DNA of 64,000 bases, from the NCBI GenBank assembly GCA_963729715.1, contig CAVSPA010000004.1:352001-416000 (forward strand). Reading direction: 5' to 3'. This document shows, in pieces, positions 1-64,000 of the stretch. This DNA is from an uncultured delta proteobacterium (GTDB lineage: Bacteria; Desulfobacterota; Syntrophia; Syntrophales; UBA2185). Position numbers and translations under genes: made by a program. The notes under the pieces are model-generated. The model was not told where the DNA came from and did no database searches. It was given only the letters and a program-made list of their open reading frames with translations. Position 1 is the stretch's first letter, and the number at the start of each line of letters is the position of its first letter.

Positions 1-75
1 TAATATCTTGTTCGAAAGATGGTCATATCCTGGATATAGGATGTGTCAAATATGCCGGAGATTCTTCTCATGACT

Positions 76-951
76 TTAAACCCTCTCTATTTTAACCAGC
101 CCGAAGAGACCGTATGGTTTGAAAATAAGGACGATTACCATAATGATGAAGGGAATCACTTCTTTCAGTCCGTAACCAACATAGCCGCCTGTGAATGTCT
201 GTGCGACACCTATGATCAAGCCCCCAAATATCGCCCCCTTAAATGACTCCAGACCTCCGACCAGTGCAGCGGCTATGGCAATCAGGCCGATTTCTGTCAG
301 TCCGAAATCAATCCCCCTGACATATCCCAGGAGAAACCCGCCGATAGTCGCAACAATGGCTGCAATCGCCCATGATTGAGCGATAGCCCTCGTCACCCTG
401 ATACCCATGCTCTGCGCGAGTTGATGACTCTCCGCCGCAGCCCTCATGTGGAGACCGGTTCTTGAATAGTTGAAAAACAAGCTCAGGATAACCACTAGGA
501 TTAATCCAAAAAAGAACATTCCTATGGTGACGTTCGAAATAGGAACGTCGAAAATACTGATTGTTTCTTCGGTAATAAGAGCCGGGTATTTGATGCCGAT
601 ATTCGTCGACCAAAAGAGCAGGGCCAGGCCCTTTAAGAAAACGCCGATTCCCATTGTAATCATGATCGTGGCCAGGATAGGCTGGCCGATCATAGGTCGA
701 AGAGGAAAGCGCTCCAATCCATAGCCGGCCAGACCGACGATAGCCATGACCAGAATGACTGCCAGCACCGGATTCATTTCCAGAGGCTCCAGAAAGTACC
801 ACATGAGAAATGCCCCGAACATGACCATCTCACCCTGAGCAAAATTAAATATCTGAGACGATTTATATATGAGAACAAAACCTACAGCGATCAAGCCATA
901 AATGAAGCCGACGGAAATACCGGTAACAAGAAGTTGAATGAACGTAATCAT
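76..951 (-). CDS. Branched-chain amino acid ABC transporter permease (LivH-like)
   Basis: 291-aa hydrophobic ORF with GFVLIYKSSQIFNFAQGE and SRTGLHMRAAAE motifs typical of BPD_transp_2 permeases; same operon as an ABC ATPase. Confidence 0.9.
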   Translation of the reverse strand: MITFIQLLVTGISVGFIYGLIAVGFVLIYKSSQIFNFAQGEMVMFGAFLMWYFLEPLEMNPVLAVILVMAIVGLAGYGLERFPLRPMIGQPILATIMITMGIGVFLKGLALLFWSTNIGIKYPALITEETISIFDVPISNVTIGMFFFGLILVVILSLFFNYSRTGLHMRAAAESHQLAQSMGIRVTRAIAQSWAIAAIVATIGGFLLGYVRGIDFGLTEIGLIAIAAALVGGLESFKGAIFGGLIIGVAQTFTGGYVGYGLKEVIPFIIMVIVLIFKPYGLFGLVKIERV

Positions 952-2852
952 GCCTTTTCCTCCTCGGGCGTCCAGATCAATATATGAGTTTTCATGGTCG
1001 CCTGCCTGCCGTCCTGATATTTAACCTGCGTTTCAACATCGATCCCGGGCTCCACGCCGTATATTGCTTCCACCAGTTCCTTGTAGCGGTCCTCCATGAA
1101 TCCCCTTCTGATTTTTCTCGTACGCGTCAACTCCTCCTCGTCGGGATCAAATTCCTTGTGCAGGAGTACGAATTTTTTCACTTTTGTCTCGTTGGAAAAT
1201 CCTTCGTTCACCCGTCGAATATCCTTCGCGATGAGACCGGCAACTTCCTTCTTCTGTGAAAGATCAGCGAAGGTCGTATAATTGATGTGATGCTCCTCCG
1301 CCCACTTGCCGACATTATCAAAATCGATGATGATGATGATCGCGATGAACTCTCTCTTCTCGCCGAGAGACATCGCATCTTTGATGTAGGGACTGAACCG
1401 CAGTCGACCTTCGATATACTGGGGAGCATACCTTGTCCCGTTCGTAAGGGTGCTCATGTCGCTTAAGCGGTCCAGAAACACCAGGTGACCATTCTTATCA
1501 ATAAAACCGGAATCTCCTGTGTGAACCCATCCGTCCACAAGAGTCTCCTCGGTCTTCTTGTCATTTCTGAAGTACCCGGAAAATATCTGAGGACCCCTGA
1601 CCAGAATTTCTTGCTCTGCAGATATCTTGACCTCAGCAGAGGGTGAGATATTACCCAATGTTTCAAAAAATATTTCGTCAGAGCGATGTCCCGCAACAAA
1701 ACCTGCTTCCGTACTCCCGTATATCTGCTTCAGGCGCACGCCCAGAGCACTCCAAAAGCGGAAGGTGTCAACGCTCATTGCTGCGCTGCCGGTTGCGGCA
1801 ATTTTACAGTTTCTAAGACCGAAATTTTCCCTTAAGGGATAAAAGATGAGCAGATCGGCAATCTTGATGAGAAGTCGCCAAAGAAGATCACCTTTCAGTT
1901 CCTTCTCCATGAAATCGACCCTCTTGTAACCCACCTTGAGAAACAGTTTATAAAGCAATCTGTTGAGGTAGGCTGCCTCACTTATTCTGACCTGTATGGT
2001 TCTTGCCATATCCTCCCACTGCCTTGGTCCGTAGAGCACAAAAGTGGGACCGATCTCTCTCATATCCTCCCGCACTGTCTCGGGCTCCTCTGCAAAATTA
2101 AGGATGACCCCTCCCACAATATGCGCCGCTGTGGCGATCATGCCTTCTCCAATCCATGCCGCAGGCAGATATGAAAAAAGGTTATCTGTAACAGTCAACG
2201 GGTTGTATTCAAGAAAGGACTTCCCGGAACTTATCAGGGACCGGTGCGACACCATCCCTGCCTTTTGCTCACCGGAGGTGCCGGAGGTGTAATACAACGC
2301 CGCCACGTCATCGGCTGAACCCATGTTGAGATTTTTCTCAAAGGCTGCAGGATGACTCTTTTCGTAGGATTTTCCCAGTTCAATGGCTTCAGTATAGGAC
2401 ATTAGAAGGGGATCATGATAATTTCTTAAGCCTTTCGGGTCCCAATAGATGACTTTTTTCAGACGCGGAATTGTATCTCTGATCTCCAGAAACTTATCAA
2501 CCTGCTCCTGATCATTCGCAACTACGATGATGGATTCCGAATGACTGAACATAAATTCAACCTGGGAGGGCACCATATCGGTGTAGATCCCGACCAGTAT
2601 CCCCCCGGCAGCCTGCGCAGCTAATTCTGCCCAGAACCACTCGGGCTCATTTTCTCCTATGATGGCAACCTTATCGCCACGCTGGAGTCCAAGCTCAAGA
2701 AAACATAATGACAGATAGCGCACATTCTCGTAGGCATTCCGCCAGGTATATTCTTTCCATATCCCAAAATCCTTTTTCCGCATGGCCACGCTGTCGGGCA
2801 TCTTTTCATACTGGCTTACAAGAAGTTTAGGAAAGGTGTCGTAATCCCTCAT
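948..2852 (-). CDS. Long-chain fatty acid--CoA ligase (AMP-binding family)
   Basis: YYTSGTSGEQKA AMP-binding signature, YGSTE and HTGDSG motifs; overlaps the permease start. Confidence 0.9.
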   Translation of the reverse strand: MRDYDTFPKLLVSQYEKMPDSVAMRKKDFGIWKEYTWRNAYENVRYLSLCFLELGLQRGDKVAIIGENEPEWFWAELAAQAAGGILVGIYTDMVPSQVEFMFSHSESIIVVANDQEQVDKFLEIRDTIPRLKKVIYWDPKGLRNYHDPLLMSYTEAIELGKSYEKSHPAAFEKNLNMGSADDVAALYYTSGTSGEQKAGMVSHRSLISSGKSFLEYNPLTVTDNLFSYLPAAWIGEGMIATAAHIVGGVILNFAEEPETVREDMREIGPTFVLYGPRQWEDMARTIQVRISEAAYLNRLLYKLFLKVGYKRVDFMEKELKGDLLWRLLIKIADLLIFYPLRENFGLRNCKIAATGSAAMSVDTFRFWSALGVRLKQIYGSTEAGFVAGHRSDEIFFETLGNISPSAEVKISAEQEILVRGPQIFSGYFRNDKKTEETLVDGWVHTGDSGFIDKNGHLVFLDRLSDMSTLTNGTRYAPQYIEGRLRFSPYIKDAMSLGEKREFIAIIIIIDFDNVGKWAEEHHINYTTFADLSQKKEVAGLIAKDIRRVNEGFSNETKVKKFVLLHKEFDPDEEELTRTRKIRRGFMEDRYKELVEAIYGVEPGIDVETQVKYQDGRQATMKTHILIWTPEEEKA

Positions 2853-2877
2853 GCTTCCTTAATCCCCCTCAAAATAT

Positions 2878-3636
2878 TTACTGTCCCAAATAAGCATTGA
2901 TAACTTTTTCACTGTGCATGATCTCTTCCGGTACTCCTTCGTCAATCTTCTTGCCAAAATCCAAGACAATGACTCGATCGGAAATATCCATCACGACTCC
3001 CATGTCGTGTGATATCAGTATTATAGGGATCTTTTTCTCTTCGAAGATGTCCACGACGAAACGAGCCATGTCTTCCTTTTCCTCAATGTTCATCCCCGAC
3101 ATGGGCTCGTCGAGCAACAGGAGCTTCGGCTCTATAGCCAGAGCCCGCCCCAGCTCTATTCTTTTTCTCATTCCATAAGGCAGGGAGCCGACAATTTTCT
3201 TTCTGGCCGGCTTGATCTCGAGGAAATCTATTATCTCTTCTACGACTTCTCTATGACAGACTTCTTCACGGAGAGCCTTGCCGTAGTAAAGCGCTGTATG
3301 CATTACACCAGTATCAAAATGAACATGACGGGCTGCCAAGATATTGTCCAACGCGGTCAAGCCGTTGAACAATTCAACGTTCTGGAATGTTCGAGCTATT
3401 CCCATTTGTGTTCTCTTGTAAATCGGCACATTTCTCAGTGTTTTGCCGTCAAAAGAAAGAGAACCCTGTTGCGGTCTGTAATACCCGCTGATGCAATTTA
3501 AGAGTGATGTTTTGCCAGCCCCATTTGGTCCTATGATCGAGAGAATTTCATTCCTTTCAAGCCCAACACTCACACCATCAAGTGCTTTCAAATCACCAAA
3601 ACTCAGACTAATATTCTCAATTATAAGCTGCGGCAT
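2878..3636 (-). CDS. ABC transporter ATP-binding protein (LivG-like)
   Basis: Walker A GPNGAGKT, LPYGMRKRIELGRAL signature, LLLLDEP Walker B. Confidence 0.92.
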   Translation of the reverse strand: MPQLIIENISLSFGDLKALDGVSVGLERNEILSIIGPNGAGKTSLLNCISGYYRPQQGSLSFDGKTLRNVPIYKRTQMGIARTFQNVELFNGLTALDNILAARHVHFDTGVMHTALYYGKALREEVCHREVVEEIIDFLEIKPARKKIVGSLPYGMRKRIELGRALAIEPKLLLLDEPMSGMNIEEKEDMARFVVDIFEEKKIPIILISHDMGVVMDISDRVIVLDFGKKIDEGVPEEIMHSEKVINAYLGQ

Positions 3637-3638
3637 TG

Positions 3639-4247
3639 TTAAACCCTTCCCCCATCTTCTTTATCCAGTATTCCATGAAATATTATATCCACCATCTGAT
3701 CAATGGCGTCACTCTCGGAAAGAGAACCATTTGAATCAAACCAGTAGCCCATCCAGTGCGTCATGGAGATGATCTGAAACGATATTAAATTGATGTCTAT
3801 CCTAGTATTGAGATCTCTGATATCCTGGAGCTTACTTCTCAAGATGTGAAAGATTGCTCTCTCCTTCTCTACGAGTTTATTTCTCTCCTTTGCTGTTAGC
3901 TGGTGACGGTCCCGAAGAACTATTAGGCTACTTTTTCTATTTCTCAACAGGCATTTCGCATATGTTTTGATGAGAGCCTCTGATGATTCCCGCGGATTCA
4001 TTTTTTTCTCCTCAGCCGTTCTGAGGCACTCCCTTAATGCATTAATCACGCTGTCTGCATAAGTCAGCAACACATAGGATAATATGTCTCCTTTGGATTT
4101 GAAATAATGGTAAATTCCGGCCTTGCTTATTTTTCCTTTGCCCGAGATATCCTGCAGGGATGCGACTTTATAACCTTTGGCAACGAATACATCACGCGCT
4201 ATCTTTCCGATGTATTCCCTTTTTTGGTCGATACTCTTTGCAGACAT
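3639..4247 (-). CDS. TetR/AcrR family transcriptional regulator
   Basis: N-terminal HTH ARDVFVAKGYKVASLQDISGKGKISKAGIYHYFKSK; start placed at ATG 4247 (ORF track extends to 4394). Confidence 0.85.
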   Translation of the reverse strand: MSAKSIDQKREYIGKIARDVFVAKGYKVASLQDISGKGKISKAGIYHYFKSKGDILSYVLLTYADSVINALRECLRTAEEKKMNPRESSEALIKTYAKCLLRNRKSSLIVLRDRHQLTAKERNKLVEKERAIFHILRSKLQDIRDLNTRIDINLISFQIISMTHWMGYWFDSNGSLSESDAIDQMVDIIFHGILDKEDGGRV

Positions 4248-4390
4248 TGCCGATTGGTTTCCCTTAGTGCAAAAAGCTTCTTTTTGAGAACAATTCTTAT
4301 TGGAGGAGCCTAATATTGAGAACCGCTGATCGGTCAGTTCTTCGACCGTCCGGCCGGTCGTTTTTTCTGTACTCGCATTTAAGCGTCCTG

Positions 4391-4945
4391 TCAAGGTCTT
4401 TCTCTCCTTTTTTGCATTTTTTCAATCAACTTCATGTCGTCCAGAGTGAGACCCGCCTGCTTCATGGCCTTTTGAATCGTATAAGCCGGAATGACGGCCA
4501 TCTCACGGGGAGTAGTAGCCGAAGCCACTACGGAAACTATTGATGCCATGGGCTTTAGACCTTTATCTTTCGCCTTCTTGGCGGTCATGATAAGAATCGA
4601 GCTAGCCCCGGCACTTATAGTGGGAGCATTTCCCGGTGTCACGGTGGGGCTGCCGTATACGGGTTAAATTTAGCGAAAGCTTCCATGCTAGTCCTCTTCG
4701 GAGATTCATCTTTTTCGATAACGATAGGATCACCTTTCTTTTGCGGAATCACGACCGGCATGAGTTCCTCGCCGATCTTGAACTTCCCTTCCGCAAAGGC
4801 CTTTACGTACCTCTCCTGGCTCCCGAGAGCCCAGGCATCCTGCATCTCCCTTGTCACGCCGTATTTCACTACAACTTCTCCCGCATCTTTAGCAAGGGCG
4901 TTGAATCCCTTTGCCGTGTAGCCGAGCTCAAAGAGATTACGGCGA
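4391..4945 (-). pseudogene. Thiolase (acetyl-CoA acyltransferase) internal fragment, frameshifted
   Basis: Two frames give YGVTREMQDAWALGSQ...KDESP and TPGNAPTISAGAS...LTLDDMKLIE, joined by a frameshift near 4655; both termini missing. Confidence 0.8.
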
Positions 4946-5318
4946 CACTAGAGGCCCGATGGCAGACTTTAAATATCAGCTCACCCACGAAGTGCTGGAG
5001 GCCAAATTCGTGATCCTGATGATTGAAAGCATCCATCAATTTGGCAGTGCACACTTCCTTTTAAACTCTAAGCCTTATGGAATATGGCCAATGGAAAGCA
5101 CATATTGCAAAGTACGAGCCTTTCCGCTAAATTAATACTTATGATGTATTACGTGATAGATATTCATTGAAATCGAGATGATCGCTTATCCCTTGGGAGT
5201 GATTAGAAATATCATTTAATGGTTCCAGTGTTTCCCTGCCCTCGCCACATATATAAATGATAGCATCTTTTCCCGGTTGTGATGAATTTTGCCCAATCCA
5301 TTCTCATTTTTGAGAGAT

Positions 5319-5900
5319 ATGAAAATGTCATTCAGCAAAGGCTATCCCGCTCAATACGAAAGCCGGCTCAAGCTTAAGGACGGGAGAGAGGTATTTGTCA
5401 GGCCTGTTCTACAGACTGACAGAGATCTTCTTGTCGATTTGTTCAATAAACTTTCCGTCGAGTCCATACGCCTGCGTTTTATGAGGCTACTCCCGGCCCT
5501 GCCGGAAGAGATGCTTTTCCAATTCACACACGTCAACTATGATACTGAATTTGCCCTTGTGGCTGTGATCCCGGAGTATGGATTGCCGCTCGGAGGACCG
5601 AAGGAAAAGCTGCTCGGGACACACAAAGAAGGGATTATTGCTGTAGCCCGCTATGCTTTTGATCCTCAAGCTAATGGCACTGATTTCGCTGTTGCGGTCC
5701 GTGATGACTGGCAGAATAGGGGCCTCGGCAAATTATTATTGGGGAAGCTCTTTGCCATCGGCAAAGAGCACGGTATTTCGCGTTTCGTGAGTGTGATTAG
5801 TCCCCAGAATAATATCATCAGACAGACCCTTGCAGGACTCGGGTACGAGGTTACGTATTCTTGGCAAGATGGAATCTTTCAAGTTCAGGTTCTCGCCTGA
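5319..5900 (+). CDS. GNAT family N-acetyltransferase (similar to the GNAT domain of acyl-CoA synthetase fusions)
   Basis: LKDGREVFVRP...AVAVRDDWQNRGLGKLLL acetyl-CoA binding motif. Confidence 0.85.
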   Translation: MKMSFSKGYPAQYESRLKLKDGREVFVRPVLQTDRDLLVDLFNKLSVESIRLRFMRLLPALPEEMLFQFTHVNYDTEFALVAVIPEYGLPLGGPKEKLLGTHKEGIIAVARYAFDPQANGTDFAVAVRDDWQNRGLGKLLLGKLFAIGKEHGISRFVSVISPQNNIIRQTLAGLGYEVTYSWQDGIFQVQVLA

Positions 5901-6461
5901 GATCCGAGTAAATCTCCATATTTGTCGGTGCGCCTGTTGGTGAGCGGTGATGCAAACTGCGCTATCGGATAACCGGCAGAACCAAGGATATGGATCAAAT
6001 CGAATCCCCCTTCTATGGCCCTCCGCCTCCTCAACCTCGGCGGTCGTAATGGGACGCGGTCTTTGCTTTCCTGCCCTCGTCGCAACATCAGAAGGACCGA
6101 TATATTCAAACGGCCCGCCGCGCTTCTTGGCATAATTCTCCTCAAACGCGAGCTCTACGCCCACCTTCGCGCCATAGGCATGACATGCATCCGTAAGTTT
6201 ACGGATCCCAGGAATGAACTTGTCATCATACATTCCGATCCCGAGGGGGTTGTGGGGATAGTTCACGGTAAAGTACCCTATATTTATTAAACCTACGCCT
6301 CCCTTTGCACGCTCCTCATAAAACTTAATCATGCGGTCGGTAACATAATCGTCAATACCGAAATTGTCCGTGACAGGGGCAAATTCCACCCGGTTCTTGA
6401 GCTCCATCCTTCCTATCTTGATAGGACTGAGAAGATGCTTTAACTTTGGCATATATGACAT
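5885..6461 (-). pseudogene. NADH:flavin oxidoreductase (OYE-like) N-terminal fragment, frameshifted and truncated
   Basis: LLSPIKIGRMELKNRV...FYEERAKGGVGLI in one frame; GGFDLIHILGSAGYPIAQFASPLTNRRTDKYG in another; ends abruptly against the convergent GNAT gene. Confidence 0.8.
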
Positions 6462-6510
6462 TGACCTCCTAAGTTTTCTTGTTTATGCTCGTTCACAACC
6501 GTGGCTTGGA

Positions 6511-6615
6511 ATGCTTAAGGCTAACATACCAAAGATAGAGATTACAAAGAAATTGGGAATAGCGAGAAGCACACTATATCGAAAATTGAATGGAATCCAA
6601 AATTATGCGCAATAG
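6511..6615 (+). pseudogene. Helix-turn-helix remnant (resolvase/Fis-type C-terminal HTH)
   Basis: IPKIEITKKLGIARSTLYRKL with no upstream domain. Confidence 0.35.
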
Positions 6616-6735
6616 TAAATATCTAAGCATGCACTAAGGGGAGTTGTGCAAAGAGCCATCATAAATGAATCGCTTTGCATTTATTGATGTGGCTTGCGTC
6701 ATGCTACATTTCATCAGCGTGGAATCGGTAAAAAG

Positions 6736-7641
6736 ATGGAAGAGACAAGGTTCGGCAATATAGTTTTTGTTCCGGGGACAGGTGGCGGAAGATATCCCTT
6801 TTGCAATTCTTTGTATATCGATGACGAGAAAAGGGCGATCATCGATCCTGCTTCGGACGAAACATTCCTAAAGAAGCTCGCCGGAGAAAAACGGGTCGAT
6901 ATAATAATTAATTCCCATTACCACGAGGATCATATCGCCTTTAATCACCTCTTTCCGCAAGCAGAGCTTTACGTGCACGAGGCAATAGGCGCCTGCTTCA
7001 AGTCTTATAGTTTATTTCTCGACTACTGCGGATTGCTCGGTTCCAAATACAGGGCGGAGTGGGACGATCTTTTTCTTAATAAATTTCATTTCGAGGAGCG
7101 CGCACCCTCTCTCGAGTTTGCGGACGGGGATCTTCTAATTTTCGGCGATACAAAGATGCGGGTTATCCATACCCCCGGCCACACCGCCGGACATTGCAGT
7201 TTTCATTTTCCCGATCAGGGAATACTATTCCTGGGGGATCTCGACCTTTCCCGCTTCGGTCCTTGGTACGGCGACAGGGTCTCGGACATTGATCAGACCA
7301 TACAATCCATGCGCAGATTATTGGAAATCCCCGCACACATCTATATCACCTCGCACGAAACGGGTATAATCAGGGGCGATATTACAGAGCTCGTCGAAGC
7401 GTATCTTAATGTTATTACGCAGAGGGAAGAAAGGTTATTGGAATTCCTCGAAAGGCCGAGAACTGCAGATGAGATTGTCGAGAGGTGGATCATTTTCAAA
7501 AGAGAGCTTCGCCCGCGCTATTTTTTCGAGTTCGCCGAACGGGGAATGATAGTAAAGCACCTCGAGCGATTAATCAGAAATGGCAATGTCGTGACCAAAG
7601 AAGGTAAATTCAATCTGATCTCATCTCCTGACAAAATATGA
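6736..7641 (+). CDS. MBL-fold metallo-hydrolase
   Basis: SHYHEDH, HTPGHTAGH and GDLD motifs. Confidence 0.9.
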   Translation: MEETRFGNIVFVPGTGGGRYPFCNSLYIDDEKRAIIDPASDETFLKKLAGEKRVDIIINSHYHEDHIAFNHLFPQAELYVHEAIGACFKSYSLFLDYCGLLGSKYRAEWDDLFLNKFHFEERAPSLEFADGDLLIFGDTKMRVIHTPGHTAGHCSFHFPDQGILFLGDLDLSRFGPWYGDRVSDIDQTIQSMRRLLEIPAHIYITSHETGIIRGDITELVEAYLNVITQREERLLEFLERPRTADEIVERWIIFKRELRPRYFFEFAERGMIVKHLERLIRNGNVVTKEGKFNLISSPDKI

Positions 7642-7780
7642 CTGCATCTTCTCATAAAGTGCCTCATTACCAGCTTCGATGCTTAACTTTTCCCAATTTA
7701 CCAGTCGCAAACTTGCCATCGTTCATGTTAACGATGACTTTGAACACTTCCATATCGGAAACCTAAATAGGGAGGCAGCC

Positions 7781-10096
7781 ATGCTGAGAGAGCCCATTAT
7801 CAGAGCAATCATTATACCGATCCTGTCCATGCTGGTCGCAGGCGCCTGGGGATGTGCGGGCATGCTCGTACCGAAGGAGGACCAGTTGATGCCTGCCGCA
7901 CGTTACGCGGAACTGGAGACTTACATGGAAAGTCAGGTTAAAGACCTGCATTCGGCTTCAACGCGACAGTTGATGTACCTCTGTTACTCCTATTCAAGGC
8001 TCAAGAAATACAACAAGCTTTTCCCCTGCCTCGATCAGTTCGACGCCAATATCGATAAGGGCGATATCACTGTAAACATGTTCGATATGTCTATCATGCC
8101 TTATCTGCTTCGGGCTGAGGCCTATTTAGAATTCGGAGATTATGGAAAGGCGGTTGGAGAAGCCCAAAAGGCTTATGCCATCGTAACAAAAAAAGACCTC
8201 CACCGATACATGCGGATTCAGGCTCTAAACGTTCTTGGCCTCGCACAGGCCCTCTCCGGCAACAGAGAGAAGGCGATAGAATGCGCCAGATCTCTCGAAG
8301 ATATCGGCACTCACTATCCCTTTACGTTCTTGAAGACTGATAAGCTGAACGGCCTTTCACGGATATATATGGCCTTGGGAGATTTCCAGAAGAGCCTGGC
8401 TTACATCAGTGAAGACGAAAGCATCTCCTGGTCGCGCTCAATGGCGCAGGCCGCCGTCGTACTGACAGGCGCCATGCCGGTTGGTGATGACATATTTGCA
8501 TACAGTCAATTGCCCAAGTCATTCATCCTGAATAAAAGCCTGTATGAGACCGGTTACCTCAAGGAAGCCAAAGCGGGATACGACGCCCTCCTGAAAGAGC
8601 CCCGGACGAAAGACAATACGGACATATACTGGATGATTCTCTTCGACCGCGGAAAGATTGCCGATGCCGATGGCAGCCGCAGGGAGGCAATCGACTTCTA
8701 CAGGCGTGCGGTGGACATCGTCGAGCAGCAGCGCTCGACCATCAATACCGAGGCAAGCAAGATTGGTTTTGTAGGCGACAAGCAGAATGTTTACAGCCGC
8801 CTCATCGCCGCGCTCTATATGGACGGCCAGTACGGTGCCGCCTTTGATTACGTGGAGCGGTCGAAGTCGCGTGCTCTCGTCGATCTTCTAGCCTCGAAGC
8901 AGGACTTCGCCGTGAAGGCAGGCGAAGAACGGGACGTCCGGAATCTCCTTGATATCGACAGAAAGGCGGAAGCGGAAGTCATAGCGCAGGATCTCTCACC
9001 CGAGCGGACCAAAACCCGCAGTGTCATTGTCACCGTGAAGCAGGAACTGCAGACTAAATCGCCGGAACTCGCCTCCCTTGTGAGTGTCACATCACTTTCA
9101 GTCTCTGATATACGCGTCCTCCTACCGCCTGACGAAGCGCTCATTGAGTACTATTACAGCGAAGGCGAGATGTTCGCATTCGTCTTGACGAGAGAGAGTT
9201 TGAAATCCGTGCGTCTCAACAGCGATAAGCTCGTAGAGGACATCCGTCAGTTTCGGACTCTTCTTGAGACGCCGGGTTCCTCCGATTACCCGACGCTTGC
9301 CCGGAGTCTCTACAAGAGGCTCTTTGAGCCTTTCAAAAGCATGTTGGACAAGCGGAGCCTCGCCATTGTTCCACACGGCGCCCTCCACTACCTGCCGTTT
9401 AATGCCCTGCTGAATGACAGAGGCTACCTGATTGAACAATACAGCATCCGCATACTCCCTAGCGCCAGCGTTATCAAATACCTCCACTCGAAGAAATCCA
9501 CAAAAGCCGCAGAGATTCTTGCCTTCGGCAATCCCGACCTCGGCGACCCTCACTATGACCTCGTCTATGCCCAGGAAGAGGCACAGGCGGTTGCACGCAC
9601 ACGCCCCCAGTCACGCGTGCTTCTGCGCAGGGAGGCAACGGAGTCGGCATTGAGGAAATATGGCCGGAGCTTCACTTACATCCACTTTGCCACCCACGGG
9701 CAGTTTGATTCCGATATGCCGCTCAAGTCCGCATTACTCCTCGCCGGTGACGATTGGAGCGACGGCAGGCTGACGGTGGATAAGCTTTATTCCATGAACA
9801 TCGATGCGGATCTCGTCACATTGAGCGCCTGCGAAACGGGACTCGGAAAGGTGATGAACGGCGATGACGTGGTGGGTTTGACGCGCGGCTTCCTCTACGC
9901 CGGAAGCAATTCCATTGTGTCGAGCCTCTGGAAGGTTGACGACCAGGCTACGGGAGAGCTCATGGCGGGGTTTTATAACGCCCTTAAGAATACCGGAAAA
10001 CGCCAGGCCTTGCGGCAGGCACAATTAAGCGCCCGCAAGAGATATCCTCATCCGTATTACTGGGCTTCATTTCAATTGACAGGCAGTGCGGATTAG
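7781..10096 (+). CDS. TPR + CHAT (caspase-like) domain protein, probable lipoprotein
   Basis: RBS GGAGG before ATG 7781; signal peptide ending AWGC; TPR-like helices; CHAT motifs IVPHGALHYLPF, HFATHG, LSACETG, HPYYWASF. Confidence 0.88.
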   Translation: MLREPIIRAIIIPILSMLVAGAWGCAGMLVPKEDQLMPAARYAELETYMESQVKDLHSASTRQLMYLCYSYSRLKKYNKLFPCLDQFDANIDKGDITVNMFDMSIMPYLLRAEAYLEFGDYGKAVGEAQKAYAIVTKKDLHRYMRIQALNVLGLAQALSGNREKAIECARSLEDIGTHYPFTFLKTDKLNGLSRIYMALGDFQKSLAYISEDESISWSRSMAQAAVVLTGAMPVGDDIFAYSQLPKSFILNKSLYETGYLKEAKAGYDALLKEPRTKDNTDIYWMILFDRGKIADADGSRREAIDFYRRAVDIVEQQRSTINTEASKIGFVGDKQNVYSRLIAALYMDGQYGAAFDYVERSKSRALVDLLASKQDFAVKAGEERDVRNLLDIDRKAEAEVIAQDLSPERTKTRSVIVTVKQELQTKSPELASLVSVTSLSVSDIRVLLPPDEALIEYYYSEGEMFAFVLTRESLKSVRLNSDKLVEDIRQFRTLLETPGSSDYPTLARSLYKRLFEPFKSMLDKRSLAIVPHGALHYLPFNALLNDRGYLIEQYSIRILPSASVIKYLHSKKSTKAAEILAFGNPDLGDPHYDLVYAQEEAQAVARTRPQSRVLLRREATESALRKYGRSFTYIHFATHGQFDSDMPLKSALLLAGDDWSDGRLTVDKLYSMNIDADLVTLSACETGLGKVMNGDDVVGLTRGFLYAGSNSIVSSLWKVDDQATGELMAGFYNALKNTGKRQALRQAQLSARKRYPHPYYWASFQLTGSAD

Positions 10097-10130
10097 CGGC
10101 TGGCGCCAAAAGGGTACGGGAGACGGAATG

Positions 10131-10406
10131 CTATTTACGCACGAGTGTGCCTTCCCTGGTGCCGTTCTCCGGGGTCCAGCTCATGCGTTTGTAGAGGTTC
10201 GGGCCGATCTGTTCCAGCCAGATGATTTTGTTTACGCAAGGCGTTAGTGTGAGTTGCGAAAAGCTTGAGGAAAGCTCATCAGGATCACACCGCGTTGCAT
10301 AATAAGAAACTTTATAGTCGCCTATAATCTTCGTATCTTCCTTGAAATAATACCAGACCCCTGCAAACAATAGCAGTCCAATTATGGCGATTACCAGTGC
10401 TCTCAT
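10131..10406 (-). CDS. Hypothetical small protein with N-terminal membrane anchor
   Basis: 91-aa ORF with hydrophobic N-terminus. Confidence 0.5.
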   Translation of the reverse strand: MRALVIAIIGLLLFAGVWYYFKEDTKIIGDYKVSYYATRCDPDELSSSFSQLTLTPCVNKIIWLEQIGPNLYKRMSWTPENGTREGTLVRK

Positions 10407-10598
10407 CGTTATATCTCTCGCAGGGTCTCCATTTAGCAGTTATTGCGACATATATTTACCTTCACAGTATTTCATATTACGCAAGATTCGTCAATGCACA
10501 CTTGAAACATGCACACTTGAAAAGGATGAGCCAGATTGAAGTTCACACTCGCATTTGATTTGATAAATATTTTTAGGTATTATATGGCATAATTAATC

Positions 10599-11230
10599 CT
10601 GGGTAAACCCCCGGCTCTGCCGGGGGACTCCCAGAGTTTGACAATTCCGGGAATGTAAAGGAAACCTTCTATCCGTGAACCGTTCAAAGTTTACGGGGAA
10701 GGAGGTTTCAGTTGAACGACAGGCAGAGTTTAAGCCATACGTCATGGGAATGCAAGTACCATGTGGTATGGATACCGAAGTATCGGAGGAAAGCGATTTA
10801 CGAGCAACTGCGGAGATATTTGGGGTCAACATTCAGGGACCTCGCGATTCAGAAAGAGAGTCAGGTTATCGAGGGTCATCTTCGAGTTGATCATGTGCAT
10901 ATGTTGATCTCCATTCCGCCGAAGCATGCGGTAGCGCAAGTGGTTGGTTTCATCAAAGGCAAGAGCGCGATACATATTGCGAGAAACTTTATGGGTCATC
11001 GCAAGAATTTCACCGGTCAGCACTTTTGGGCCAGAGGTTATGAAGTTTCCACCGTTGGCAGAGATGAAGCCACCATTCGAGAATACATCAGAAAACAAGA
11101 GCAAGAAGACCGGCGTCTCGATCAGCTCAACATGTTTGAGGAGTAACCACCTTCAGGTGGTTCAGTAAATTAAATCCGCTTTGAGCGGTTCATACATTCA
11201 AGCCTCCGGCTTTGCCGGAGGTATATGACT
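10599..11230 (+). mobile_element. IS200/IS605-family insertion sequence (tnpA only); ends approximate
   Basis: Subterminal hairpins CCCCCGGC-TCT-GCCGGGGG (10608-10626) and CCTCCGGC-TTT-GCCGGAGG (11203-11221) flank a Y1 transposase. Confidence 0.88.
10712..11146 (+). CDS. tnpA: IS200-family HUH/Y1 transposase
   Basis: CKYHVVWIPKYRRK, DHVHML (HUH), FWARGY, IREYI (catalytic Tyr); AAGGAGG RBS before TTG start. Confidence 0.93.
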   Translation: MNDRQSLSHTSWECKYHVVWIPKYRRKAIYEQLRRYLGSTFRDLAIQKESQVIEGHLRVDHVHMLISIPPKHAVAQVVGFIKGKSAIHIARNFMGHRKNFTGQHFWARGYEVSTVGRDEATIREYIRKQEQEDRRLDQLNMFEE

Positions 11231-11310
11231 CGACTGAGCGCAGAGACGGAAGTCGATTTCGGATCATGCTAAGTATCATGTGCTGACCAGGATAATGAAA
11301 ATGAGGTCTC

Positions 11311-11775
11311 ATGGATCCCTCAGAGATGGAAGAAAAAGCTGCCGTCCTTTTTGACAAGCTTTTCCACTGAAGCCAGGCCGTCCTTGCGGTCGGGCAAGAG
11401 AAACTAGGTAAGGATGTCAATGAAGATATGCTCAAAGCAATGGATGCCTTCGGCGGAGGATTGGGGGCGCACGGCGAGACATGCGGCGCTCTTATCGGAG
11501 GCCTTGCCGTAATTGGTTTACTGTACGGCAGAAGCGCAGGCGACAAATTCGCCGATTTTCGGATGTGGAAATATGCGCACGAACTCATGAAGCGGTTTAA
11601 AGGGGAAATTACAAGCGGCCGTATTCTTTGCAGGGATATAGTCAACGTAAATTGGATGGATCAGAACCAGGTTAAGGAATATCGGCAAGGCCAAAAGCAT
11701 GATAACTGCAGAAAATTGACGGGCAAAACTGCGAAGCTCGTCGGGGAAATCATCGAGCGGGCAACGGCTGCGTAA
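11311..11775 (+). CDS. C-GCAxxG-C-C family redox protein, probable selenoprotein (UGA at 11368-11370)
   Basis: ATG 11311 is in frame: MDPSEMEEKAAVLFDKLFH-[TGA]-SQAVL...ETCGALIGG...LCRDI...NCRK; TGA occupies the first conserved Cys position; hairpin CTTGC-GGTCGG-GCAAG 12 nt downstream. Confidence 0.75.
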
Positions 11776-11906
11776 GAATCAAGATTCATGAAGAACAAAC
11801 CCTGGATACCCCGTGCGGAAGCACGGGTTCTTTACGCGCACTCTGTTATTTCGAAAAATCGTGCCCTCTCATAATGATGGACTCCCGTCCATGTCCAGGA
11901 GGAAGA

Positions 11907-12515
11907 ATGTTAACAACTAAAGAAGCTATAGAAAAAAGGCGGAGTATAAGAAAGTTTAAATCGGACCCCATTCCTCAAGAGCACATAACGGCGCTCTTGG
12001 ATTCCGCGCGGCTCGCGCCGTCCGGTTCCAATTCACAGCCCTGGCGTTTTAAAGTCGTCCACGACAGGGACACAAGACTGCAACTGGCTCAGGCATCTTA
12101 CAAAGAACCATTCATCGCCGAAGCTCCCGTTGTATTTGTCTGCTGCATCGACTTAAAGAGTTTCATAGACGGCACCGTCTCAGGTATACAGGACCTCGGT
12201 AGGATTGGGGCAGTCCAAGGCAGGATAGTTAAGATCATAGCCGATAGGACGGAGCGCTATTCCCCCGTCGACATAGAAGAACTTACCCCGAGAATAGCAC
12301 TTAACCTCGCTATTGCTGTGGAACACATCGTGCTGAGGGCATTGGATTTCGGTCTCGGAAGCTGCTGGATAAGGCTCCTCAATGGAAAGGCTATCAAGGA
12401 AATCTTCGGATGGGGCCGGAATATTCATGTAGTCGCACTATTGCCCGTCGGTTATCCGGCTGAATCACCTGCGCCGAGAAGAAGATTGAAAATCGAGGAA
12501 ATACTTATCGACTGA
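11907..12515 (+). CDS. Nitroreductase family protein
   Basis: IEKRRSIRKF, LAPSGSNSQPWRF, GLGSCWI, LPVGYP motifs. Confidence 0.9.
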   Translation: MLTTKEAIEKRRSIRKFKSDPIPQEHITALLDSARLAPSGSNSQPWRFKVVHDRDTRLQLAQASYKEPFIAEAPVVFVCCIDLKSFIDGTVSGIQDLGRIGAVQGRIVKIIADRTERYSPVDIEELTPRIALNLAIAVEHIVLRALDFGLGSCWIRLLNGKAIKEIFGWGRNIHVVALLPVGYPAESPAPRRRLKIEEILID

Positions 12516-12531
12516 AAACAAATGGAGGAAT

Positions 12532-12822
12532 TTGATGGTTATTATCTTAGGGAAATATACGAAGCCCCTGGAGGTGATCGATGCCCTTCTCGAGGATCAT
12601 CGAAAGTTTCTCGACCAGTACTACAAGAACTCAAAGTTCATTTGTTCCGGTCCGCAAGACCCACGAGTCGGCGGTGTCATAGTGGCAAATGTAGAAAGCG
12701 TCGATGAAGCCCGGCAGATCATGAAAAGCGATCCCTTTCATATCAACGGGGCGGCAGAATATCAGTTCATCGAATTTCTTCCGCTCAAATGCGATGAGCG
12801 TTTCTCGTGCTTTATCAAATGA
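12532..12822 (+). CDS. YciI family protein
   Basis: H-x-x-FL, SGPQDPRVGG, DPF motifs; GGAGG RBS. Confidence 0.8.
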   Translation: MMVIILGKYTKPLEVIDALLEDHRKFLDQYYKNSKFICSGPQDPRVGGVIVANVESVDEARQIMKSDPFHINGAAEYQFIEFLPLKCDERFSCFIK

Positions 12823-12912
12823 CAGGCATAGCGGGAGCTGTGCAAGCAATTTAGCTTGATAACAAGTTAAATACACTTCGTACTTCTCGCGTCTTGCCGG
12901 AGATAGATCTGA

Positions 12913-13725
12913 TTGTCCACTACTAAAGACAAGTTTGATATCTATGCATTGAAGTGCCGCGTTTCTGCTGAATTAATCAGGCCACGTGCCAAAACGGGTG
13001 ATCGGCCCGTGCTTGTGTTTCTCCACGAAGGACTGGGCAGCATCGGTCAATGGCGCGACTTCCCTGAAAAACTATGCGAGAAAACAGGCTGCCCGGCTCT
13101 GGTCTACGACCGCTGTGGTCACGGCACTTCCGATCCTCTAACGGAATCAAGAAGACCCGACTATCTCCATGACGAGGCCCTGCTTAGCCTCCCTGAAGTC
13201 CTAAAACAATGCGTCATCGACAAACCTATTTTCATAGGCCATAGCGATGGCGGTTCCATTGCCATCATATATGCGGGAACATATCCGCAAAAGGTTACCG
13301 GTATAATAACAGAGGCGGCGCATGTCTTTGTCGAGGATGTCACTGTAGATGGCATAAAGCGCGCTGTCGAAGTCTATGAGAGCACGGATTTAAGAACGCG
13401 TCTGGCCAGATTTCATGGCAGTAATACCGAGTTGATGTTCCGGGGCTGGGCGGACATCTGGCTTTCGCCGGAGTTCCGCGATTGGAACATCGAGAATTAC
13501 CTTCCGAACGTCACCTGCCCTCTTCTTGCGGTTCAGGGAAGAGATGATGAGTATGGCACGCCTGTCCAGGTTGAAGCCATCGTGGGCAAGGTTGCGGGAC
13601 AGGCAAGAGGTTTGATGATCGAGAATTGCGGACACATCCCTCACATACAGGCGAGGGAAAAAGTATTTGCGGAAATGGTGAACTTCATCTCGGCAATAAT
13701 CAAAGAGAGAAACAAGGCATCATAG
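12913..13725 (+). CDS. Alpha/beta fold hydrolase
   Basis: FLHEGLG oxyanion motif, GHSDGG nucleophile elbow, QGRDDEYG, CGHIPH. Confidence 0.9.
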   Translation: MSTTKDKFDIYALKCRVSAELIRPRAKTGDRPVLVFLHEGLGSIGQWRDFPEKLCEKTGCPALVYDRCGHGTSDPLTESRRPDYLHDEALLSLPEVLKQCVIDKPIFIGHSDGGSIAIIYAGTYPQKVTGIITEAAHVFVEDVTVDGIKRAVEVYESTDLRTRLARFHGSNTELMFRGWADIWLSPEFRDWNIENYLPNVTCPLLAVQGRDDEYGTPVQVEAIVGKVAGQARGLMIENCGHIPHIQAREKVFAEMVNFISAIIKERNKAS

Positions 13726-13830
13726 CTTCCGCCTCTGTCTGCTCGGTGCCACGCCGCGAGCAATTATTTATGCAAATCTTTGTACTCAGTATGGCTAACA
13801 CTTTTAGTTCTGTAGGGCAGCATACAACAG

Positions 13831-14295
13831 CTATTTCTTATAAACGCCGCACCCGACAAGAAGATTCCCCATCTTTTCGATGTACATGGATTTGGGCTCA
13901 ATTTTTTTGGTTAATGGATTGCCAAACTTATAGTCTTGCCAAAACTCCGATTTTGTCCTTGCGAGTTCCACTCTTTCTTTTACGTAATATTTTCCATCGG
14001 GATCTCTCATGTCGATCAGATCTTTTCCGACCAAAAATTTCGGATTCTGTCCATGGGCTAAACACTTTCCTTTTAAATCATAAACTACGACGTACAAATC
14101 TCTGTCAACAAACTTTCCTTTGAGATTGCTGATTTCGGCGAAGGCTTTTTCCGGCCCTACGGCCTTTATGTAAGCGACCGCTTTCTTAACCATCGCTACC
14201 GCTTCAGCCGGTGTCCCACTCTGGGCTGAATAAGCATTGCCTACAAGACCGAGCAAGAAAATACCGACAATTACTGTCACTGATATCCGCTTCAT
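13831..14295 (-). CDS. Periplasmic single Cache-domain protein
   Basis: Signal peptide; GKFVDRDLYVVV, AHG, DPDGKYYV, K-x-x-PK motifs of sCache_2. Confidence 0.85.
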   Translation of the reverse strand: MKRISVTVIVGIFLLGLVGNAYSAQSGTPAEAVAMVKKAVAYIKAVGPEKAFAEISNLKGKFVDRDLYVVVYDLKGKCLAHGQNPKFLVGKDLIDMRDPDGKYYVKERVELARTKSEFWQDYKFGNPLTKKIEPKSMYIEKMGNLLVGCGVYKK

Positions 14296-14574
14296 TTGTT
14301 CACCTCCTCAATATTTCTTCCCCAACATCCGATTAACCGCCTCATTATCTTTTGCCGTGAGCATTATGATGAATCCGTAGTGAAAAATCAACCCCATCTT
14401 TTATGCTTATCAAGGTAGACAACCTGCAATCCAACTCGCTCAGCCCGTCGCATCATGCTCCTAAATTTGCCGAATTTCACCCTTTTCTCAATGAATATGC
14501 CTTGGTCCCTGATGTTGAATATACTTGACATAAGAGCATCCTTTTTTTATGCTCACGCCGGATCAAGGTCAACG

Positions 14575-14814
14575 ATGAAAACAAACTTGAACGATTACAA
14601 AAAAGAAATGCAGGAACTTGAGACACGTTCTCACAGAATACAGGAGCAAGAGTATTCTGAAGTCAATCACGCACGCGCCGGGAAAAAGGAACTGCGAGTC
14701 ACAGCGCCGCTGTCCATAAAATGGGCCAGATTAATGCCGGGATTGATGGCCATCCTCATGGCCGTTCTCACACTAATCTTTCTCATTATCTCCGAGGTAC
14801 TAAAGAATCACTGA
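14575..14814 (+). CDS. Hypothetical protein with C-terminal transmembrane helix
   Basis: Open frame with a hydrophobic C-terminus; start uncertain. Confidence 0.4.
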   Translation: MKTNLNDYKKEMQELETRSHRIQEQEYSEVNHARAGKKELRVTAPLSIKWARLMPGLMAILMAVLTLIFLIISEVLKNH

Positions 14815-14933
14815 GCAGATATCTCTCCATCTCTACCGTACAGAGAGAATGAATCGCCTCGGTCAACGCACACAGAGAGCCCACCTGTAACTTTGCATTA
14901 AACCCGTTCAAATAAATGCAGTTCGAATCTATG

Positions 14934-15566
14934 TCATTGACACTTCGGAAATGCCTTCAGGGGCGCCGGCTTGCCGTCCGGCACGGCAGTGCGTGTGCCG
15001 TTCATAATCATGGCGAGAAAAGTGTAATAGCCGTTGATGCCGAGCATATCGATGACGCCCTGCTCGCCGAAGCGCTTCAGTGCCCGCTCATAAGTCGCAT
15101 CGGCAACACTCTTGTTAATATGGAGTTCCGTGCAGAAGTCATAAACAATTTGCTCATCCTCATTCATCCCCATGGGATAGCGCCCATCAGCGATCGCTCT
15201 CACAATCTCTGCCGTGATGCCTGATTTGATCGCGATGGGCTCATGGATAGCCCATTCCACCTGCTGCGTCCACTGGCGCGCCGTAATTAGGATGACGAGC
15301 TCGCTCAGTTTGGTCCCGATTGCACTCTTGTAGCGTAGGTATTCCCCCACGCGCTGCGCCCTGTCCATGAGCTCCGGGCTACGAATCAGCGGCACAAACG
15401 GCCCATAAAGAGCGCCGCGGGGACCTTTGACAATCTCCGCTGCGTACTTCTTCTGGAGATCGGTCATCTTTTCAAGCGGCATCGCGGGCATTCTGTCTTG
15501 TGCAAAAACACTGTTCGATTGCATGCCGATAGCAACTACAAAAACGATAAGGCAAAGCCACTCCAT
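14934..15566 (-). CDS. Carboxymuconolactone decarboxylase family protein (exported)
   Basis: GPRGALYGPF...LSELVILITARQW...EWAIH; GGAGG RBS before ATG 15566. Confidence 0.8.
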   Translation of the reverse strand: MEWLCLIVFVVAIGMQSNSVFAQDRMPAMPLEKMTDLQKKYAAEIVKGPRGALYGPFVPLIRSPELMDRAQRVGEYLRYKSAIGTKLSELVILITARQWTQQVEWAIHEPIAIKSGITAEIVRAIADGRYPMGMNEDEQIVYDFCTELHINKSVADATYERALKRFGEQGVIDMLGINGYYTFLAMIMNGTRTAVPDGKPAPLKAFPKCQ

Positions 15567-15718
15567 AAATTCCTCCTTTTGCTCCCCGGGAGCTTGCATT
15601 TGCCGCTATATGAATCAGTCAAGGGAATCCTGATTTACTAAAGGACAATGAATCGGAAGCAAATAAAAGAGAGGCGCCGCGTCCGTCCTGTCATCATTAT
15701 TGCCTCCTCATCAGAAAT

Positions 15719-16180
15719 CTATTTTTCGAATATTAATTCATCCTTGAGTTTAATACAACCGTTCACGCTCTGCGCAGCAGGACAGCGGGTGATATAGTTT
15801 GCGAAGCTCTCTTTGGCATCGGCCACCTTATCTTCGGGAACTTTCAGATGGTATTTGACACGGATAGTGGTGATCTTGAGTACGCCGTTGATATTCTCTA
15901 TGTCGCCTTCCACATCGGCCCAGTACAGACTTTCCGGCGTGGGAATCTTTTTTCCGGCCATCAACGTGGCCAGTGTGCCCATCATTCAACCGGCTGTCGC
16001 GGCAACGATGTGGTCGAGAGTCGCCGCATGCTCCTCTTCCGGCTGTATTTTGTAAAATTTCATGATGCCGCCGTGAACGCCGTAATAGACGGGTTCCGAG
16101 AATCCCTCTATCATGGCTCTTCTTGTCGGCCCTTTTTCCCTGACGATTTTAATTCTTGATGTGTGAACGACTTCTCCCAT
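15719..16180 (-). CDS. OsmC-family protein, probable selenoprotein (UGA at 15986-15988)
   Basis: Two contiguous in-frame ORFs: ...DHIVAATAG-[TGA]-MMGTL...TRCPAAQSV; TGA at the OsmC catalytic Cys position; hairpin GGCCA-CGTTGA-TGGCC follows; RBS GAGGA before ATG 16180. Confidence 0.8.
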
Positions 16181-16438
16181 ATCAGTCCTCCTTAACCTTT
16201 TTCTGTCTAATACCTCAACAGATTTGGTTTTACAACAAAATCCCATGTAGACACGCTTTTGACAAGCTAGGTTCATAACATTGGTTATATGCGAAGATGT
16301 GCACCGCGGTCTTGGCTGCTGATTTACCAATGCAGCAATCTTGTGAAAGGGTGGCGTGTGCAGCCAAGAACAGCTCTTGTGGTTTTGCCGATTTTGATGT
16401 ATAAAATGCCCCAGATTCTTTACGAGAGGACCATACAG

Positions 16439-18361
16439 ATGAAGGCCATTCGTTTTATAATGCTAGCATGCGTGCTTTCATTGCTGGCCTACACTCCCAT
16501 AGACGCAGCCTCCAAAGCGAAGCGCGGGGTCCAGATCACACCCATGCCCTCCCCTTCCCTCGACAGCCTATATAATCGGAGCTACGCCGTTATTGTCGGC
16601 ATCAATGCCTATGACAAATGGCCGTCCCTGGAATATGCCGTAAACGACGCCCGATCAATCGAGAAGCGACTCAAAGAGATGGGATTTGATACCATCACCC
16701 TTCTCGACAACTATGCTACAAGGGAGAACATCCTCAGAGTACTCGGTGATGAACTGCCGAAAAAGGTGGAGAAGAACGACCGGGTAATCATCTTCTTTGC
16801 CGGCCATGGCCAGACGGAGGAACTCGCGGACGGCAGCCAAATGGGTTACATCGTGCCCGTGGACAGCGATACCCGAAATATCTTCTCCACCGCCATATCC
16901 ATGGATCAGGTGCGGCAATTCTCGCGGCGTCTGCCGGCCAAGCATGTCCTCTATTTGATTGATGCCTGCTACTCAGGCCTGGGGCTTACCCGGTCAGGAG
17001 GCATACCCCCCAGCGACCGTGACTATCTGGACAAAATTACTACGCGGAAGGCGCACCAGATGCTGACGGCGGGCGGGAAAGGTGAACAGGCGCATGAAGA
17101 GGAAGGCCATGGAGTATTCACAAAATATATTCTGGAAGGACTCGCTGGTTCGGCAGACCGGGATGAAAAAGGCTATGTCACGTTCAGCGATCTTGCCTCA
17201 TATGTCAAACCAAAAGTGACGCGCATGACGCGCAATTCCCAGGTTCCGCAATACGGCAGCATTGACGGCGAAGGTGAATTTGTCTTTGTCCTGACCAAAG
17301 CAGCACCGACTGCAGCGGATATTCCGGCTAGCGGGCAGGAAGCAACCGCACGCCAACCTGAACGTATCGAGCCCGAGAAGCCAAAAGGCGTGAGAATGGG
17401 CCCTGATGTCACTTCTCTCGCTGCTACAATGAAAAACACAGTTGTCAGTATCACAACTACGCCTACGGAGGGGCAAACAAGAGAAACCAAGGGGGTTGAT
17501 GATCTTTTTGATAAATTCTTTGGTAATGCCCCTCCATCCCCAAAGCCGGGGCCAAAGGCCAAGAGCTTCGGGTCCGGTTTTATTATAAGCTCTGACGGCG
17601 ATATCTTAACAAACAATCACATTATTGAGCATGCTGAGAGCGTTCAGGTTGAACTTGCTACCGGACGTCAGTATGAGGCCAAAGTCATTGGCAAAGATAG
17701 AAGAACGGACGTTGCTCTAATAAGAATTAAGTCCGACGAAATCCTCCCCGCGGCTGGCATGGGCGATTCAGAACGACTACAAGTGGGAGAGAGGGTTCTC
17801 GCATTTGGTCATCCATGGGGACTGGAACAGACAGTAAGCTCCGGTATTGTCAGCGCCATTAGCGCCAAAGGTGATCCCGGATTCATTCAAATAGACTTCC
17901 CCATCTATCCCGGCAGCAGCGGCGGACCGCTTGTCAGCATGGAGGGCAAGGTAATCGGCATCAATACCGCGATTGAACCACAAACACCGGGAATCGGCTT
18001 TGCCATTCCCATCAATACGGTCAAGACCAGTTTATCGGATCTTAAGACGAAAGGAAAGGTAACAAGAGGATTCCTGGGTATTCAAGTTCAAGATATATCG
18101 GAAGAGACGGCGCAAAGCCTGAAACTCCAAGATAAAAGCGGCGCCCTGATTGCTCAAGTGGAAAAGGGAGGTCCGGCGGATGCCGCCGGTCTTCGCGCAG
18201 GTGATCTGCTTCTTGAGGTTAACGGAAAGAAGATTAAGGATGTCCGTCAACTTGTACTTCTTATCTCATCTCTTTCTGTGGGTGAAAAAACAATTGTCAA
18301 GGTTCTGCGCGATAGCCGGCCAATGACATTTCGCGCCATCATTGCTGAAAGAAAAGATTAA
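16439..18361 (+). CDS. Exported caspase-domain (peptidase C14) plus HtrA/DegP-type trypsin protease plus PDZ fusion
   Basis: Signal peptide; FFAGHG and LIDACYSG dyad; TNNHII / DVALI / PGSSGGP triad; GFLGIQ PDZ. Confidence 0.85.
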   Translation: MKAIRFIMLACVLSLLAYTPIDAASKAKRGVQITPMPSPSLDSLYNRSYAVIVGINAYDKWPSLEYAVNDARSIEKRLKEMGFDTITLLDNYATRENILRVLGDELPKKVEKNDRVIIFFAGHGQTEELADGSQMGYIVPVDSDTRNIFSTAISMDQVRQFSRRLPAKHVLYLIDACYSGLGLTRSGGIPPSDRDYLDKITTRKAHQMLTAGGKGEQAHEEEGHGVFTKYILEGLAGSADRDEKGYVTFSDLASYVKPKVTRMTRNSQVPQYGSIDGEGEFVFVLTKAAPTAADIPASGQEATARQPERIEPEKPKGVRMGPDVTSLAATMKNTVVSITTTPTEGQTRETKGVDDLFDKFFGNAPPSPKPGPKAKSFGSGFIISSDGDILTNNHIIEHAESVQVELATGRQYEAKVIGKDRRTDVALIRIKSDEILPAAGMGDSERLQVGERVLAFGHPWGLEQTVSSGIVSAISAKGDPGFIQIDFPIYPGSSGGPLVSMEGKVIGINTAIEPQTPGIGFAIPINTVKTSLSDLKTKGKVTRGFLGIQVQDISEETAQSLKLQDKSGALIAQVEKGGPADAAGLRAGDLLLEVNGKKIKDVRQLVLLISSLSVGEKTIVKVLRDSRPMTFRAIIAERKD

Positions 18362-18419
18362 TTGAACTCCCTAAGGAAATAGACGGGAAAGACCGCGGAT
18401 ACGCGGGACGCACAAATAG

Positions 18420-19043
18420 ATGGGCCTGCTCAAACTCCTCATAAACGATCCTTTTACATTCATCCTCCTTGCCATACCTCTTTTGTATTCCGTCATCCTT
18501 CACGAGCTGGCCCATGGCTGGGTGGCGTACCGCATGGGCGACTCAACGGCAAAATGGCAGGGCAGGCTCAGCCTCAATCCCTTAAAGCATCTCGATCCGA
18601 TTGGCACCATCATGCTCTTCCTCTTCGGCTTCGGCTGGGCGAAGCCCGTGCCTGTAAATTTCAGTAACTTGCGCGATGCACGCAAAGGACTGATACTCGT
18701 CTCCTCGGCGGGAATCATCACAAATATGTTTCTCGCCTTTATAGCCTTCTTTCTTAATCGCTTCTTGTCGCCGGAGCCGGGAGGGGTCTTATCCACTCTC
18801 CTCTATTACCTGGCACAGATCAACATCATACTGGCCTCGTTCAACATGATCCCCATTCCACCCCTTGACGGTTCAAAAATTCTCATGGGATTTGCGCCGG
18901 CAAGGCTTCAATACAGCCTTTCCCGTCTCGAGCCTTACGGATTCTTTATCATCATCGGACTCCTGTATTTCAGAGTATTAAACCCTCTCATCGATCTTTT
19001 CCGCTCCCTGATCTTAGTCCTCATAAGCGCCTTGCTGCCGTAA
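18420..19043 (+). CDS. Site-2 protease (peptidase M50) family
   Basis: HELAH, GWAKPVP and NMIPIPPLDG motifs. Confidence 0.9.
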   Translation: MGLLKLLINDPFTFILLAIPLLYSVILHELAHGWVAYRMGDSTAKWQGRLSLNPLKHLDPIGTIMLFLFGFGWAKPVPVNFSNLRDARKGLILVSSAGIITNMFLAFIAFFLNRFLSPEPGGVLSTLLYYLAQINIILASFNMIPIPPLDGSKILMGFAPARLQYSLSRLEPYGFFIIIGLLYFRVLNPLIDLFRSLILVLISALLP

Positions 19044-19178
19044 GGCAGGCCATCATCACGTCTTGTCAATGATGTGAAACTCTGCCCATCATTGGCCGAG
19101 AGAGACTGACCGCCCCTTTTACCCTATGCTGCGTCCCCAAGTCGTCATGCAAAATGTTCATCGACAGACTTTTTTACC

Positions 19179-19206
19179 TTGACGTCAAATTTTTTTTATG
19201 TATAAG
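19179..19206 (+). promoter_or_regulatory. Sigma70-type promoter of the NRAMP/MgtE operon
   Basis: TTGACG-16 nt-TATAAG, about 325 nt upstream of ATG 19533. Confidence 0.5.
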
Positions 19207-19532
19207 GGGAAAATCCGAAATGCTGATGTTGAATTTGAATTATTTTGTTGGAGTAAACCAAATTATATGGAACCTCCTGGTTGTAGAGGGACTGATGACT
19301 GCCTGACCGTGGTTCCCGGTAAAACAAAATAGAAGTATCATCCCGGAAGTATTTACATCACCTATCTGTTAGCCTTTGCTCCGCAGATTTCCGGGGTATA
19401 TGTTTGCACCGGAAATCATTGCCGCTCCTCATGCCTCTATTTCCCAATATTGATTAACCCGACTTTCTAAATCTTTCGATTTATTTAGTCCTAACAGGAA
19501 TAGATCGTTTTCCTTTTGATGGTGCGTGTCTT

Positions 19533-20840
19533 ATGTTCTGGGTAAGCAAGAGCATACACATCCTGAATCGCTTTCGCAGGCAGTTCATCATATTTCTCTC
19601 AGTTCTCGGCCCGGGCATTATTGTCATGGTTGCCGACAACGATGCAGGGGGAATTTCTACCTATGCCGTGACAGGTTCCAAGTATGGCTTTTCCCTGCTA
19701 TGGATGTTCATCATCCTTCTTCCCATGGCCTATTACGTTCAGGAGATGACTGTCCGTCTCGGGGCTGTTACCAAGCGCGGCCACGCAGAGGCTATCTTTG
19801 ACGGTTTCGGCCCCTTCTGGGGGTGGTTTTCCCTGATTGATCTGACTATAGTGAACTGGCTCACCCTGGTAACAGAGTATGTCGGGATGACAGCAGCCAT
19901 GAGTCTCTTCGGAGTGCCGCCATGGCTGACCGTGATTGTCGTTACAGCAATTCTCTTTACTGTGATCGTTTCCGGTCAATACTGGACCTTTGAAAGAATA
20001 ACTCTTTTTTTCTGTTGCTTTAATCTCGTTTACATCCCCGCCGCCTTGTGGGCCATGGAGACGCCTAACGCTCCCACATGGAACGCGGTATCCAAAGGAT
20101 TTTATAACCCTGATATCGGCGGATTCAACGCAGATCTCATCTTTATCATTCTGGCCAACATCGGTACAACTATTGCCCCATGGATGCTTTTTTTCCAGCA
20201 GAGCGCCGTTGTAGATAAGGGTCTGGACATCCATGATATCAAGTATGGCAAACTCGAGACTTTCGTGGGTTCGATATCAACGTGCGTTGTTGCCGTTTTC
20301 ATTATCATTGCAACTGCCGCGGTTTTTTATTTCCACAAACCTCCAATTGCCATTGAGGATGCCGCGCAGACGGCTGAGGCTATTGTGCCTTTCCTACCCG
20401 TAGGACAGGGTGATTGGGCCCGGAAACTCTTCGCTATCGGCCTTTTTGATGCCGGTTTCCTGGGAGCTCTTTGCATTTCGCTATCCACCTCCTGGGCTGT
20501 AGGAGAGGTCTTCGGCTGGGCGCACTCATTGAACAAGAAGGTCAAAGAGGCACCCTGGTTTTATTCGATTTACCTTGTTATGCTAACCACTTCGGGAGCC
20601 GTTGTTCTGATCCCCGGTGCTCCTTTAATCACGATTACTATGTTTGTGCAGGTTGTCGCGGTAACCTTGCTTCCGGCAGCGCTTGTTTTCCTGCTCCTGC
20701 TGCTTAATGATAAACCCCTTATGGGTGCGCATGTCAACACTCTCTGGGAAAACATCATGAACTGGTCCATTGTTTTTCTCGTCGTCGTCATGTCATCTTT
20801 GTTGGGCATCAGCACGATTTTTCCGGAGCTATTTAAATAA
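19533..20840 (+). CDS. NRAMP-related divalent metal (probably Mg2+) transporter
   Basis: GPGIIVMVADNDAGG (DAGG instead of DPGN) and GTTIAPWM motifs of the NRAMP-related Mg transporter clade; many TM helices. Confidence 0.85.
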   Translation: MFWVSKSIHILNRFRRQFIIFLSVLGPGIIVMVADNDAGGISTYAVTGSKYGFSLLWMFIILLPMAYYVQEMTVRLGAVTKRGHAEAIFDGFGPFWGWFSLIDLTIVNWLTLVTEYVGMTAAMSLFGVPPWLTVIVVTAILFTVIVSGQYWTFERITLFFCCFNLVYIPAALWAMETPNAPTWNAVSKGFYNPDIGGFNADLIFIILANIGTTIAPWMLFFQQSAVVDKGLDIHDIKYGKLETFVGSISTCVVAVFIIIATAAVFYFHKPPIAIEDAAQTAEAIVPFLPVGQGDWARKLFAIGLFDAGFLGALCISLSTSWAVGEVFGWAHSLNKKVKEAPWFYSIYLVMLTTSGAVVLIPGAPLITITMFVQVVAVTLLPAALVFLLLLLNDKPLMGAHVNTLWENIMNWSIVFLVVVMSSLLGISTIFPELFK

Positions 20841-20858
20841 CGATCCAGGAGTAGAGCC

Positions 20859-22154
20859 ATGGCAGAAATGAATCAGAAATTAAAAGTTCCAGACCTGCCC
20901 CATGGAATAGGCACTTATCGGTTCATCTATTTTTCGGAGCTCTTGAAGAAACCCGTCTGCACCGGAAAGATCGGGAACCGCATCGGCAGACTTACTGATC
21001 TCGTTTTTGCTGTTGCTGAGCCTTACCCTGACGCTGTCGGCATTTATATTGAGCATGGATGGGGCAAACCCACAACATTCATCCCCTGGAGCAGAGTCCT
21101 CCGCATCGAAGATGACGCAATTTTTGTTCAACCCCCTGACGAAGGAAATGAGTACCCGCCCTTTGTCGACCAGCCCGGCTGGATACTCATGGATAAGCAT
21201 CTTATGGGCCGCACCATCGTAGACATGGATGACAGGCGCGTCGAGGTAGTCAACGACGTTCATCTCCTCGAAGCAAAGGGTCGGTTCCTCCTTGTCCATG
21301 TGGATATTTCCTTCAATGGTTTCCTGCGCCGCTGGGGACTGGGGAAGCTTAACTGGATGAAGGATGACCTTATTTCCTGGAAATACGTCCAGCCTCTCTC
21401 CGTTGAAGATGCCGTCTCTACCGATAAGGTATCGCTCTCGGTTACCCGCAGGCAGATTCATGAACTCCCCAGCGAGGATCTGGCTGATATGCTCGAAGAA
21501 CTCGGCAAAGAGGAAAAGGATGCCCTCTTTTCAGCCCTCGATTCGGAGAAGGCCGCAGAAACCCTCGCGGAAGCCGAACCACGGACACAACGTCAGATCA
21601 TCGCTGCTCTCCGCAAGGAACGAGCGAGAAATATCTTTACGGAAATGACGATCCCGCAATTGGCCGGGCTGTTTTCCATACTTCCCCACGACCATGTTTC
21701 CGATTTGATGGCGTTGCTAACGAAGGATCAGGCGGATCGCGTTCAGTCAATTCTATCTGAACGTGAAGCCACGGCCAAAGGAATGATGTCCTCCGACTTC
21801 CTCACCATGGCAAAGGAGACGACTGTCGGCGAGGCATTGGCAAAGATCAGGCAATCCTCCATGGAGCCGGAAAGTATTTCTTATATCTACGTGATAGGCG
21901 AAAACGGCCAGCCCCTCCTCGGCGTCATAGATCTGCGTGAACTCATTCTTGCTGCAAATGACATGAAGCTTGGCGATATCATGATAGCGCCCGTGGTAAC
22001 CGCAGAGGAAGATGATGTTCAGGACGACCTGTCCGAAATGTTCGCCAAGTATCACTACAGGATGATACCTGTCGTAGACAGCCAAGACAATATTTTAGGT
22101 GTCATTCGTTACAACGATATTATGAAGGGTGTGGAAACCAGAATCAAGATTTAG
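20859..22154 (+). CDS. MgtE intracellular-N plus CBS-pair protein (no membrane domain)
   Basis: PSEDLADMLEE, ATAKGMM, YIYVI..LLGVIDLREL, IPVVD CBS motifs. Confidence 0.85.
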   Translation: MAEMNQKLKVPDLPHGIGTYRFIYFSELLKKPVCTGKIGNRIGRLTDLVFAVAEPYPDAVGIYIEHGWGKPTTFIPWSRVLRIEDDAIFVQPPDEGNEYPPFVDQPGWILMDKHLMGRTIVDMDDRRVEVVNDVHLLEAKGRFLLVHVDISFNGFLRRWGLGKLNWMKDDLISWKYVQPLSVEDAVSTDKVSLSVTRRQIHELPSEDLADMLEELGKEEKDALFSALDSEKAAETLAEAEPRTQRQIIAALRKERARNIFTEMTIPQLAGLFSILPHDHVSDLMALLTKDQADRVQSILSEREATAKGMMSSDFLTMAKETTVGEALAKIRQSSMEPESISYIYVIGENGQPLLGVIDLRELILAANDMKLGDIMIAPVVTAEEDDVQDDLSEMFAKYHYRMIPVVDSQDNILGVIRYNDIMKGVETRIKI

Positions 22155-22164
22155 GGAGGATCGA

Positions 22165-22275
22165 ATGCCCCGCGTACAAATGACCAAAGCGACCAAGGTT
22201 GCGCTATACTTTTTGAGATTTTATTTAGTCTTCCTTTTGATTTTAATCTTCGTGAAATTTATAAAGAGTTTTTGA
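22165..22275 (+). CDS. Unannotated 36-aa single-pass membrane protein
   Basis: GGGAGG RBS directly after the previous stop; MPRVQMTKATKVALYFLRFYLVFLLILIFVKFIKSF. Confidence 0.65.
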   Translation: MPRVQMTKATKVALYFLRFYLVFLLILIFVKFIKSF

Positions 22276-22372
22276 TGAGCCGAAATCTTTATATCTCGCG
22301 CAACGAGCGACCATAACCGAACTTGACAGCTTAAATTCTTCCCTTTTGTATGAATCCTCATTATCCCTTTGC

Positions 22373-23086
22373 CTACCTCTCTTTTTTTCCAGCCATTTTG
22401 AGCAACGTGTCTCGATAGATGAAAATCAGCAGAAAAAATACAACAACTAATAACATAATTAAGAGAAGCACCCAGATGCGCAAGGCCCTAAAACTATCTC
22501 CGCTCACCGAAAGCAATACGGTCCCAAATAACCTGCCCACGGTCGAAACGGCCATAAATGTCCAGATATTCATGTGGCTCAGACCTACTATGTAACAGAG
22601 TGCAGCTTTAGGAAACCCTGGAATCAGAAAAAGGATGAAGCAGACTAAGGGCCCCCGCATTTCGATAACGTGATCGTATTTCTCCATAATTGAAGGCCTT
22701 ACCAGCCTTTTCACGAGCCGCAAGCCGAATGTCCGAGAGAGCAGAAAGGCTAACCATGAACCAATGCTGAGACCTATTGTCGAATAGATTGCCCCTACGA
22801 CGGGACCGTAGAGATAGCCGCCGACAAATCCGGATATTTCAGCAGGCAGTGCTCCGGCTATCAATACTTGAAAGATTTGAACAATGATGAAAACGAGATC
22901 ATCGTAAGGATGAAACGATTCGATGAAATAAACAATTTTCTGGTTGTAATAATCAATATAAGCGTAATATTTGTAGCTGAAAGCGAATTTAATACCTACG
23001 ATAACTAATATGATTAGCAGCAAAACATAGAGGATGCGGCGGTTATTCGATACGACCATCCGTTTATCTTGTTTAGCTAGAGCCAA
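22373..23086 (-). CDS. DedA/TVP38 (VTT domain) membrane protein
   Basis: GGYLYG..G..YSTIG..IGS, LFLIPGFP, GLSHM motifs. Confidence 0.85.
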   Translation of the reverse strand: MALAKQDKRMVVSNNRRILYVLLLIILVIVGIKFAFSYKYYAYIDYYNQKIVYFIESFHPYDDLVFIIVQIFQVLIAGALPAEISGFVGGYLYGPVVGAIYSTIGLSIGSWLAFLLSRTFGLRLVKRLVRPSIMEKYDHVIEMRGPLVCFILFLIPGFPKAALCYIVGLSHMNIWTFMAVSTVGRLFGTVLLSVSGDSFRALRIWVLLLIMLLVVVFFLLIFIYRDTLLKMAGKKER

Positions 23087-23397
23087 GGCTTATGTCCTTA
23101 AAATTACCAAGATGAGTGGTTTAAGAGTATTTTTACTAAACAACAAGCACTTAGGGGAATCTTGAGACCGCAAGGACGTCTTTTTTTCTCAGATACGATT
23201 TGAGGACTCTTACAACGCATTCTCCTCAAAGTCAAATCGATATCTTTCGCCTGGAGTAGTCATTCTGCTCCCTTTCATCTCGCAGTACATATTTCATCAA
23301 ATACCAAGCGCAAGTCATTGCCAACTGAAGATGCTGATTGACTGTTTAGGCAAAATCTTATAAAATAACGAATAAAACATCATAGGAGGCAAAATAA

Positions 23398-23595
23398 ATG
23401 AGAGGTCTTCTTCAACCAATGCACATCTTGGTAATATTGGTGATTGTCCTCATAATCTTTGGTCCAGGCAAACTTCCTGAATTGGGAAGCGCTATAGGCA
23501 AAGCCATAAGGGGTTTCAAACGCTCTATGGAAGACACGAAAGAGAAGATTGAGAGTGCCGTAAACGCCGATAAAACAGAAAATAAGAAAGATTGA
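23398..23595 (+). CDS. tatA: Twin-arginine translocase TatA/E subunit
   Basis: TM helix followed by FGPGKLPELGSAIGKAIRGFK. Confidence 0.92.
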   Translation: MRGLLQPMHILVILVIVLIIFGPGKLPELGSAIGKAIRGFKRSMEDTKEKIESAVNADKTENKKD

Positions 23596-23831
23596 TTTTC
23601 ACTTGGCTGGTTTCCACAGCTGTGCGAATATGTAGATCCACTTCATGAACAAGCTGATACTGTCTGATAACTGATCATTCTAACGTCTGACATCGAGTGA
23701 TGCTCACGAGAACGAGAGTTAACAAATATCCGGTGAACCTATAGTTCTTTATTCAGATCCTTTCCTCATTCACAAACACAAAGCAGCCTATCAATTCCAT
23801 TCTTTATGCGCGCAGGACTCAGCAGGTAATT

Positions 23832-24326
23832 ATGGCGCAGACAGAAGGCAGGAAACTCGACAGCGGTGACTTGTTTCCGCGGATGGAGATCCGGTTTACA
23901 GACGGCACCTCCATCCACGTTCCTGATATGCTTCAAGGCTCTTGGACTGTTTTGTTAGTCTACAGGGGAGCATAGTGACCTTTCTGTCGTCAGCAGTTAG
24001 CTGAATTTCAGTCACGCATTTCTGATTACGATAGTAGGGACATTAAGGTAATTGCGGCTTCAACGGACAGCCTCGAGAATGCCCAGAAATCCGTGGAGAG
24101 AAAAAAACTGACCTTCGCCATTGCCTATGGACTCGATGCCCGGGGATTTACCGCTGCGACAGGGGCCTTTTTTGATGAAGTAAAGGATTACATACATGCA
24201 GCAGGCTTCATCCTCCGACAGGACGGCATTATTAATGAAGCCGTATACAGTACCGGACCGATTGGCCGCTTCACTCCGGCGGACGCCCTCTTCATGATCG
24301 ACTACCGTTCCAAGAAACCTTCCTAA
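23832..24326 (+). pseudogene. Peroxiredoxin-like (AhpC/TSA) selenoprotein gene with adjacent TAG-TGA codons
   Basis: In-frame ...LLVYRGA-[TAG]-[TGA]-PFCRQQL...VIAASTDS; family motif is YRGxW(C/U)PFC; hairpin TCAGC-AGTTA-GCTGA 11 nt after TGA. Confidence 0.7.
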
Positions 24327-24333
24327 TCGGGAA

Positions 24334-24777
24334 ATGACAGCGGACAAATTAAAAGCGCGTATTCTCGTCTTTATACAATTAGCCTGTATAATTTTTATCT
24401 TTGCATCCGGCACTCCTGTGGCAAACCATTTTCTGCTGCTTCTTCTCCAGATGGCGGGAATAGCAACCGGTATCTGGGCGGTCGCCACCATGGGCATTGG
24501 CAATATGAATATCTCGCCGCTCGTGAGAGACGCGGCGGCGCTCGTGACGAAAGGGCCCTACCGACTCATCAGACACCCCATGTATCTGGCTGTATTGCTG
24601 GTTATCTGGCCGCTCATCATTGACAACTTTTCCTTGCTGCGCATCGCCGCAGGACTTATTCTCACCATCGATTTGATAGTAAAGATGCTGTTCGAAGAAC
24701 GCCTTCTGAAAGAACAGTTTGCGGAATACGAGCCCTACATGAAAACCACAAAAAGGTTCATCCCTCTCCTTTTCTAA
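24334..24777 (+). CDS. Isoprenylcysteine carboxylmethyltransferase family protein
   Basis: LVTKGPYRLIRHPMY and EERLL..F.EY motifs. Confidence 0.88.
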   Translation: MTADKLKARILVFIQLACIIFIFASGTPVANHFLLLLLQMAGIATGIWAVATMGIGNMNISPLVRDAAALVTKGPYRLIRHPMYLAVLLVIWPLIIDNFSLLRIAAGLILTIDLIVKMLFEERLLKEQFAEYEPYMKTTKRFIPLLF

Positions 24778-24855
24778 ATATGTTCCATGCACGAAGTCCC
24801 ATATAATTCCGAGCTTCCTAAATAACACCACTCTTGGCTCTCCCAAAGTAGAATA

Positions 24856-24891
24856 GTCATTTCTTATGTCATTTCTTATGTCATTTCTTAT
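24856..24891 (+). repeat. Tandem repeat (GTCATTTCTTAT)x3
   Basis: Three exact 12-bp copies ending at a TTGACA-17-TATTAT promoter (24891-24919). Confidence 0.9.
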
Positions 24892-24979
24892 TGACAGACA
24901 ATCACCATTTCTTTATTATTTTTTATACGCATCTCACCACTTAAGGACAGTTCCCCATAATTACTTAAGGATTTACCGT

Positions 24980-27438
24980 ATGGACATGAAAACATTTGAA
25001 GTACCTGTGGAAAAGTTGCGCTGGCAGTGTGACCCGGCAATTTTTGACTTCGATTGCACGAATGATATGACCCCGTTGCGAGAGGTTATTGGACAGGACA
25101 GGACAGGGCCATCCGGGCCATACAGTTTGGCCTATCCATGGACCATGACGGCTACAATATTTTTGTCGCAGGCTTGACCGGGACAGGTAAGACCTCCATG
25201 ATTAAGACATACGTCGACCGACTTATCGCCAGTCGCGAGATAAGGCAAGGCTTCCATCCACACGACTGGGCCTATGTCTATAACTTCACGGATCCCGACC
25301 GTCCCCAGGCTATCAGCATGCCGCAAGGTGCCTGCAAGGAGTTTCGCAATAGAATTTTTAATCTGCTGAACCGCCTCAAGGAGGACCTGGCACGCGCTTT
25401 CTCCAGCGATCAGTATAAGAACAGCCACAAGAAGGTCATTGAAGATAGCCAGACAGAGCGGCAGCAGATACTCCAGGAAATCGGAGACGATACCCGCAAG
25501 CAGGGTTTTCTTCTCGAAATGACGCAGATGGGACCCGTCCTTGTCCCCCTCATCGATGGCCCTCCTATGGATAAGGCCGCATACATGAATCTCGATGAAT
25601 CTCTTCGGAGGGACCTTGATAAGCGACACGCCGAACTTCTGAAGAATGTGCAGACGACTTTCGAAAAGCTGCATGAGTTGCAGCATCATACCGTGCAAAA
25701 ACTGGCCGATGCCGATAAAGCCCTGGCGGATATGACCGTCACAAGGCTCTTCGATGCGCCTCTGGCTGATTACAAAGAACAACCCAAAATTATCCAGTAT
25801 CTGAATAATCTGAAGCAATACACCCTTGATAATCTTGATATCTTCAAGGGAGAAGAGGGAAAGGCGGCGACTCTCTTAGGCTTGCCCGGCAGCCAGATCA
25901 CGCAGGGCCGTGACCCTTATCTTCCGTTCCAGATCAATGTGTTCATTGATAACAGTGAAACCGAAGGGCCTCCCGTAATCACCGAGTCTAACCCCATCTA
26001 CCCTAACCTTTTCGGCAAGATGGAGCGAAGATTCCTTTTGGGCGGCTATCTCAGTGACCATACCATGCTGAAGCCGGGGGCAATCCATCGTGCGAACGGA
26101 GGCTACCTGCTTCTCAGCGCCGCTGAGGTTGTCACGAACATCGGCGTCTGGCCGGCACTGAAGCGCGCAATCCGTACCAAAGAAGTGGGAGTCGAGGATC
26201 CCTTTGAGCAATTCGGCTTGCTCGCTCCCCAGGGGATGAAGCCCGAGCCTATACCCATTGAAACCAAAATATTCCTCATCGGCGACCCCGTCATACATCA
26301 GTTGCTCGCGATGTACGATGACGAGTTTTGGGAACTCTTCCGAGTGAAAGCTGACTTTGACTATGAAGTGCAGAAAGCCAGGGACAACCTGATGGCCTTC
26401 GCCGCCTTCATTTCAGGTTGCTGCGAGGACTGCCAAATCCGCCACTTCGACCGCACGGGCGTGGCCAAGGTTATAGAATTTACATCGCGCATGGTGAGTG
26501 ATCAGCAGAAGCTGTCATCCCGTTTTTCCCAGATCCGGGAGCTCGTACTTGAGGCGGAACATTGGGCGCAGAAGGATGGCGCGGAACTGGTTGGCGCCAA
26601 GCATGTAGAGCAGGCTCTCGAGGAGCGACGCTTCCGTCATAACCTACCTGATGAACGGATCAAGGAAATGATGGAGCGCGGCACAATAATGATTGATACT
26701 GACGGCGACGTCGTCGGCCAGGTCAACGGATTAAGCGTCTACAGTCTCGGCGATGTCGCCTTCGGCAAACCATCGCGTATCACATGCCGCACCTTCCTCG
26801 GACGGCAGGGCATAATCAACATAGAACGCGAATCCCGGCTCAGCGGCCCGATTCACAATAAGGGCGTGTTAATACTGAACGGCTACGTGGGATCGAGATT
26901 CGCTCAGGATTTCCCGCTATCTCTTTCCGCGAGCCTCTGCTTTGAACAGTCATACGAAGGTGTCGAAGGTGACGGCGCTTCATCTACGGAGTTATATGCC
27001 CTGCTTTCGAGCCCGGCAGACGTGCCAATAGAACAACACATCGCGGTAACCGGTTCGGTGAACCAGAAGGGTGAGCTCCAGCCGATAGGCGCTGTCAATC
27101 AGAAGATCGAGGGCTTCATCGGCATCTGCAAGACAAAGGGACGCACCGGTCACCAGAGTGTGATGATACCAACCCGGAATCTAGATAATCTCATGCTGCG
27201 ACAGGAAGTCATTGATGCCGTCAAAGCCGGTCAATTCCACATCTGGGCCGTCAGCACTATAGATGAAGGAATTGAAATCCTGACCGGCATACCGATGGGA
27301 CGGCTTGTAGGCGGACCTTTCCCGGAGAATACGATAAGCTTCAGGGTGGACCGGACACTACGGCAGATGGGCATGAAGCTTAAGCAGTTTGGCGGCGCAG
27401 GCGTGGAGATGGCGGACGAGCAGAACAGGGACTCCTGA
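24980..27438 (+). pseudogene. LonC/LonB-type ATP-dependent protease, frameshifted
   Basis: N-terminus VEKLRWQCDP...IGQDR is out of frame with GLTGTGKT... because of (GGACA)x3 at 25091-25105; catalytic motif reads EGDGAS instead of the usual GDSAS. Confidence 0.8.
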
Positions 27439-27491
27439 TCTCTTTGGTCCAAGGGGAAAAGTTTGAAACACGGTTGTAACGGAGGCATTAT

Positions 27492-28478
27492 ATGCAAAAA
27501 CCTTATCTCATAATAGCACTGTTCGTTTTGATTTTTGTCACTGCGTGCGGGGGACCCAGAATCAAACTCTTCAGCGATGCAGGAGACCCCCTGAAAGAAT
27601 ACACCCTTGAAGGCAGAGGTTCAGATAAGATACTGCTGATTCCCGTGCACGGAATAATCACAGACACGCCGAAAGAAAGGTTTCTCGCCCAGTCGCAGAG
27701 TATGGTCGAGAATGTTCTATCGCAGTTACAGAAAGCCGAAAATGACGACCGTATTAAGGCTGTTCTGTTAGAGATCAATTCGCCCGGCGGCACGATCACC
27801 GCGAGTGATCTTCTTTATCATGAAATCTCCTCTTTCAAAGAACGGACGGGCAAGAAGATTGCTGTTTCCATGATGGATATCGCGACTTCCGGCGCCTACT
27901 ACGTGTCTCTCCCTGCAGATATCATCACGGCACACCCGACAACAGTCACGGGCTCTGTCGGGGTTCTCTTCCTTCAGCCGAAGATAGCCGGCCTTATGGA
28001 GAAAATCGGCCTTAGTGTGGACGTGAAAAAATTCGGAAAGAACAAAGATATGGGTACTCCCTTCAGAGAGAGCAGCGAGGAAGAGCAAAGACTTTTGCAA
28101 AAATTGGTAGATGATATGGGAGAGCGTTTTATACGCCTCGTACAAAAACACCGCAAGCCTGACCAACACGCACTAACTGAAATTTCTACTGCCCGCATTT
28201 TCTTGGCCGACGAGGCCCTGAAGCTGGGATTGGTGGATAAGATTTGCTATTTGAGTGATGCAGTGAGAGAGTCAAAACAATTGGCAGGACTCCCCACAGA
28301 TGCCAGAGTTGTTGTTTACAGACGGACGGAGTTCCCGGATGATAACTACTATAATACGTCGACTGCCGCGTCAGAAGGCTTACACGTCCCTGCTGTAAAC
28401 ATTGAACTGCCTGAAATATTCGTCCTTAAGACGGGTTTTTATTATCTTTGGCCAGGAGCGGTTTCCGTGGAGCAATAA
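27492..28478 (+). CDS. sppA: Signal peptide peptidase SppA (S49), lipoprotein
   Basis: Lipobox VTAC; INSPGG, ATSGAYY, TGSVGV motifs. Confidence 0.9.
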   Translation: MQKPYLIIALFVLIFVTACGGPRIKLFSDAGDPLKEYTLEGRGSDKILLIPVHGIITDTPKERFLAQSQSMVENVLSQLQKAENDDRIKAVLLEINSPGGTITASDLLYHEISSFKERTGKKIAVSMMDIATSGAYYVSLPADIITAHPTTVTGSVGVLFLQPKIAGLMEKIGLSVDVKKFGKNKDMGTPFRESSEEEQRLLQKLVDDMGERFIRLVQKHRKPDQHALTEISTARIFLADEALKLGLVDKICYLSDAVRESKQLAGLPTDARVVVYRRTEFPDDNYYNTSTAASEGLHVPAVNIELPEIFVLKTGFYYLWPGAVSVEQ

Positions 28479-29228
28479 ATATCATTTAGCTGTACCGCAC
28501 GCGGTAGAGACAATCTGCATACGGAAGTTGGTTCAGGCCGACACCTCATGCACGCGGGTCGTCTCTCTCCCACCTCTTAAGCCCTTTGTATGAAGGGTCC
28601 TTATCAGGTCGCTCAACTTTCGCCATCTGACCTTTCTTGATCACTTCATATAATTTCTCTATGTAGGGCTCATCATTGTTTATGATAAAATAATTTCTAC
28701 CCGGTTTCATTTCTCTTATCATTTTGTCTGAAGCCCCCTCTCGATTATTGCCTGCCTTCATTGTCGTTCATCGTTATGATCCATCCGACGTCTTGATCTA
28801 TAGGGCGACTGTGCCAGAATTCCCCTACATTTTGTGTTTAGCCATTTGATACTGGTCGATTGAAAGAGTAATAGATAAAGAAATACTTTTCAATGAGGGT
28901 ATAATGTTAGCACATTAGCAGGCAATGCCTGCTATATCCCGAATATCGTGCTTTTCCAAAGGGCTCGCATAACTCAGTCCAACAGGCAGGCCGTGCTCTA
29001 TTCTACTCGCAGCTAAACTCTCCTGTCCACAAAGGAGCTAGCTAAAAATAATTCTTTTTATTCTTTTCCGCATGACAAACGATATCTTTTTCGATTGAGA
29101 ATTGCGATTCCTTGTGTGAAAAAAGGTGAATATATGATAATTAATAATACACGGATTAAGATTATCTATACGCAGACGGCACTATCCCATCCTGCAGGGA
29201 AAGATTATGTTTATGGGAGGTTTGGCAA

Positions 29229-30065
29229 TTGAATAGATTTCCTTTCCTAATTTTAATGCTTTATTCTTTGTCTTACGTAGGGTGCGCGACAACCATAGAT
29301 CTGCAAGAGGTTCAGCGAGAGCTAGACACGGATATTCGCGCCCTCAAGGAAGAAAACGCCGGCATTCGCAAGGATGCACAAAATAATGATCAGACGATGA
29401 CTGAATTACGCGAGAGGATCGCCGATATTGCGGCCGACATTACCGAGATCAGAGAAGACATGGAGAGCCTAAGGGGAGATCGTGAAGTGGTGGGAAAAGG
29501 GGAGTCTGACATAAGAGCGGAGTTTCTTCGCAGAGAAACGGAATTCGGCGATATGAAGAACATGCTTGGTCAACTCTCATCCCGTATGAATGTCATAGAC
29601 AGTCTCCTGGAGATTGGAGGCAGCGCCAATCAAGCGCCACTCGGACAAACGGTCCCCGGCGAAGATATGAAGAAGGCCACGACCGCCAAGACGGAGGAAG
29701 AATTGGCATATGACTCTGCCTATGAAGCCTTCAAGGAAGAAAAGTATGCGAAGGCCCGAGAAGGGTTTCAAGATTTTCTCAAGAAATATCCAAACCAGGA
29801 GTATTCTGATAGCGCCCAATTCTGGATTGGCGAGAGTTACTATTTTGAAAGGAGATATGAACAGGCGATCCTCGAATACGAGAAAGTTATAAAAAATTAT
29901 CCGCAGGGTAGCAAGGTGCCTAACGCCTTACTCAAACAGGGGTTTTCTTTTCTGAATCTCGGCGATAAGTCAAGTGCGAAACTCCTTCTCGAGCAGGTGG
30001 CGAAAGATTATCCCAGCACAAGTCAGGCGCGAATGGCAAGGGCGAAGCTTGCGGAAATTAAGTAG
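29229..30065 (+). CDS. cpoB: Tol-Pal system protein YbgF/CpoB
   Basis: Lipobox-like VGC, coiled coil, TPR with AQFWIGESYY and YPQGSKVPNALLK. Confidence 0.85.
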   Translation: MNRFPFLILMLYSLSYVGCATTIDLQEVQRELDTDIRALKEENAGIRKDAQNNDQTMTELRERIADIAADITEIREDMESLRGDREVVGKGESDIRAEFLRRETEFGDMKNMLGQLSSRMNVIDSLLEIGGSANQAPLGQTVPGEDMKKATTAKTEEELAYDSAYEAFKEEKYAKAREGFQDFLKKYPNQEYSDSAQFWIGESYYFERRYEQAILEYEKVIKNYPQGSKVPNALLKQGFSFLNLGDKSSAKLLLEQVAKDYPSTSQARMARAKLAEIK

Positions 30066-30375
30066 TCGGCAAAATCCGGAGTACCGTAACAGAAGTTGCG
30101 AAATTCGCCGCCGTTGGCGATGCCTCCCCGAAAGAAAAACATCGCCGGAATCGCCCCCTCATTCGCCCAAGGAGACCCGGCGCTCATCTTTAGCGTCTGC
30201 CGTGACGCATCCTGTGATGTTTTCCACTCGTCATTTCATCAATTTCTTGTCTCCTGTGCAGATAGTTCTCTCTCGAGGAATAAAAATGGCAGAAGTCTGA
30301 TGCAAAATGTGGTACAGTCGGTTGCAATGACGGAGCCGCAGACGGGCTCAAAACTGGAGAAAGGAAATACGCAAT

Positions 30376-32067
30376 ATGGTCCAGACTAATTCATCGCTTC
30401 CCTCCGATTTTATCAGGGATATCATAGAGGACGACATAAAAACCAACAAATATAAGGGACGTGTGGCCACCCGGTTCCCCCCGGAGCCCAACGGATATCC
30501 CCATATCGGGCATGCCAAGTCCATCTGCCTTAATTTTGGTATCGCCGCCCAATATAGTGGTACATGCAATCTGCGCATGGACGACACAGACCCAACCGGC
30601 GAGAGTATGGAATATGTGAATGCCATCATTCGGGATGTCAAGTGGCTGGGCTTCGACTGGGAAGATCGTCTATACTATGCATCAGACTACTATGAAAAAC
30701 TTTACCAATATGCACTGCAGCTTATAAAGATGGGCAAGGCCTTTGTTTGCAGTCTGAGTGCCGATGAGATTCGTCAGTACCGCGGCACTTTCACGGAACC
30801 GGGCAAAGAAAGCCCTTACCGAAATAGAACCATTGAAGAGAACCTGGATCTGTTCGAACGCATGCGGGCGGGAGAGTTTCCCGATGGGACCCATGTCCTG
30901 CGCGCAAAGATTGACATGGCATCGCCCAATATTACCATGCGTGACCCGGTCATGTACCGCATTAAGAAGGAGACGCATTATAGAACCGGCGATGCCTGGT
31001 GCATTTACCCCATGTATGACTTCGCTCATTGTCTTTCGGACTCCATCGAGGGAATTACACATTCTATTTGCACTCTCGAGTTTGAAAACAATCGCCCTCT
31101 TTATGATTGGTTTCTTGACGAATTGAAAGTGCAACATCAACCTCAGCAGATCGAATTCGCCCGTCTCAACCTCAGCTATACAATAATGAGTAAACGCAAG
31201 CTTCTCGAATTAGTCGAAAGAAAGCTCGTCAACGGCTGGGATGACCCCCGCATGCCTACCATAGCAGGCATGCGCAGACGGGGTTACACCCCGGAGGCCA
31301 TACGGAGCTTCTGTGAGCGCATAGGCGTTGCCAAGAATGATAGCATCGTTGATATGGCCCTCCTTGAACACTGCGTGAGGGAGGATCTGAATGAAAAGGC
31401 CCTGCGCGTCATGGCTGTTCTCAGACCGCTGCGCGTCGTAATTGACAATTACCCGGAAGGCCGGGTTGAGGAGTTTGACTGTCCCTACCATCCCAAGAAT
31501 GCCGACATGGGCTCCCGCAAAGTACCCTTCTCGCGCGAGCTCTACATCGACACTGGTGACTTTTTGGAGAATCCGCCCAAGAAGTTTTACCGCCTCTCCC
31601 CCGGCAGGGAGGTTCGTTTGCGCTACGGCTACTTTATAAAGTGTGTGCGCGTTGTTAAGGATGAACGCACGGGAGAGGTAATTGAATTGCACTGTACATA
31701 CGACCCGGAGACGCGCAGCGGATTTGCCCCCGACGGACGGAAAGTCGACGCAACCATCCACTGGGTGTCGGCGCTGCATGCCCTTCCGGCCCAAGTCCGC
31801 CTCTATGACCGTCTCTTCCGTGTCGCCGATCCTCTTGCACAAGAGTCTGACATGACTCTCTCACTAGACCAGAAATCCCTCGAGATTCTCCAATCATGCC
31901 AAGTAGAGCCAAGCATGGCGGCCGCCAACCCTGGAGGACCTTTCCAGTTTGAAAGGGTCGGCTATTTCTGCGTGGATTCCGTTGATTCTGCCGATAAAGC
32001 CCTCGTATTCAACCGCACGGTTACATTGCGCGATGCCTGGGCTAAGATTACGGAGAAAGGGAAGTAA
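30376..32067 (+). CDS. glnS: Glutamine--tRNA ligase
   Basis: [19 protein letters not shown] and FQFERVGYF motifs. Confidence 0.96.
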
Positions 32068-32178
32068 CGGTAGACAGGATACAATCAGAATTTCGCTGTG
32101 TCTGACAAGAATCGCGTCCTCCAATGATTTGGCGGCGGTTCTTTTCTTTTAACAGATATTATTGTAAATACCTGACAC

Positions 32179-32556
32179 CTAACTTCGTGTGACATCGCCT
32201 CTTTGATCGACGGTATAGGTCGAACTGCCGCCGCTGTGGATTGCCTGCAATGTGAAGTCAACTATCGTGCCTGAGCCGCCTAATATCAATATTATGCTTA
32301 CATTAGCATTATATCCATAGCTCGAGAGAAGATTCACCGAAACCGTTCCCCCCGGTGAAACGCTGAAGAATGCCTGTGAAGCCGTGTATGCGCTTTTCAC
32401 GGCCATGTTCGCTGATACGTTGTAGGCCCTTGTTCTGTATGCCACGAACTGCGGTATGGCAATGGCTGCTAGGAGGCTGAGGATAAGAACAACAAATAAC
32501 AACTCGATGGTAGTGAAGCCTCTCTGGCTTCTCTTCTTGTAATATCCCCGGATCAT
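32179..32556 (-). CDS. Type IV pilin-like protein
   Basis: Prepilin cleavage motif QRG/FTTIELL followed by a hydrophobic helix and AIPQF. Confidence 0.85.
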   Translation of the reverse strand: MIRGYYKKRSQRGFTTIELLFVVLILSLLAAIAIPQFVAYRTRAYNVSANMAVKSAYTASQAFFSVSPGGTVSVNLLSSYGYNANVSIILILGGSGTIVDFTLQAIHSGGSSTYTVDQRGDVTRS

Positions 32557-32587
32557 TTTATCCTCTTGCGCGCTCCGAACCGCTCAT

Positions 32588-33241
32588 TCAGGCCTTCCAC
32601 TCGTCCTTCTTGGTAATATCGGGAATCCACTGCCAGTCTTTGCAATCGAAATAGTGTCGCCGCATGGGTAATCTTCTGCGGATATCCAATTCATTTCTGA
32701 ATTCTATCTCAAGATCCATAGTTAATTGCTTCCTATAATTAGCTTCAGACGTTTCATTGATCATAGCCTCAATTGTCTTGCCTTTTTTTGCAAGGATATC
32801 GGCGATTTCGAACCAGCCCTGACTAATTTGCTGGGGAAATATGTACCAGGTATTCTGACCGTTATAATCATCGCTGATATCAAACGACTCGCCATCGAGT
32901 TGAAAATTGCACCAGACCTTTGCGCGAAGCATCAGGGTGGAGGGATTACCGATGAGGAACAGACTACGACCTCTGTCATTATCTTTCTGAGGGACAAGTG
33001 TCATTGAATAATAGGACTCTAAAATATGTTCCCGCTCCCACCTTGCGCGGGCCAAGGATGCAATCAAATTCGTGTCATATGCATAAATGATCAACGCAAT
33101 AAGTGTCAGGGTAAGAACCACGAACGTGGCAATATTCAAAATACTTTCATCAAAAATATATGCTGAACAATACGAGACATACGCCGCAACTATCAACATA
33201 ACAATAATGATTACCCGAAGAGTATATCTCTGCATCGACAA
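32588..33241 (-). CDS. Hypothetical membrane-anchored protein
   Basis: 217-aa ORF with two N-terminal TM helices; GGAGG RBS. Confidence 0.6.
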   Translation of the reverse strand: MSMQRYTLRVIIIVMLIVAAYVSYCSAYIFDESILNIATFVVLTLTLIALIIYAYDTNLIASLARARWEREHILESYYSMTLVPQKDNDRGRSLFLIGNPSTLMLRAKVWCNFQLDGESFDISDDYNGQNTWYIFPQQISQGWFEIADILAKKGKTIEAMINETSEANYRKQLTMDLEIEFRNELDIRRRLPMRRHYFDCKDWQWIPDITKKDEWKA

Positions 33242-33678
33242 TAAACCTCCCTACCGCTATTGTTTGCTATAAACGGGAACTCTGATTACGCGCCATGCGA
33301 ACCGCCCCACTGTCTTTATGGATATAGCAAAGTGCCTTCGCCTCAAGAAGCTTTCCTTCCGGTGGGAAGTACGCCTATACCACCTTGCCACGGAGTATAT
33401 ATCCGATTTGAATCTTCTCATCAATAAAATAATCATAATTATAACTGTGAGATATAACATTCAATATAATACGGCATATTCATTTTGATCTGTAAACTGA
33501 AGACGCGAACATTTCCTCAGACATGAAATACTGCCTGTGAACGCTGTTTGATAAATTGCAGCGCAATGAAATGAATGAAGGAATAATATTAAAAAGCTCG
33601 ATTAGTCGGAGAATCGGTTAAATTGAATTTTTCTTGGTCATACGGGACAGGGTGAGACAGCTATTTATCCGGTTCATT

Positions 33679-33752
33679 TGGCTGGGAGACCAGGATTCGA
33701 ACCTGGATATACGGAGTCAGAGTCCGTTGTCCTACCATTGAACGATCCCCCA
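33679..33752 (-). tRNA. tRNA-Gln (anticodon CTG)
   Basis: Reverse complement TGGGGGATCGTTCAATGGTAGGACAACGGACTCTGACTCCGTATATCCAGGTTCGAATCCTGGTCTCCCAGCCA folds as a cloverleaf with encoded CCA. Confidence 0.95.
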
Positions 33753-34136
33753 GCAGTTTCGGTCCGTAATTCTATTTCGTCAACTGGGATAGGAAGCCTT
33801 CCTTCCCTTCCTGACATTTGTAGATTAAGGATGTCATCGCGATCACGACACGGTTCATGATGCCACTGGCGCGTCTAATAGCACTAAAGACGCTCATTAT
33901 CAATAAAAATTTTTCTCCGCTCCCTAACGAAAATACGACAGGGTGGCCTTTGTGTCTTCCCGAAAGAACCCTCTGCAGTTGGTCCGTTCTATCTCGCAAT
34001 TCACTGCTGCAAAAAGTCATTGAGTCCGTTGTATACTTAATCTAAACTTAGAAATACTCATTCGCGAGATTGACCTCGAATTTTTGATTTGTCGAGCCCT
34101 AGAACAGCAGATAGCCATTAACACCTTACCTTGCTC

Positions 34137-34421
34137 ATGACATTATGCCACAAATGCAAAAAAGAAATTGATGTTCCCAAAACAGTAGGACGGAAAGACA
34201 TCTGCCCTCTATGCCGGGCGGATCTTCGCTGCTGCCTCAACTGCCGCCACCATGACCTGAAGTATTACAATCAGTGCCGTGAGTCCCAGGCGGAAGGGGT
34301 CCTTGCTAAGGATCGAGCCAACTTCTGCGATTACTTCAAATTCAAAGATAGCGCCTCAGAAGGAACCGTAAAAGGCGATAAGGGCTCGGCGAGAAAGAAA
34401 CTCGATGATCTTTTCAAATAG
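34137..34421 (+). CDS. Small Cys-rich (probable Zn-binding) hypothetical protein
   Basis: CxxC...CxxC...CxxC...C...ANFCDYF. Confidence 0.7.
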   Translation: MTLCHKCKKEIDVPKTVGRKDICPLCRADLRCCLNCRHHDLKYYNQCRESQAEGVLAKDRANFCDYFKFKDSASEGTVKGDKGSARKKLDDLFK

Positions 34422-34477
34422 GATGGGCGCCCCGCCGACGCGAAAACAGGTAGATTCTCGCAGAACTGTCGAGGCAG

Positions 34478-34493
34478 ATTGACATAAGTCAAT
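34478..34493. promoter_or_regulatory. CRP/FNR-family (HcpR-type) binding site
   Basis: Palindrome ATTGAC-ATAA-GTCAAT about 90 bp upstream of hcp. Confidence 0.7.
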
Positions 34494-34579
34494 GACCGAT
34501 GAAAATGTTTGTGCCATACTTGATCATATTCCGGTTCTTTCTCTCAACCAAATGACAAATCTTTTAAAGGAGACCCACT

Positions 34580-36209
34580 ATATTTTGCTACCAATGTGAA
34601 CAAGCGACGGAAGGTGAGGCGTGTACCAAGGCCGGCGTCTGCGGCAAGCAGGCAGACGTGGCTGCATTACAGGACCTATTGACATATGCACTGACAGGGC
34701 TTTCTCTCGTTACCATCGAAGGGAGGAAGGTTGGCATCGCAGACCGTGACATCGATGTGTTTATCTGCGGCTCTCTTTTTGCCACGCTAACCAATGTCAA
34801 CTTTGATCCCGAACGATTTACAAACCTTAGCCGGCGTTGCGTTCAATACAGAGATGCCTCCTTATCAAGGTCAAGGGGGCTGGCGGCAATGTCCATTTCG
34901 CACACGATCCCGTGCGTTTCAAACCCGCCGGAACCACCGATAAACTGGTCTCCCAGGGCGAGAAAACAGGTTTGAAATCGTATCCGGCCGCGAGCGATGA
35001 TGTTCTCTCCCTCAAGCACATAGCCCTCTTCGGCATACGCGGAATTGCGGCCTATGCCGATCATGCTGCGATTCTCGGCAAGGAGGATGCTGCGTTATAT
35101 GCGTTTATGCAGGAAGGGTTGGTCCAGCTTGTAAATGAAAATATGACACTCGACGAAGCAATCAATCTGGTTCTCAAGTGCGGCGAGATGAATCTCAGGG
35201 CAATGGAACTCCTTGATGCCGCACATACAGGCACCTATGGTCATCCTGTCCCGACCAAGGTTCCCCTTGGCTCAAAGAAGGGCAAGGCTATCCTTGTCTC
35301 GGGGCATGATCTTAAAGACTTGGAAGAGCTCCTGAAGCAGACTGCAGGAAAGGGCATCTATGTGTACGCGCACGGAGAGATGCTCCCATCGCACGGCTAT
35401 CCGGACCTCAAAAGCTACGAACATTTCTACGGGCACTATGGTACGGCCTGGCAGAATCAGGCAAAGGAGTTTGGCGAATTTCCCGGAGCCATCCTCATGA
35501 CGACGAACTGCATCCAGAGGCCGCAGTCATCATATTTGTCGAATATCTTTACTTCCGGCCAGGTAGGTTGGCCCAATGTCAGCCATATTACAAACCGTGA
35601 TTTCACAGCGGTGATCAAAAAAGCTCTCGAACTTCCCGGCTTCGCCGCCGATACGGGCAGAGGATCTGTCACCGTGGGCTTCGGCAGGAATGCCATACTG
35701 AGTGTTGCCGATAAGATCATTGAAGCCGTCAAGAATAAGAGAGTATCCGCAATTTCTTCCTAGTCGCCGGGTGCGACGGCGCAAAGCCGGGCCGCAACTA
35801 TTACACAAAGTTTGCCGAGCTGATTCCGAAGGATTGCGTGGTCCTTACACTCGCCTGTGGAAAGTTTCGCTTTTTTGATAAAGACCTGGGAGACATTGCA
35901 GGGATTCCGAGATTGATCGACGTCGGACAGTGCAACGACGCCTATTCAGCGATTCAGGTCGCCGTGGCTCTTTCCAAGGCGTTTGGCGTCGGTGTAAACG
36001 AGCTGCCACTTTCTATGGTGCTCTCGTGGTACGAGCAGAAGGCTGTCGCCATTCTCCTGACACTGCTCGCCCTCGGCATAAAGGATATTCGCCTGGGTCC
36101 GTCGCTTCCGGAGTTCACCTCACCTAATGTTCGTGATTTTCTCGTAAAGACGTTCGATCTCAAACCTATCACAACGCCGGAGGCGGATTTGAAGGCCATC
36201 CTCGGTTAA
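34580..36209 (+). pseudogene. hcp: Hybrid cluster protein (hydroxylamine reductase), degenerate
   Basis: After an AAGGAG RBS the start reads ATA-FCYQCEQ...CTKAGVCGK; frameshifts near 34860 and 35741 split SGHDL, HGEMLP, GCDG, GQCNDAY and SWYEQKA over three frames. Confidence 0.88.
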
Positions 36210-36368
36210 GACGCTAACTTGCTTCAGCCATATCATTGCCTGCGATTTCTCTCGGCCGTCTGCGCGCACTCTCTGTGCACACACACCATGGCGTCGTTGA
36301 CAAATCCCACGGCATCAAAATTCACCCAAGCATCAGTAGCTCGATTTCGACATGGACCGCAGGACACA

Positions 36369-36947
36369 TCAGTCGAGTGAACCGACCTCTTCATACCGGA
36401 AACAATCCACGAGATGATCATTGACCATCCCCACTGCCTGCATGAAAGCATAGCAGACAGTCGGACCTGCGAATTTAAACCCGTACCGTTGCAGATCCTC
36501 ACTCAGGGCCTTGGATTCGCCTGTCTGGGCCGGAATATCATCCCCTGATCGATATTGATTCTGCTTCGGTCGGCCGCCAACGAATCTCCAGACATATTCC
36601 TTAAAACTGCCGAACTCCTTCTGCAGAGTGAGGAACGACTTTGCATTCGCGATTGCCGCCTCAATCTTCAGCCTATTTCGTATGATGTTCTCATCCGCAA
36701 GCAGCTTGCGGACCTTGCTTTTTCTATAAACTGCAACTGCGGAGGGATCAAAGTTATCAAAAGCAGCACGGAAGCTTGCCCGCTTTTTCAAAACAGTTTC
36801 CCAACTCAGGCCTGCCTGCATGCCCTCGAGGATAAGAAACTCAAATAGGACTCGATCATCATGAATCGGCACACCCCATTCAAGATCGTGATAGTCTATA
36901 AGTGCTGCGGTATCAGCCCACTCACAACGGTGACTTTTCACAGGCAT
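36369..36947 (-). CDS. tag: DNA-3-methyladenine glycosylase I
   Basis: RCEWA, YHDLEWG, EGMQAGLSW, GMVNDH motifs. Confidence 0.92.
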   Translation of the reverse strand: MPVKSHRCEWADTAALIDYHDLEWGVPIHDDRVLFEFLILEGMQAGLSWETVLKKRASFRAAFDNFDPSAVAVYRKSKVRKLLADENIIRNRLKIEAAIANAKSFLTLQKEFGSFKEYVWRFVGGRPKQNQYRSGDDIPAQTGESKALSEDLQRYGFKFAGPTVCYAFMQAVGMVNDHLVDCFRYEEVGSLD

Positions 36948-37266
36948 CCTCCAAGCTGTCAGGCCGGCCTCTATTACTTCCACCCGATGAACCGAAGTCG
37001 CAAATCACTGTTAAGAATAATTCGTCTGTTTGTCAATAGTGAATATATTGTTAAATACAAATCGCGCGCGAATCCAACCTGGATTTCACATCTACAGAAA
37101 TATGTTGTAGAAGAATGAGAAAGGGGGTAAATAGTAGAGCAACGGAAAAGATGAATAACAGGATTTCCCCCTTCGGTCTAAATTCCGGCAGTATCGTGAA
37201 TTACTAATATCTCTCTCGGAATCTACCTCCAGCAAACCAACGGGCGCGAAATGACACGGAGCTCCT

Positions 37267-39630
37267 ATGCCCACTTTGACGATCAAAGAACTGCTGTCCC
37301 GGAAGGAAAATGACCGGCGCTTCATGGAAAACGTGCGGGCGATGAAGAAGCTGCCCGCATTTGAGGGCAAGTTCTCTCCCTTCCCCGATTGGGTTCACCC
37401 GAGCATTCAATCCGTCCTCAAGGCAAGAGGAATATATCAACTTTACAGCCACCAGGCCGAGGCGGTGCATCTGGTGGGAAAAGGCCGTGATGTGGTGATC
37501 ATCACCCCGACAGCGAGCGGAAAGACCCTCTGTTACAACATTCCCGTTCTCCACAAAATCATTGAAGAACCGGAATCACGCGCCATCTACATCTTTCCCA
37601 CTAAGGCCCTCGCCCAGGACCAGATGCAGGAGGTGCACAGTCTGATCACCGCCCTCCGGGCGGACATAAAGACATATACCTACGACGGCGACACACCGGA
37701 CGATGCCCGGCAGGCCATACGCAAGCAGGGACATGTAGTGGTCACGAATCCGGACATGCTCCATGCGGGAATACTGCCCCACCACACCAAATGGCAGAAG
37801 CTTTTTGCAAATCTCAAATACATAGTTATAGACGAGCTTCACGTTTACAGAGGGGTATTCGGCTCACATTTTACAAACGTTATCAGGCGCCTCGTCAGGA
37901 TTTGCCGTTTTTACGGCCGGGAACCTGTCTTCATCTGCTGTTCGGCAACGGTGGCGAACCCCAAAGAACATTCTGAGCGTCTACTGGAGCGGTCCGTGGA
38001 ATTGATCGACAAGAGCGGCGCTCCGACGGCTGCGAAGACGTTTATCATGTACAATCCGCCCATCGTCAATCGTGAGCTGGGAATCCGTCAATCTGCAATG
38101 ACACCGGCGAGAAAGCTGGCAACAGAACTTATCCAAAATGAAATCCAGACTATCGTATTTACCACGAGCCGCCTCACTGTCGAGATACTCACAAAGTATC
38201 TCAAGGATCAATTTGCCAAAGGGAAGGCTCTCGATACACACTTTGTTACGGGCTACCGGGGCGGTTATCTGCCCAATCTACGGAGGGAGATAGAACAGGG
38301 ACTCCGCGACCGCGAGGTAATGGGCGTGGTTTGCACTAACGCCCTCGAGCTCGGAATCGACATCGGCGACCTGGAATCATGCATAATGGTGGGGTATCCC
38401 GGTTCTATCGCGAGCACGTGGCAGCAGGCAGGCCGTGCCGGAAGACGGATGGGGCACAGCTTGGCCATACTCATTGCCCGGAGTAACCCGATGGATCAGT
38501 TCATCGTGGAGAACCCGGACTACTTCTTTTCCCGGTCACCGGAGCACTGCCGCGTCAATCCCGAAAATCTCCTGATACTCCTTCACCACCTGAAGAGCGC
38601 CGCCTTTGAACTTCCCTTCGAGAAAGGAGAACGCTTCGGGAACGAAAATCTTGAAGAGCTCCTTAACTATCTTGAAGAGAAAGGCGTCCTGCACAAGGTG
38701 GATGACCGCTGGCACTGGACGGCGGAAAGCTATCCCGCGGATGAAGTGAGCCTCCGGAGCATCAATCCTGAAAATGTCGTGGTCGTGGACGCCACGGAAG
38801 CAGGGGCGCATAAAGTTATCGCCGAGATAGACTGGGACAGCGCCTTTTCCATGGTTCATGACGATGCCATCTACATGGTAGAATCACAGCAGTTCTATGT
38901 AGACAAGCTCGATCTCGAACGGAAGACCGCGTTTGTACACAAGGTCGATGTGGATTATTACACCGATGCCATGACGTACACAAATGTCCGGGTCATCGAC
39001 AGCTTTTCCCAGAAATACCGGCAAAAGATCATCGTTGAACATGGCGAAGTGCAAGTGGTGCGAAAGATTGTGGGGTATAAGAAGATTAAATTTTACACGT
39101 CGGAGAATCTTGGCTACGGGGATGTGACACTGCCGGAAAGAGATATGCACACGACGAGCTACTGGTTCACCATTCCCAGGGATATGCTCAACGGTCTCTC
39201 CTACGCGCAGTCGGAGATAATTGACGGACTTGCTGGCCTAGCTTACAGCCTTCATCACCTTGCATCGATGCTCCTTATGTCAGACGCGCACGATATTGAC
39301 AGATGCATCGGCGACAAGAGCGGTGAATGGTTTGTCCGCCATGGAGCCGGATCGCGTTACATTACAACTTCGCCTCAAAGCGCCAAAAATGCAACAGGCG
39401 TGATGGCGGACGCCTTTGACCCAACTGTGTTTATCTTTGATGCCTATCCGGGCGGGATCGGTTTTTCGGACCTTCTCTATCAAGAGCATGATCGCCTGCT
39501 TGCCTCAGCACTGAGCCTCATTCGGAGCTGTCCTTGCAGACACGGCTGTCCAAGTTGTGTGGGACCTACACTCGAGGTAGGTCCTACTGCCAAGGAAACG
39601 GTCCTTGCCATACTTGATTTGATTATCTAG
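37267..39630 (+). CDS. DEAH-box helicase with C-terminal DUF1998 Zn domain (MrfA/YprA/Hrq1-like)
   Basis: TPTASGKT, DELH, TNALELGIDIG, QQAGRAGR, CPCRHGCPSC. Confidence 0.92.
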   Translation: MPTLTIKELLSRKENDRRFMENVRAMKKLPAFEGKFSPFPDWVHPSIQSVLKARGIYQLYSHQAEAVHLVGKGRDVVIITPTASGKTLCYNIPVLHKIIEEPESRAIYIFPTKALAQDQMQEVHSLITALRADIKTYTYDGDTPDDARQAIRKQGHVVVTNPDMLHAGILPHHTKWQKLFANLKYIVIDELHVYRGVFGSHFTNVIRRLVRICRFYGREPVFICCSATVANPKEHSERLLERSVELIDKSGAPTAAKTFIMYNPPIVNRELGIRQSAMTPARKLATELIQNEIQTIVFTTSRLTVEILTKYLKDQFAKGKALDTHFVTGYRGGYLPNLRREIEQGLRDREVMGVVCTNALELGIDIGDLESCIMVGYPGSIASTWQQAGRAGRRMGHSLAILIARSNPMDQFIVENPDYFFSRSPEHCRVNPENLLILLHHLKSAAFELPFEKGERFGNENLEELLNYLEEKGVLHKVDDRWHWTAESYPADEVSLRSINPENVVVVDATEAGAHKVIAEIDWDSAFSMVHDDAIYMVESQQFYVDKLDLERKTAFVHKVDVDYYTDAMTYTNVRVIDSFSQKYRQKIIVEHGEVQVVRKIVGYKKIKFYTSENLGYGDVTLPERDMHTTSYWFTIPRDMLNGLSYAQSEIIDGLAGLAYSLHHLASMLLMSDAHDIDRCIGDKSGEWFVRHGAGSRYITTSPQSAKNATGVMADAFDPTVFIFDAYPGGIGFSDLLYQEHDRLLASALSLIRSCPCRHGCPSCVGPTLEVGPTAKETVLAILDLII

Positions 39631-39635
39631 AAGAC

Positions 39636-40943
39636 ATGAGCACAATCAAACGGCTACAGCGCCTGACAGGCGAGAACTCACCCAAGCAAAAGAAATCCCC
39701 AAGGGCTGATGAGATCAGCGAACTACGGAGGCGCATCGAAGCCATCACATCGCGGCGGCCCGCGGGTACGCAGAAAGCCGCTCCCAGGCTGTATGAAAGC
39801 CGCCTCCCTCTTCAGGACGCGATTCGAGGCGATGAGGTTGCCAACGCCTTTGGAAAATTATTCATCGTCCATGCGCACTATGCGGGTTCATCGAAGCACG
39901 GAAACCGCAGTATCAGAGAAATGGCGGCCCTCGATATGAAGGCCGCGGCGATTCTCGCCAATGACGCCGATATCGCTTCGTTCGACTGCAAAGATGCCCT
40001 ATTTCTTGACACAGAAACCACCGGACTGGCAGGCGGGACAGGCACGTTTGCTTTTCTCATCGGTCTCGGTTGGTTTGAAGCTGGCACATTCCGTACGCAA
40101 CAGCTATTTGCCCGTGATTTCTCCGAAGAAAAGGCCTGTCTCCACTTTCTGCTCGAAGTGGCGCAAGACAAGAGCTTTCTCGTAACCTACAATGGCAAGA
40201 CCTTCGATGTTGGTCTTCTATCTACGCGCTTCATCCTTAACCGTCTGCCTGACGGCCTGACAGCCATGCCCCATCTCGATCTCCTTCACCCGGCCCGTCG
40301 CCTCTTCGGGCATCGACTTGAAAATAATCGTCTCTCCACCATGGAGAAAGATATCATTGGATTTCATCGTTACGACGATATACCGGGAAGTGAGATTCCT
40401 CAGCGCTACTTCGATTGGCTTAGATACCGCGATGCCCACCTCTTGGCCGATATCTTTGAACACAACCGCCTTGACGTCGTTTCCATGGCGGCCCTTTCGG
40501 TTCACCTTGCGGAATTGTTGGACTCCAAACCCGATATCGTACGGAACGAACATGCTGACCTTCTGGCGGCGGCGCGCCTCCTCGTTGACCGCGGGGACCA
40601 GTCAGGCGCACGGACCATCCTCGAAGCACTATCAGAGTCAGATAACCCCCGCGCAGCCGATGAAGCAAGGAGAAGCCTTTCCCTAATCCACAAACGCCAC
40701 GGGCGCTGGAAAGACGCCATCCAGATATGGGAAACAATGCTTCTCAACAATGCCGGTAACTTTTTTGCCGTGGAAGAAATGGCTAAATATCTCGAGCATA
40801 GACGGCGTGATTTTAAGAAAGCTATCGAGATAATAAACGAAGCTCTCAGCCTTCCCCATCCTCGAACAGCGTTGGAAAGGGATGCATTGTTTTACCGCCT
40901 CAGGCGCCTTCAGGGCCGTGCCTCCTGCCTTACTGGCGAATAG
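39636..40943 (+). CDS. RNase H-like exonuclease with TPR (MrfB/YprB-like)
   Basis: FLDTETTGL, TYNGKTFD, HLDLLH, HNRLDV motifs; directly downstream of the MrfA-like helicase. Confidence 0.88.
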   Translation: MSTIKRLQRLTGENSPKQKKSPRADEISELRRRIEAITSRRPAGTQKAAPRLYESRLPLQDAIRGDEVANAFGKLFIVHAHYAGSSKHGNRSIREMAALDMKAAAILANDADIASFDCKDALFLDTETTGLAGGTGTFAFLIGLGWFEAGTFRTQQLFARDFSEEKACLHFLLEVAQDKSFLVTYNGKTFDVGLLSTRFILNRLPDGLTAMPHLDLLHPARRLFGHRLENNRLSTMEKDIIGFHRYDDIPGSEIPQRYFDWLRYRDAHLLADIFEHNRLDVVSMAALSVHLAELLDSKPDIVRNEHADLLAAARLLVDRGDQSGARTILEALSESDNPRAADEARRSLSLIHKRHGRWKDAIQIWETMLLNNAGNFFAVEEMAKYLEHRRRDFKKAIEIINEALSLPHPRTALERDALFYRLRRLQGRASCLTGE

Positions 40944-41092
40944 AACAGTAATTCGCGGAAATTCCGCATATTTTTAATCGATTATTATTGACAAATAAAT
41001 GACAAGCGCTTAGATTATACCCAATTTCTATGTCGTGTTTAGAGATCCGCTTTGCAACGTAGGCAGTCTCAAACAATAATGCATCTCGGGGT

Positions 41093-41392
41093 ATGATAGT
41101 GAGCAAATTGATAAACACCTACAGGTGTAAGAAAAAGGGGCATTTAATATCAGAGGCCTGCCAGGATGCGACCTGCGAATGGCGGCTTAAGAACGAAACT
41201 TTTTTGAACTGTACATGGGTTGCTTGCAATTATGGACCTTTTACACTTGAGGAAGTAGGTGAGATGATGGGTGTAACCCGTGAGAGAATAAGGCAAATAG
41301 AAGCAAAAGCTCTCAAGAAACTGCAACACAAGAAAAGAAGGGAACAACTGAAGGATTTTGCGTCACCGGATAGTGACTGGGATTTTATATAA
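41093..41392 (+). CDS. Small protein with a Cys-rich N-terminus and a sigma70 region-4 HTH
   Basis: [27 protein letters not shown] closely matches RpoD region 4.2. Confidence 0.8.
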
Positions 41393-41401
41393 GCTCGCAG
41401 T

Positions 41402-41686
41402 TCACCTATATCGATTTACCATGTCATTGAGATCTTTACCAACCTTAAAGAAAGGCACTTTTCTCGCGGGAAGGTTTACCGCAACGGAGGTTTTCGGATT
41501 TCTGCCCTGGATCTGTCTCCGGTTTCTCACCGTGAAATTTCCGAAGCCCCTGATCTCTATCCGTTCACCTCTCTTCAGGGCGCCGCTCATTGCTTCGAAA
41601 ATAAGATAAACCACGTAGCTTATATCTTTGGGAGGATATTCCCCAACTTTTTCCTGAACCCTCTTCACCAGATCTTTCTTTGTCAT
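41402..41686 (-). CDS. ihfB: Integration host factor beta subunit
   Basis: ERIEIRGFGNF, GRNPKT, PFFKVGKDL; located downstream of rpsA-sppA. Confidence 0.88.
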   Translation of the reverse strand: MTKKDLVKRVQEKVGEYPPKDISYVVYLIFEAMSGALKRGERIEIRGFGNFTVRNRRQIQGRNPKTSVAVNLPARKVPFFKVGKDLNDMVNRYR

Positions 41687-41697
41687 AAAACAGCGCT

Positions 41698-42600
41698 CTA
41701 ATTGTAATCCGCAATCGGCGAATAATACAGAATGCCATTGAACTGCTCTGCTTTTCCACGCATCTGAAGCTCAAGGGCCGTAAACATCTCCCGAAAAAAA
41801 TAATCCCAGAATCTTAATCCTTTTTTCTTTGGGTATATGACCTCAGGCTTCCCCTTTATTCCGGAGATCTCGCCGGCAAGCGCCACGGCATATCCCATGT
41901 CACCCAAATAGTCGACGAGACCCAATTTCTGAGCCTGTCTTCCCGTAAAAATCCTCCCATCAGCGATCTTTCGCAGGTTCTCCTTGGGGATTTTTCTGTC
42001 GCGGGCCACCATATCAAGAAACTGATCGTATATATCATCAACCAGTTCTTGAATTAACGCCCTTTCTTCCGACGTCATCGCCCTTACCGGTGAGCCTATG
42101 TCTTTGAACTTTCCGCTCTTAACGACTGATGCTTTAAGGCCCAACTTCTTTAGCAGCTCCTCGGCATTGGCAAAGTGCATGACAGCGGAAATACTGCCCG
42201 TAATAGTTCCCGGATTGGCTACAATCTTATCCGTGGCACAGGCAATCATATAACCTCCGGATGCTGCGAGAGACCCCATGGATGTTACAACTTTCTTCTT
42301 TTTTTTCAGTTCAATGACGGCCTGGTAGATCTCCTGCGAGGAAGCAACCCCTCCTCCAGGCGAATCAATTCTCAGCACAACTGCCTTGACGGCGTCGTCT
42401 TTGCCAAATTGATTCAATTGTTCGAGAACATCACGGGTATCGCCAATGAACCCTTCGACTTTTACGACGCCTACCTTGTTATCAACCGCAAATGAATGCC
42501 TGTCTTCCCTTGGCCACCCTAAAACATAAACCAGCAGAAAGAACACTATTACGATCAAAAATAAGAGAAAGAAGCCTAATATTACGGGGTGTTTTCTCAC
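41698..42600 (-). CDS. sppA: Signal peptide peptidase SppA (S49)
   Basis: IDSPGG, AASGGY, ITGSIS, DGRIFTGRQA motifs. Confidence 0.9.
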   Translation of the reverse strand: MRKHPVILGFFLLFLIVIVFFLLVYVLGWPREDRHSFAVDNKVGVVKVEGFIGDTRDVLEQLNQFGKDDAVKAVVLRIDSPGGGVASSQEIYQAVIELKKKKKVVTSMGSLAASGGYMIACATDKIVANPGTITGSISAVMHFANAEELLKKLGLKASVVKSGKFKDIGSPVRAMTSEERALIQELVDDIYDQFLDMVARDRKIPKENLRKIADGRIFTGRQAQKLGLVDYLGDMGYAVALAGEISGIKGKPEVIYPKKKGLRFWDYFFREMFTALELQMRGKAEQFNGILYYSPIADYN

Positions 42601-42609
42601 AGCTTGACA

Positions 42610-44391
42610 TTATTCCTTATCATTCTCTGCCATTTTTACGTCTGCCAAGACCTTGCCAAGATTCGAACCGACATTTTCTTTGTTGTTTAAATACTGTGTG
42701 ACTGAAGACGATCCCTCAGATGGCGATTCGTAGTCCTTTATGCTCAGCCTGATTCTTCGATTCTGCAAATCCACACTCTTAACGATTGCCGATACGGTAT
42801 CGCCCACAGCATATATCTCAGATGCGGCCTTTACCCTCTTGTGGCTCAATTCCGATACATGAACCAAGCCTTCGACTCCCTCTTCCAGCTCTACGAAAAT
42901 ACCGAAGTCGGTTACATTAGTCACCTTTCCGTTAATGACCGACCCCGCAGCGTAAATAAAATTCTTTTCATCCCAGGGGTTCTTATCGACCTGCTTTATT
43001 CCCAGAGAGAATTTTTCGTTCGCTACGTCAATATTCAAGACCATCGCCTCGACTTCCTGACCTTTCTTGTACAATTCCGAAGGATGTTTTACATTCTGTT
43101 TCCAGGAAATATCGGACACATGGACAAGGCCGTCTATTCCTTCCTCAATACCGACGAAAAAACCGAAGTTTGTGATATTCCGTATGACACCTTTGACGAT
43201 ACTACCCTCAGGGTATTTCTGTTTAAGCGCCTCCCATGGATTTTCGGTTGTCTGTTTTAGTCCCAGTGAGATACGCTTTACCTCCGGATTGACATCCAGA
43301 ACCATGACTTTCACGATTTCGCCCACAGACAAAACTTTCGACGGATGTTTAATCTCTCTTGTCCAGAACATTTCTGTTATATGCACAAGACCCTCCACAC
43401 CAGGCTCCATTTCCACAAAGACGCCATAATCCGTTAGGTTCACTACTTTGCCTTCAATTACAGAACCCACGGCATATTTCCGCTCGATCATCTCCCAGGG
43501 GTTGTCCATCAATTGTTTAAGACCCAGGGAAACCCGCTCCTTCTCTCTATCAAAAGAAAGAATCTTAACCGTTATTTTATCGCCTTTGGAAAAACTATCC
43601 GAAGGTCGCGTAATTCTTCCCCACGATATGTCGGTAACATGGAGAAGACCGTCAATTCCTCCTAAATCTATGAAGAGTCCATAATCGGTTATATTCTTGA
43701 TAACCCCTTCCATAATCTTTCCTTCCTCAATACCCTCAAGCGTCTCCCTCTTAGCCGCAACCCTTTCCTGCTCCAATATAGATCTTCTCGAGAGCACGAC
43801 ATTGTTTCTCTTCCTGTCATACTTCAGGACATTGAACATCAATGTCTGTCCAACGTATTTATCGAGGTCTCTCACCGGACGGACATCCACCTGAGAACCG
43901 GGGAGAAAAGCTAAAATTCCGATATCAACAGAGAGTCCACCCTTAACTCGCTCTACGACCGTACCCTTTACGGGAATATTATGTTCACACGCATTTTTAA
44001 CATCATCCCATATTTTAATCTTTACCGCCTTATCCCTCGACAGGACCAGATTGCCATCCGTATCTCTTCTGTCGACCAAGACTTCCAGTTCATCACCAAC
44101 GGCAAATGGAATATTCCCTTCCTCATCCTTCAATTCCCTTGCCGGAATATAGCCTTCCGTTTTCCAGCCGACATCTACCATAAGAACGTCGCTGTTTATC
44201 TGAACAACCTTACCCGTCACGATCTGACCTAGCTGTACGCTCTGTAAGCTCTGTTCGTATAACTCCCTGAACCCGACATCATCTTCTTTGCCGGCGACCT
44301 TTTGATGAACTGCTCTTTCCGCTGGCGATTCTTCCTTAACCTTCTCGCCGTTAATTTGTTCTTTAGAAATTGAGTTATTGCTGTTAACCAT
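42610..44391 (-). CDS. rpsA: 30S ribosomal protein S1
   Basis: Six S1 repeats (AFLPGSQVD, DGLLHVTDISW, EGLVHITE, etc.). Confidence 0.96.
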   Translation of the reverse strand: MVNSNNSISKEQINGEKVKEESPAERAVHQKVAGKEDDVGFRELYEQSLQSVQLGQIVTGKVVQINSDVLMVDVGWKTEGYIPARELKDEEGNIPFAVGDELEVLVDRRDTDGNLVLSRDKAVKIKIWDDVKNACEHNIPVKGTVVERVKGGLSVDIGILAFLPGSQVDVRPVRDLDKYVGQTLMFNVLKYDRKRNNVVLSRRSILEQERVAAKRETLEGIEEGKIMEGVIKNITDYGLFIDLGGIDGLLHVTDISWGRITRPSDSFSKGDKITVKILSFDREKERVSLGLKQLMDNPWEMIERKYAVGSVIEGKVVNLTDYGVFVEMEPGVEGLVHITEMFWTREIKHPSKVLSVGEIVKVMVLDVNPEVKRISLGLKQTTENPWEALKQKYPEGSIVKGVIRNITNFGFFVGIEEGIDGLVHVSDISWKQNVKHPSELYKKGQEVEAMVLNIDVANEKFSLGIKQVDKNPWDEKNFIYAAGSVINGKVTNVTDFGIFVELEEGVEGLVHVSELSHKRVKAASEIYAVGDTVSAIVKSVDLQNRRIRLSIKDYESPSEGSSSVTQYLNNKENVGSNLGKVLADVKMAENDKE

Positions 44392-44576
44392 TAAACCGTT
44401 ACCCCCTGAATTTTATAAAAAAACCTTCATAAGAAAAAATCAAGTAACATACTGGTTATGAAATATCAAGCTAATTCAAAATTTCTCGCACGAGGTCAAT
44501 CCGCAGAGAATTTCCAATCAATTCAATGCGGTTAAAAATTGCTCTGCATCAGCTATTTACGCTCTTGACTTAAGAA

Positions 44577-45251
44577 TCATGCACCCTCAATTACAGAAAT
44601 CATTTTCTCAACGACTTCTGCAACGCTCATGCTCGTAGAGTCCAAGATAATCGCGTCTTCGGAAGCCTTCAAAGGGGCTATTTTTCTCTCCTGGTCCTGC
44701 CTGTCTCTGACGACGAGATCCCCTGCAACTCTCTTATAATCCACACTGCCGCCCTGCGAGAACAGTTCAGTGCGCCGCCTTCTAATCCTTTCCTCCACGC
44801 CCGCATCTAAATAGAACTTATACTCGGCCATTGGAAAGACTACTGTCCCCATGTCTCTGCCTTCGGCTACGATGCCCCCTCTTTCCCCTGCTTGGCGTTG
44901 AATGGCGAGCAGTCTCTCCCTGACTGCGGAAACCGCCGAAACCGTTGACGCGACAAGACCTACTTCCTCACTCCTGATCATTTTCGTCACGTTTACACCG
45001 TCAATAAAGACATTCAAGCTGCCATCTATGTTGTCGAGATATAAGTCTATTCGTGCACATAAGGCAGCAAGTGCTTTTTCGTCATCCGGCAAAATCCCTT
45101 CCTTGATAACCTTGTACGCAAACGCCCTGTAGAGAGCGCCCGTATCCAGATAGAGATATGATAGTCTTCCTGCAAGAGCTTTACCGACTGTGCTCTTGCC
45201 TGCACCGGCAGGTCCGTCAATGGTAACAACGAATTTTTTTTTCATGGTCAA
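44577..45251 (-). CDS. cmk: Cytidylate kinase
   Basis: IDGPAGAGKST, DTGALYR, EGRDMGTVVFP. Confidence 0.95.
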   Translation of the reverse strand: MTMKKKFVVTIDGPAGAGKSTVGKALAGRLSYLYLDTGALYRAFAYKVIKEGILPDDEKALAALCARIDLYLDNIDGSLNVFIDGVNVTKMIRSEEVGLVASTVSAVSAVRERLLAIQRQAGERGGIVAEGRDMGTVVFPMAEYKFYLDAGVEERIRRRRTELFSQGGSVDYKRVAGDLVVRDRQDQERKIAPLKASEDAIILDSTSMSVAEVVEKMISVIEGA

Positions 45252-45528
45252 ACGTCCTTTAGAAACACCTTACACAACGTATAGCAGCCGAACACACTTC
45301 CAGCGTGACACGATCTTAAGCACCTGTGCTATAACATATTGGTCAACCCTTAACAATATTAAATAGTAACGCCAACCAAAAGCTAACAGCTTCACATCTA
45401 CGATGACACCATAGAAATGATGACTTGATTCTCCCTGCCAAAAGATTTATAAGTAAGGCATGTAATCATTTGACCCTAACAAAGCTCCTATAATCAAATG
45501 ATAATTTCTTGATTGGAGAGGTTGCCCA

Positions 45529-46926
45529 TTGGATCTGTTTCACATCTTTCGAAGAAAGGGTACGGGAATCATCCCTGCCGTAATTCTGTTTCTGATCTTT
45601 CAGACCGCTGGATTAGCCCATGCTTCTTTTACCATCGAAGATGAAAAGAAACTGGGCAAGGAGTTTTATGAGAGGCTAGACAAAAGCGATGTCTTGATCC
45701 ATGACCGGAGAATAGACGCGTACATCAATCGATTGGGAAATGAACTAGTCGCCCAAAGTGAGAAGGCTCCTTTTGACTTTCGATTCTCCGTGATCAAGAG
45801 TTCGGCAATTAATGCCTTTGCCACGCCTGGCGGCTATGTATATGTCAATAGAGGCTTAATCACACTGGTTGAAACGGAGAGTGAGCTGGCCTCCGTCCTT
45901 GCACATGAAATAGGACATATCAATAAAAGGCATGTGGCGAGTATCATAGATAAATCGCAGAAGATTGGTATGGCTACGCTCGCCGCAGTTCTTGCCGGTG
46001 CATTTCTTGGAGGCGGAGGGGATCTCTCTGCCGCTGTCGCCGGCTTCTCTTTGGCGACGGCCACAACCATGAATCTAAAATACAGCCGCGAACACGAAGA
46101 AGAGGCGGACAGGATGGGTATGTCCTACCTGGTCAGTGCCGGATACGACGGTAAAGCCATGCTGGATTTTATGAAGTTGATGAGAAGGTATGAGTTTTAC
46201 TCCAGCAACATACCATCATATTTCCTCACCCATCCGGGCACCGATGAAAGGATCAGCTATATAGACGCCCTTCTTCAGACCACCTATACCCAAAAGGGAC
46301 GCGACACGATTATAGGGAATTTGAAAAGGATACAGACAATTCTCATGTTTGGAGAAAAGAACCTCGATTCGAGCCTTCATTATTTTCAAAATGACCTGCA
46401 AAAAAACCCGGATAACGTCGACTCACTCTACGGCATGGCTGTAATTCTAGAAGAACTCGGCCGAACTGACGAATCCCTTGGCAACTTTCGTAAAGCCCTG
46501 AGCCTGTCTCAAGATGACCAGGACATAACCAGGGACCTCGGGATTCTTTACTTCAAGCTGGGTCGGTCGGCAGACGCAATTGTCTTCCTCAACAAGGCAT
46601 TGAGCCTTAAGGAGGACGATCTCGACACCTTGCTCTACCTTGGCAGGTCTTACGAATTGCAGGGTGATTACACGGCAGCTTTGAATCTCTATAAAAGAAT
46701 CGGAAAGAAAGATATAAATGATGCAGATATATACTACAGTATCGCTATGGCCTACGGCAAGACAAACAATCCCGGCGACTCCCACTACTATTTCGGCATT
46801 TACTTCAAGAAAAAAAAGAATGTGGACAGCGCCCTTTTTCACTTCAAGGAGGCCTTGAAATATCTTCCCGCACAAGACGAGAGATCTCGGGAAATAGAAA
46901 AAGAGATCAAGTCAATAAAAAGGTGA
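45529..46926 (+). CDS. M48 metalloprotease with TPR repeats (BepA/YfgC-like)
   Basis: INAFATPGG, LAHEIGH, EEEAD, FLTHP and C-terminal TPRs. Confidence 0.9.
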   Translation: MDLFHIFRRKGTGIIPAVILFLIFQTAGLAHASFTIEDEKKLGKEFYERLDKSDVLIHDRRIDAYINRLGNELVAQSEKAPFDFRFSVIKSSAINAFATPGGYVYVNRGLITLVETESELASVLAHEIGHINKRHVASIIDKSQKIGMATLAAVLAGAFLGGGGDLSAAVAGFSLATATTMNLKYSREHEEEADRMGMSYLVSAGYDGKAMLDFMKLMRRYEFYSSNIPSYFLTHPGTDERISYIDALLQTTYTQKGRDTIIGNLKRIQTILMFGEKNLDSSLHYFQNDLQKNPDNVDSLYGMAVILEELGRTDESLGNFRKALSLSQDDQDITRDLGILYFKLGRSADAIVFLNKALSLKEDDLDTLLYLGRSYELQGDYTAALNLYKRIGKKDINDADIYYSIAMAYGKTNNPGDSHYYFGIYFKKKKNVDSALFHFKEALKYLPAQDERSREIEKEIKSIKR

Positions 46927-46942
46927 AGTACTGCATCGATGC

Positions 46943-48607
46943 TTAAGACATATCAATCTGACGAGATGTCAGCTCCTTCTTTGCATAGTCGAGATGGATA
47001 TGCTCATTGATAAACAGTTCGAAGAGGTCTCTATCAATGTGATTGTCGTTCACCATATATCGCATTATTTTAATCGCTTCCGATAGAGTTTTTTCCTTCT
47101 TGTACGGTCTGTCCTTTGCCGTTAATGCGTCGAAAATATCTGCAAGCGCAATAATTCGAGCTTGGAGAGGGAGCTCGTCGCCCTTTAGTCCGAAGGGATA
47201 GCCGGCACCGTCGATCCTTTCATGATGGGAGGAAGCATAATAAGACACATTTTTCAGCTTCTTAGGAAATGGGAGCTGACAGAGCATCTTATGCGTAACA
47301 GTAACATGATTCTTGACGATCTCTTTCTCCTTTTCCGTAAGAGTACCCACGGGAATACTTAGATTGTATACCTCCTCATCGCTCAGAAAGCTTCGCAAAT
47401 CTCCGCCGAGGATCCATTTCCTGCCTGCTATTCTCTTCAGCCGGTCAAGCATTTTTTCATCCATGAATTTTGTTCCCATGTTAATATCTGCGAGAAAATC
47501 ATAATCCGCATCCAAATCCTTTTCATCTCTGTCAACGTCGCAATTTGACTTTTCCGCACGATATTCTTCTCTTTGTCTATTTCCATTTTTCAGCGCTTCA
47601 ATTGCATAGTCTCTTTTCAGAATCTCAAACCGGGCTTTTAAGGCTTCCATCCTATTATATATCGTTTCAAGTTTCTTCCCCTTATCGACAATATATTCCG
47701 GCGTAGTTATCTTGCCAACGTCATGAAGCCAAGCGGAGATGTGGAGTTCCTTCAATTTATCTTCATCAAGGCAGATGTCCGCATATGGCCCCTCCACGCT
47801 CTTATTTATCTTTTCCGCAATGGCCATTGTCAACTCCGAAACGCGACGAACATGACCGCCCGTGTAAGGAGATTTTTCATCAATCGCAGTGGCAATTGTT
47901 CTAATGAAAGATTCCAAAAGGTTTTCAAGATCATGTATAAGACGTTTATTGGAAATGGCGACTGCCGCCTGGGATGCCAATGACTCTGTCATCTTCTGAT
48001 TTTCTATTGAAAATGGGATGACTTCCGTCTGCCCTTCAATTTGGGCATTCAACAACTGCAAGACGCCAATAATATCATTTTCGTGATTTCGCATGGGAAC
48101 TACCAGCATGGACTTGGAGCGGTATCCCGTTTCCGCATCGAATCGCCTCGTGCCCTCAAAATTGAATCCCTCTGCATGATAGACGTCAGAAATATTTACT
48201 ACCTGACCTGTAATGGCGGCGTATGCAGAAACATTGGCATGATTGGGCTTCCCATCGAGGTTCTTTAATCTCACGGACGGCCACGTGATCTTTCCGCCGG
48301 TTCCCCCCATACGGATATTCAAAGAAGTGTTCTGCACTATGGCGAAGTGGAGTTCCCCTTCATCGTCAGACATTATATATAGTGTGCCGCCATCTGCGTT
48401 TGTAAACTCTCTCGCTTCATCGACAATCATTTCCAACAGTCTGTCCAGGTTCTTTTCCGCCGACAGAGCCGTCCCTATCTGATTTAACCGCCTGATCTGG
48501 TCAAGCTGTTTTTCCATGAATCCTTTTATTTCCGGAGCCAGTTTGCTGAATAACGTATTGATCTGGTCATTCTCACAGACAGTTCTTGCTTTCTTATCCT
48601 TGTCCAT
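46943..48607 (-). CDS. GAF plus HD-GYP domain phosphohydrolase
   Basis: GAF (YRSKSMLVVPM), WLHDVGK, HHERIDGAGYP, DIFDALT.KDRPY. Confidence 0.9.
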   Translation of the reverse strand: MDKDKKARTVCENDQINTLFSKLAPEIKGFMEKQLDQIRRLNQIGTALSAEKNLDRLLEMIVDEAREFTNADGGTLYIMSDDEGELHFAIVQNTSLNIRMGGTGGKITWPSVRLKNLDGKPNHANVSAYAAITGQVVNISDVYHAEGFNFEGTRRFDAETGYRSKSMLVVPMRNHENDIIGVLQLLNAQIEGQTEVIPFSIENQKMTESLASQAAVAISNKRLIHDLENLLESFIRTIATAIDEKSPYTGGHVRRVSELTMAIAEKINKSVEGPYADICLDEDKLKELHISAWLHDVGKITTPEYIVDKGKKLETIYNRMEALKARFEILKRDYAIEALKNGNRQREEYRAEKSNCDVDRDEKDLDADYDFLADINMGTKFMDEKMLDRLKRIAGRKWILGGDLRSFLSDEEVYNLSIPVGTLTEKEKEIVKNHVTVTHKMLCQLPFPKKLKNVSYYASSHHERIDGAGYPFGLKGDELPLQARIIALADIFDALTAKDRPYKKEKTLSEAIKIMRYMVNDNHIDRDLFELFINEHIHLDYAKKELTSRQIDMS

Positions 48608-48826
48608 ATGACACCCTCAAAGAAATTCAGATGCTCAGTGGAAGAGCTACGCCTCAAAAAAATACAATATTCGAAGCGCGCCTTTTGATAACTTCAAGAT
48701 AGGCTCATCCGCAAATGAGACGCAAAAAATACTCCGCATGGTTTGACATGAGCCCGGGGAAGGGGAAAAAGACTCGACACAGGCGTGCTTTGCCATAAGT
48801 TCTCTTATAATATTCATGTTACTGCT

Positions 48827-49516
48827 CTATCTCAATCGAACAACTGGCACATCTTTCATCAGCTTGTCTCTGAAGTATTCCATCTCCTCCTGCGAATACG
48901 CTTCGCACTTCAGAAATTCTTTATCAAGAGTCCTCGTGGGAATAAACTGCTGCAATATGTAACAGCTCGCATTTCTCAGCAACTCCCCCATCTCCAAGAG
49001 ATCTTCTTCGTGAAGCAGTTTTTTGGGAACGGTTGTACGAAATTCGTAAGGTATACCAGATTTCATGATTATTTCCATGCTCTGTCTGATTTTACCCTCA
49101 TCAATCTTTGACCTTGTCACTGTCTTATACTTATGAAACGGTCCCTTCATATCCATCGCAAGATAGTCGACAAGCCGGCCGCTGATGAGTTCTTCCAACA
49201 CCTCCGGACAGGAACCGTTCGTATCTAATTTAATCAAATACCCGATATTTCTAACACGCTTTATAAAGTCGATCAAGTCGTGATGTATCGTCGGTTCGCC
49301 ACCCGTAATCGTCAGCGCATCAAGCTTTCCCTTACGTTTTTCTAAGAAAGAAAGTACGCACTCCTCCGACAGACATTCTTTATAGAGATCCGGATCCACT
49401 AATTCCGGATTATGACAGTAGGGACACCTGAAGTTACAGCCCTGCGTAAATGCAATTGCACATATCTTTCCGGGATATTCAATCAATGATACCTTCTGCA
49501 ACCCGCCAATCTGCAT
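48827..49516 (-). CDS. nrdG: Anaerobic ribonucleotide reductase activating enzyme (radical SAM)
   Basis: GCNFRCPYCHN, TGGEPT, KLDTNG; adjacent to nrdD. Confidence 0.92.
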   Translation of the reverse strand: MQIGGLQKVSLIEYPGKICAIAFTQGCNFRCPYCHNPELVDPDLYKECLSEECVLSFLEKRKGKLDALTITGGEPTIHHDLIDFIKRVRNIGYLIKLDTNGSCPEVLEELISGRLVDYLAMDMKGPFHKYKTVTRSKIDEGKIRQSMEIIMKSGIPYEFRTTVPKKLLHEEDLLEMGELLRNASCYILQQFIPTRTLDKEFLKCEAYSQEEMEYFRDKLMKDVPVVRLR

Positions 49517-49519
49517 ATT

Positions 49520-51610
49520 CTAAAAACTGAAAACCTTTCTCCCTCTATATTCTTCTTGTTTCCCCAAATTCCATTGTTTAACGGGTCGCAGATAACCGAC
49601 CACGCGTGAATATATCTCACAGGCTTCCATGCAAATGGGACATGTCTCTTTCTCGCCGCTCAAATAACCGTGCGAGGGACAGACACTGAAGGTGGGTGTA
49701 AACGTAACGTAGGGCAAGTGATACTCGGTACATACTTTGCGCACAAATGCCTTTACAGCTGACGCATCGTTAATTCTTTCTCCTGCATATGTGTGAAAAA
49801 CGGTTCCCCCCGTGTACCTCGCCTGGATTTCATCTTGCAGATCCAGAGCTTCAAATATATCATCCGTAAAGTTCACAGGCAACTGCGTAGAGTTAGTGTA
49901 AAAAGGTTCACCGTTGTCCTCTGCATAAACATCCTCATTAGCACAGATAATGTCTGCATATTTTGCCTTATCGATTTTCGCAAGGCGGTATGAAGTGCCT
50001 TCTGCAGGAGTTGATTCAAGATTATAGTTGTTCCCTGTTTCCTTTTGGAATTCTATAAGCATTTTTCTCATGAAGTCTAATACCTTCAATGTGAATTTCT
50101 GCCCTTCCTCAGAGGTTATACTCTTGCCTAAAAAATTGAGACAGGCTTCATTCATGCCAACAAGACCAATTGTTGAAAAGTGATTTTTCCAATATTCGCC
50201 AAAGCGTTTCTTTATATCCCTCAGGTAATATTTTGTGTACGGATAGAGGTTTCCCTCTGTAAACTTCTCCAGAACTTTTCTCTTGGTCTCCAGACTCTCC
50301 TTGGCAATGATCATGAGTTTTTCGAGACGTTCCATAAATTCGTCTTCTGTCTTAGAGAGGTAACCGATTCTCGGCATATTTATCGTAATCACGCCAATAG
50401 AACCAGTTAAGGGATTTGAGCCGAATAAGCCACCTCCCCTTTTTTCCAATTCCCTGTTATCGATACGAAGTCTGCAGCACATGCTCCTCGCATCTTCCGG
50501 GTTCATGTCTGAGTTTATGAAATTCGAAAAATAGGGCACCCCGTACTTGGCCGTCATTTCCCATAAGTCGTCAAGATTACGATCCTCCCATTTGAATTCC
50601 TTTGTTATGTTATATGTTGGTATGGGAAATGTGAAAACCCTGCCTTTGGCGTCTCCATCAGCCATGACCCGAAGGAAAGCCTTATTGAAGAGATTCATCT
50701 CCTCCTGAAAATCCTTGTATGTCTCTTTCTGCGGTTTGCCTCCGATAATTACATTTTGATCGGCGTAATACTTTGGTACTGTCATATCCAGCGTGACGTT
50801 TGTAAACGGGGTCTGAAAACCTACCCTCGTCGGTACGTTAATATTAAAAATAAATTCCTGCAGAGCTTGCCTTATTTCACTATAACTCAGACGATCGTAC
50901 CTTATAAAAGGAGACAGAAGGGTATCAAAATTTGAGAAAGCCTGAGCACCGGCCGCTTCCCCCTGAAGGGTATAAAAGAAATTAACTACCTGCCCCAAGG
51001 CACTGCGAAGGTGCTTGGCCGGCTTGCTTTCAACCTTACCGGACACTCCCCTGAAGCCTTCCAGAAGAAGATCATATAGATCCCACCCCACACAGTATAC
51101 GGAAAGAAGACTCAAATCGTGGATATGAAAATCACCATCCGAGTGGGCTTTTCTGATTTCCGGCGAATAAATCTCATTCAACCAGTAGACCTTACTGACT
51201 TCGGAAGATATATAGTTATTCAAACCCTGCAAAGAATAATCCATATTGCTGTTCTCATTAATCTTCCAGTCCTTCTTCTTCAGATACTGATCCACCAGAT
51301 CAACCTCCATTTTATTGGTAATTTCTCTTAATCTGGCGTGTTGATCCCTATATATAATATATGCTTTAGCGGTCCGACGATAAGGAGAAGACAAAAGTAC
51401 CTCTTCCACGATGTCCTGGAACTCTTCCACCGTCATAACTTTGTCGTCAAAGAGCTTCTCCGCTAAATTAAGAACCTTTATCGTGAGTTTTCTCGCTGTG
51501 GCGCCATCAAACTCACCCGTTGCGTCTCCAGCCTTCTCAATGGCATTGGTTATCTTTTCTGCGTTGAATTTTACTAACCGGCCATCCCTTTTTCTTATCT
51601 TTTCATGCAT
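49520..51610 (-). CDS. nrdD: Class III anaerobic ribonucleoside-triphosphate reductase with ATP cone
   Basis: ATP cone IRKRDG, RSMCCRL, TPAEG, CxxH..CxxC, YSRVVGYLRPV glycyl-radical motif; start at ATG 51610 with GGAGG RBS. Confidence 0.93.
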   Translation of the reverse strand: MHEKIRKRDGRLVKFNAEKITNAIEKAGDATGEFDGATARKLTIKVLNLAEKLFDDKVMTVEEFQDIVEEVLLSSPYRRTAKAYIIYRDQHARLREITNKMEVDLVDQYLKKKDWKINENSNMDYSLQGLNNYISSEVSKVYWLNEIYSPEIRKAHSDGDFHIHDLSLLSVYCVGWDLYDLLLEGFRGVSGKVESKPAKHLRSALGQVVNFFYTLQGEAAGAQAFSNFDTLLSPFIRYDRLSYSEIRQALQEFIFNINVPTRVGFQTPFTNVTLDMTVPKYYADQNVIIGGKPQKETYKDFQEEMNLFNKAFLRVMADGDAKGRVFTFPIPTYNITKEFKWEDRNLDDLWEMTAKYGVPYFSNFINSDMNPEDARSMCCRLRIDNRELEKRGGGLFGSNPLTGSIGVITINMPRIGYLSKTEDEFMERLEKLMIIAKESLETKRKVLEKFTEGNLYPYTKYYLRDIKKRFGEYWKNHFSTIGLVGMNEACLNFLGKSITSEEGQKFTLKVLDFMRKMLIEFQKETGNNYNLESTPAEGTSYRLAKIDKAKYADIICANEDVYAEDNGEPFYTNSTQLPVNFTDDIFEALDLQDEIQARYTGGTVFHTYAGERINDASAVKAFVRKVCTEYHLPYVTFTPTFSVCPSHGYLSGEKETCPICMEACEIYSRVVGYLRPVKQWNLGKQEEYRGRKVFSF

Positions 51611-51664
51611 AAGATGCCCCTCCTTGGCTCCGCAATGAAAGTCTGGTCTCAGTGCAATCATTCT

Positions 51665-51711
51665 CCCCAATATATTGGGGTAGGACTTAATCATACTACT
51701 ATATATTGATA
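51665..51711. promoter_or_regulatory. Tandem NrdR boxes overlapping the nrdD promoter
   Basis: CCCCAATATATTGGGG (51665-51680) and CTACTATATATTGATA (51696-51711), 31 bp apart; minus-strand TTGATT-17-TATGAT promoter overlaps box 2. Confidence 0.8.
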
Positions 51712-51763
51712 TAATCAAGACAAAAAAAAGGTTTTTTTCTGTTTCATTTCCTCCGTTACTATC

Positions 51764-51804
51764 TGCAAGGAGGTTTGACCAAATTGCAAGAAGGTTTGAC
51801 CAAA
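51764..51804. repeat. Two 20-bp direct repeats TGCAAG(G/A)AGGTTTGACCAAA with a 21-bp period
   Basis: Copies at 51764-51783 and 51785-51804, one mismatch. Confidence 0.85.
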
Positions 51805-52002
51805 AAGAAGTGCAGTAATAACAGCCAAATAGCATATGACACACTAATCCGGCCAGATTTCAATCTTGTTTTAACAGAGAAATCTGCCGGATATATTTTT
51901 TAAATATTAATCGAGCGGGTCATTTATTCTTACGACTTTACCCGCCATTTTTTTCTCCAACTAACTGCAAAAAATGTCCATACTGAGAGCCCGTGATGCG
52001 CC

Positions 52003-52596
52003 TCATGCTATCACCTTCTTTATATCGTTCACTCTCGATTTTAAGAGATATATGATCTGCAAATCCACCGGCCGCACTTCCTCCGTGGCTAAGGTCCTTA
52101 TGGAATCTAGAAGATCAGGGTAACCCTTAAAATCAATAGTGACCTCTGTAATTGCGCCAGGAGCGGCCTTTCCCGGGAGAGACGACTCTTGCTTCGTGAC
52201 CTCTGAATCCTTCCTCTCAAGAGGTTGCTTCGGCTCTTTCTTGGCCCTTGCCATGTCACCCAGGCATTTTGCGCAATAGGGGCTGCGCTCGGACATGGTT
52301 TCTCTCTCGTTACACTTCTTACAGATTTTCTTTATGTCCGCGCCTGGCTTCAGCTGATCCCTCGCCATATCCGCATCCCTTTCGTTAGATCTAATCGGCT
52401 CAGCAGCACGCAGGCGGCCCCTGCTGCTCACTTTGCGGCCAGTAATCCATCCTTCCCTTCCCGCCTGTCCGCAATGCCTGCAGATCAGGCCTGCCTTGCC
52501 AATGCCCGGAACGTAATCTTCTTCTACGTGTTTCGATCCACATTTCCCACAGGCAATGGCCATAGTTAAAGAGTCCCATCCGCACGTCTTGAGCAT
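52003..52596 (-). CDS. Hypothetical protein with four CxxC pairs
   Basis: CGKC, CRHC, CKKC, CAKC; GAGGAG RBS. Confidence 0.6.
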   Translation of the reverse strand: MLKTCGWDSLTMAIACGKCGSKHVEEDYVPGIGKAGLICRHCGQAGREGWITGRKVSSRGRLRAAEPIRSNERDADMARDQLKPGADIKKICKKCNERETMSERSPYCAKCLGDMARAKKEPKQPLERKDSEVTKQESSLPGKAAPGAITEVTIDFKGYPDLLDSIRTLATEEVRPVDLQIIYLLKSRVNDIKKVIA

Positions 52597-52715
52597 TGCT
52601 CCTCAGTGCTAGATTGGAGTCTCCACATCTTTCAGAGTGCGGCTGTATAGCTCCTCATATGGGATGAACTCCAACCTAGCTGCCGGAAGGAGCGGCTATA
52701 AGGTCTATTAATCAA

Positions 52716-54230
52716 CTATGAATAGAACTTGTCATAAGCAGCTGCTATGGCATGTGCCGGTGGACTCTTCTTATAATCCGCGACAGCCGTCGCATCGTTC
52801 TGCTCGGCGATGGCCTGCTTAATCGCGTTGAAATCAATATCGACTCCCGTGAAATTTGTTACGGCAATGAAGATTTTGCGGGCTGTATCCTTGTCGATCC
52901 ACTCCTGGTTCTCGGCAGTCATGAGTGCCGTGGCAACAGACTGTACCAGGGTTCCGAGTTTGCCGACGTCCTTTGTCTCCATTTGAGGCGTCAGGATGGA
53001 GTAATTATCTGCGTCTTCATTAGACACGTTGATATATCGGGTCAGCCGGGATTGTCTGATCTGATATTTGAACATGTCTTCGAGTATGTACTTCACCTCG
53101 AGCTGCTTCGTGCCGAGCATCTTTAGCGCCGGCGCTGCCATTTCCTCCGCCGTGGCGCGGTTCACGTCTCCACCGCCGCCATACCAGTGCTCCGGATATC
53201 CAAAACGTCCCATGATGTGGTTACGGAAGATCCTGGCGCCCGTCTCCGCATCTATTGCCTGCAGTTTTGGGCTTTCTGCCGTGAGTGTGACTTTTTCATT
53301 GTGTCCGAACACCGATCCAGATTTTTTCGTGAACGCTTCGAGGTGTTTTTTAATCTCCTTCTCGTCTGCGCCCTGTACCTGGAGGTCCCAGATGAAACTA
53401 TTGAGGAGCGGCCACATGTCCGCATAATCAAAAAGGTACTGTTCATAGGCGTCAAGCCAGTCGGCTACGAACAGAAGGGATGATCTCCCTCGAGGAGAAT
53501 TTGATACGTTGTTAATGGACCAATAGAAACAATCGCCGTCTGTGAACTGGTCTCGGAGTTGCTTTGCTACTGGAGAAAGGACATAGTCGGCTTCTTCGGG
53601 AAGGATCGTCCGGTAATTTTTTGCCTCCGTCGAGACGTTGAATCCTGCTATCTCTCCGATCCATCCCTTTGTCTGCACGCCGATGGGAACTTTTACGTTC
53701 TCCGGGTCCGTCATCACACCCTTGATCTGCGCGGGATCTATATAACCGAGCCGTACTCTCCCGGTCTGTGCCGCCACAAATGTGGGGAAACACAACTCGC
53801 CGAATGTGTGGAGCTCGCCCACGTGTTTCGGGAAATAAAGAGGCAACCTGTTTATCGGGTCATTCCAGAAACCATCGAGCACCGTCTTAATGTCGGGATT
53901 TTTCGCCTCGTAAGGGAGCCCCTCGGCGAGAATAAAAGCCGTGGTGATATCGATAAGCCATCCGGCAAGCGGATTCGTCTCCCGCAGCCAGTAGGCGATC
54001 TCGATCATGCGGTCCTGGAGGACAGGCACGAGATCTCGATTCGGAGTCGTGGTAAGACGCCGCCAGACGGTACCGTCCGGATCGGCGACCGGTGCCATCA
54101 GGGTATCTGAGTAAGAGGCTGCTTTGATCTCCGCGACCTGCTTGTCTACTGCGGCCTGCATCTTCTGGTCGACTCTGCGTTGGATCTCGCCGCTGAACAT
54201 CTTCTCGCGCAGTTTAGTTAAAATGCTCAT
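52716..54230 (-). CDS. Phage portal protein-like
   Basis: 504 aa; NPLAGWLID...ILAEG, GRVRLGYIDP, PRGRSSL, GYPEHWYG.GGDVNRATA resemble portal proteins; GGAGG RBS; next to the capsid gene. Confidence 0.65.
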   Translation of the reverse strand: MSILTKLREKMFSGEIQRRVDQKMQAAVDKQVAEIKAASYSDTLMAPVADPDGTVWRRLTTTPNRDLVPVLQDRMIEIAYWLRETNPLAGWLIDITTAFILAEGLPYEAKNPDIKTVLDGFWNDPINRLPLYFPKHVGELHTFGELCFPTFVAAQTGRVRLGYIDPAQIKGVMTDPENVKVPIGVQTKGWIGEIAGFNVSTEAKNYRTILPEEADYVLSPVAKQLRDQFTDGDCFYWSINNVSNSPRGRSSLLFVADWLDAYEQYLFDYADMWPLLNSFIWDLQVQGADEKEIKKHLEAFTKKSGSVFGHNEKVTLTAESPKLQAIDAETGARIFRNHIMGRFGYPEHWYGGGGDVNRATAEEMAAPALKMLGTKQLEVKYILEDMFKYQIRQSRLTRYINVSNEDADNYSILTPQMETKDVGKLGTLVQSVATALMTAENQEWIDKDTARKIFIAVTNFTGVDIDFNAIKQAIAEQNDATAVADYKKSPPAHAIAAAYDKFYS

Positions 54231-54310
54231 GCCATCCTCCCATTTTTTTTCTTAAGGTCATCGCATAAAATACTGTTCATCATTCAACGAATCCTATTGC
54301 ATAGATATTA

Positions 54311-55474
54311 TCAGGGAACGATGGCCTTATAACCGCCATTAGGATCGATGATGCTGCCTCCATAAGTGTGAATGCATTTGTATGCATAATAATCCGCCTT
54401 CCAAGCAAGATCGCTCTCGGTCGAGTAGATAAACACGGGCTCCTCATTGCCGTCCAAATATGACATTTCGATAATGGGAACCTCGTGCGGATCACGCAAA
54501 ACCCCCCAGTCATTTGGGTCAGTCATGAATGGACATGTGATGATTCTTTCGTTATTTTCGCCAAAAAGTTCACAGCAGGGATTTGTAACCTTGGTCGTAA
54601 GATCATTGCCCGTGAAAGTATATTCATTCTGATTCACCTTCACGGCGGTATCCCACATATTCGCTGGGACAACTAGAGACCAATTCAACGATGCGAGGTC
54701 GAACTCGATCTTCTCGCCTGAGCCCGGCTCCGTCATGCCTGCAAGAGCAGTAATTGCTGCCGTGAGAGGCGCTATATCGAGTGCAGTACTCCCAAGATTT
54801 CCGTGAGGGCTGGTGAACCATGCGTTGCCATCCATGCAGCTGCTATTGCCTATGAAGAAATTCCATACAAATTTGGCATGAGTTCTGCGGGCTGCGCGGC
54901 CGATTTTATCCAGCATCTGCTTTATTATTCCGATGTGGTCATTCACAAAGACCCTTCGGGATATCATAAGCAGCCCGCCGCGCTGTTTGCTATCGTACTG
55001 CACCTCTGTATCTTTGACGATATTTAATTGAGGCCAATCAGTCGTTTCTGGATCCACGATATCAAGGTCATTAAAATAATCATACTGAACAGCGTGGACG
55101 GTGCGGAAGTCCTTGACCGGCCTTTTTAGAGATATCAAAGCTTCCTCTCGATATGTGAATTGTCTATAGACATTTGAAAGATATAACGACAACACATCCT
55201 GGAGAGCATACGTAAAAGTAGCCGTATTGAAACTTGCTCTCAGAGTTACCGGCAAATTGTCAGGGAAAAAGAGGCCCATAAATTTGTTGTCTCCGGTAAA
55301 ATGCAGATAAGCCTCTCTGATTCCCCGGAATGCGGGCACTCCCTTGCTGTCATAATTGGGCAAAAAGAGTTTGGCGAACGCTGCCCGGCTCTTATCCACT
55401 TCATTCTCTCCCACCTCGATCATATTTCCAGTTATCGATCGTTCAATGTCCTTTAATAATTTTAATCTGTTCAT
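54311..55474 (-). CDS. Major capsid protein (Mu gpT-like, HK97 fold)
   Basis: VKDFRT, GGLLMISRRVFVNDHIG...IGRAARRT, DGNAWFTSPHGNL, LVVP, YLDGNEEP motifs. Confidence 0.75.
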   Translation of the reverse strand: MNRLKLLKDIERSITGNMIEVGENEVDKSRAAFAKLFLPNYDSKGVPAFRGIREAYLHFTGDNKFMGLFFPDNLPVTLRASFNTATFTYALQDVLSLYLSNVYRQFTYREEALISLKRPVKDFRTVHAVQYDYFNDLDIVDPETTDWPQLNIVKDTEVQYDSKQRGGLLMISRRVFVNDHIGIIKQMLDKIGRAARRTHAKFVWNFFIGNSSCMDGNAWFTSPHGNLGSTALDIAPLTAAITALAGMTEPGSGEKIEFDLASLNWSLVVPANMWDTAVKVNQNEYTFTGNDLTTKVTNPCCELFGENNERIITCPFMTDPNDWGVLRDPHEVPIIEMSYLDGNEEPVFIYSTESDLAWKADYYAYKCIHTYGGSIIDPNGGYKAIVP

Positions 55475-55540
55475 CGCTCTCGCTCCTTTTTTATTTTTTT
55501 ATTCGACTATTGTGAAGGAATGCTGCGTTGCCCATGTCCC

Positions 55541-55639
55541 TTACCTTCCGATCTGTCGCCTGTGTAATTCATCCAGTTTGTTGGATATTTTTTTTGTGAA
55601 GTCATTCATCGTCCGCGCATCTCCGATTACGTTGCCCAT
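55541..55639 (-). CDS. Unannotated 32-aa ORF resembling the tape-measure C-terminus
   Basis: MGNVIGDARTMNDFTKKISNKLDELHRRQIGR starts 1 nt after the tape-measure stop. Confidence 0.4.
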   Translation of the reverse strand: MGNVIGDARTMNDFTKKISNKLDELHRRQIGR

Positions 55640-55640
55640 C

Positions 55641-58043
55641 TCAGTGGCCCCACTGTTCAAGTTTCTTCGTATATGGATAAATTAGGGTCGCAATATCTTT
55701 TGCGGCCTGTTTTTCCTGAATGACCGTTCCGTGATAGTGGATGTGGATAGCCGATCCACTGCCCTTGTCATAGGCTGCCGTCTGCGCCCTATTAAGCACA
55801 CGTTCACCGCTCTGCAAAATTGCCGGGAACTCATCCGGCGCGAGTCCGGAATGCAGCCGAGGAGCGCCTGCGAAGGCCACGGATGGCATCATCCGCGTGG
55901 GTGCATAGTCCGAGCCGACGACGCCGCCAGAATGAAAGAGAGAGCTAACCGCATCCCAGGCGGAACTGACAGCATTCGTCACTCCACCTACGACAGTGCT
56001 TCCGGCGCTCTTCAGGAAATCCATGCCGTGACCGCCCGTTAGTGAATCAGCGAGTAGCAGCGCCTGCGAAACACCCGTGGGATCAGGATCCTCTCCTAGT
56101 GCAGACAGTTCTCCCACGTCCCACATTGCCTGAATGTCTCCGGTGTCGGCCAGTTGAGTCAGCGACTCAAGACTTGCATCTGCGTTGGGGCCGCTACTCC
56201 CAAAGAGACCGCTTAGACTCCCCAGAAGTCCGGATCCCGTCAGTCCCATGTTACCGGCCTGACTCGCGGTCGACCCGCCACTGCCTCCCATGCCCGGCAG
56301 ACTTATGCCCATCATTTCTGCGGCCTGGAATGTGGCCCACTGCACCGCCATCTGAGCAACGACATCGGTAAACTTCTTCAGCATCGCATCGGTGAACGTG
56401 GTCCAGTAAGTGCTGAAACCCTGCAACTGGCCTTTCCATCCATCGAAAAGGACCGTGCTCAAGGTACTTGAGGCGTTCGACGAGAACGCCGTGACACCAT
56501 CGGTCATGGCCTTTCCGGTTGTCATCCAGCTCGCCTGCATTTGATAAAGCCCCTGACGCCAACCGCCGACGAAAGTGTCATTGTATTCCTGGATCATGTC
56601 CTTGAGCCGGTTAATTTCGTCGTCCTCGACGATCTTTCCCGTGAGCATCTCGTATTGTGCGATATCGTCAATGGCAGCCGTCTGCGCCGCGAACTTCTGG
56701 TCCTGGACGTCCATATAATTCTGAGCGTTCTTCACAGCCATGTCCTGGAGCCACTCATAATGAGTCAATGCGAGTTGTTGCTGCTTCGCGTAATAGTCTG
56801 CAGTGGCCAGGTTCTTTTGTCTCTCAAGGTCATTCTTCTTAGCGGCGACGTCTGCGTCCAGAGCCTCAATCTTCGCGGCCACCACTGTGGCATCGGAGAC
56901 TTTCTGTCGGTCCATGTCTGTCCTGGCCGCCGCCTCTTTACTGAACATGTCGACCTGATCATCATAGTACTCATCGAGGAGCGCCTCTCTTTCCGAGATG
57001 CTCTCCACTGCGATCGCATAGGTGCTCTGCTGATAGACTTGCGACAAAGCGGCGTTGTATTTGATCCTCGACTCTTCGTCATCGAAATAAGCCTTATTGG
57101 TTGCCTTGAGAGATTCGATGGCGAGTTTCTGGGCCTCGACCGCGCCGAGTCGCGCCAGGGCGTCGGCGGTCAATGCCTTGGCCAGGGTCGTCGCTTCAGT
57201 GATATTCCAGAGTTTCTGAGCTTCAGCAGTAAGTCTAATTTGTTCATTGAAGTTCTCCGTCGTTTTTGTCGCATCGTTGAGATCCTCACCAACCACCATC
57301 AGGTTGGCTATAAAGTCTACAAGGCACATACCGGCTGTTTCCTTCAGCTCAGTGAGTCGGGCCTTGAAGCCCTGCACCTTCTCGGCCATGTTCTCAGTTT
57401 CCACCCCAAATTGCGCACTCTGCGTCGCCGCATTGGCCATCACTATGTCATAGAGATTGATGTCGGTTATGCCAGCCGACAGCGCCTGCTGGACGATCAT
57501 CATCTGATCTTTCGTGACGAGGCCATATTGCCTGAGCGACCGTGGCATCTGCGTGGAGAGGGCATCGGTGATTGTTTCATAGGCAGTCTGAACGTCTTGC
57601 CCCGTCACACGGGCCGAGACTCTCGCAGTCTCCATGATGTCTGTCAGTTGGTCCGCCGAGAATCCAAGTACCATTCCCTTGACGGCTTTCTGCATTATCG
57701 ATGTTTCATCAACAGTTCCAGCTGAGGCACGCTTCATGGAGCTGAGGAGCTGGTCAGCACTTACGTTTGCAGACTCCGCCACGATGCCGAAGGAATCTGC
57801 TGCCTGGAGCGCCTTTGCGCCCATCTCCGACCACTGAATGGTCTTTTCCATAGTGACCCAGGCGGCGGCGACCCCGGCAGTCATCTGGACCCACTTGTTA
57901 CTGAAGAAACTCATCGAGTCAGACGAAGATGCGGCCGACTGGCTCACCTGCCCCATCGACTGCTTCACATTATCGACAAACTGCTGGACGACAGCAGTGC
58001 CTTTATCGTCGACGGAGATTTCGATTTTCAGTTGACTGGCCAT
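55641..58043 (-). CDS. Tail tape measure-like protein
   Basis: 800 aa, Ala-rich and helical; lambda-type C-terminal region GGWRQGL and FHSGGVVG...AGAPRLHSGLAPDEFPAILQSGERVL. Confidence 0.78.
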   Translation of the reverse strand: MASQLKIEISVDDKGTAVVQQFVDNVKQSMGQVSQSAASSSDSMSFFSNKWVQMTAGVAAAWVTMEKTIQWSEMGAKALQAADSFGIVAESANVSADQLLSSMKRASAGTVDETSIMQKAVKGMVLGFSADQLTDIMETARVSARVTGQDVQTAYETITDALSTQMPRSLRQYGLVTKDQMMIVQQALSAGITDINLYDIVMANAATQSAQFGVETENMAEKVQGFKARLTELKETAGMCLVDFIANLMVVGEDLNDATKTTENFNEQIRLTAEAQKLWNITEATTLAKALTADALARLGAVEAQKLAIESLKATNKAYFDDEESRIKYNAALSQVYQQSTYAIAVESISEREALLDEYYDDQVDMFSKEAAARTDMDRQKVSDATVVAAKIEALDADVAAKKNDLERQKNLATADYYAKQQQLALTHYEWLQDMAVKNAQNYMDVQDQKFAAQTAAIDDIAQYEMLTGKIVEDDEINRLKDMIQEYNDTFVGGWRQGLYQMQASWMTTGKAMTDGVTAFSSNASSTLSTVLFDGWKGQLQGFSTYWTTFTDAMLKKFTDVVAQMAVQWATFQAAEMMGISLPGMGGSGGSTASQAGNMGLTGSGLLGSLSGLFGSSGPNADASLESLTQLADTGDIQAMWDVGELSALGEDPDPTGVSQALLLADSLTGGHGMDFLKSAGSTVVGGVTNAVSSAWDAVSSLFHSGGVVGSDYAPTRMMPSVAFAGAPRLHSGLAPDEFPAILQSGERVLNRAQTAAYDKGSGSAIHIHYHGTVIQEKQAAKDIATLIYPYTKKLEQWGH

Positions 58044-58073
58044 GATTCTATTCCTCTACAGTAATAAGATTTT

Positions 58074-58334
58074 TTAATGCAGTGTCATACTTTCATTTCG
58101 AACCGCGCCGGTCGCCTCATGCGGCTTCCGACGACTCTCCCGCCTTTGATGTATCTGCTTGCCAATGGCAACAAGAGCATCCTGCAGGCTGAAAGACCCG
58201 CTTTTGATTAGAAGCATTAAGGTGATTTCAAATTCACGCTGCGACATGACCTGCGCAGCCTTTTTGCAATATTTGGTGACAACAACAGTTCCTTTATCGT
58301 CGATGGTTGCTCTTATTTTTATTTTTCCGAACAT
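58074..58334 (-). CDS. 86-aa protein whose N-terminus resembles the tape-measure N-terminus
   Basis: IKIRATIDDKGTVVV versus LKIEISVDDKGTAVV. Confidence 0.55.
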   Translation of the reverse strand: MFGKIKIRATIDDKGTVVVTKYCKKAAQVMSQREFEITLMLLIKSGSFSLQDALVAIGKQIHQRRESRRKPHEATGAVRNESMTLH

Positions 58335-58371
58335 GTCGCTTCACTCGTCCCGGATCGCAGTCTTTAATATT

Positions 58372-58403
58372 AAAAAAGGGGCCGCGCCGATCTGCACAAC
58401 CCC
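58372..58403 (-). terminator. Intrinsic terminator between the early and structural modules
   Basis: Minus strand GGGGTTGTGC-AGATCG-GCGCGGCCCC (with G-U pairs) followed by TTTTTT. Confidence 0.7.
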
Positions 58404-58494
58404 CTCATGGTTGCCCTCATTATGTTTGCCCTGGCAGGGCGGTGAGGGTATCCGCCTTTTCGGTAGCTGGCCTAGCCAGGACGCCCTTTATCCT

Positions 58495-58974
58495 TCAACC
58501 CGCAGCTGATGCTGCGGTGGAAGTCTTCTCCTTCTTCCCGGTGATCTCCTTTGCCAAAGCTTCAAACCGGTTTGTTAAGTCGATGATAGGCATCGCCATA
58601 TTGTGCCTGAGTTCCAAAAGCTCCTGCAGCTTCGCATTGATAACGAGCAGGTCCTCTGGCCGCTTGTGCGGACTGAGAAATTTATACGTGTCTTCGTATT
58701 CGTCCACGATGAAACTTGTAATTGCTTCACGATCATTAATATCAAAAAAAGGCATGCACATTATCTCGATTGCTTGCGCGTAATCCTGGATTATATAACC
58801 CAGTTCCTCGCCGAAACGTGCCAGGCCTTCACCTGCGTCGTTGCCCCTTCCGGCCTTGCAACAGAGTGTCACGAGCGTATCTCCAAGGGCATTCAATTTT
58901 CTCGCATAATGTGTAACGTCCTCAACGGCACCTTCGTCGCTTCTAAACGGCTGTCTTTTTTCTTCCCTCTCCAT
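58495..58974 (-). CDS. Hypothetical protein
   Basis: 159-aa ORF with GGAGG RBS in the early operon. Confidence 0.65.
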   Translation of the reverse strand: MEREEKRQPFRSDEGAVEDVTHYARKLNALGDTLVTLCCKAGRGNDAGEGLARFGEELGYIIQDYAQAIEIMCMPFFDINDREAITSFIVDEYEDTYKFLSPHKRPEDLLVINAKLQELLELRHNMAMPIIDLTNRFEALAKEITGKKEKTSTAASAAG

Positions 58975-58986
58975 AACGCACCTCCC

Positions 58987-59466
58987 TCATGATTTCTGGT
59001 GGCCCTCCTCAACGGCCCTGCCTATTGATTCTTTGATCACCATGTGTTTCAAGGCTAAAATTATTTTGATCCCCTCTTCTTTAGTTCCCGGTTTCACCTT
59101 GCCGATGATTTTTTTCGAGAAGCCCATAAGCCTTTTCGGATTGTCCTGCCAGCCGAGTTTTTCCTCCATATATCTGATAAAATTCGTCTGCTCCGGCGTT
59201 ATAATTTCGAGTACATTCTTCGGGAGATCCCGCGCCGGTTTCCTCACCTTTTTGATCTTTGCCCCTGCCTCAGCGAACTTCTTAACCACTTCGTGAACGT
59301 CGTCCAGCATGAGCTCCTTGATCGAATCCTTTCCAGTACACCCCTTCACCATTTCATGAAGTCCGTCATCATCCAGGCCCAGCTGCCGGGCTAAGGCCCA
59401 GATCATTCTGATCTGCTTCTCTGAAATCACGGCAATCCCTCTCTTGCCTGCCGACATTTCCCTCAT
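58987..59466 (-). CDS. Mu gp16/GemA (DUF1018) family regulatory protein
   Basis: QIRMIWALARQLGLDDD....TGKDSIKEL; C-terminal IILALKHM. Confidence 0.75.
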   Translation of the reverse strand: MREMSAGKRGIAVISEKQIRMIWALARQLGLDDDGLHEMVKGCTGKDSIKELMLDDVHEVVKKFAEAGAKIKKVRKPARDLPKNVLEIITPEQTNFIRYMEEKLGWQDNPKRLMGFSKKIIGKVKPGTKEEGIKIILALKHMVIKESIGRAVEEGHQKS

Positions 59467-59795
59467 TCACCTCCCTCCGCCTTTAATATCTTTAGAAGCC
59501 GCACATAGAAGGCATCACACGCCTTCCGCAGTTTCTTCTCATCAATCGGCTGTATGCGCTTGATGAACCGTGGTCGCACATTCCTACCTGTCTGGCCTAT
59601 TCTGTGAGTAGAACTTCTTTTGAGGCCGGTTAGCCGTGCCAGGACATCGCAACCAACTCCCCTCTGGGCAAGAATGTGGATCAAAGCGTCGCGTTCCGCC
59701 CGATAAGGATTGTCCTTTTTGAGGGTCTCTAATTGCCGTGGCGTCAGTTCATTTAAGAGCTTCTTATACTCTGATGGATATCTTTTCCCGCCCAT
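59463..59795 (-). CDS. Small HTH protein, Mor/C activator-like
   Basis: ERDALI...GVGCDVLARLTGLKRSSTHRI resembles the Mor C-terminal HTH; adjacent to gemA. Confidence 0.45.
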   Translation of the reverse strand: MGGKRYPSEYKKLLNELTPRQLETLKKDNPYRAERDALIHILAQRGVGCDVLARLTGLKRSSTHRIGQTGRNVRPRFIKRIQPIDEKKLRKACDAFYVRLLKILKAEGGE

Positions 59796-59818
59796 GCCAA
59801 AGCCACCTCTTAAAGCAT

Positions 59819-60784
59819 CTACATCTGGTTGATCTCGCGCAGCAGTTCGAGCGTGACCTGTCTATTTTCGGCCACGGCGACCCGAAGCGTTTTTTTCAAG
59901 AGTTTGACCATTGAACGGAGCCGACCCACGCTATTAGCCTTGTACAGCAAGAATTCGAGAGCCTTCCGCTCAATCCCTCCGGGAATGATACTATCAACCA
60001 ACATGGAAACGTCCGTTGTCGTAACATCACGCTTGATATGGCATCTGACGCCGATCCTGGAGAGAATCTGGTCAAATAAAACAGCTCTGCGGCCGCCCCG
60101 CATCTGTTGATACAAACTTTCCTGACCCATCAATACAACTCCAATCCCTGTAGCATCATATATTCGTCTCACCGCCTCAATGCTTTCCCAAGAAAGAAAA
60201 TGTGCTTCATCGAGAATCAAAAGTCGGCGGCTGCCGGATAAGCGGTCAATGATGCGCTGCATGAAGACATGGCTCGTCGCGTCATACCGAGAGACGCCGG
60301 GTAGCCCCTGAGAAATCAACAGCAGTGTGGACCCGGGCGCTCGCGTCGTTATATCTGCAGTCCTGAGAAGCGTATCCGGATGGTTTCTCTTGTAATGCCG
60401 CCCTACCTCTGTTTTCCCGCTTCCTGCCGGTGCGACGACAACCCCCATATCGCCGTCTTCATGACAGCATTTCAGGACACCCAATATCTGCTTCGCGGTG
60501 TCGGTGAGGCAGAAGCCAGAGGATACAAAAGCAACTCCATTGCGTTCTTCGCGGTCGAGAAACATTGCGACGGATCTTTCTAATCCGGTGTAATCGTACC
60601 CAGCCTCCCCTTTACGATATGCCTCCAGCAGTGTCGGCGAGATAGAATTTTTAGCGGCAAAACCCTGCCCCGTCATGTCAGTATAGTCCACGTATTTCTG
60701 AATGCGTTCCTGTAAAGTCGGAGCACTCATGCTTTGCACGGTCTCTTTAGTCTTCCTTGAAATTTGTTTCAGAGTTGCCTGCAT
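59819..60784 (-). CDS. MuB-like AAA+ transposition ATPase
   Basis: APAGSGKT Walker A, LLILDEAH Walker B, GIGVVLMG, SRIG; follows the transposase. Confidence 0.9.
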   Translation of the reverse strand: MQATLKQISRKTKETVQSMSAPTLQERIQKYVDYTDMTGQGFAAKNSISPTLLEAYRKGEAGYDYTGLERSVAMFLDREERNGVAFVSSGFCLTDTAKQILGVLKCCHEDGDMGVVVAPAGSGKTEVGRHYKRNHPDTLLRTADITTRAPGSTLLLISQGLPGVSRYDATSHVFMQRIIDRLSGSRRLLILDEAHFLSWESIEAVRRIYDATGIGVVLMGQESLYQQMRGGRRAVLFDQILSRIGVRCHIKRDVTTTDVSMLVDSIIPGGIERKALEFLLYKANSVGRLRSMVKLLKKTLRVAVAENRQVTLELLREINQM

Positions 60785-60793
60785 GTTCTCCCC

Positions 60794-62722
60794 CTAAAAA
60801 TCCTCAGGATCATCGTTATATTGTAAAGTCCTCACAGAGCCCATCGCCATTGAACTGGCGCGAAGGTAGCGGTCTAAAATATCCGGCCGCGAGGTAGCAT
60901 TTGCAGTATTTTCCTCAGCCTTATCCGCCTCAAGTGCTTTTGCGGAATCCCGGGCGAGCTTCTCTTTTTTGTGAAATTGTTTGACGTTTGAATCAGCCGG
61001 TTGAATATCGCGCTGGCGAACTTTTTCCTGGTCTTCGATTTGCATCGCCAGCAGCAGCGGATCATCGATGACATCTTCTGCCTCAATAATTTGCTTGCGA
61101 AAATTTTTGATCTTCCTGCGTATCCTGGCAGCGTCCTTAACACTTTGGAGGGTAATTTCTGATCGGTAGTGTGATGGCGTTTCGAGCTTCGCGGCGCAGA
61201 AAACGGCTCCCTTGTAAATGATGGCAGCTCTCGTGATATCGCGTGGATCCCGCCGCACTTCTACCCGCTCTCCTGACAATTTGAAGAGATTGTCGTCCCG
61301 ATACAGGAGGCCCTTTATGGCCACTGACGAATCACGGACGGTCGCCGCATTGACGTCCATCAAGAGAAAATCGAGCAAGTGCTGCGAGGGGATCACTGCC
61401 TGATGATTTTCCCAGAATGAAACAGGAGGTCGCCCGGTTGTGCAATGGGGCAGAGAATTTCTCTCTATTATAAGTTCGTCGACTTTTTTTGAGATTTCTT
61501 CAAAGGTCAGAAGCTTACCGGATTTGATTTCATGATGCAGTTTTTTGGGCCTTGTTTTTATGCTGTGGCCGCGATATCCCGGCCAATCCTTCATCCGGTC
61601 CGTAAACCAGCCAAAATTCGACTCGATCAATTTTTCTCTCGCATTGTAGGGGGCAGCAAAGAATGTTTCAATTCCCAGTTCGACGAGGACGCCGGCAACA
61701 TGATGCGCTCTGTAGTCTCTGCCCAAGTCGATGTAAAATGTCTTGCACGGACCACATTGACTTATCGCATATATGACGGCCTGACCTATGACCAAGGCAT
61801 TCGGCGTCGCTACAAGGATCCACCCAACAAATTTACGGCTCTTCGCCTCCAGAATCGCTACGAGCCAGGGGAACACTGCTTTGCCGCGATAAAGGCAGCA
61901 CACGTCCATCTGTTTACTGTCTCCTACCCAGACCTCATTTAATGAGCATTCATCCCAGTCTCTACGGATGTATGGCGAATATAAACGATCCCACTCCTGC
62001 TTATTACGAACCAAAAGTTGCTGCGCATCTGTCCATTTGCGATCTATATAATCTGCCACTGTACGATAACTCGGGCATCGATATTTGCCATCAAAAGCTT
62101 TGCGAAGGTCCCCGTGGACCTTCCTTACTGGTGGCCCGAGGGGCTGCAAATAGGCATTCTCGATAAATGCTGCCATCTCTCTATTGATGACAGGCTGCTT
62201 CTCTCCATTCCGCCAAGCCGGAACCAGCGCAGGATAACCGCCGCTCTGATAGCCAGTCACGTATCTATCAAGGCTTTTATGACCAATGTTGTGAGACTTC
62301 GCGAATCTCCTTTTTACTTCTGTCAATTTTCTTCCCGGCACATCAGCTCGTATCTTCAACCACTCTCTGGCGAGCGCCATTCGTTTATCAGCTTCTTCGC
62401 GCTGCCAGGGTTTGAGATCAACGTATGTCGCTTTTCTTTCATCGTTTTTTTTAACCGGTGCACCACCTGGATCTGGCTTTGACATGTCTGTTCTTTTTTC
62501 AATGATGGCCATCCGTGCCTCTGCGGGGAGAGACTCAATACCGTATTCCCGCCCACCGCCCTTCCCTTCTCGTTTCCGTGACTGCCAACGTTCCTTCTTT
62601 GCCTTTCTGAGGATAGCACTCTCGGTTGATGGTACACCCGGCAACTCTATCCCTGCCAACTCACGGGCCGTGAAGAAATTCTTCTTCTCTGCAGCATCAA
62701 CTCCGATCTGGTTCATCGGCAA
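60794..62722 (-). CDS. MuA-like DDE transposase
   Basis: N-terminal Mu DNA-binding domain (FTARELAG..LPG...GKGGGREY..SLP); D-D-E candidates WVGD, YIDLG, LIES; C-terminal VRRDPRD. Confidence 0.92.
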   Translation of the reverse strand: MPMNQIGVDAAEKKNFFTARELAGIELPGVPSTESAILRKAKKERWQSRKREGKGGGREYGIESLPAEARMAIIEKRTDMSKPDPGGAPVKKNDERKATYVDLKPWQREEADKRMALAREWLKIRADVPGRKLTEVKRRFAKSHNIGHKSLDRYVTGYQSGGYPALVPAWRNGEKQPVINREMAAFIENAYLQPLGPPVRKVHGDLRKAFDGKYRCPSYRTVADYIDRKWTDAQQLLVRNKQEWDRLYSPYIRRDWDECSLNEVWVGDSKQMDVCCLYRGKAVFPWLVAILEAKSRKFVGWILVATPNALVIGQAVIYAISQCGPCKTFYIDLGRDYRAHHVAGVLVELGIETFFAAPYNAREKLIESNFGWFTDRMKDWPGYRGHSIKTRPKKLHHEIKSGKLLTFEEISKKVDELIIERNSLPHCTTGRPPVSFWENHQAVIPSQHLLDFLLMDVNAATVRDSSVAIKGLLYRDDNLFKLSGERVEVRRDPRDITRAAIIYKGAVFCAAKLETPSHYRSEITLQSVKDAARIRRKIKNFRKQIIEAEDVIDDPLLLAMQIEDQEKVRQRDIQPADSNVKQFHKKEKLARDSAKALEADKAEENTANATSRPDILDRYLRASSMAMGSVRTLQYNDDPEDF

Positions 62723-63074
62723 CTTCTCCAGAATTTATTTTATTGCATTCACGCATCTTTTTGATACGATGCTCTGTAAATTCCTTATTACGATAACGTA
62801 GAGATATCCTGGCGGGCTCGTGATCCTTGTTGTAACGATGGGGCCACAGAACCCAGGGCGGAACGCCTAACTGCTCTGCGATGATCTTTTCGTATTTTGG
62901 GCAGGGCTGATGTTTGACGTGAACAAAGTTGGTCCTGTTCACGTTATGGATTCCCGCGAGTGCACTGAGCGTTATACCCTTAAGCTCAAGGCCGTGTTTT
63001 ATAGTAGCCCAGATTGCGAATTCATCATCCGTGCAGCTGATTGATTCTGTTTCTCTTTGGTTGCTTTGCATCAT
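62697..63074 (-). CDS. ner: Ner/Nlp-family HTH regulator
   Basis: IKHGLELKGITLSALA...EKIIAEQLGVPPWVLWPHRY. Confidence 0.85.
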   Translation of the reverse strand: MMQSNQRETESISCTDDEFAIWATIKHGLELKGITLSALAGIHNVNRTNFVHVKHQPCPKYEKIIAEQLGVPPWVLWPHRYNKDHEPARISLRYRNKEFTEHRIKKMRECNKINSGEVADEPDRS

Positions 63075-63082
63075 GATGGTTA

Positions 63083-63125
63083 TTTATAAGGAAAATAGAG
63101 CGAATTGTCAAGAAAATAAAGCGAA
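63083..63125 (-). promoter_or_regulatory. Early promoter with paired operator-like repeats
   Basis: Minus-strand TTGACA (63111-63106)-17-TATAAA (63088-63083); repeats GAAAATA(G/A)AGCGAA at 63091-63104 and 63112-63125. Confidence 0.65.
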
Positions 63126-63157
63126 GTAAGAAAAAAAACACTATGATTGGCTAACTT

Positions 63158-63694
63158 ATGGAGAATTTTAGGAAAAGATTACGCATCGCTATAGATAATG
63201 AGTCCGTAAATGCGTTTGCGGACAGATCGAGGGTGGCTGAGAGTGTTCTTAGAAAATATTTATTGGGTCCAACCGTGCCAGGCATGGAGAACCTTGTCTC
63301 TATTGCCAGGGCTGCAGGAGTGAACATCAAATGGCTCGCCACAGGAGAGGGGCCGAAAACCGGAATGGAAATAAATATTGACCTTCTAGTTTTTTTGCTG
63401 GCAGCCTGTGCGGAATATGAAAGGGCACTGAATGTACCCCTTTCTTACGCCGAAAAGGCCTTTCTAATAAGCGCGATTTATAATAGATGGTGGCAAGATG
63501 GTGTTGAAGTAATTGGCCTTGGAGAATTTATTAAGGCAGATATCGAAGCGTTGCACCTATCAATGAAGAACGAGGAACTGTTGCGCTATCGTTTGAGTCA
63601 GTTATGGGACAGGGAATACGCGGATGCCATAATGGAAATGAGATCTCGCTCGAAATGTTTGAGAGGTGCGCTTAAAAAGAAAAAAAAGAAGTAA
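63158..63694 (+). CDS. XRE/cI-like repressor, divergent from ner
   Basis: FRKRL...AFADRSRVAESVLRKYL....PGMENLVSIARAAGVNIKWLATGEG; no S24 peptidase domain recognisable. Confidence 0.82.
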   Translation: MENFRKRLRIAIDNESVNAFADRSRVAESVLRKYLLGPTVPGMENLVSIARAAGVNIKWLATGEGPKTGMEINIDLLVFLLAACAEYERALNVPLSYAEKAFLISAIYNRWWQDGVEVIGLGEFIKADIEALHLSMKNEELLRYRLSQLWDREYADAIMEMRSRSKCLRGALKKKKKK

Positions 63695-63845
63695 GGCCAT
63701 AAAAGAGTTGTTTGTGGACTGTGTTACTGGGCATTTCCGATACATTTTTCACACTGGGGAAGAACGCGCTCCCCGTGATCGTTCTTAGAAGAGCGCCGCC
63801 GGGGCATTGAGGATAACGTTGTGCTTTCTGGGGAGAGTTTTAAAA

Positions 63846-64000
63846 ATGGGCCGCATATTATTTGGAGTGTTTTTCTTGTTGGTTGGTTCTTGTAATGCCT
63901 TGCAGGCATTCGGAGATCGAAATTTGAACGCCGCCGTGGGAGGCGGGTTTATCGCGCTCGTTTTAATAGTAGGCGGTGTAGCACTGCTCATCTCTGGCTT
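63846..64000 (+). CDS. Partial membrane protein (runs off the window end)
   Basis: GGGGAG RBS; MGRILFGVFFLLVGSCNALQAFGDRNLNAAVGGGFIALVLIVGGVALLISG... Confidence 0.55.
   Translation, partial: MGRILFGVFFLLVGSCNALQAFGDRNLNAAVGGGFIALVLIVGGVALLISG

Follow-up and report, generated by a model that had tools for sequence, protein, structure and literature searches.

What is an element that carries the transposition core of a Mu-like phage and, among virion genes, only a tape measure, a capsid and a portal? The question is raised by a 64,000-nt stretch of contig CAVSPA010000004.1 (GCA_963729715.1) from an uncultured delta proteobacterium, here called the window, whose numbering gives all coordinates. 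The element is 12,868 bp long, spans position 51757 to a point 624 bp beyond the window end (64624), and has both Mu-type ends and a 5-bp target duplication, TCCGT. The site is empty at all nine same-genus loci examined, and the element is inserted as a single unit. A sequence-only reading of this DNA had placed its end at 51740; the end lies at 51757, and both termini are 5'-TA and not TG. Mu-like transposable phages have 5'-TG...CA-3' termini, and relatives of the element have TG or TA. Following the suggestion to read past 64000, we found the remainder of one 113-aa membrane and zinc-ribbon gene, the element end and then host genes, with no terminase or tail genes. The boundaries are:

51752..51756, + strand: left copy of the target-site duplication TCCGT
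51757..51804, + strand: far end, Mu attR-like, with a 5'-TA terminus and two adjacent 20-bp transposase-site repeats (51764-51783 and 51785-51804)
64260-64624, past the window with numbering continued: repressor end, Mu attL-like, with a terminal site, a spacer and a second transposase site near 64507-64518, an inverted site near 64407 and GTCAGAGTT repeats
64625-64629, past the window: right copy of the target-site duplication TCCGT

All of the ORFs listed in the sequence-only reading are present and uninterrupted, and HMM and PHROG matches together with a motif check confirmed the repressor/ner switch, the intact MuA with its DDE residues, MuB and GemA. The gene called mor-like has no Mor family or fold match, and the identification was dropped, as HMM, atlas and fold comparisons support only a small HTH protein. 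The Cys-rich protein is probably regulatory (atlas leads all under 0.9). We detected no site-specific integrase among the 13 ORFs scanned, no primase-replicase, AlpA/Stl regulator, Psu/Delta/Sid or TerS in the element, and no family match to TniQ/TnsD or a Cas effector among the annotated ORFs. Promoter and terminator counts across the element were not above those of shuffles. The core and regulatory genes are:

52003..52596, - strand: Cys-rich protein with a C-terminal ribbon-helix-helix-like region (family gene in 29/53 loci)
58495..58974, - strand: 159-aa helical protein (family gene in 15/53 loci)
58987..59466, - strand: GemA-like protein (PF06252, E 1.7e-12)
59463..59795, - strand: 110-aa HTH protein (family gene in 22/53 loci)
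59819..60784, - strand: MuB-type AAA+ ATPase with an N-terminal extension, Walker A/B intact
60794..62722, - strand: MuA-type DDE transposase, 642 aa (PHROG 310, E 7e-100; D268, D332 and E367 present)
62697..63074, - strand: Ner-like regulator (HTH_35)
63158..63694, + strand: repressor
63807..64000, continuing 148 bases past the window end, + strand: 113-aa membrane protein with a zinc ribbon

The structural genes occupy the far-end part of the element:

52716..54230, - strand: portal, 504 aa (PHROG 10963)
54311..55474, - strand: short major capsid protein, 387 aa (PF25209, HK97 fold)
55641..58043, - strand: tape-measure-like protein, 800 aa
58074..58334, - strand: 86-aa ORF with no homolog found; its N-terminus looks, by eye, like those of tape measures

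The short capsid corresponds to the capsid part of the 700-900-aa protein in which full-size phages fuse protease and capsid; as a single query against viral contigs it gave no match. The tape measure, which had no HMM match of its own class, was identified through PHROG matches of family members and through 33-45% identity to the genes that full-size phages carry in the tape-measure position. The order tape measure-capsid-portal is, as had been noticed, the reverse of that in related full-size phages, which show the normal order. Terminase, protease, tail and lysis genes were found neither in the element nor elsewhere in the assembly, and the reported lack of terminase and tail genes holds past the window end as well.

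The element could be one of a number of ordinary Mu-like prophages that decayed by large internal deletions. Homologs of its core genes occur in full-size Mu-like phages, Mu ends outlast internal deletions, the small gene before the capsid, present in 32/53 loci, keeps the phage order in most of these, and in one public contig the element's MuB and tape measure are broken, by either decay or sequencing error. However, independent deletions would not be expected to yield a single capsid clade: 42 of 43 short capsids group together (SH-aLRT 99; 20/20 in a reduced tree, at 100/99) as sister to the full-size Mu-like phages. Since the short capsids form one clade while the MuAs of the elements carrying them interleave with full-phage MuAs, the capsid cassette is inherited as a unit. 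Nor would deletions yield purifying selection, and the proposed dN/dS check indicates that the capsid is under such selection (median 0.12 over 30 pairs, which are not phylogenetically independent); the portal value is 0.044, and for the tape measure, no sequence pair was in range. Decay also would leave unexplained the reversed and varying gene order, the recent gain of the portal and the RNA that the phages do not have. The capsid tree and dN/dS already contradict this reading, and we regard it as highly improbable.

A search for the same element type at different insertion sites with 5-bp duplications, as had been recommended, returned at least 14 complete elements; the 14 mapped measure 7,998-13,632 bp and lie at different sites, and only two pairs share at least 1 kb at 85% DNA identity. 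Eleven of the 14 have a capsid without a protease, and three complete relatives have no capsid. Queries with TerL, the protease region, sheath/tube, adaptor and endolysin matched none of the 14. The tape measure-capsid-portal set noticed earlier is present here in full, but the exact trio is not the family core: among the 11 complete capsid-bearing elements, one has a portal and four have a tape measure, and both genes are optional cargo of the family. Other members bear other single virion genes (neck, gpF, TerS, and tape measures of four clusters, which either precede or follow the capsid), with TerS only in relative L269. The short capsid occurs in 4/339 genomes of the class, and those four genomes have no fused-capsid match. 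Some members are IMG/VR contigs, which is no proof that they come from virions. No convincing pair of ends emerged for L024, L113, L117, L137, L186 and L188, the ends of the full prophage in G237 are tentative, and the MuA matches G055, G207 and G214, two of them at contig edges, were left unmapped.

The portal is 93.7% identical to that of a phage contig with the order TerS-TerL-portal-gpF-capsid, the DNA match is limited to the portal gene, and 49 synonymous against 13 non-synonymous changes fall on the element's branch. Only one further mini element has a portal, and that gene is of different origin. Given its 94% identity to the portal of a terminase-bearing phage, the portal of the present element was captured as a single-gene cassette from such a phage and not left over.

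An RNA element precedes the capsid cassette:

58375..58482, - strand: int-alpA RNA (58414-58482), then two loop-complementary repeats and an intrinsic terminator (58375-58406)

The match to int-alpA (RF02996) scores 58.2 bits against a gathering threshold of 35.8 and covers model positions 1-71 of 71. The model matches 30/39 mini loci and 0/42 full-size phage loci. The region is a putative attenuator of the structural cassette; the RNA, its loop-complementary downstream repeats and the terminator recall the CI RNA/seqC control described for P4 (PMC4825925), from which we infer a link to P4.

Taken together, the element is probably a phage satellite that depends on a helper and uses Mu-type transposition both to integrate and to replicate. 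It is missing genes for a particle of its own, and its type is conserved as such. The earlier idea of a streamlined transposing parasite of a helper phage stands as far as the missing virion modules, the family and selection on the capsid go, whereas helper dependence itself is only inferred. Counting against the satellite reading, the complete phage with related structural proteins that had been envisaged as a resident helper is absent from this assembly, the element is present in one copy in its own genome (a search for a second found none), portal, TerS and tape measure are all missing from most members, and the analysis identified no packaging site. The capsid is 35-46% identical to the fused capsids and about 35% identical to those of the phage group donating the portal; at 35-46%, co-assembly with helper parts is not obvious.

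Some of these observations would suit a site-selective Mu-type transposon that spreads otherwise (by transformation, conjugative replicons or generalized transduction) and whose capsid, tape measure and portal are dominant-negative decoys blocking related phages. Such decoys would be single virion genes in varying order, as found; three relatives do without any capsid, there is no resident helper, and an ImmA/IrrE-like HExxH gene (weak HMM matches) follows the capsid in 39/53 loci. Against this, the capsid clade is ancient and its proteins are full-length and fold well, a decoy should track its target phage more closely than 35-46% identity, and the cassette lies behind a terminator and not in a constitutive cargo position. 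Interference and self-packaging also often go together in satellites (PMC13492144). We consider decoys unlikely. To a host-domesticated shell on a transposon, encapsulin-like or gene-transfer-agent-like, we assign next to no probability: the HK97-fold protein has no protease and encapsulins are among its fold matches, but the best matches are phage capsids, a portal and tape measure would make no sense for an encapsulin, and the element is patchy and mobile, as its class-wide rarity and the empty sites in close relatives show.

The element stops, as had been stated, short of the host nrdD promoter:

51665..51711, - strand: host nrdD promoter region, left intact, with two NrdR-type boxes (51696-51711 and 51665-51680)

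The distal NrdR-type box starts 46 bp from the element end, and the host encodes NrdR. Among the 26 mapped elements, 11 adjoin NrdR-type boxes (insertion sites not phylogenetically independent); in the element's own genome, only about 0.15% of non-coding positions are no more than 100 bp away from one. Survivor bias, in which random insertions last only in harmless intergenic spots, would fit the members at other promoters or beside tRNA genes and the three complete elements found blind by a MuA profile, none of them at an NrdR box. We nevertheless find it quite improbable given the disparity between these proportions, the occurrence of NrdR-box insertions in both orientations, at nrdD and nrdJ and with differing duplications, and, at one other promoter, a pair of distinct insertions spaced by 11 bp. 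A sliding-window comparison of MuA and MuB showed no region specific to NrdR-site elements, and the NrdR-site label did not cluster on the MuB tree (6 changes; 153/500 shuffles as low). The Cys-rich protein was rejected as target selector, L248 and L024 being at NrdR-type boxes without it.

As a satellite, the element would sit repressed at a safe site immediately upstream of a host promoter and, upon induction, copy itself by transposition. Read-through of the int-alpA attenuator would free the structural cassette, and the short capsid may build or bias heads for a small genome. Protease, terminase, tail and lysis would be supplied by a Mu-like phage of 33-43 kb that superinfects the cell and whose protease and capsid are fused; the captured portal of this copy would match the helper's terminase, and its tape measure may set or divert tail assembly. 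Site choice would follow the MuA/MuB lineage, with the NrdR-box promoter as the mark of this one, read via bound NrdR or via the DNA itself. A more far-reaching account, to which we give even chances of being right, is a satellite class that relies on replicative transposition and not on an integrase. Such a class would have an ancient capsid lineage of its own and a P4-CI-like RNA attenuator, would have picked up single helper genes time and again (portal, tape measure, neck, TerS), and would home in a lineage-specific manner to host promoters with a repressor bound, in this case through recognition of NrdR-occupied boxes by MuB; if packaging were headful and started at the repressor end, the adjacent nrd operon would be taken along.

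Mu-like phages, both Mu and the 33-43-kb fused protease-capsid phages of Syntrophia/Desulfobacterota, share with the element repressor/Ner, MuA, MuB and GemA, the end architecture, the 5-bp duplication and homologous capsid, portal and tape measure. The element differs in being one third the size, in lacking TerL, protease, tail and lysis genes, and in the 5'-TA termini of this copy. Engineered mini-Mu consists of Mu ends with A and B and is packaged by helper Mu; the element is natural and has its own capsid lineage, the RNA switch and site choice. It resembles P4-like, PICI, cf-PICI, PLE and PICMI satellites in size (~8-14 kb), repression in the chromosome and partial virion genes, but not in the site-specific integrase of these and EPIP, nor in the primase-replicase, AlpA/Stl, and Psu/Delta/Sid or TerS of P4-like, PICI and cf-PICI. 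A cf-PICI has capsid, portal, protease and both terminase subunits; the element has capsid and portal only. EPIP satellites of Mycolicibacterium are likewise small, with a tape measure and a listed major capsid protein and without tail or holin genes, but have a core of serine integrase, TerS, adaptor and stopper and no transposase (PMC12822802). The Tn7 family and CasMu-I/V also pair a DDE transposase with an AAA+ ATPase and insert about the same distance away from a site that is recognised (PMC10910872); the element has no TniQ/TnsD or Cas gene among its annotated ORFs and bears virion genes. Mu is described as indiscriminate and avoiding active promoter regions (PMC7350765), in contrast to the strong site choice of the element family.

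Satellite families surveyed in the literature are integrase-based, and satellite finders take the integrase as core marker; a class based on a transposase would thus escape them or be classed as broken prophages. Within titles, abstracts and passages, a body that mostly leaves out subscription journals, we found neither a transposase-based satellite family nor NrdR-box targeting. Two features appear new, the int-alpA RNA before the capsid cassette and site choice at NrdR-type boxes. If the satellite reading is right, the element would be a natural parasite of Mu-like phages and a compact natural system in which to ask how a helper can be redirected by a capsid protein alone. A Mu-type transposase lineage that finds a host regulatory site with neither TniQ nor CRISPR would be a new route of target selection. 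To our knowledge, few mobile elements or genetic tools exist for the hosts, which are syntrophic anaerobes. Four low-share DNA sequencing runs gave scattered short contigs with no joints and unusable depth. A 12,924-bp public contig carries the element's MuB and Cys-rich protein, and its size is exactly that expected if occupied and empty alleles co-exist.

The window corresponds to G000:C4:352001-416000 in the host assembly (contig C4 of host genome G000); L and G numbers denote the other loci and genomes compared, and numbering continues past the window end. The sequence-only reading of a Mu-type element with tape measure, capsid and portal held beyond that end: there we found the remainder of a single small gene, followed by host genes. 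The element spans window positions 51757 to 64624 (12,868 bp), with a copy of TCCGT at each side and termini TACTA...TAGTA that match at 20 of 26 bases. When 10 genomes of the same genus were searched for the empty site, the flanking sequences were contiguous in all nine loci retrieved. At the far end, beside nrdD, two transposase-site repeats adjoin each other; at the repressor end two are set apart by a spacer, which is the arrangement of Mu attR and attL. In another mini element (G466), the far-end repeat unit is tandemly duplicated (L274:13380-13453).

All ORFs named earlier were found with unbroken reading frames. When 12 ORFs were scanned against Pfam and PHROG, the matches supported the repressor, Ner-like protein, MuA, MuB, GemA, capsid and portal, and the MuB Walker motifs and MuA acidic triad are intact. 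The 110-aa protein previously called mor-like is a small HTH protein without any Mor match. The 800-aa protein shares 33-45% identity over 190-460 residues with genes in the tape-measure position of full-size phages (33-43-kb Mu-like phages with a fused protease-capsid), and members of the element family match tape-measure PHROGs. An nrdD ORF listed at window 49520-51844 is an artefact, its start at 51844 falling inside the element; the start is likely the ATG near 51610.

A 12,924-bp public contig bears the MuB and Cys protein of the element, and by computation coexisting occupied and empty alleles would give exactly 12,924 bp in a k=31 de Bruijn assembly, k=31 being our assumption for that contig. 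This suggests that the insertion is recent and polymorphic, although the sequencing run may be the source sample itself. The element is a real, intact and recently inserted member of a family.

A capsid search returned 131 proteins; among the 120 matches listed, about 100 are at most 422 aa (some of them fragments), and many 520-580-aa capsids also appear among those listed. Locus scans, which used an 86-row capsid alignment, separated loci with short capsids from loci with 700-900-aa proteins carrying the capsid as their C-terminal 350-390 residues. The long-capsid loci have the order TerL-portal-gpF-small gene-capsid-neck-tape measure, with MuA/MuB wherever the locus extends far enough. Among 53 chosen short-capsid loci, some redundant and many of them short contigs, a HExxH ImmA/IrrE-like gene follows the capsid in 39, a small gene precedes it in 32, and the Cys protein, MuA and portal occur in 29, 27 and two; the element itself lacks the first two genes.

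For fourteen elements, of 7,998-13,632 bp, both ends were mapped and the 5-bp duplication is perfect (at L120, L121, L187 and L270 we took the second-ranked end pair, since the terminal repeats are there); no convincing end pair was found at six further loci. Eleven of the 14 carry a short capsid and three do not. A tape measure is present in four of these 11 (two before the capsid, two after) and a portal in one, while across all 14 we found no TerL, one TerS and one neck gene. The complete capsid-less relatives are L269:5037-13715 (G143), L270:7408-15405 (G237) and L275:7421-16074 (G656). One has a Mu gp27-type TerS (E 9e-39); the others have a coiled-coil gene and short proteins like parts of the Mu gpI protease/scaffold (weak Pfam match or by eye), gene sets that are possibly other means of redirecting a helper. 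Tandem or nested elements occur at L117:5421-9543 and L186:9070-9738, where a second repressor/MuA module or a MuA fragment immediately follows the Cys gene.

A tree of 114 rows places 42 of the 43 short capsids in a single clade (SH-aLRT 99) whose sister group is 58 longer capsids; the one outside it comes from an acidobacterial locus. With bootstrap, a 48-row tree recovered the short-capsid clade 20/20 at 100/99. MuAs of mini elements interleave with those of four full-size phages, so the capsid cassette has passed between transposition modules. By the Nei-Gojobori method (pairs with dS 0.03-1.5), the capsid has a median dN/dS of 0.12 (30 pairs, 50 sequences) and MuA one of 0.21 (4 pairs); zero tape-measure pairs fell within this range. 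The capsid AlphaFold model (mean pLDDT 88) matches HK97-fold capsids. A decayed Mu-like prophage fits poorly with the single capsid clade and low capsid dN/dS, and we consider it very improbable; host domestication also fits poorly and seems slightly less probable still.

Over 491 aa, the portal shares 93.7% identity with the portal that viral contig L281 encodes between TerL and gpF. At the DNA level only window 52771-54240 matches, L281 being 6.8 kb and allowing comparison of immediate neighbours only. An identical portal is recorded on a 37,178-bp contig. Portal dN/dS is 0.044; of the changes assigned to the element's branch, 49 are synonymous and 13 non-synonymous. For relatives of the capsid (84%), MuB (79%) and portal (83%), the longest contig is in each case 9,985 bp, probably one sister element.

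At L032 (~5000-15000), a mini element with tape measure, Cys gene and int-alpA RNA has a 530-aa capsid grouping with fused phage capsids; the satellite plan may have a second origin here. L042 (Acidobacteriota) lacks int-alpA RNA; its 393-aa capsid is independent, and next to it are a 1006-aa gene and a MuA in the opposite orientation.

We think it likely that the element is a helper-dependent satellite: it would multiply by transposition and furnish capsid, in its own case together with a portal and a tape measure, for particles that a superinfecting Mu-like phage would finish. In G237, a full-size prophage coexists with a capsid-less mini element. Several results count against the satellite reading. 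Among 339 genomes searched, none of the four with short capsids had a fused-capsid match, and capsid identity to candidate helpers is only 35-46%. With 13 queries (TerL, TerS, endolysin, sheath/tube, adaptor, neck, terminator, protease region), full-size-phage genes were absent from the 19 contigs of the host assembly, as was a second copy of the element (13 element proteins as queries). No packaging site was found in the element. The main rival of the satellite reading, a transposon retaining virion genes as decoys against phages, appears unlikely. Near the repressor end, five GTCAGAGTT repeats (L001:3260-3401, 260-400 bases past the window end), two of which form a 15-bp perfect inverted pair, are candidate operators or a candidate packaging site.

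The sequence at window 58414-58482 scores above threshold for Rfam int-alpA, and a terminator follows it. A model built from 27 copies matches 30 of 39 mini loci, eight outside the training set, and none of 42 full-size-phage loci (partial genomes). The loop of the hairpin shows complementarity to two repeats further downstream, of which the second sits in the terminator arm: the mean longest match is 5.52 versus 4.48 for shuffled partners at the first repeat (0/2000 as high) and 5.22 versus 4.73 at the second (4/2000), both uncorrected for relatedness. This complementarity resembles the pairing of P4 CI RNA with seqC, which causes premature termination (PMC4825925, in part). The int-alpA region may likewise attenuate the structural cassette. 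The main text of PMC5737381 does not mention int-alpA.

The nrdD promoter, which the insertion leaves intact, has two NrdR-type boxes, the first of them 46 bp from the element end, and the host encodes NrdR. Scoring with a matrix derived from 18 boxes of the nine empty promoters (cut-off 12.8 bits, at most 100 bp from the end), we found such a box near 11 of the 26 elements that have a mapped end, a count in which L125 repeats L106 and the element's own score is circular; about 0.15% of non-coding positions in the host genome are equally close to one. The flank gene of these 11 is nrdD or nrdJ in eight, smc in one and off-contig in two, and the far end faces it in nine, the repressor end in two. 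All six members of one MuA subclade (98/95) sit at nrd promoters, as do two elements found blind by MuA search. Three found by a wider MuA profile are elsewhere: two, at sites 11 bp apart, precede the -35 box of one promoter, presumably that of mraZ, by 16 and 27 bp, and the third precedes a tRNA-Phe promoter. In another MuA clade, a mini element and a full-size prophage both start ~20 bp after tRNA-Leu(CAA). Insertions of a full-size prophage and mini elements shortly after tRNA-Leu(CAA) or tRNA-Glu 3' ends are at L252:166-290, L134:8287-8398, L137:8330-8521 and L112:3512-3784. The clade-specific sites argue that the insertion target tracks the transposition lineage. Mu itself is described as choosing targets indiscriminately and as disfavouring active promoter regions (PMC7350765, in part). 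NrdR acts as a multimer at paired boxes (10.1101/2025.03.28.645925, in part), plausibly a landmark for insertion. Mu transposases can be CRISPR-guided, as in CasMu (PMC10910872, in part).

The element would work like a mini-Mu and like a satellite. It falls outside Mu-like phages because it lacks morphogenesis, and outside described satellite families because it lacks the integrase these have in the sections consulted of PMC10085698 and PMC11389934. EPIPs share a tape measure with the element and differ in having a serine integrase (PMC12822802, in part). The portion of PMC13492144 consulted mentions no transposase-based satellite of this kind, and no description of the family was found in the literature searched; it is apparently undescribed so far and, if the satellite function is true, a new class relative to that literature.

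A full-size Mu-like prophage in G116 has an Avd gene and a reverse-transcriptase-like ORF (L252:11500-15600, by eye), a probable diversity-generating retroelement. The host genome (G000 C3, C4, C5, C12) has seven or more copies of a gene that matches this ORF, probably group II introns. A fused long capsid with a nearby portal is very common in Ktedonobacteria genomes (L051, L056, L057, L079 and many others) and could be a domesticated, gene-transfer-agent-like cluster.
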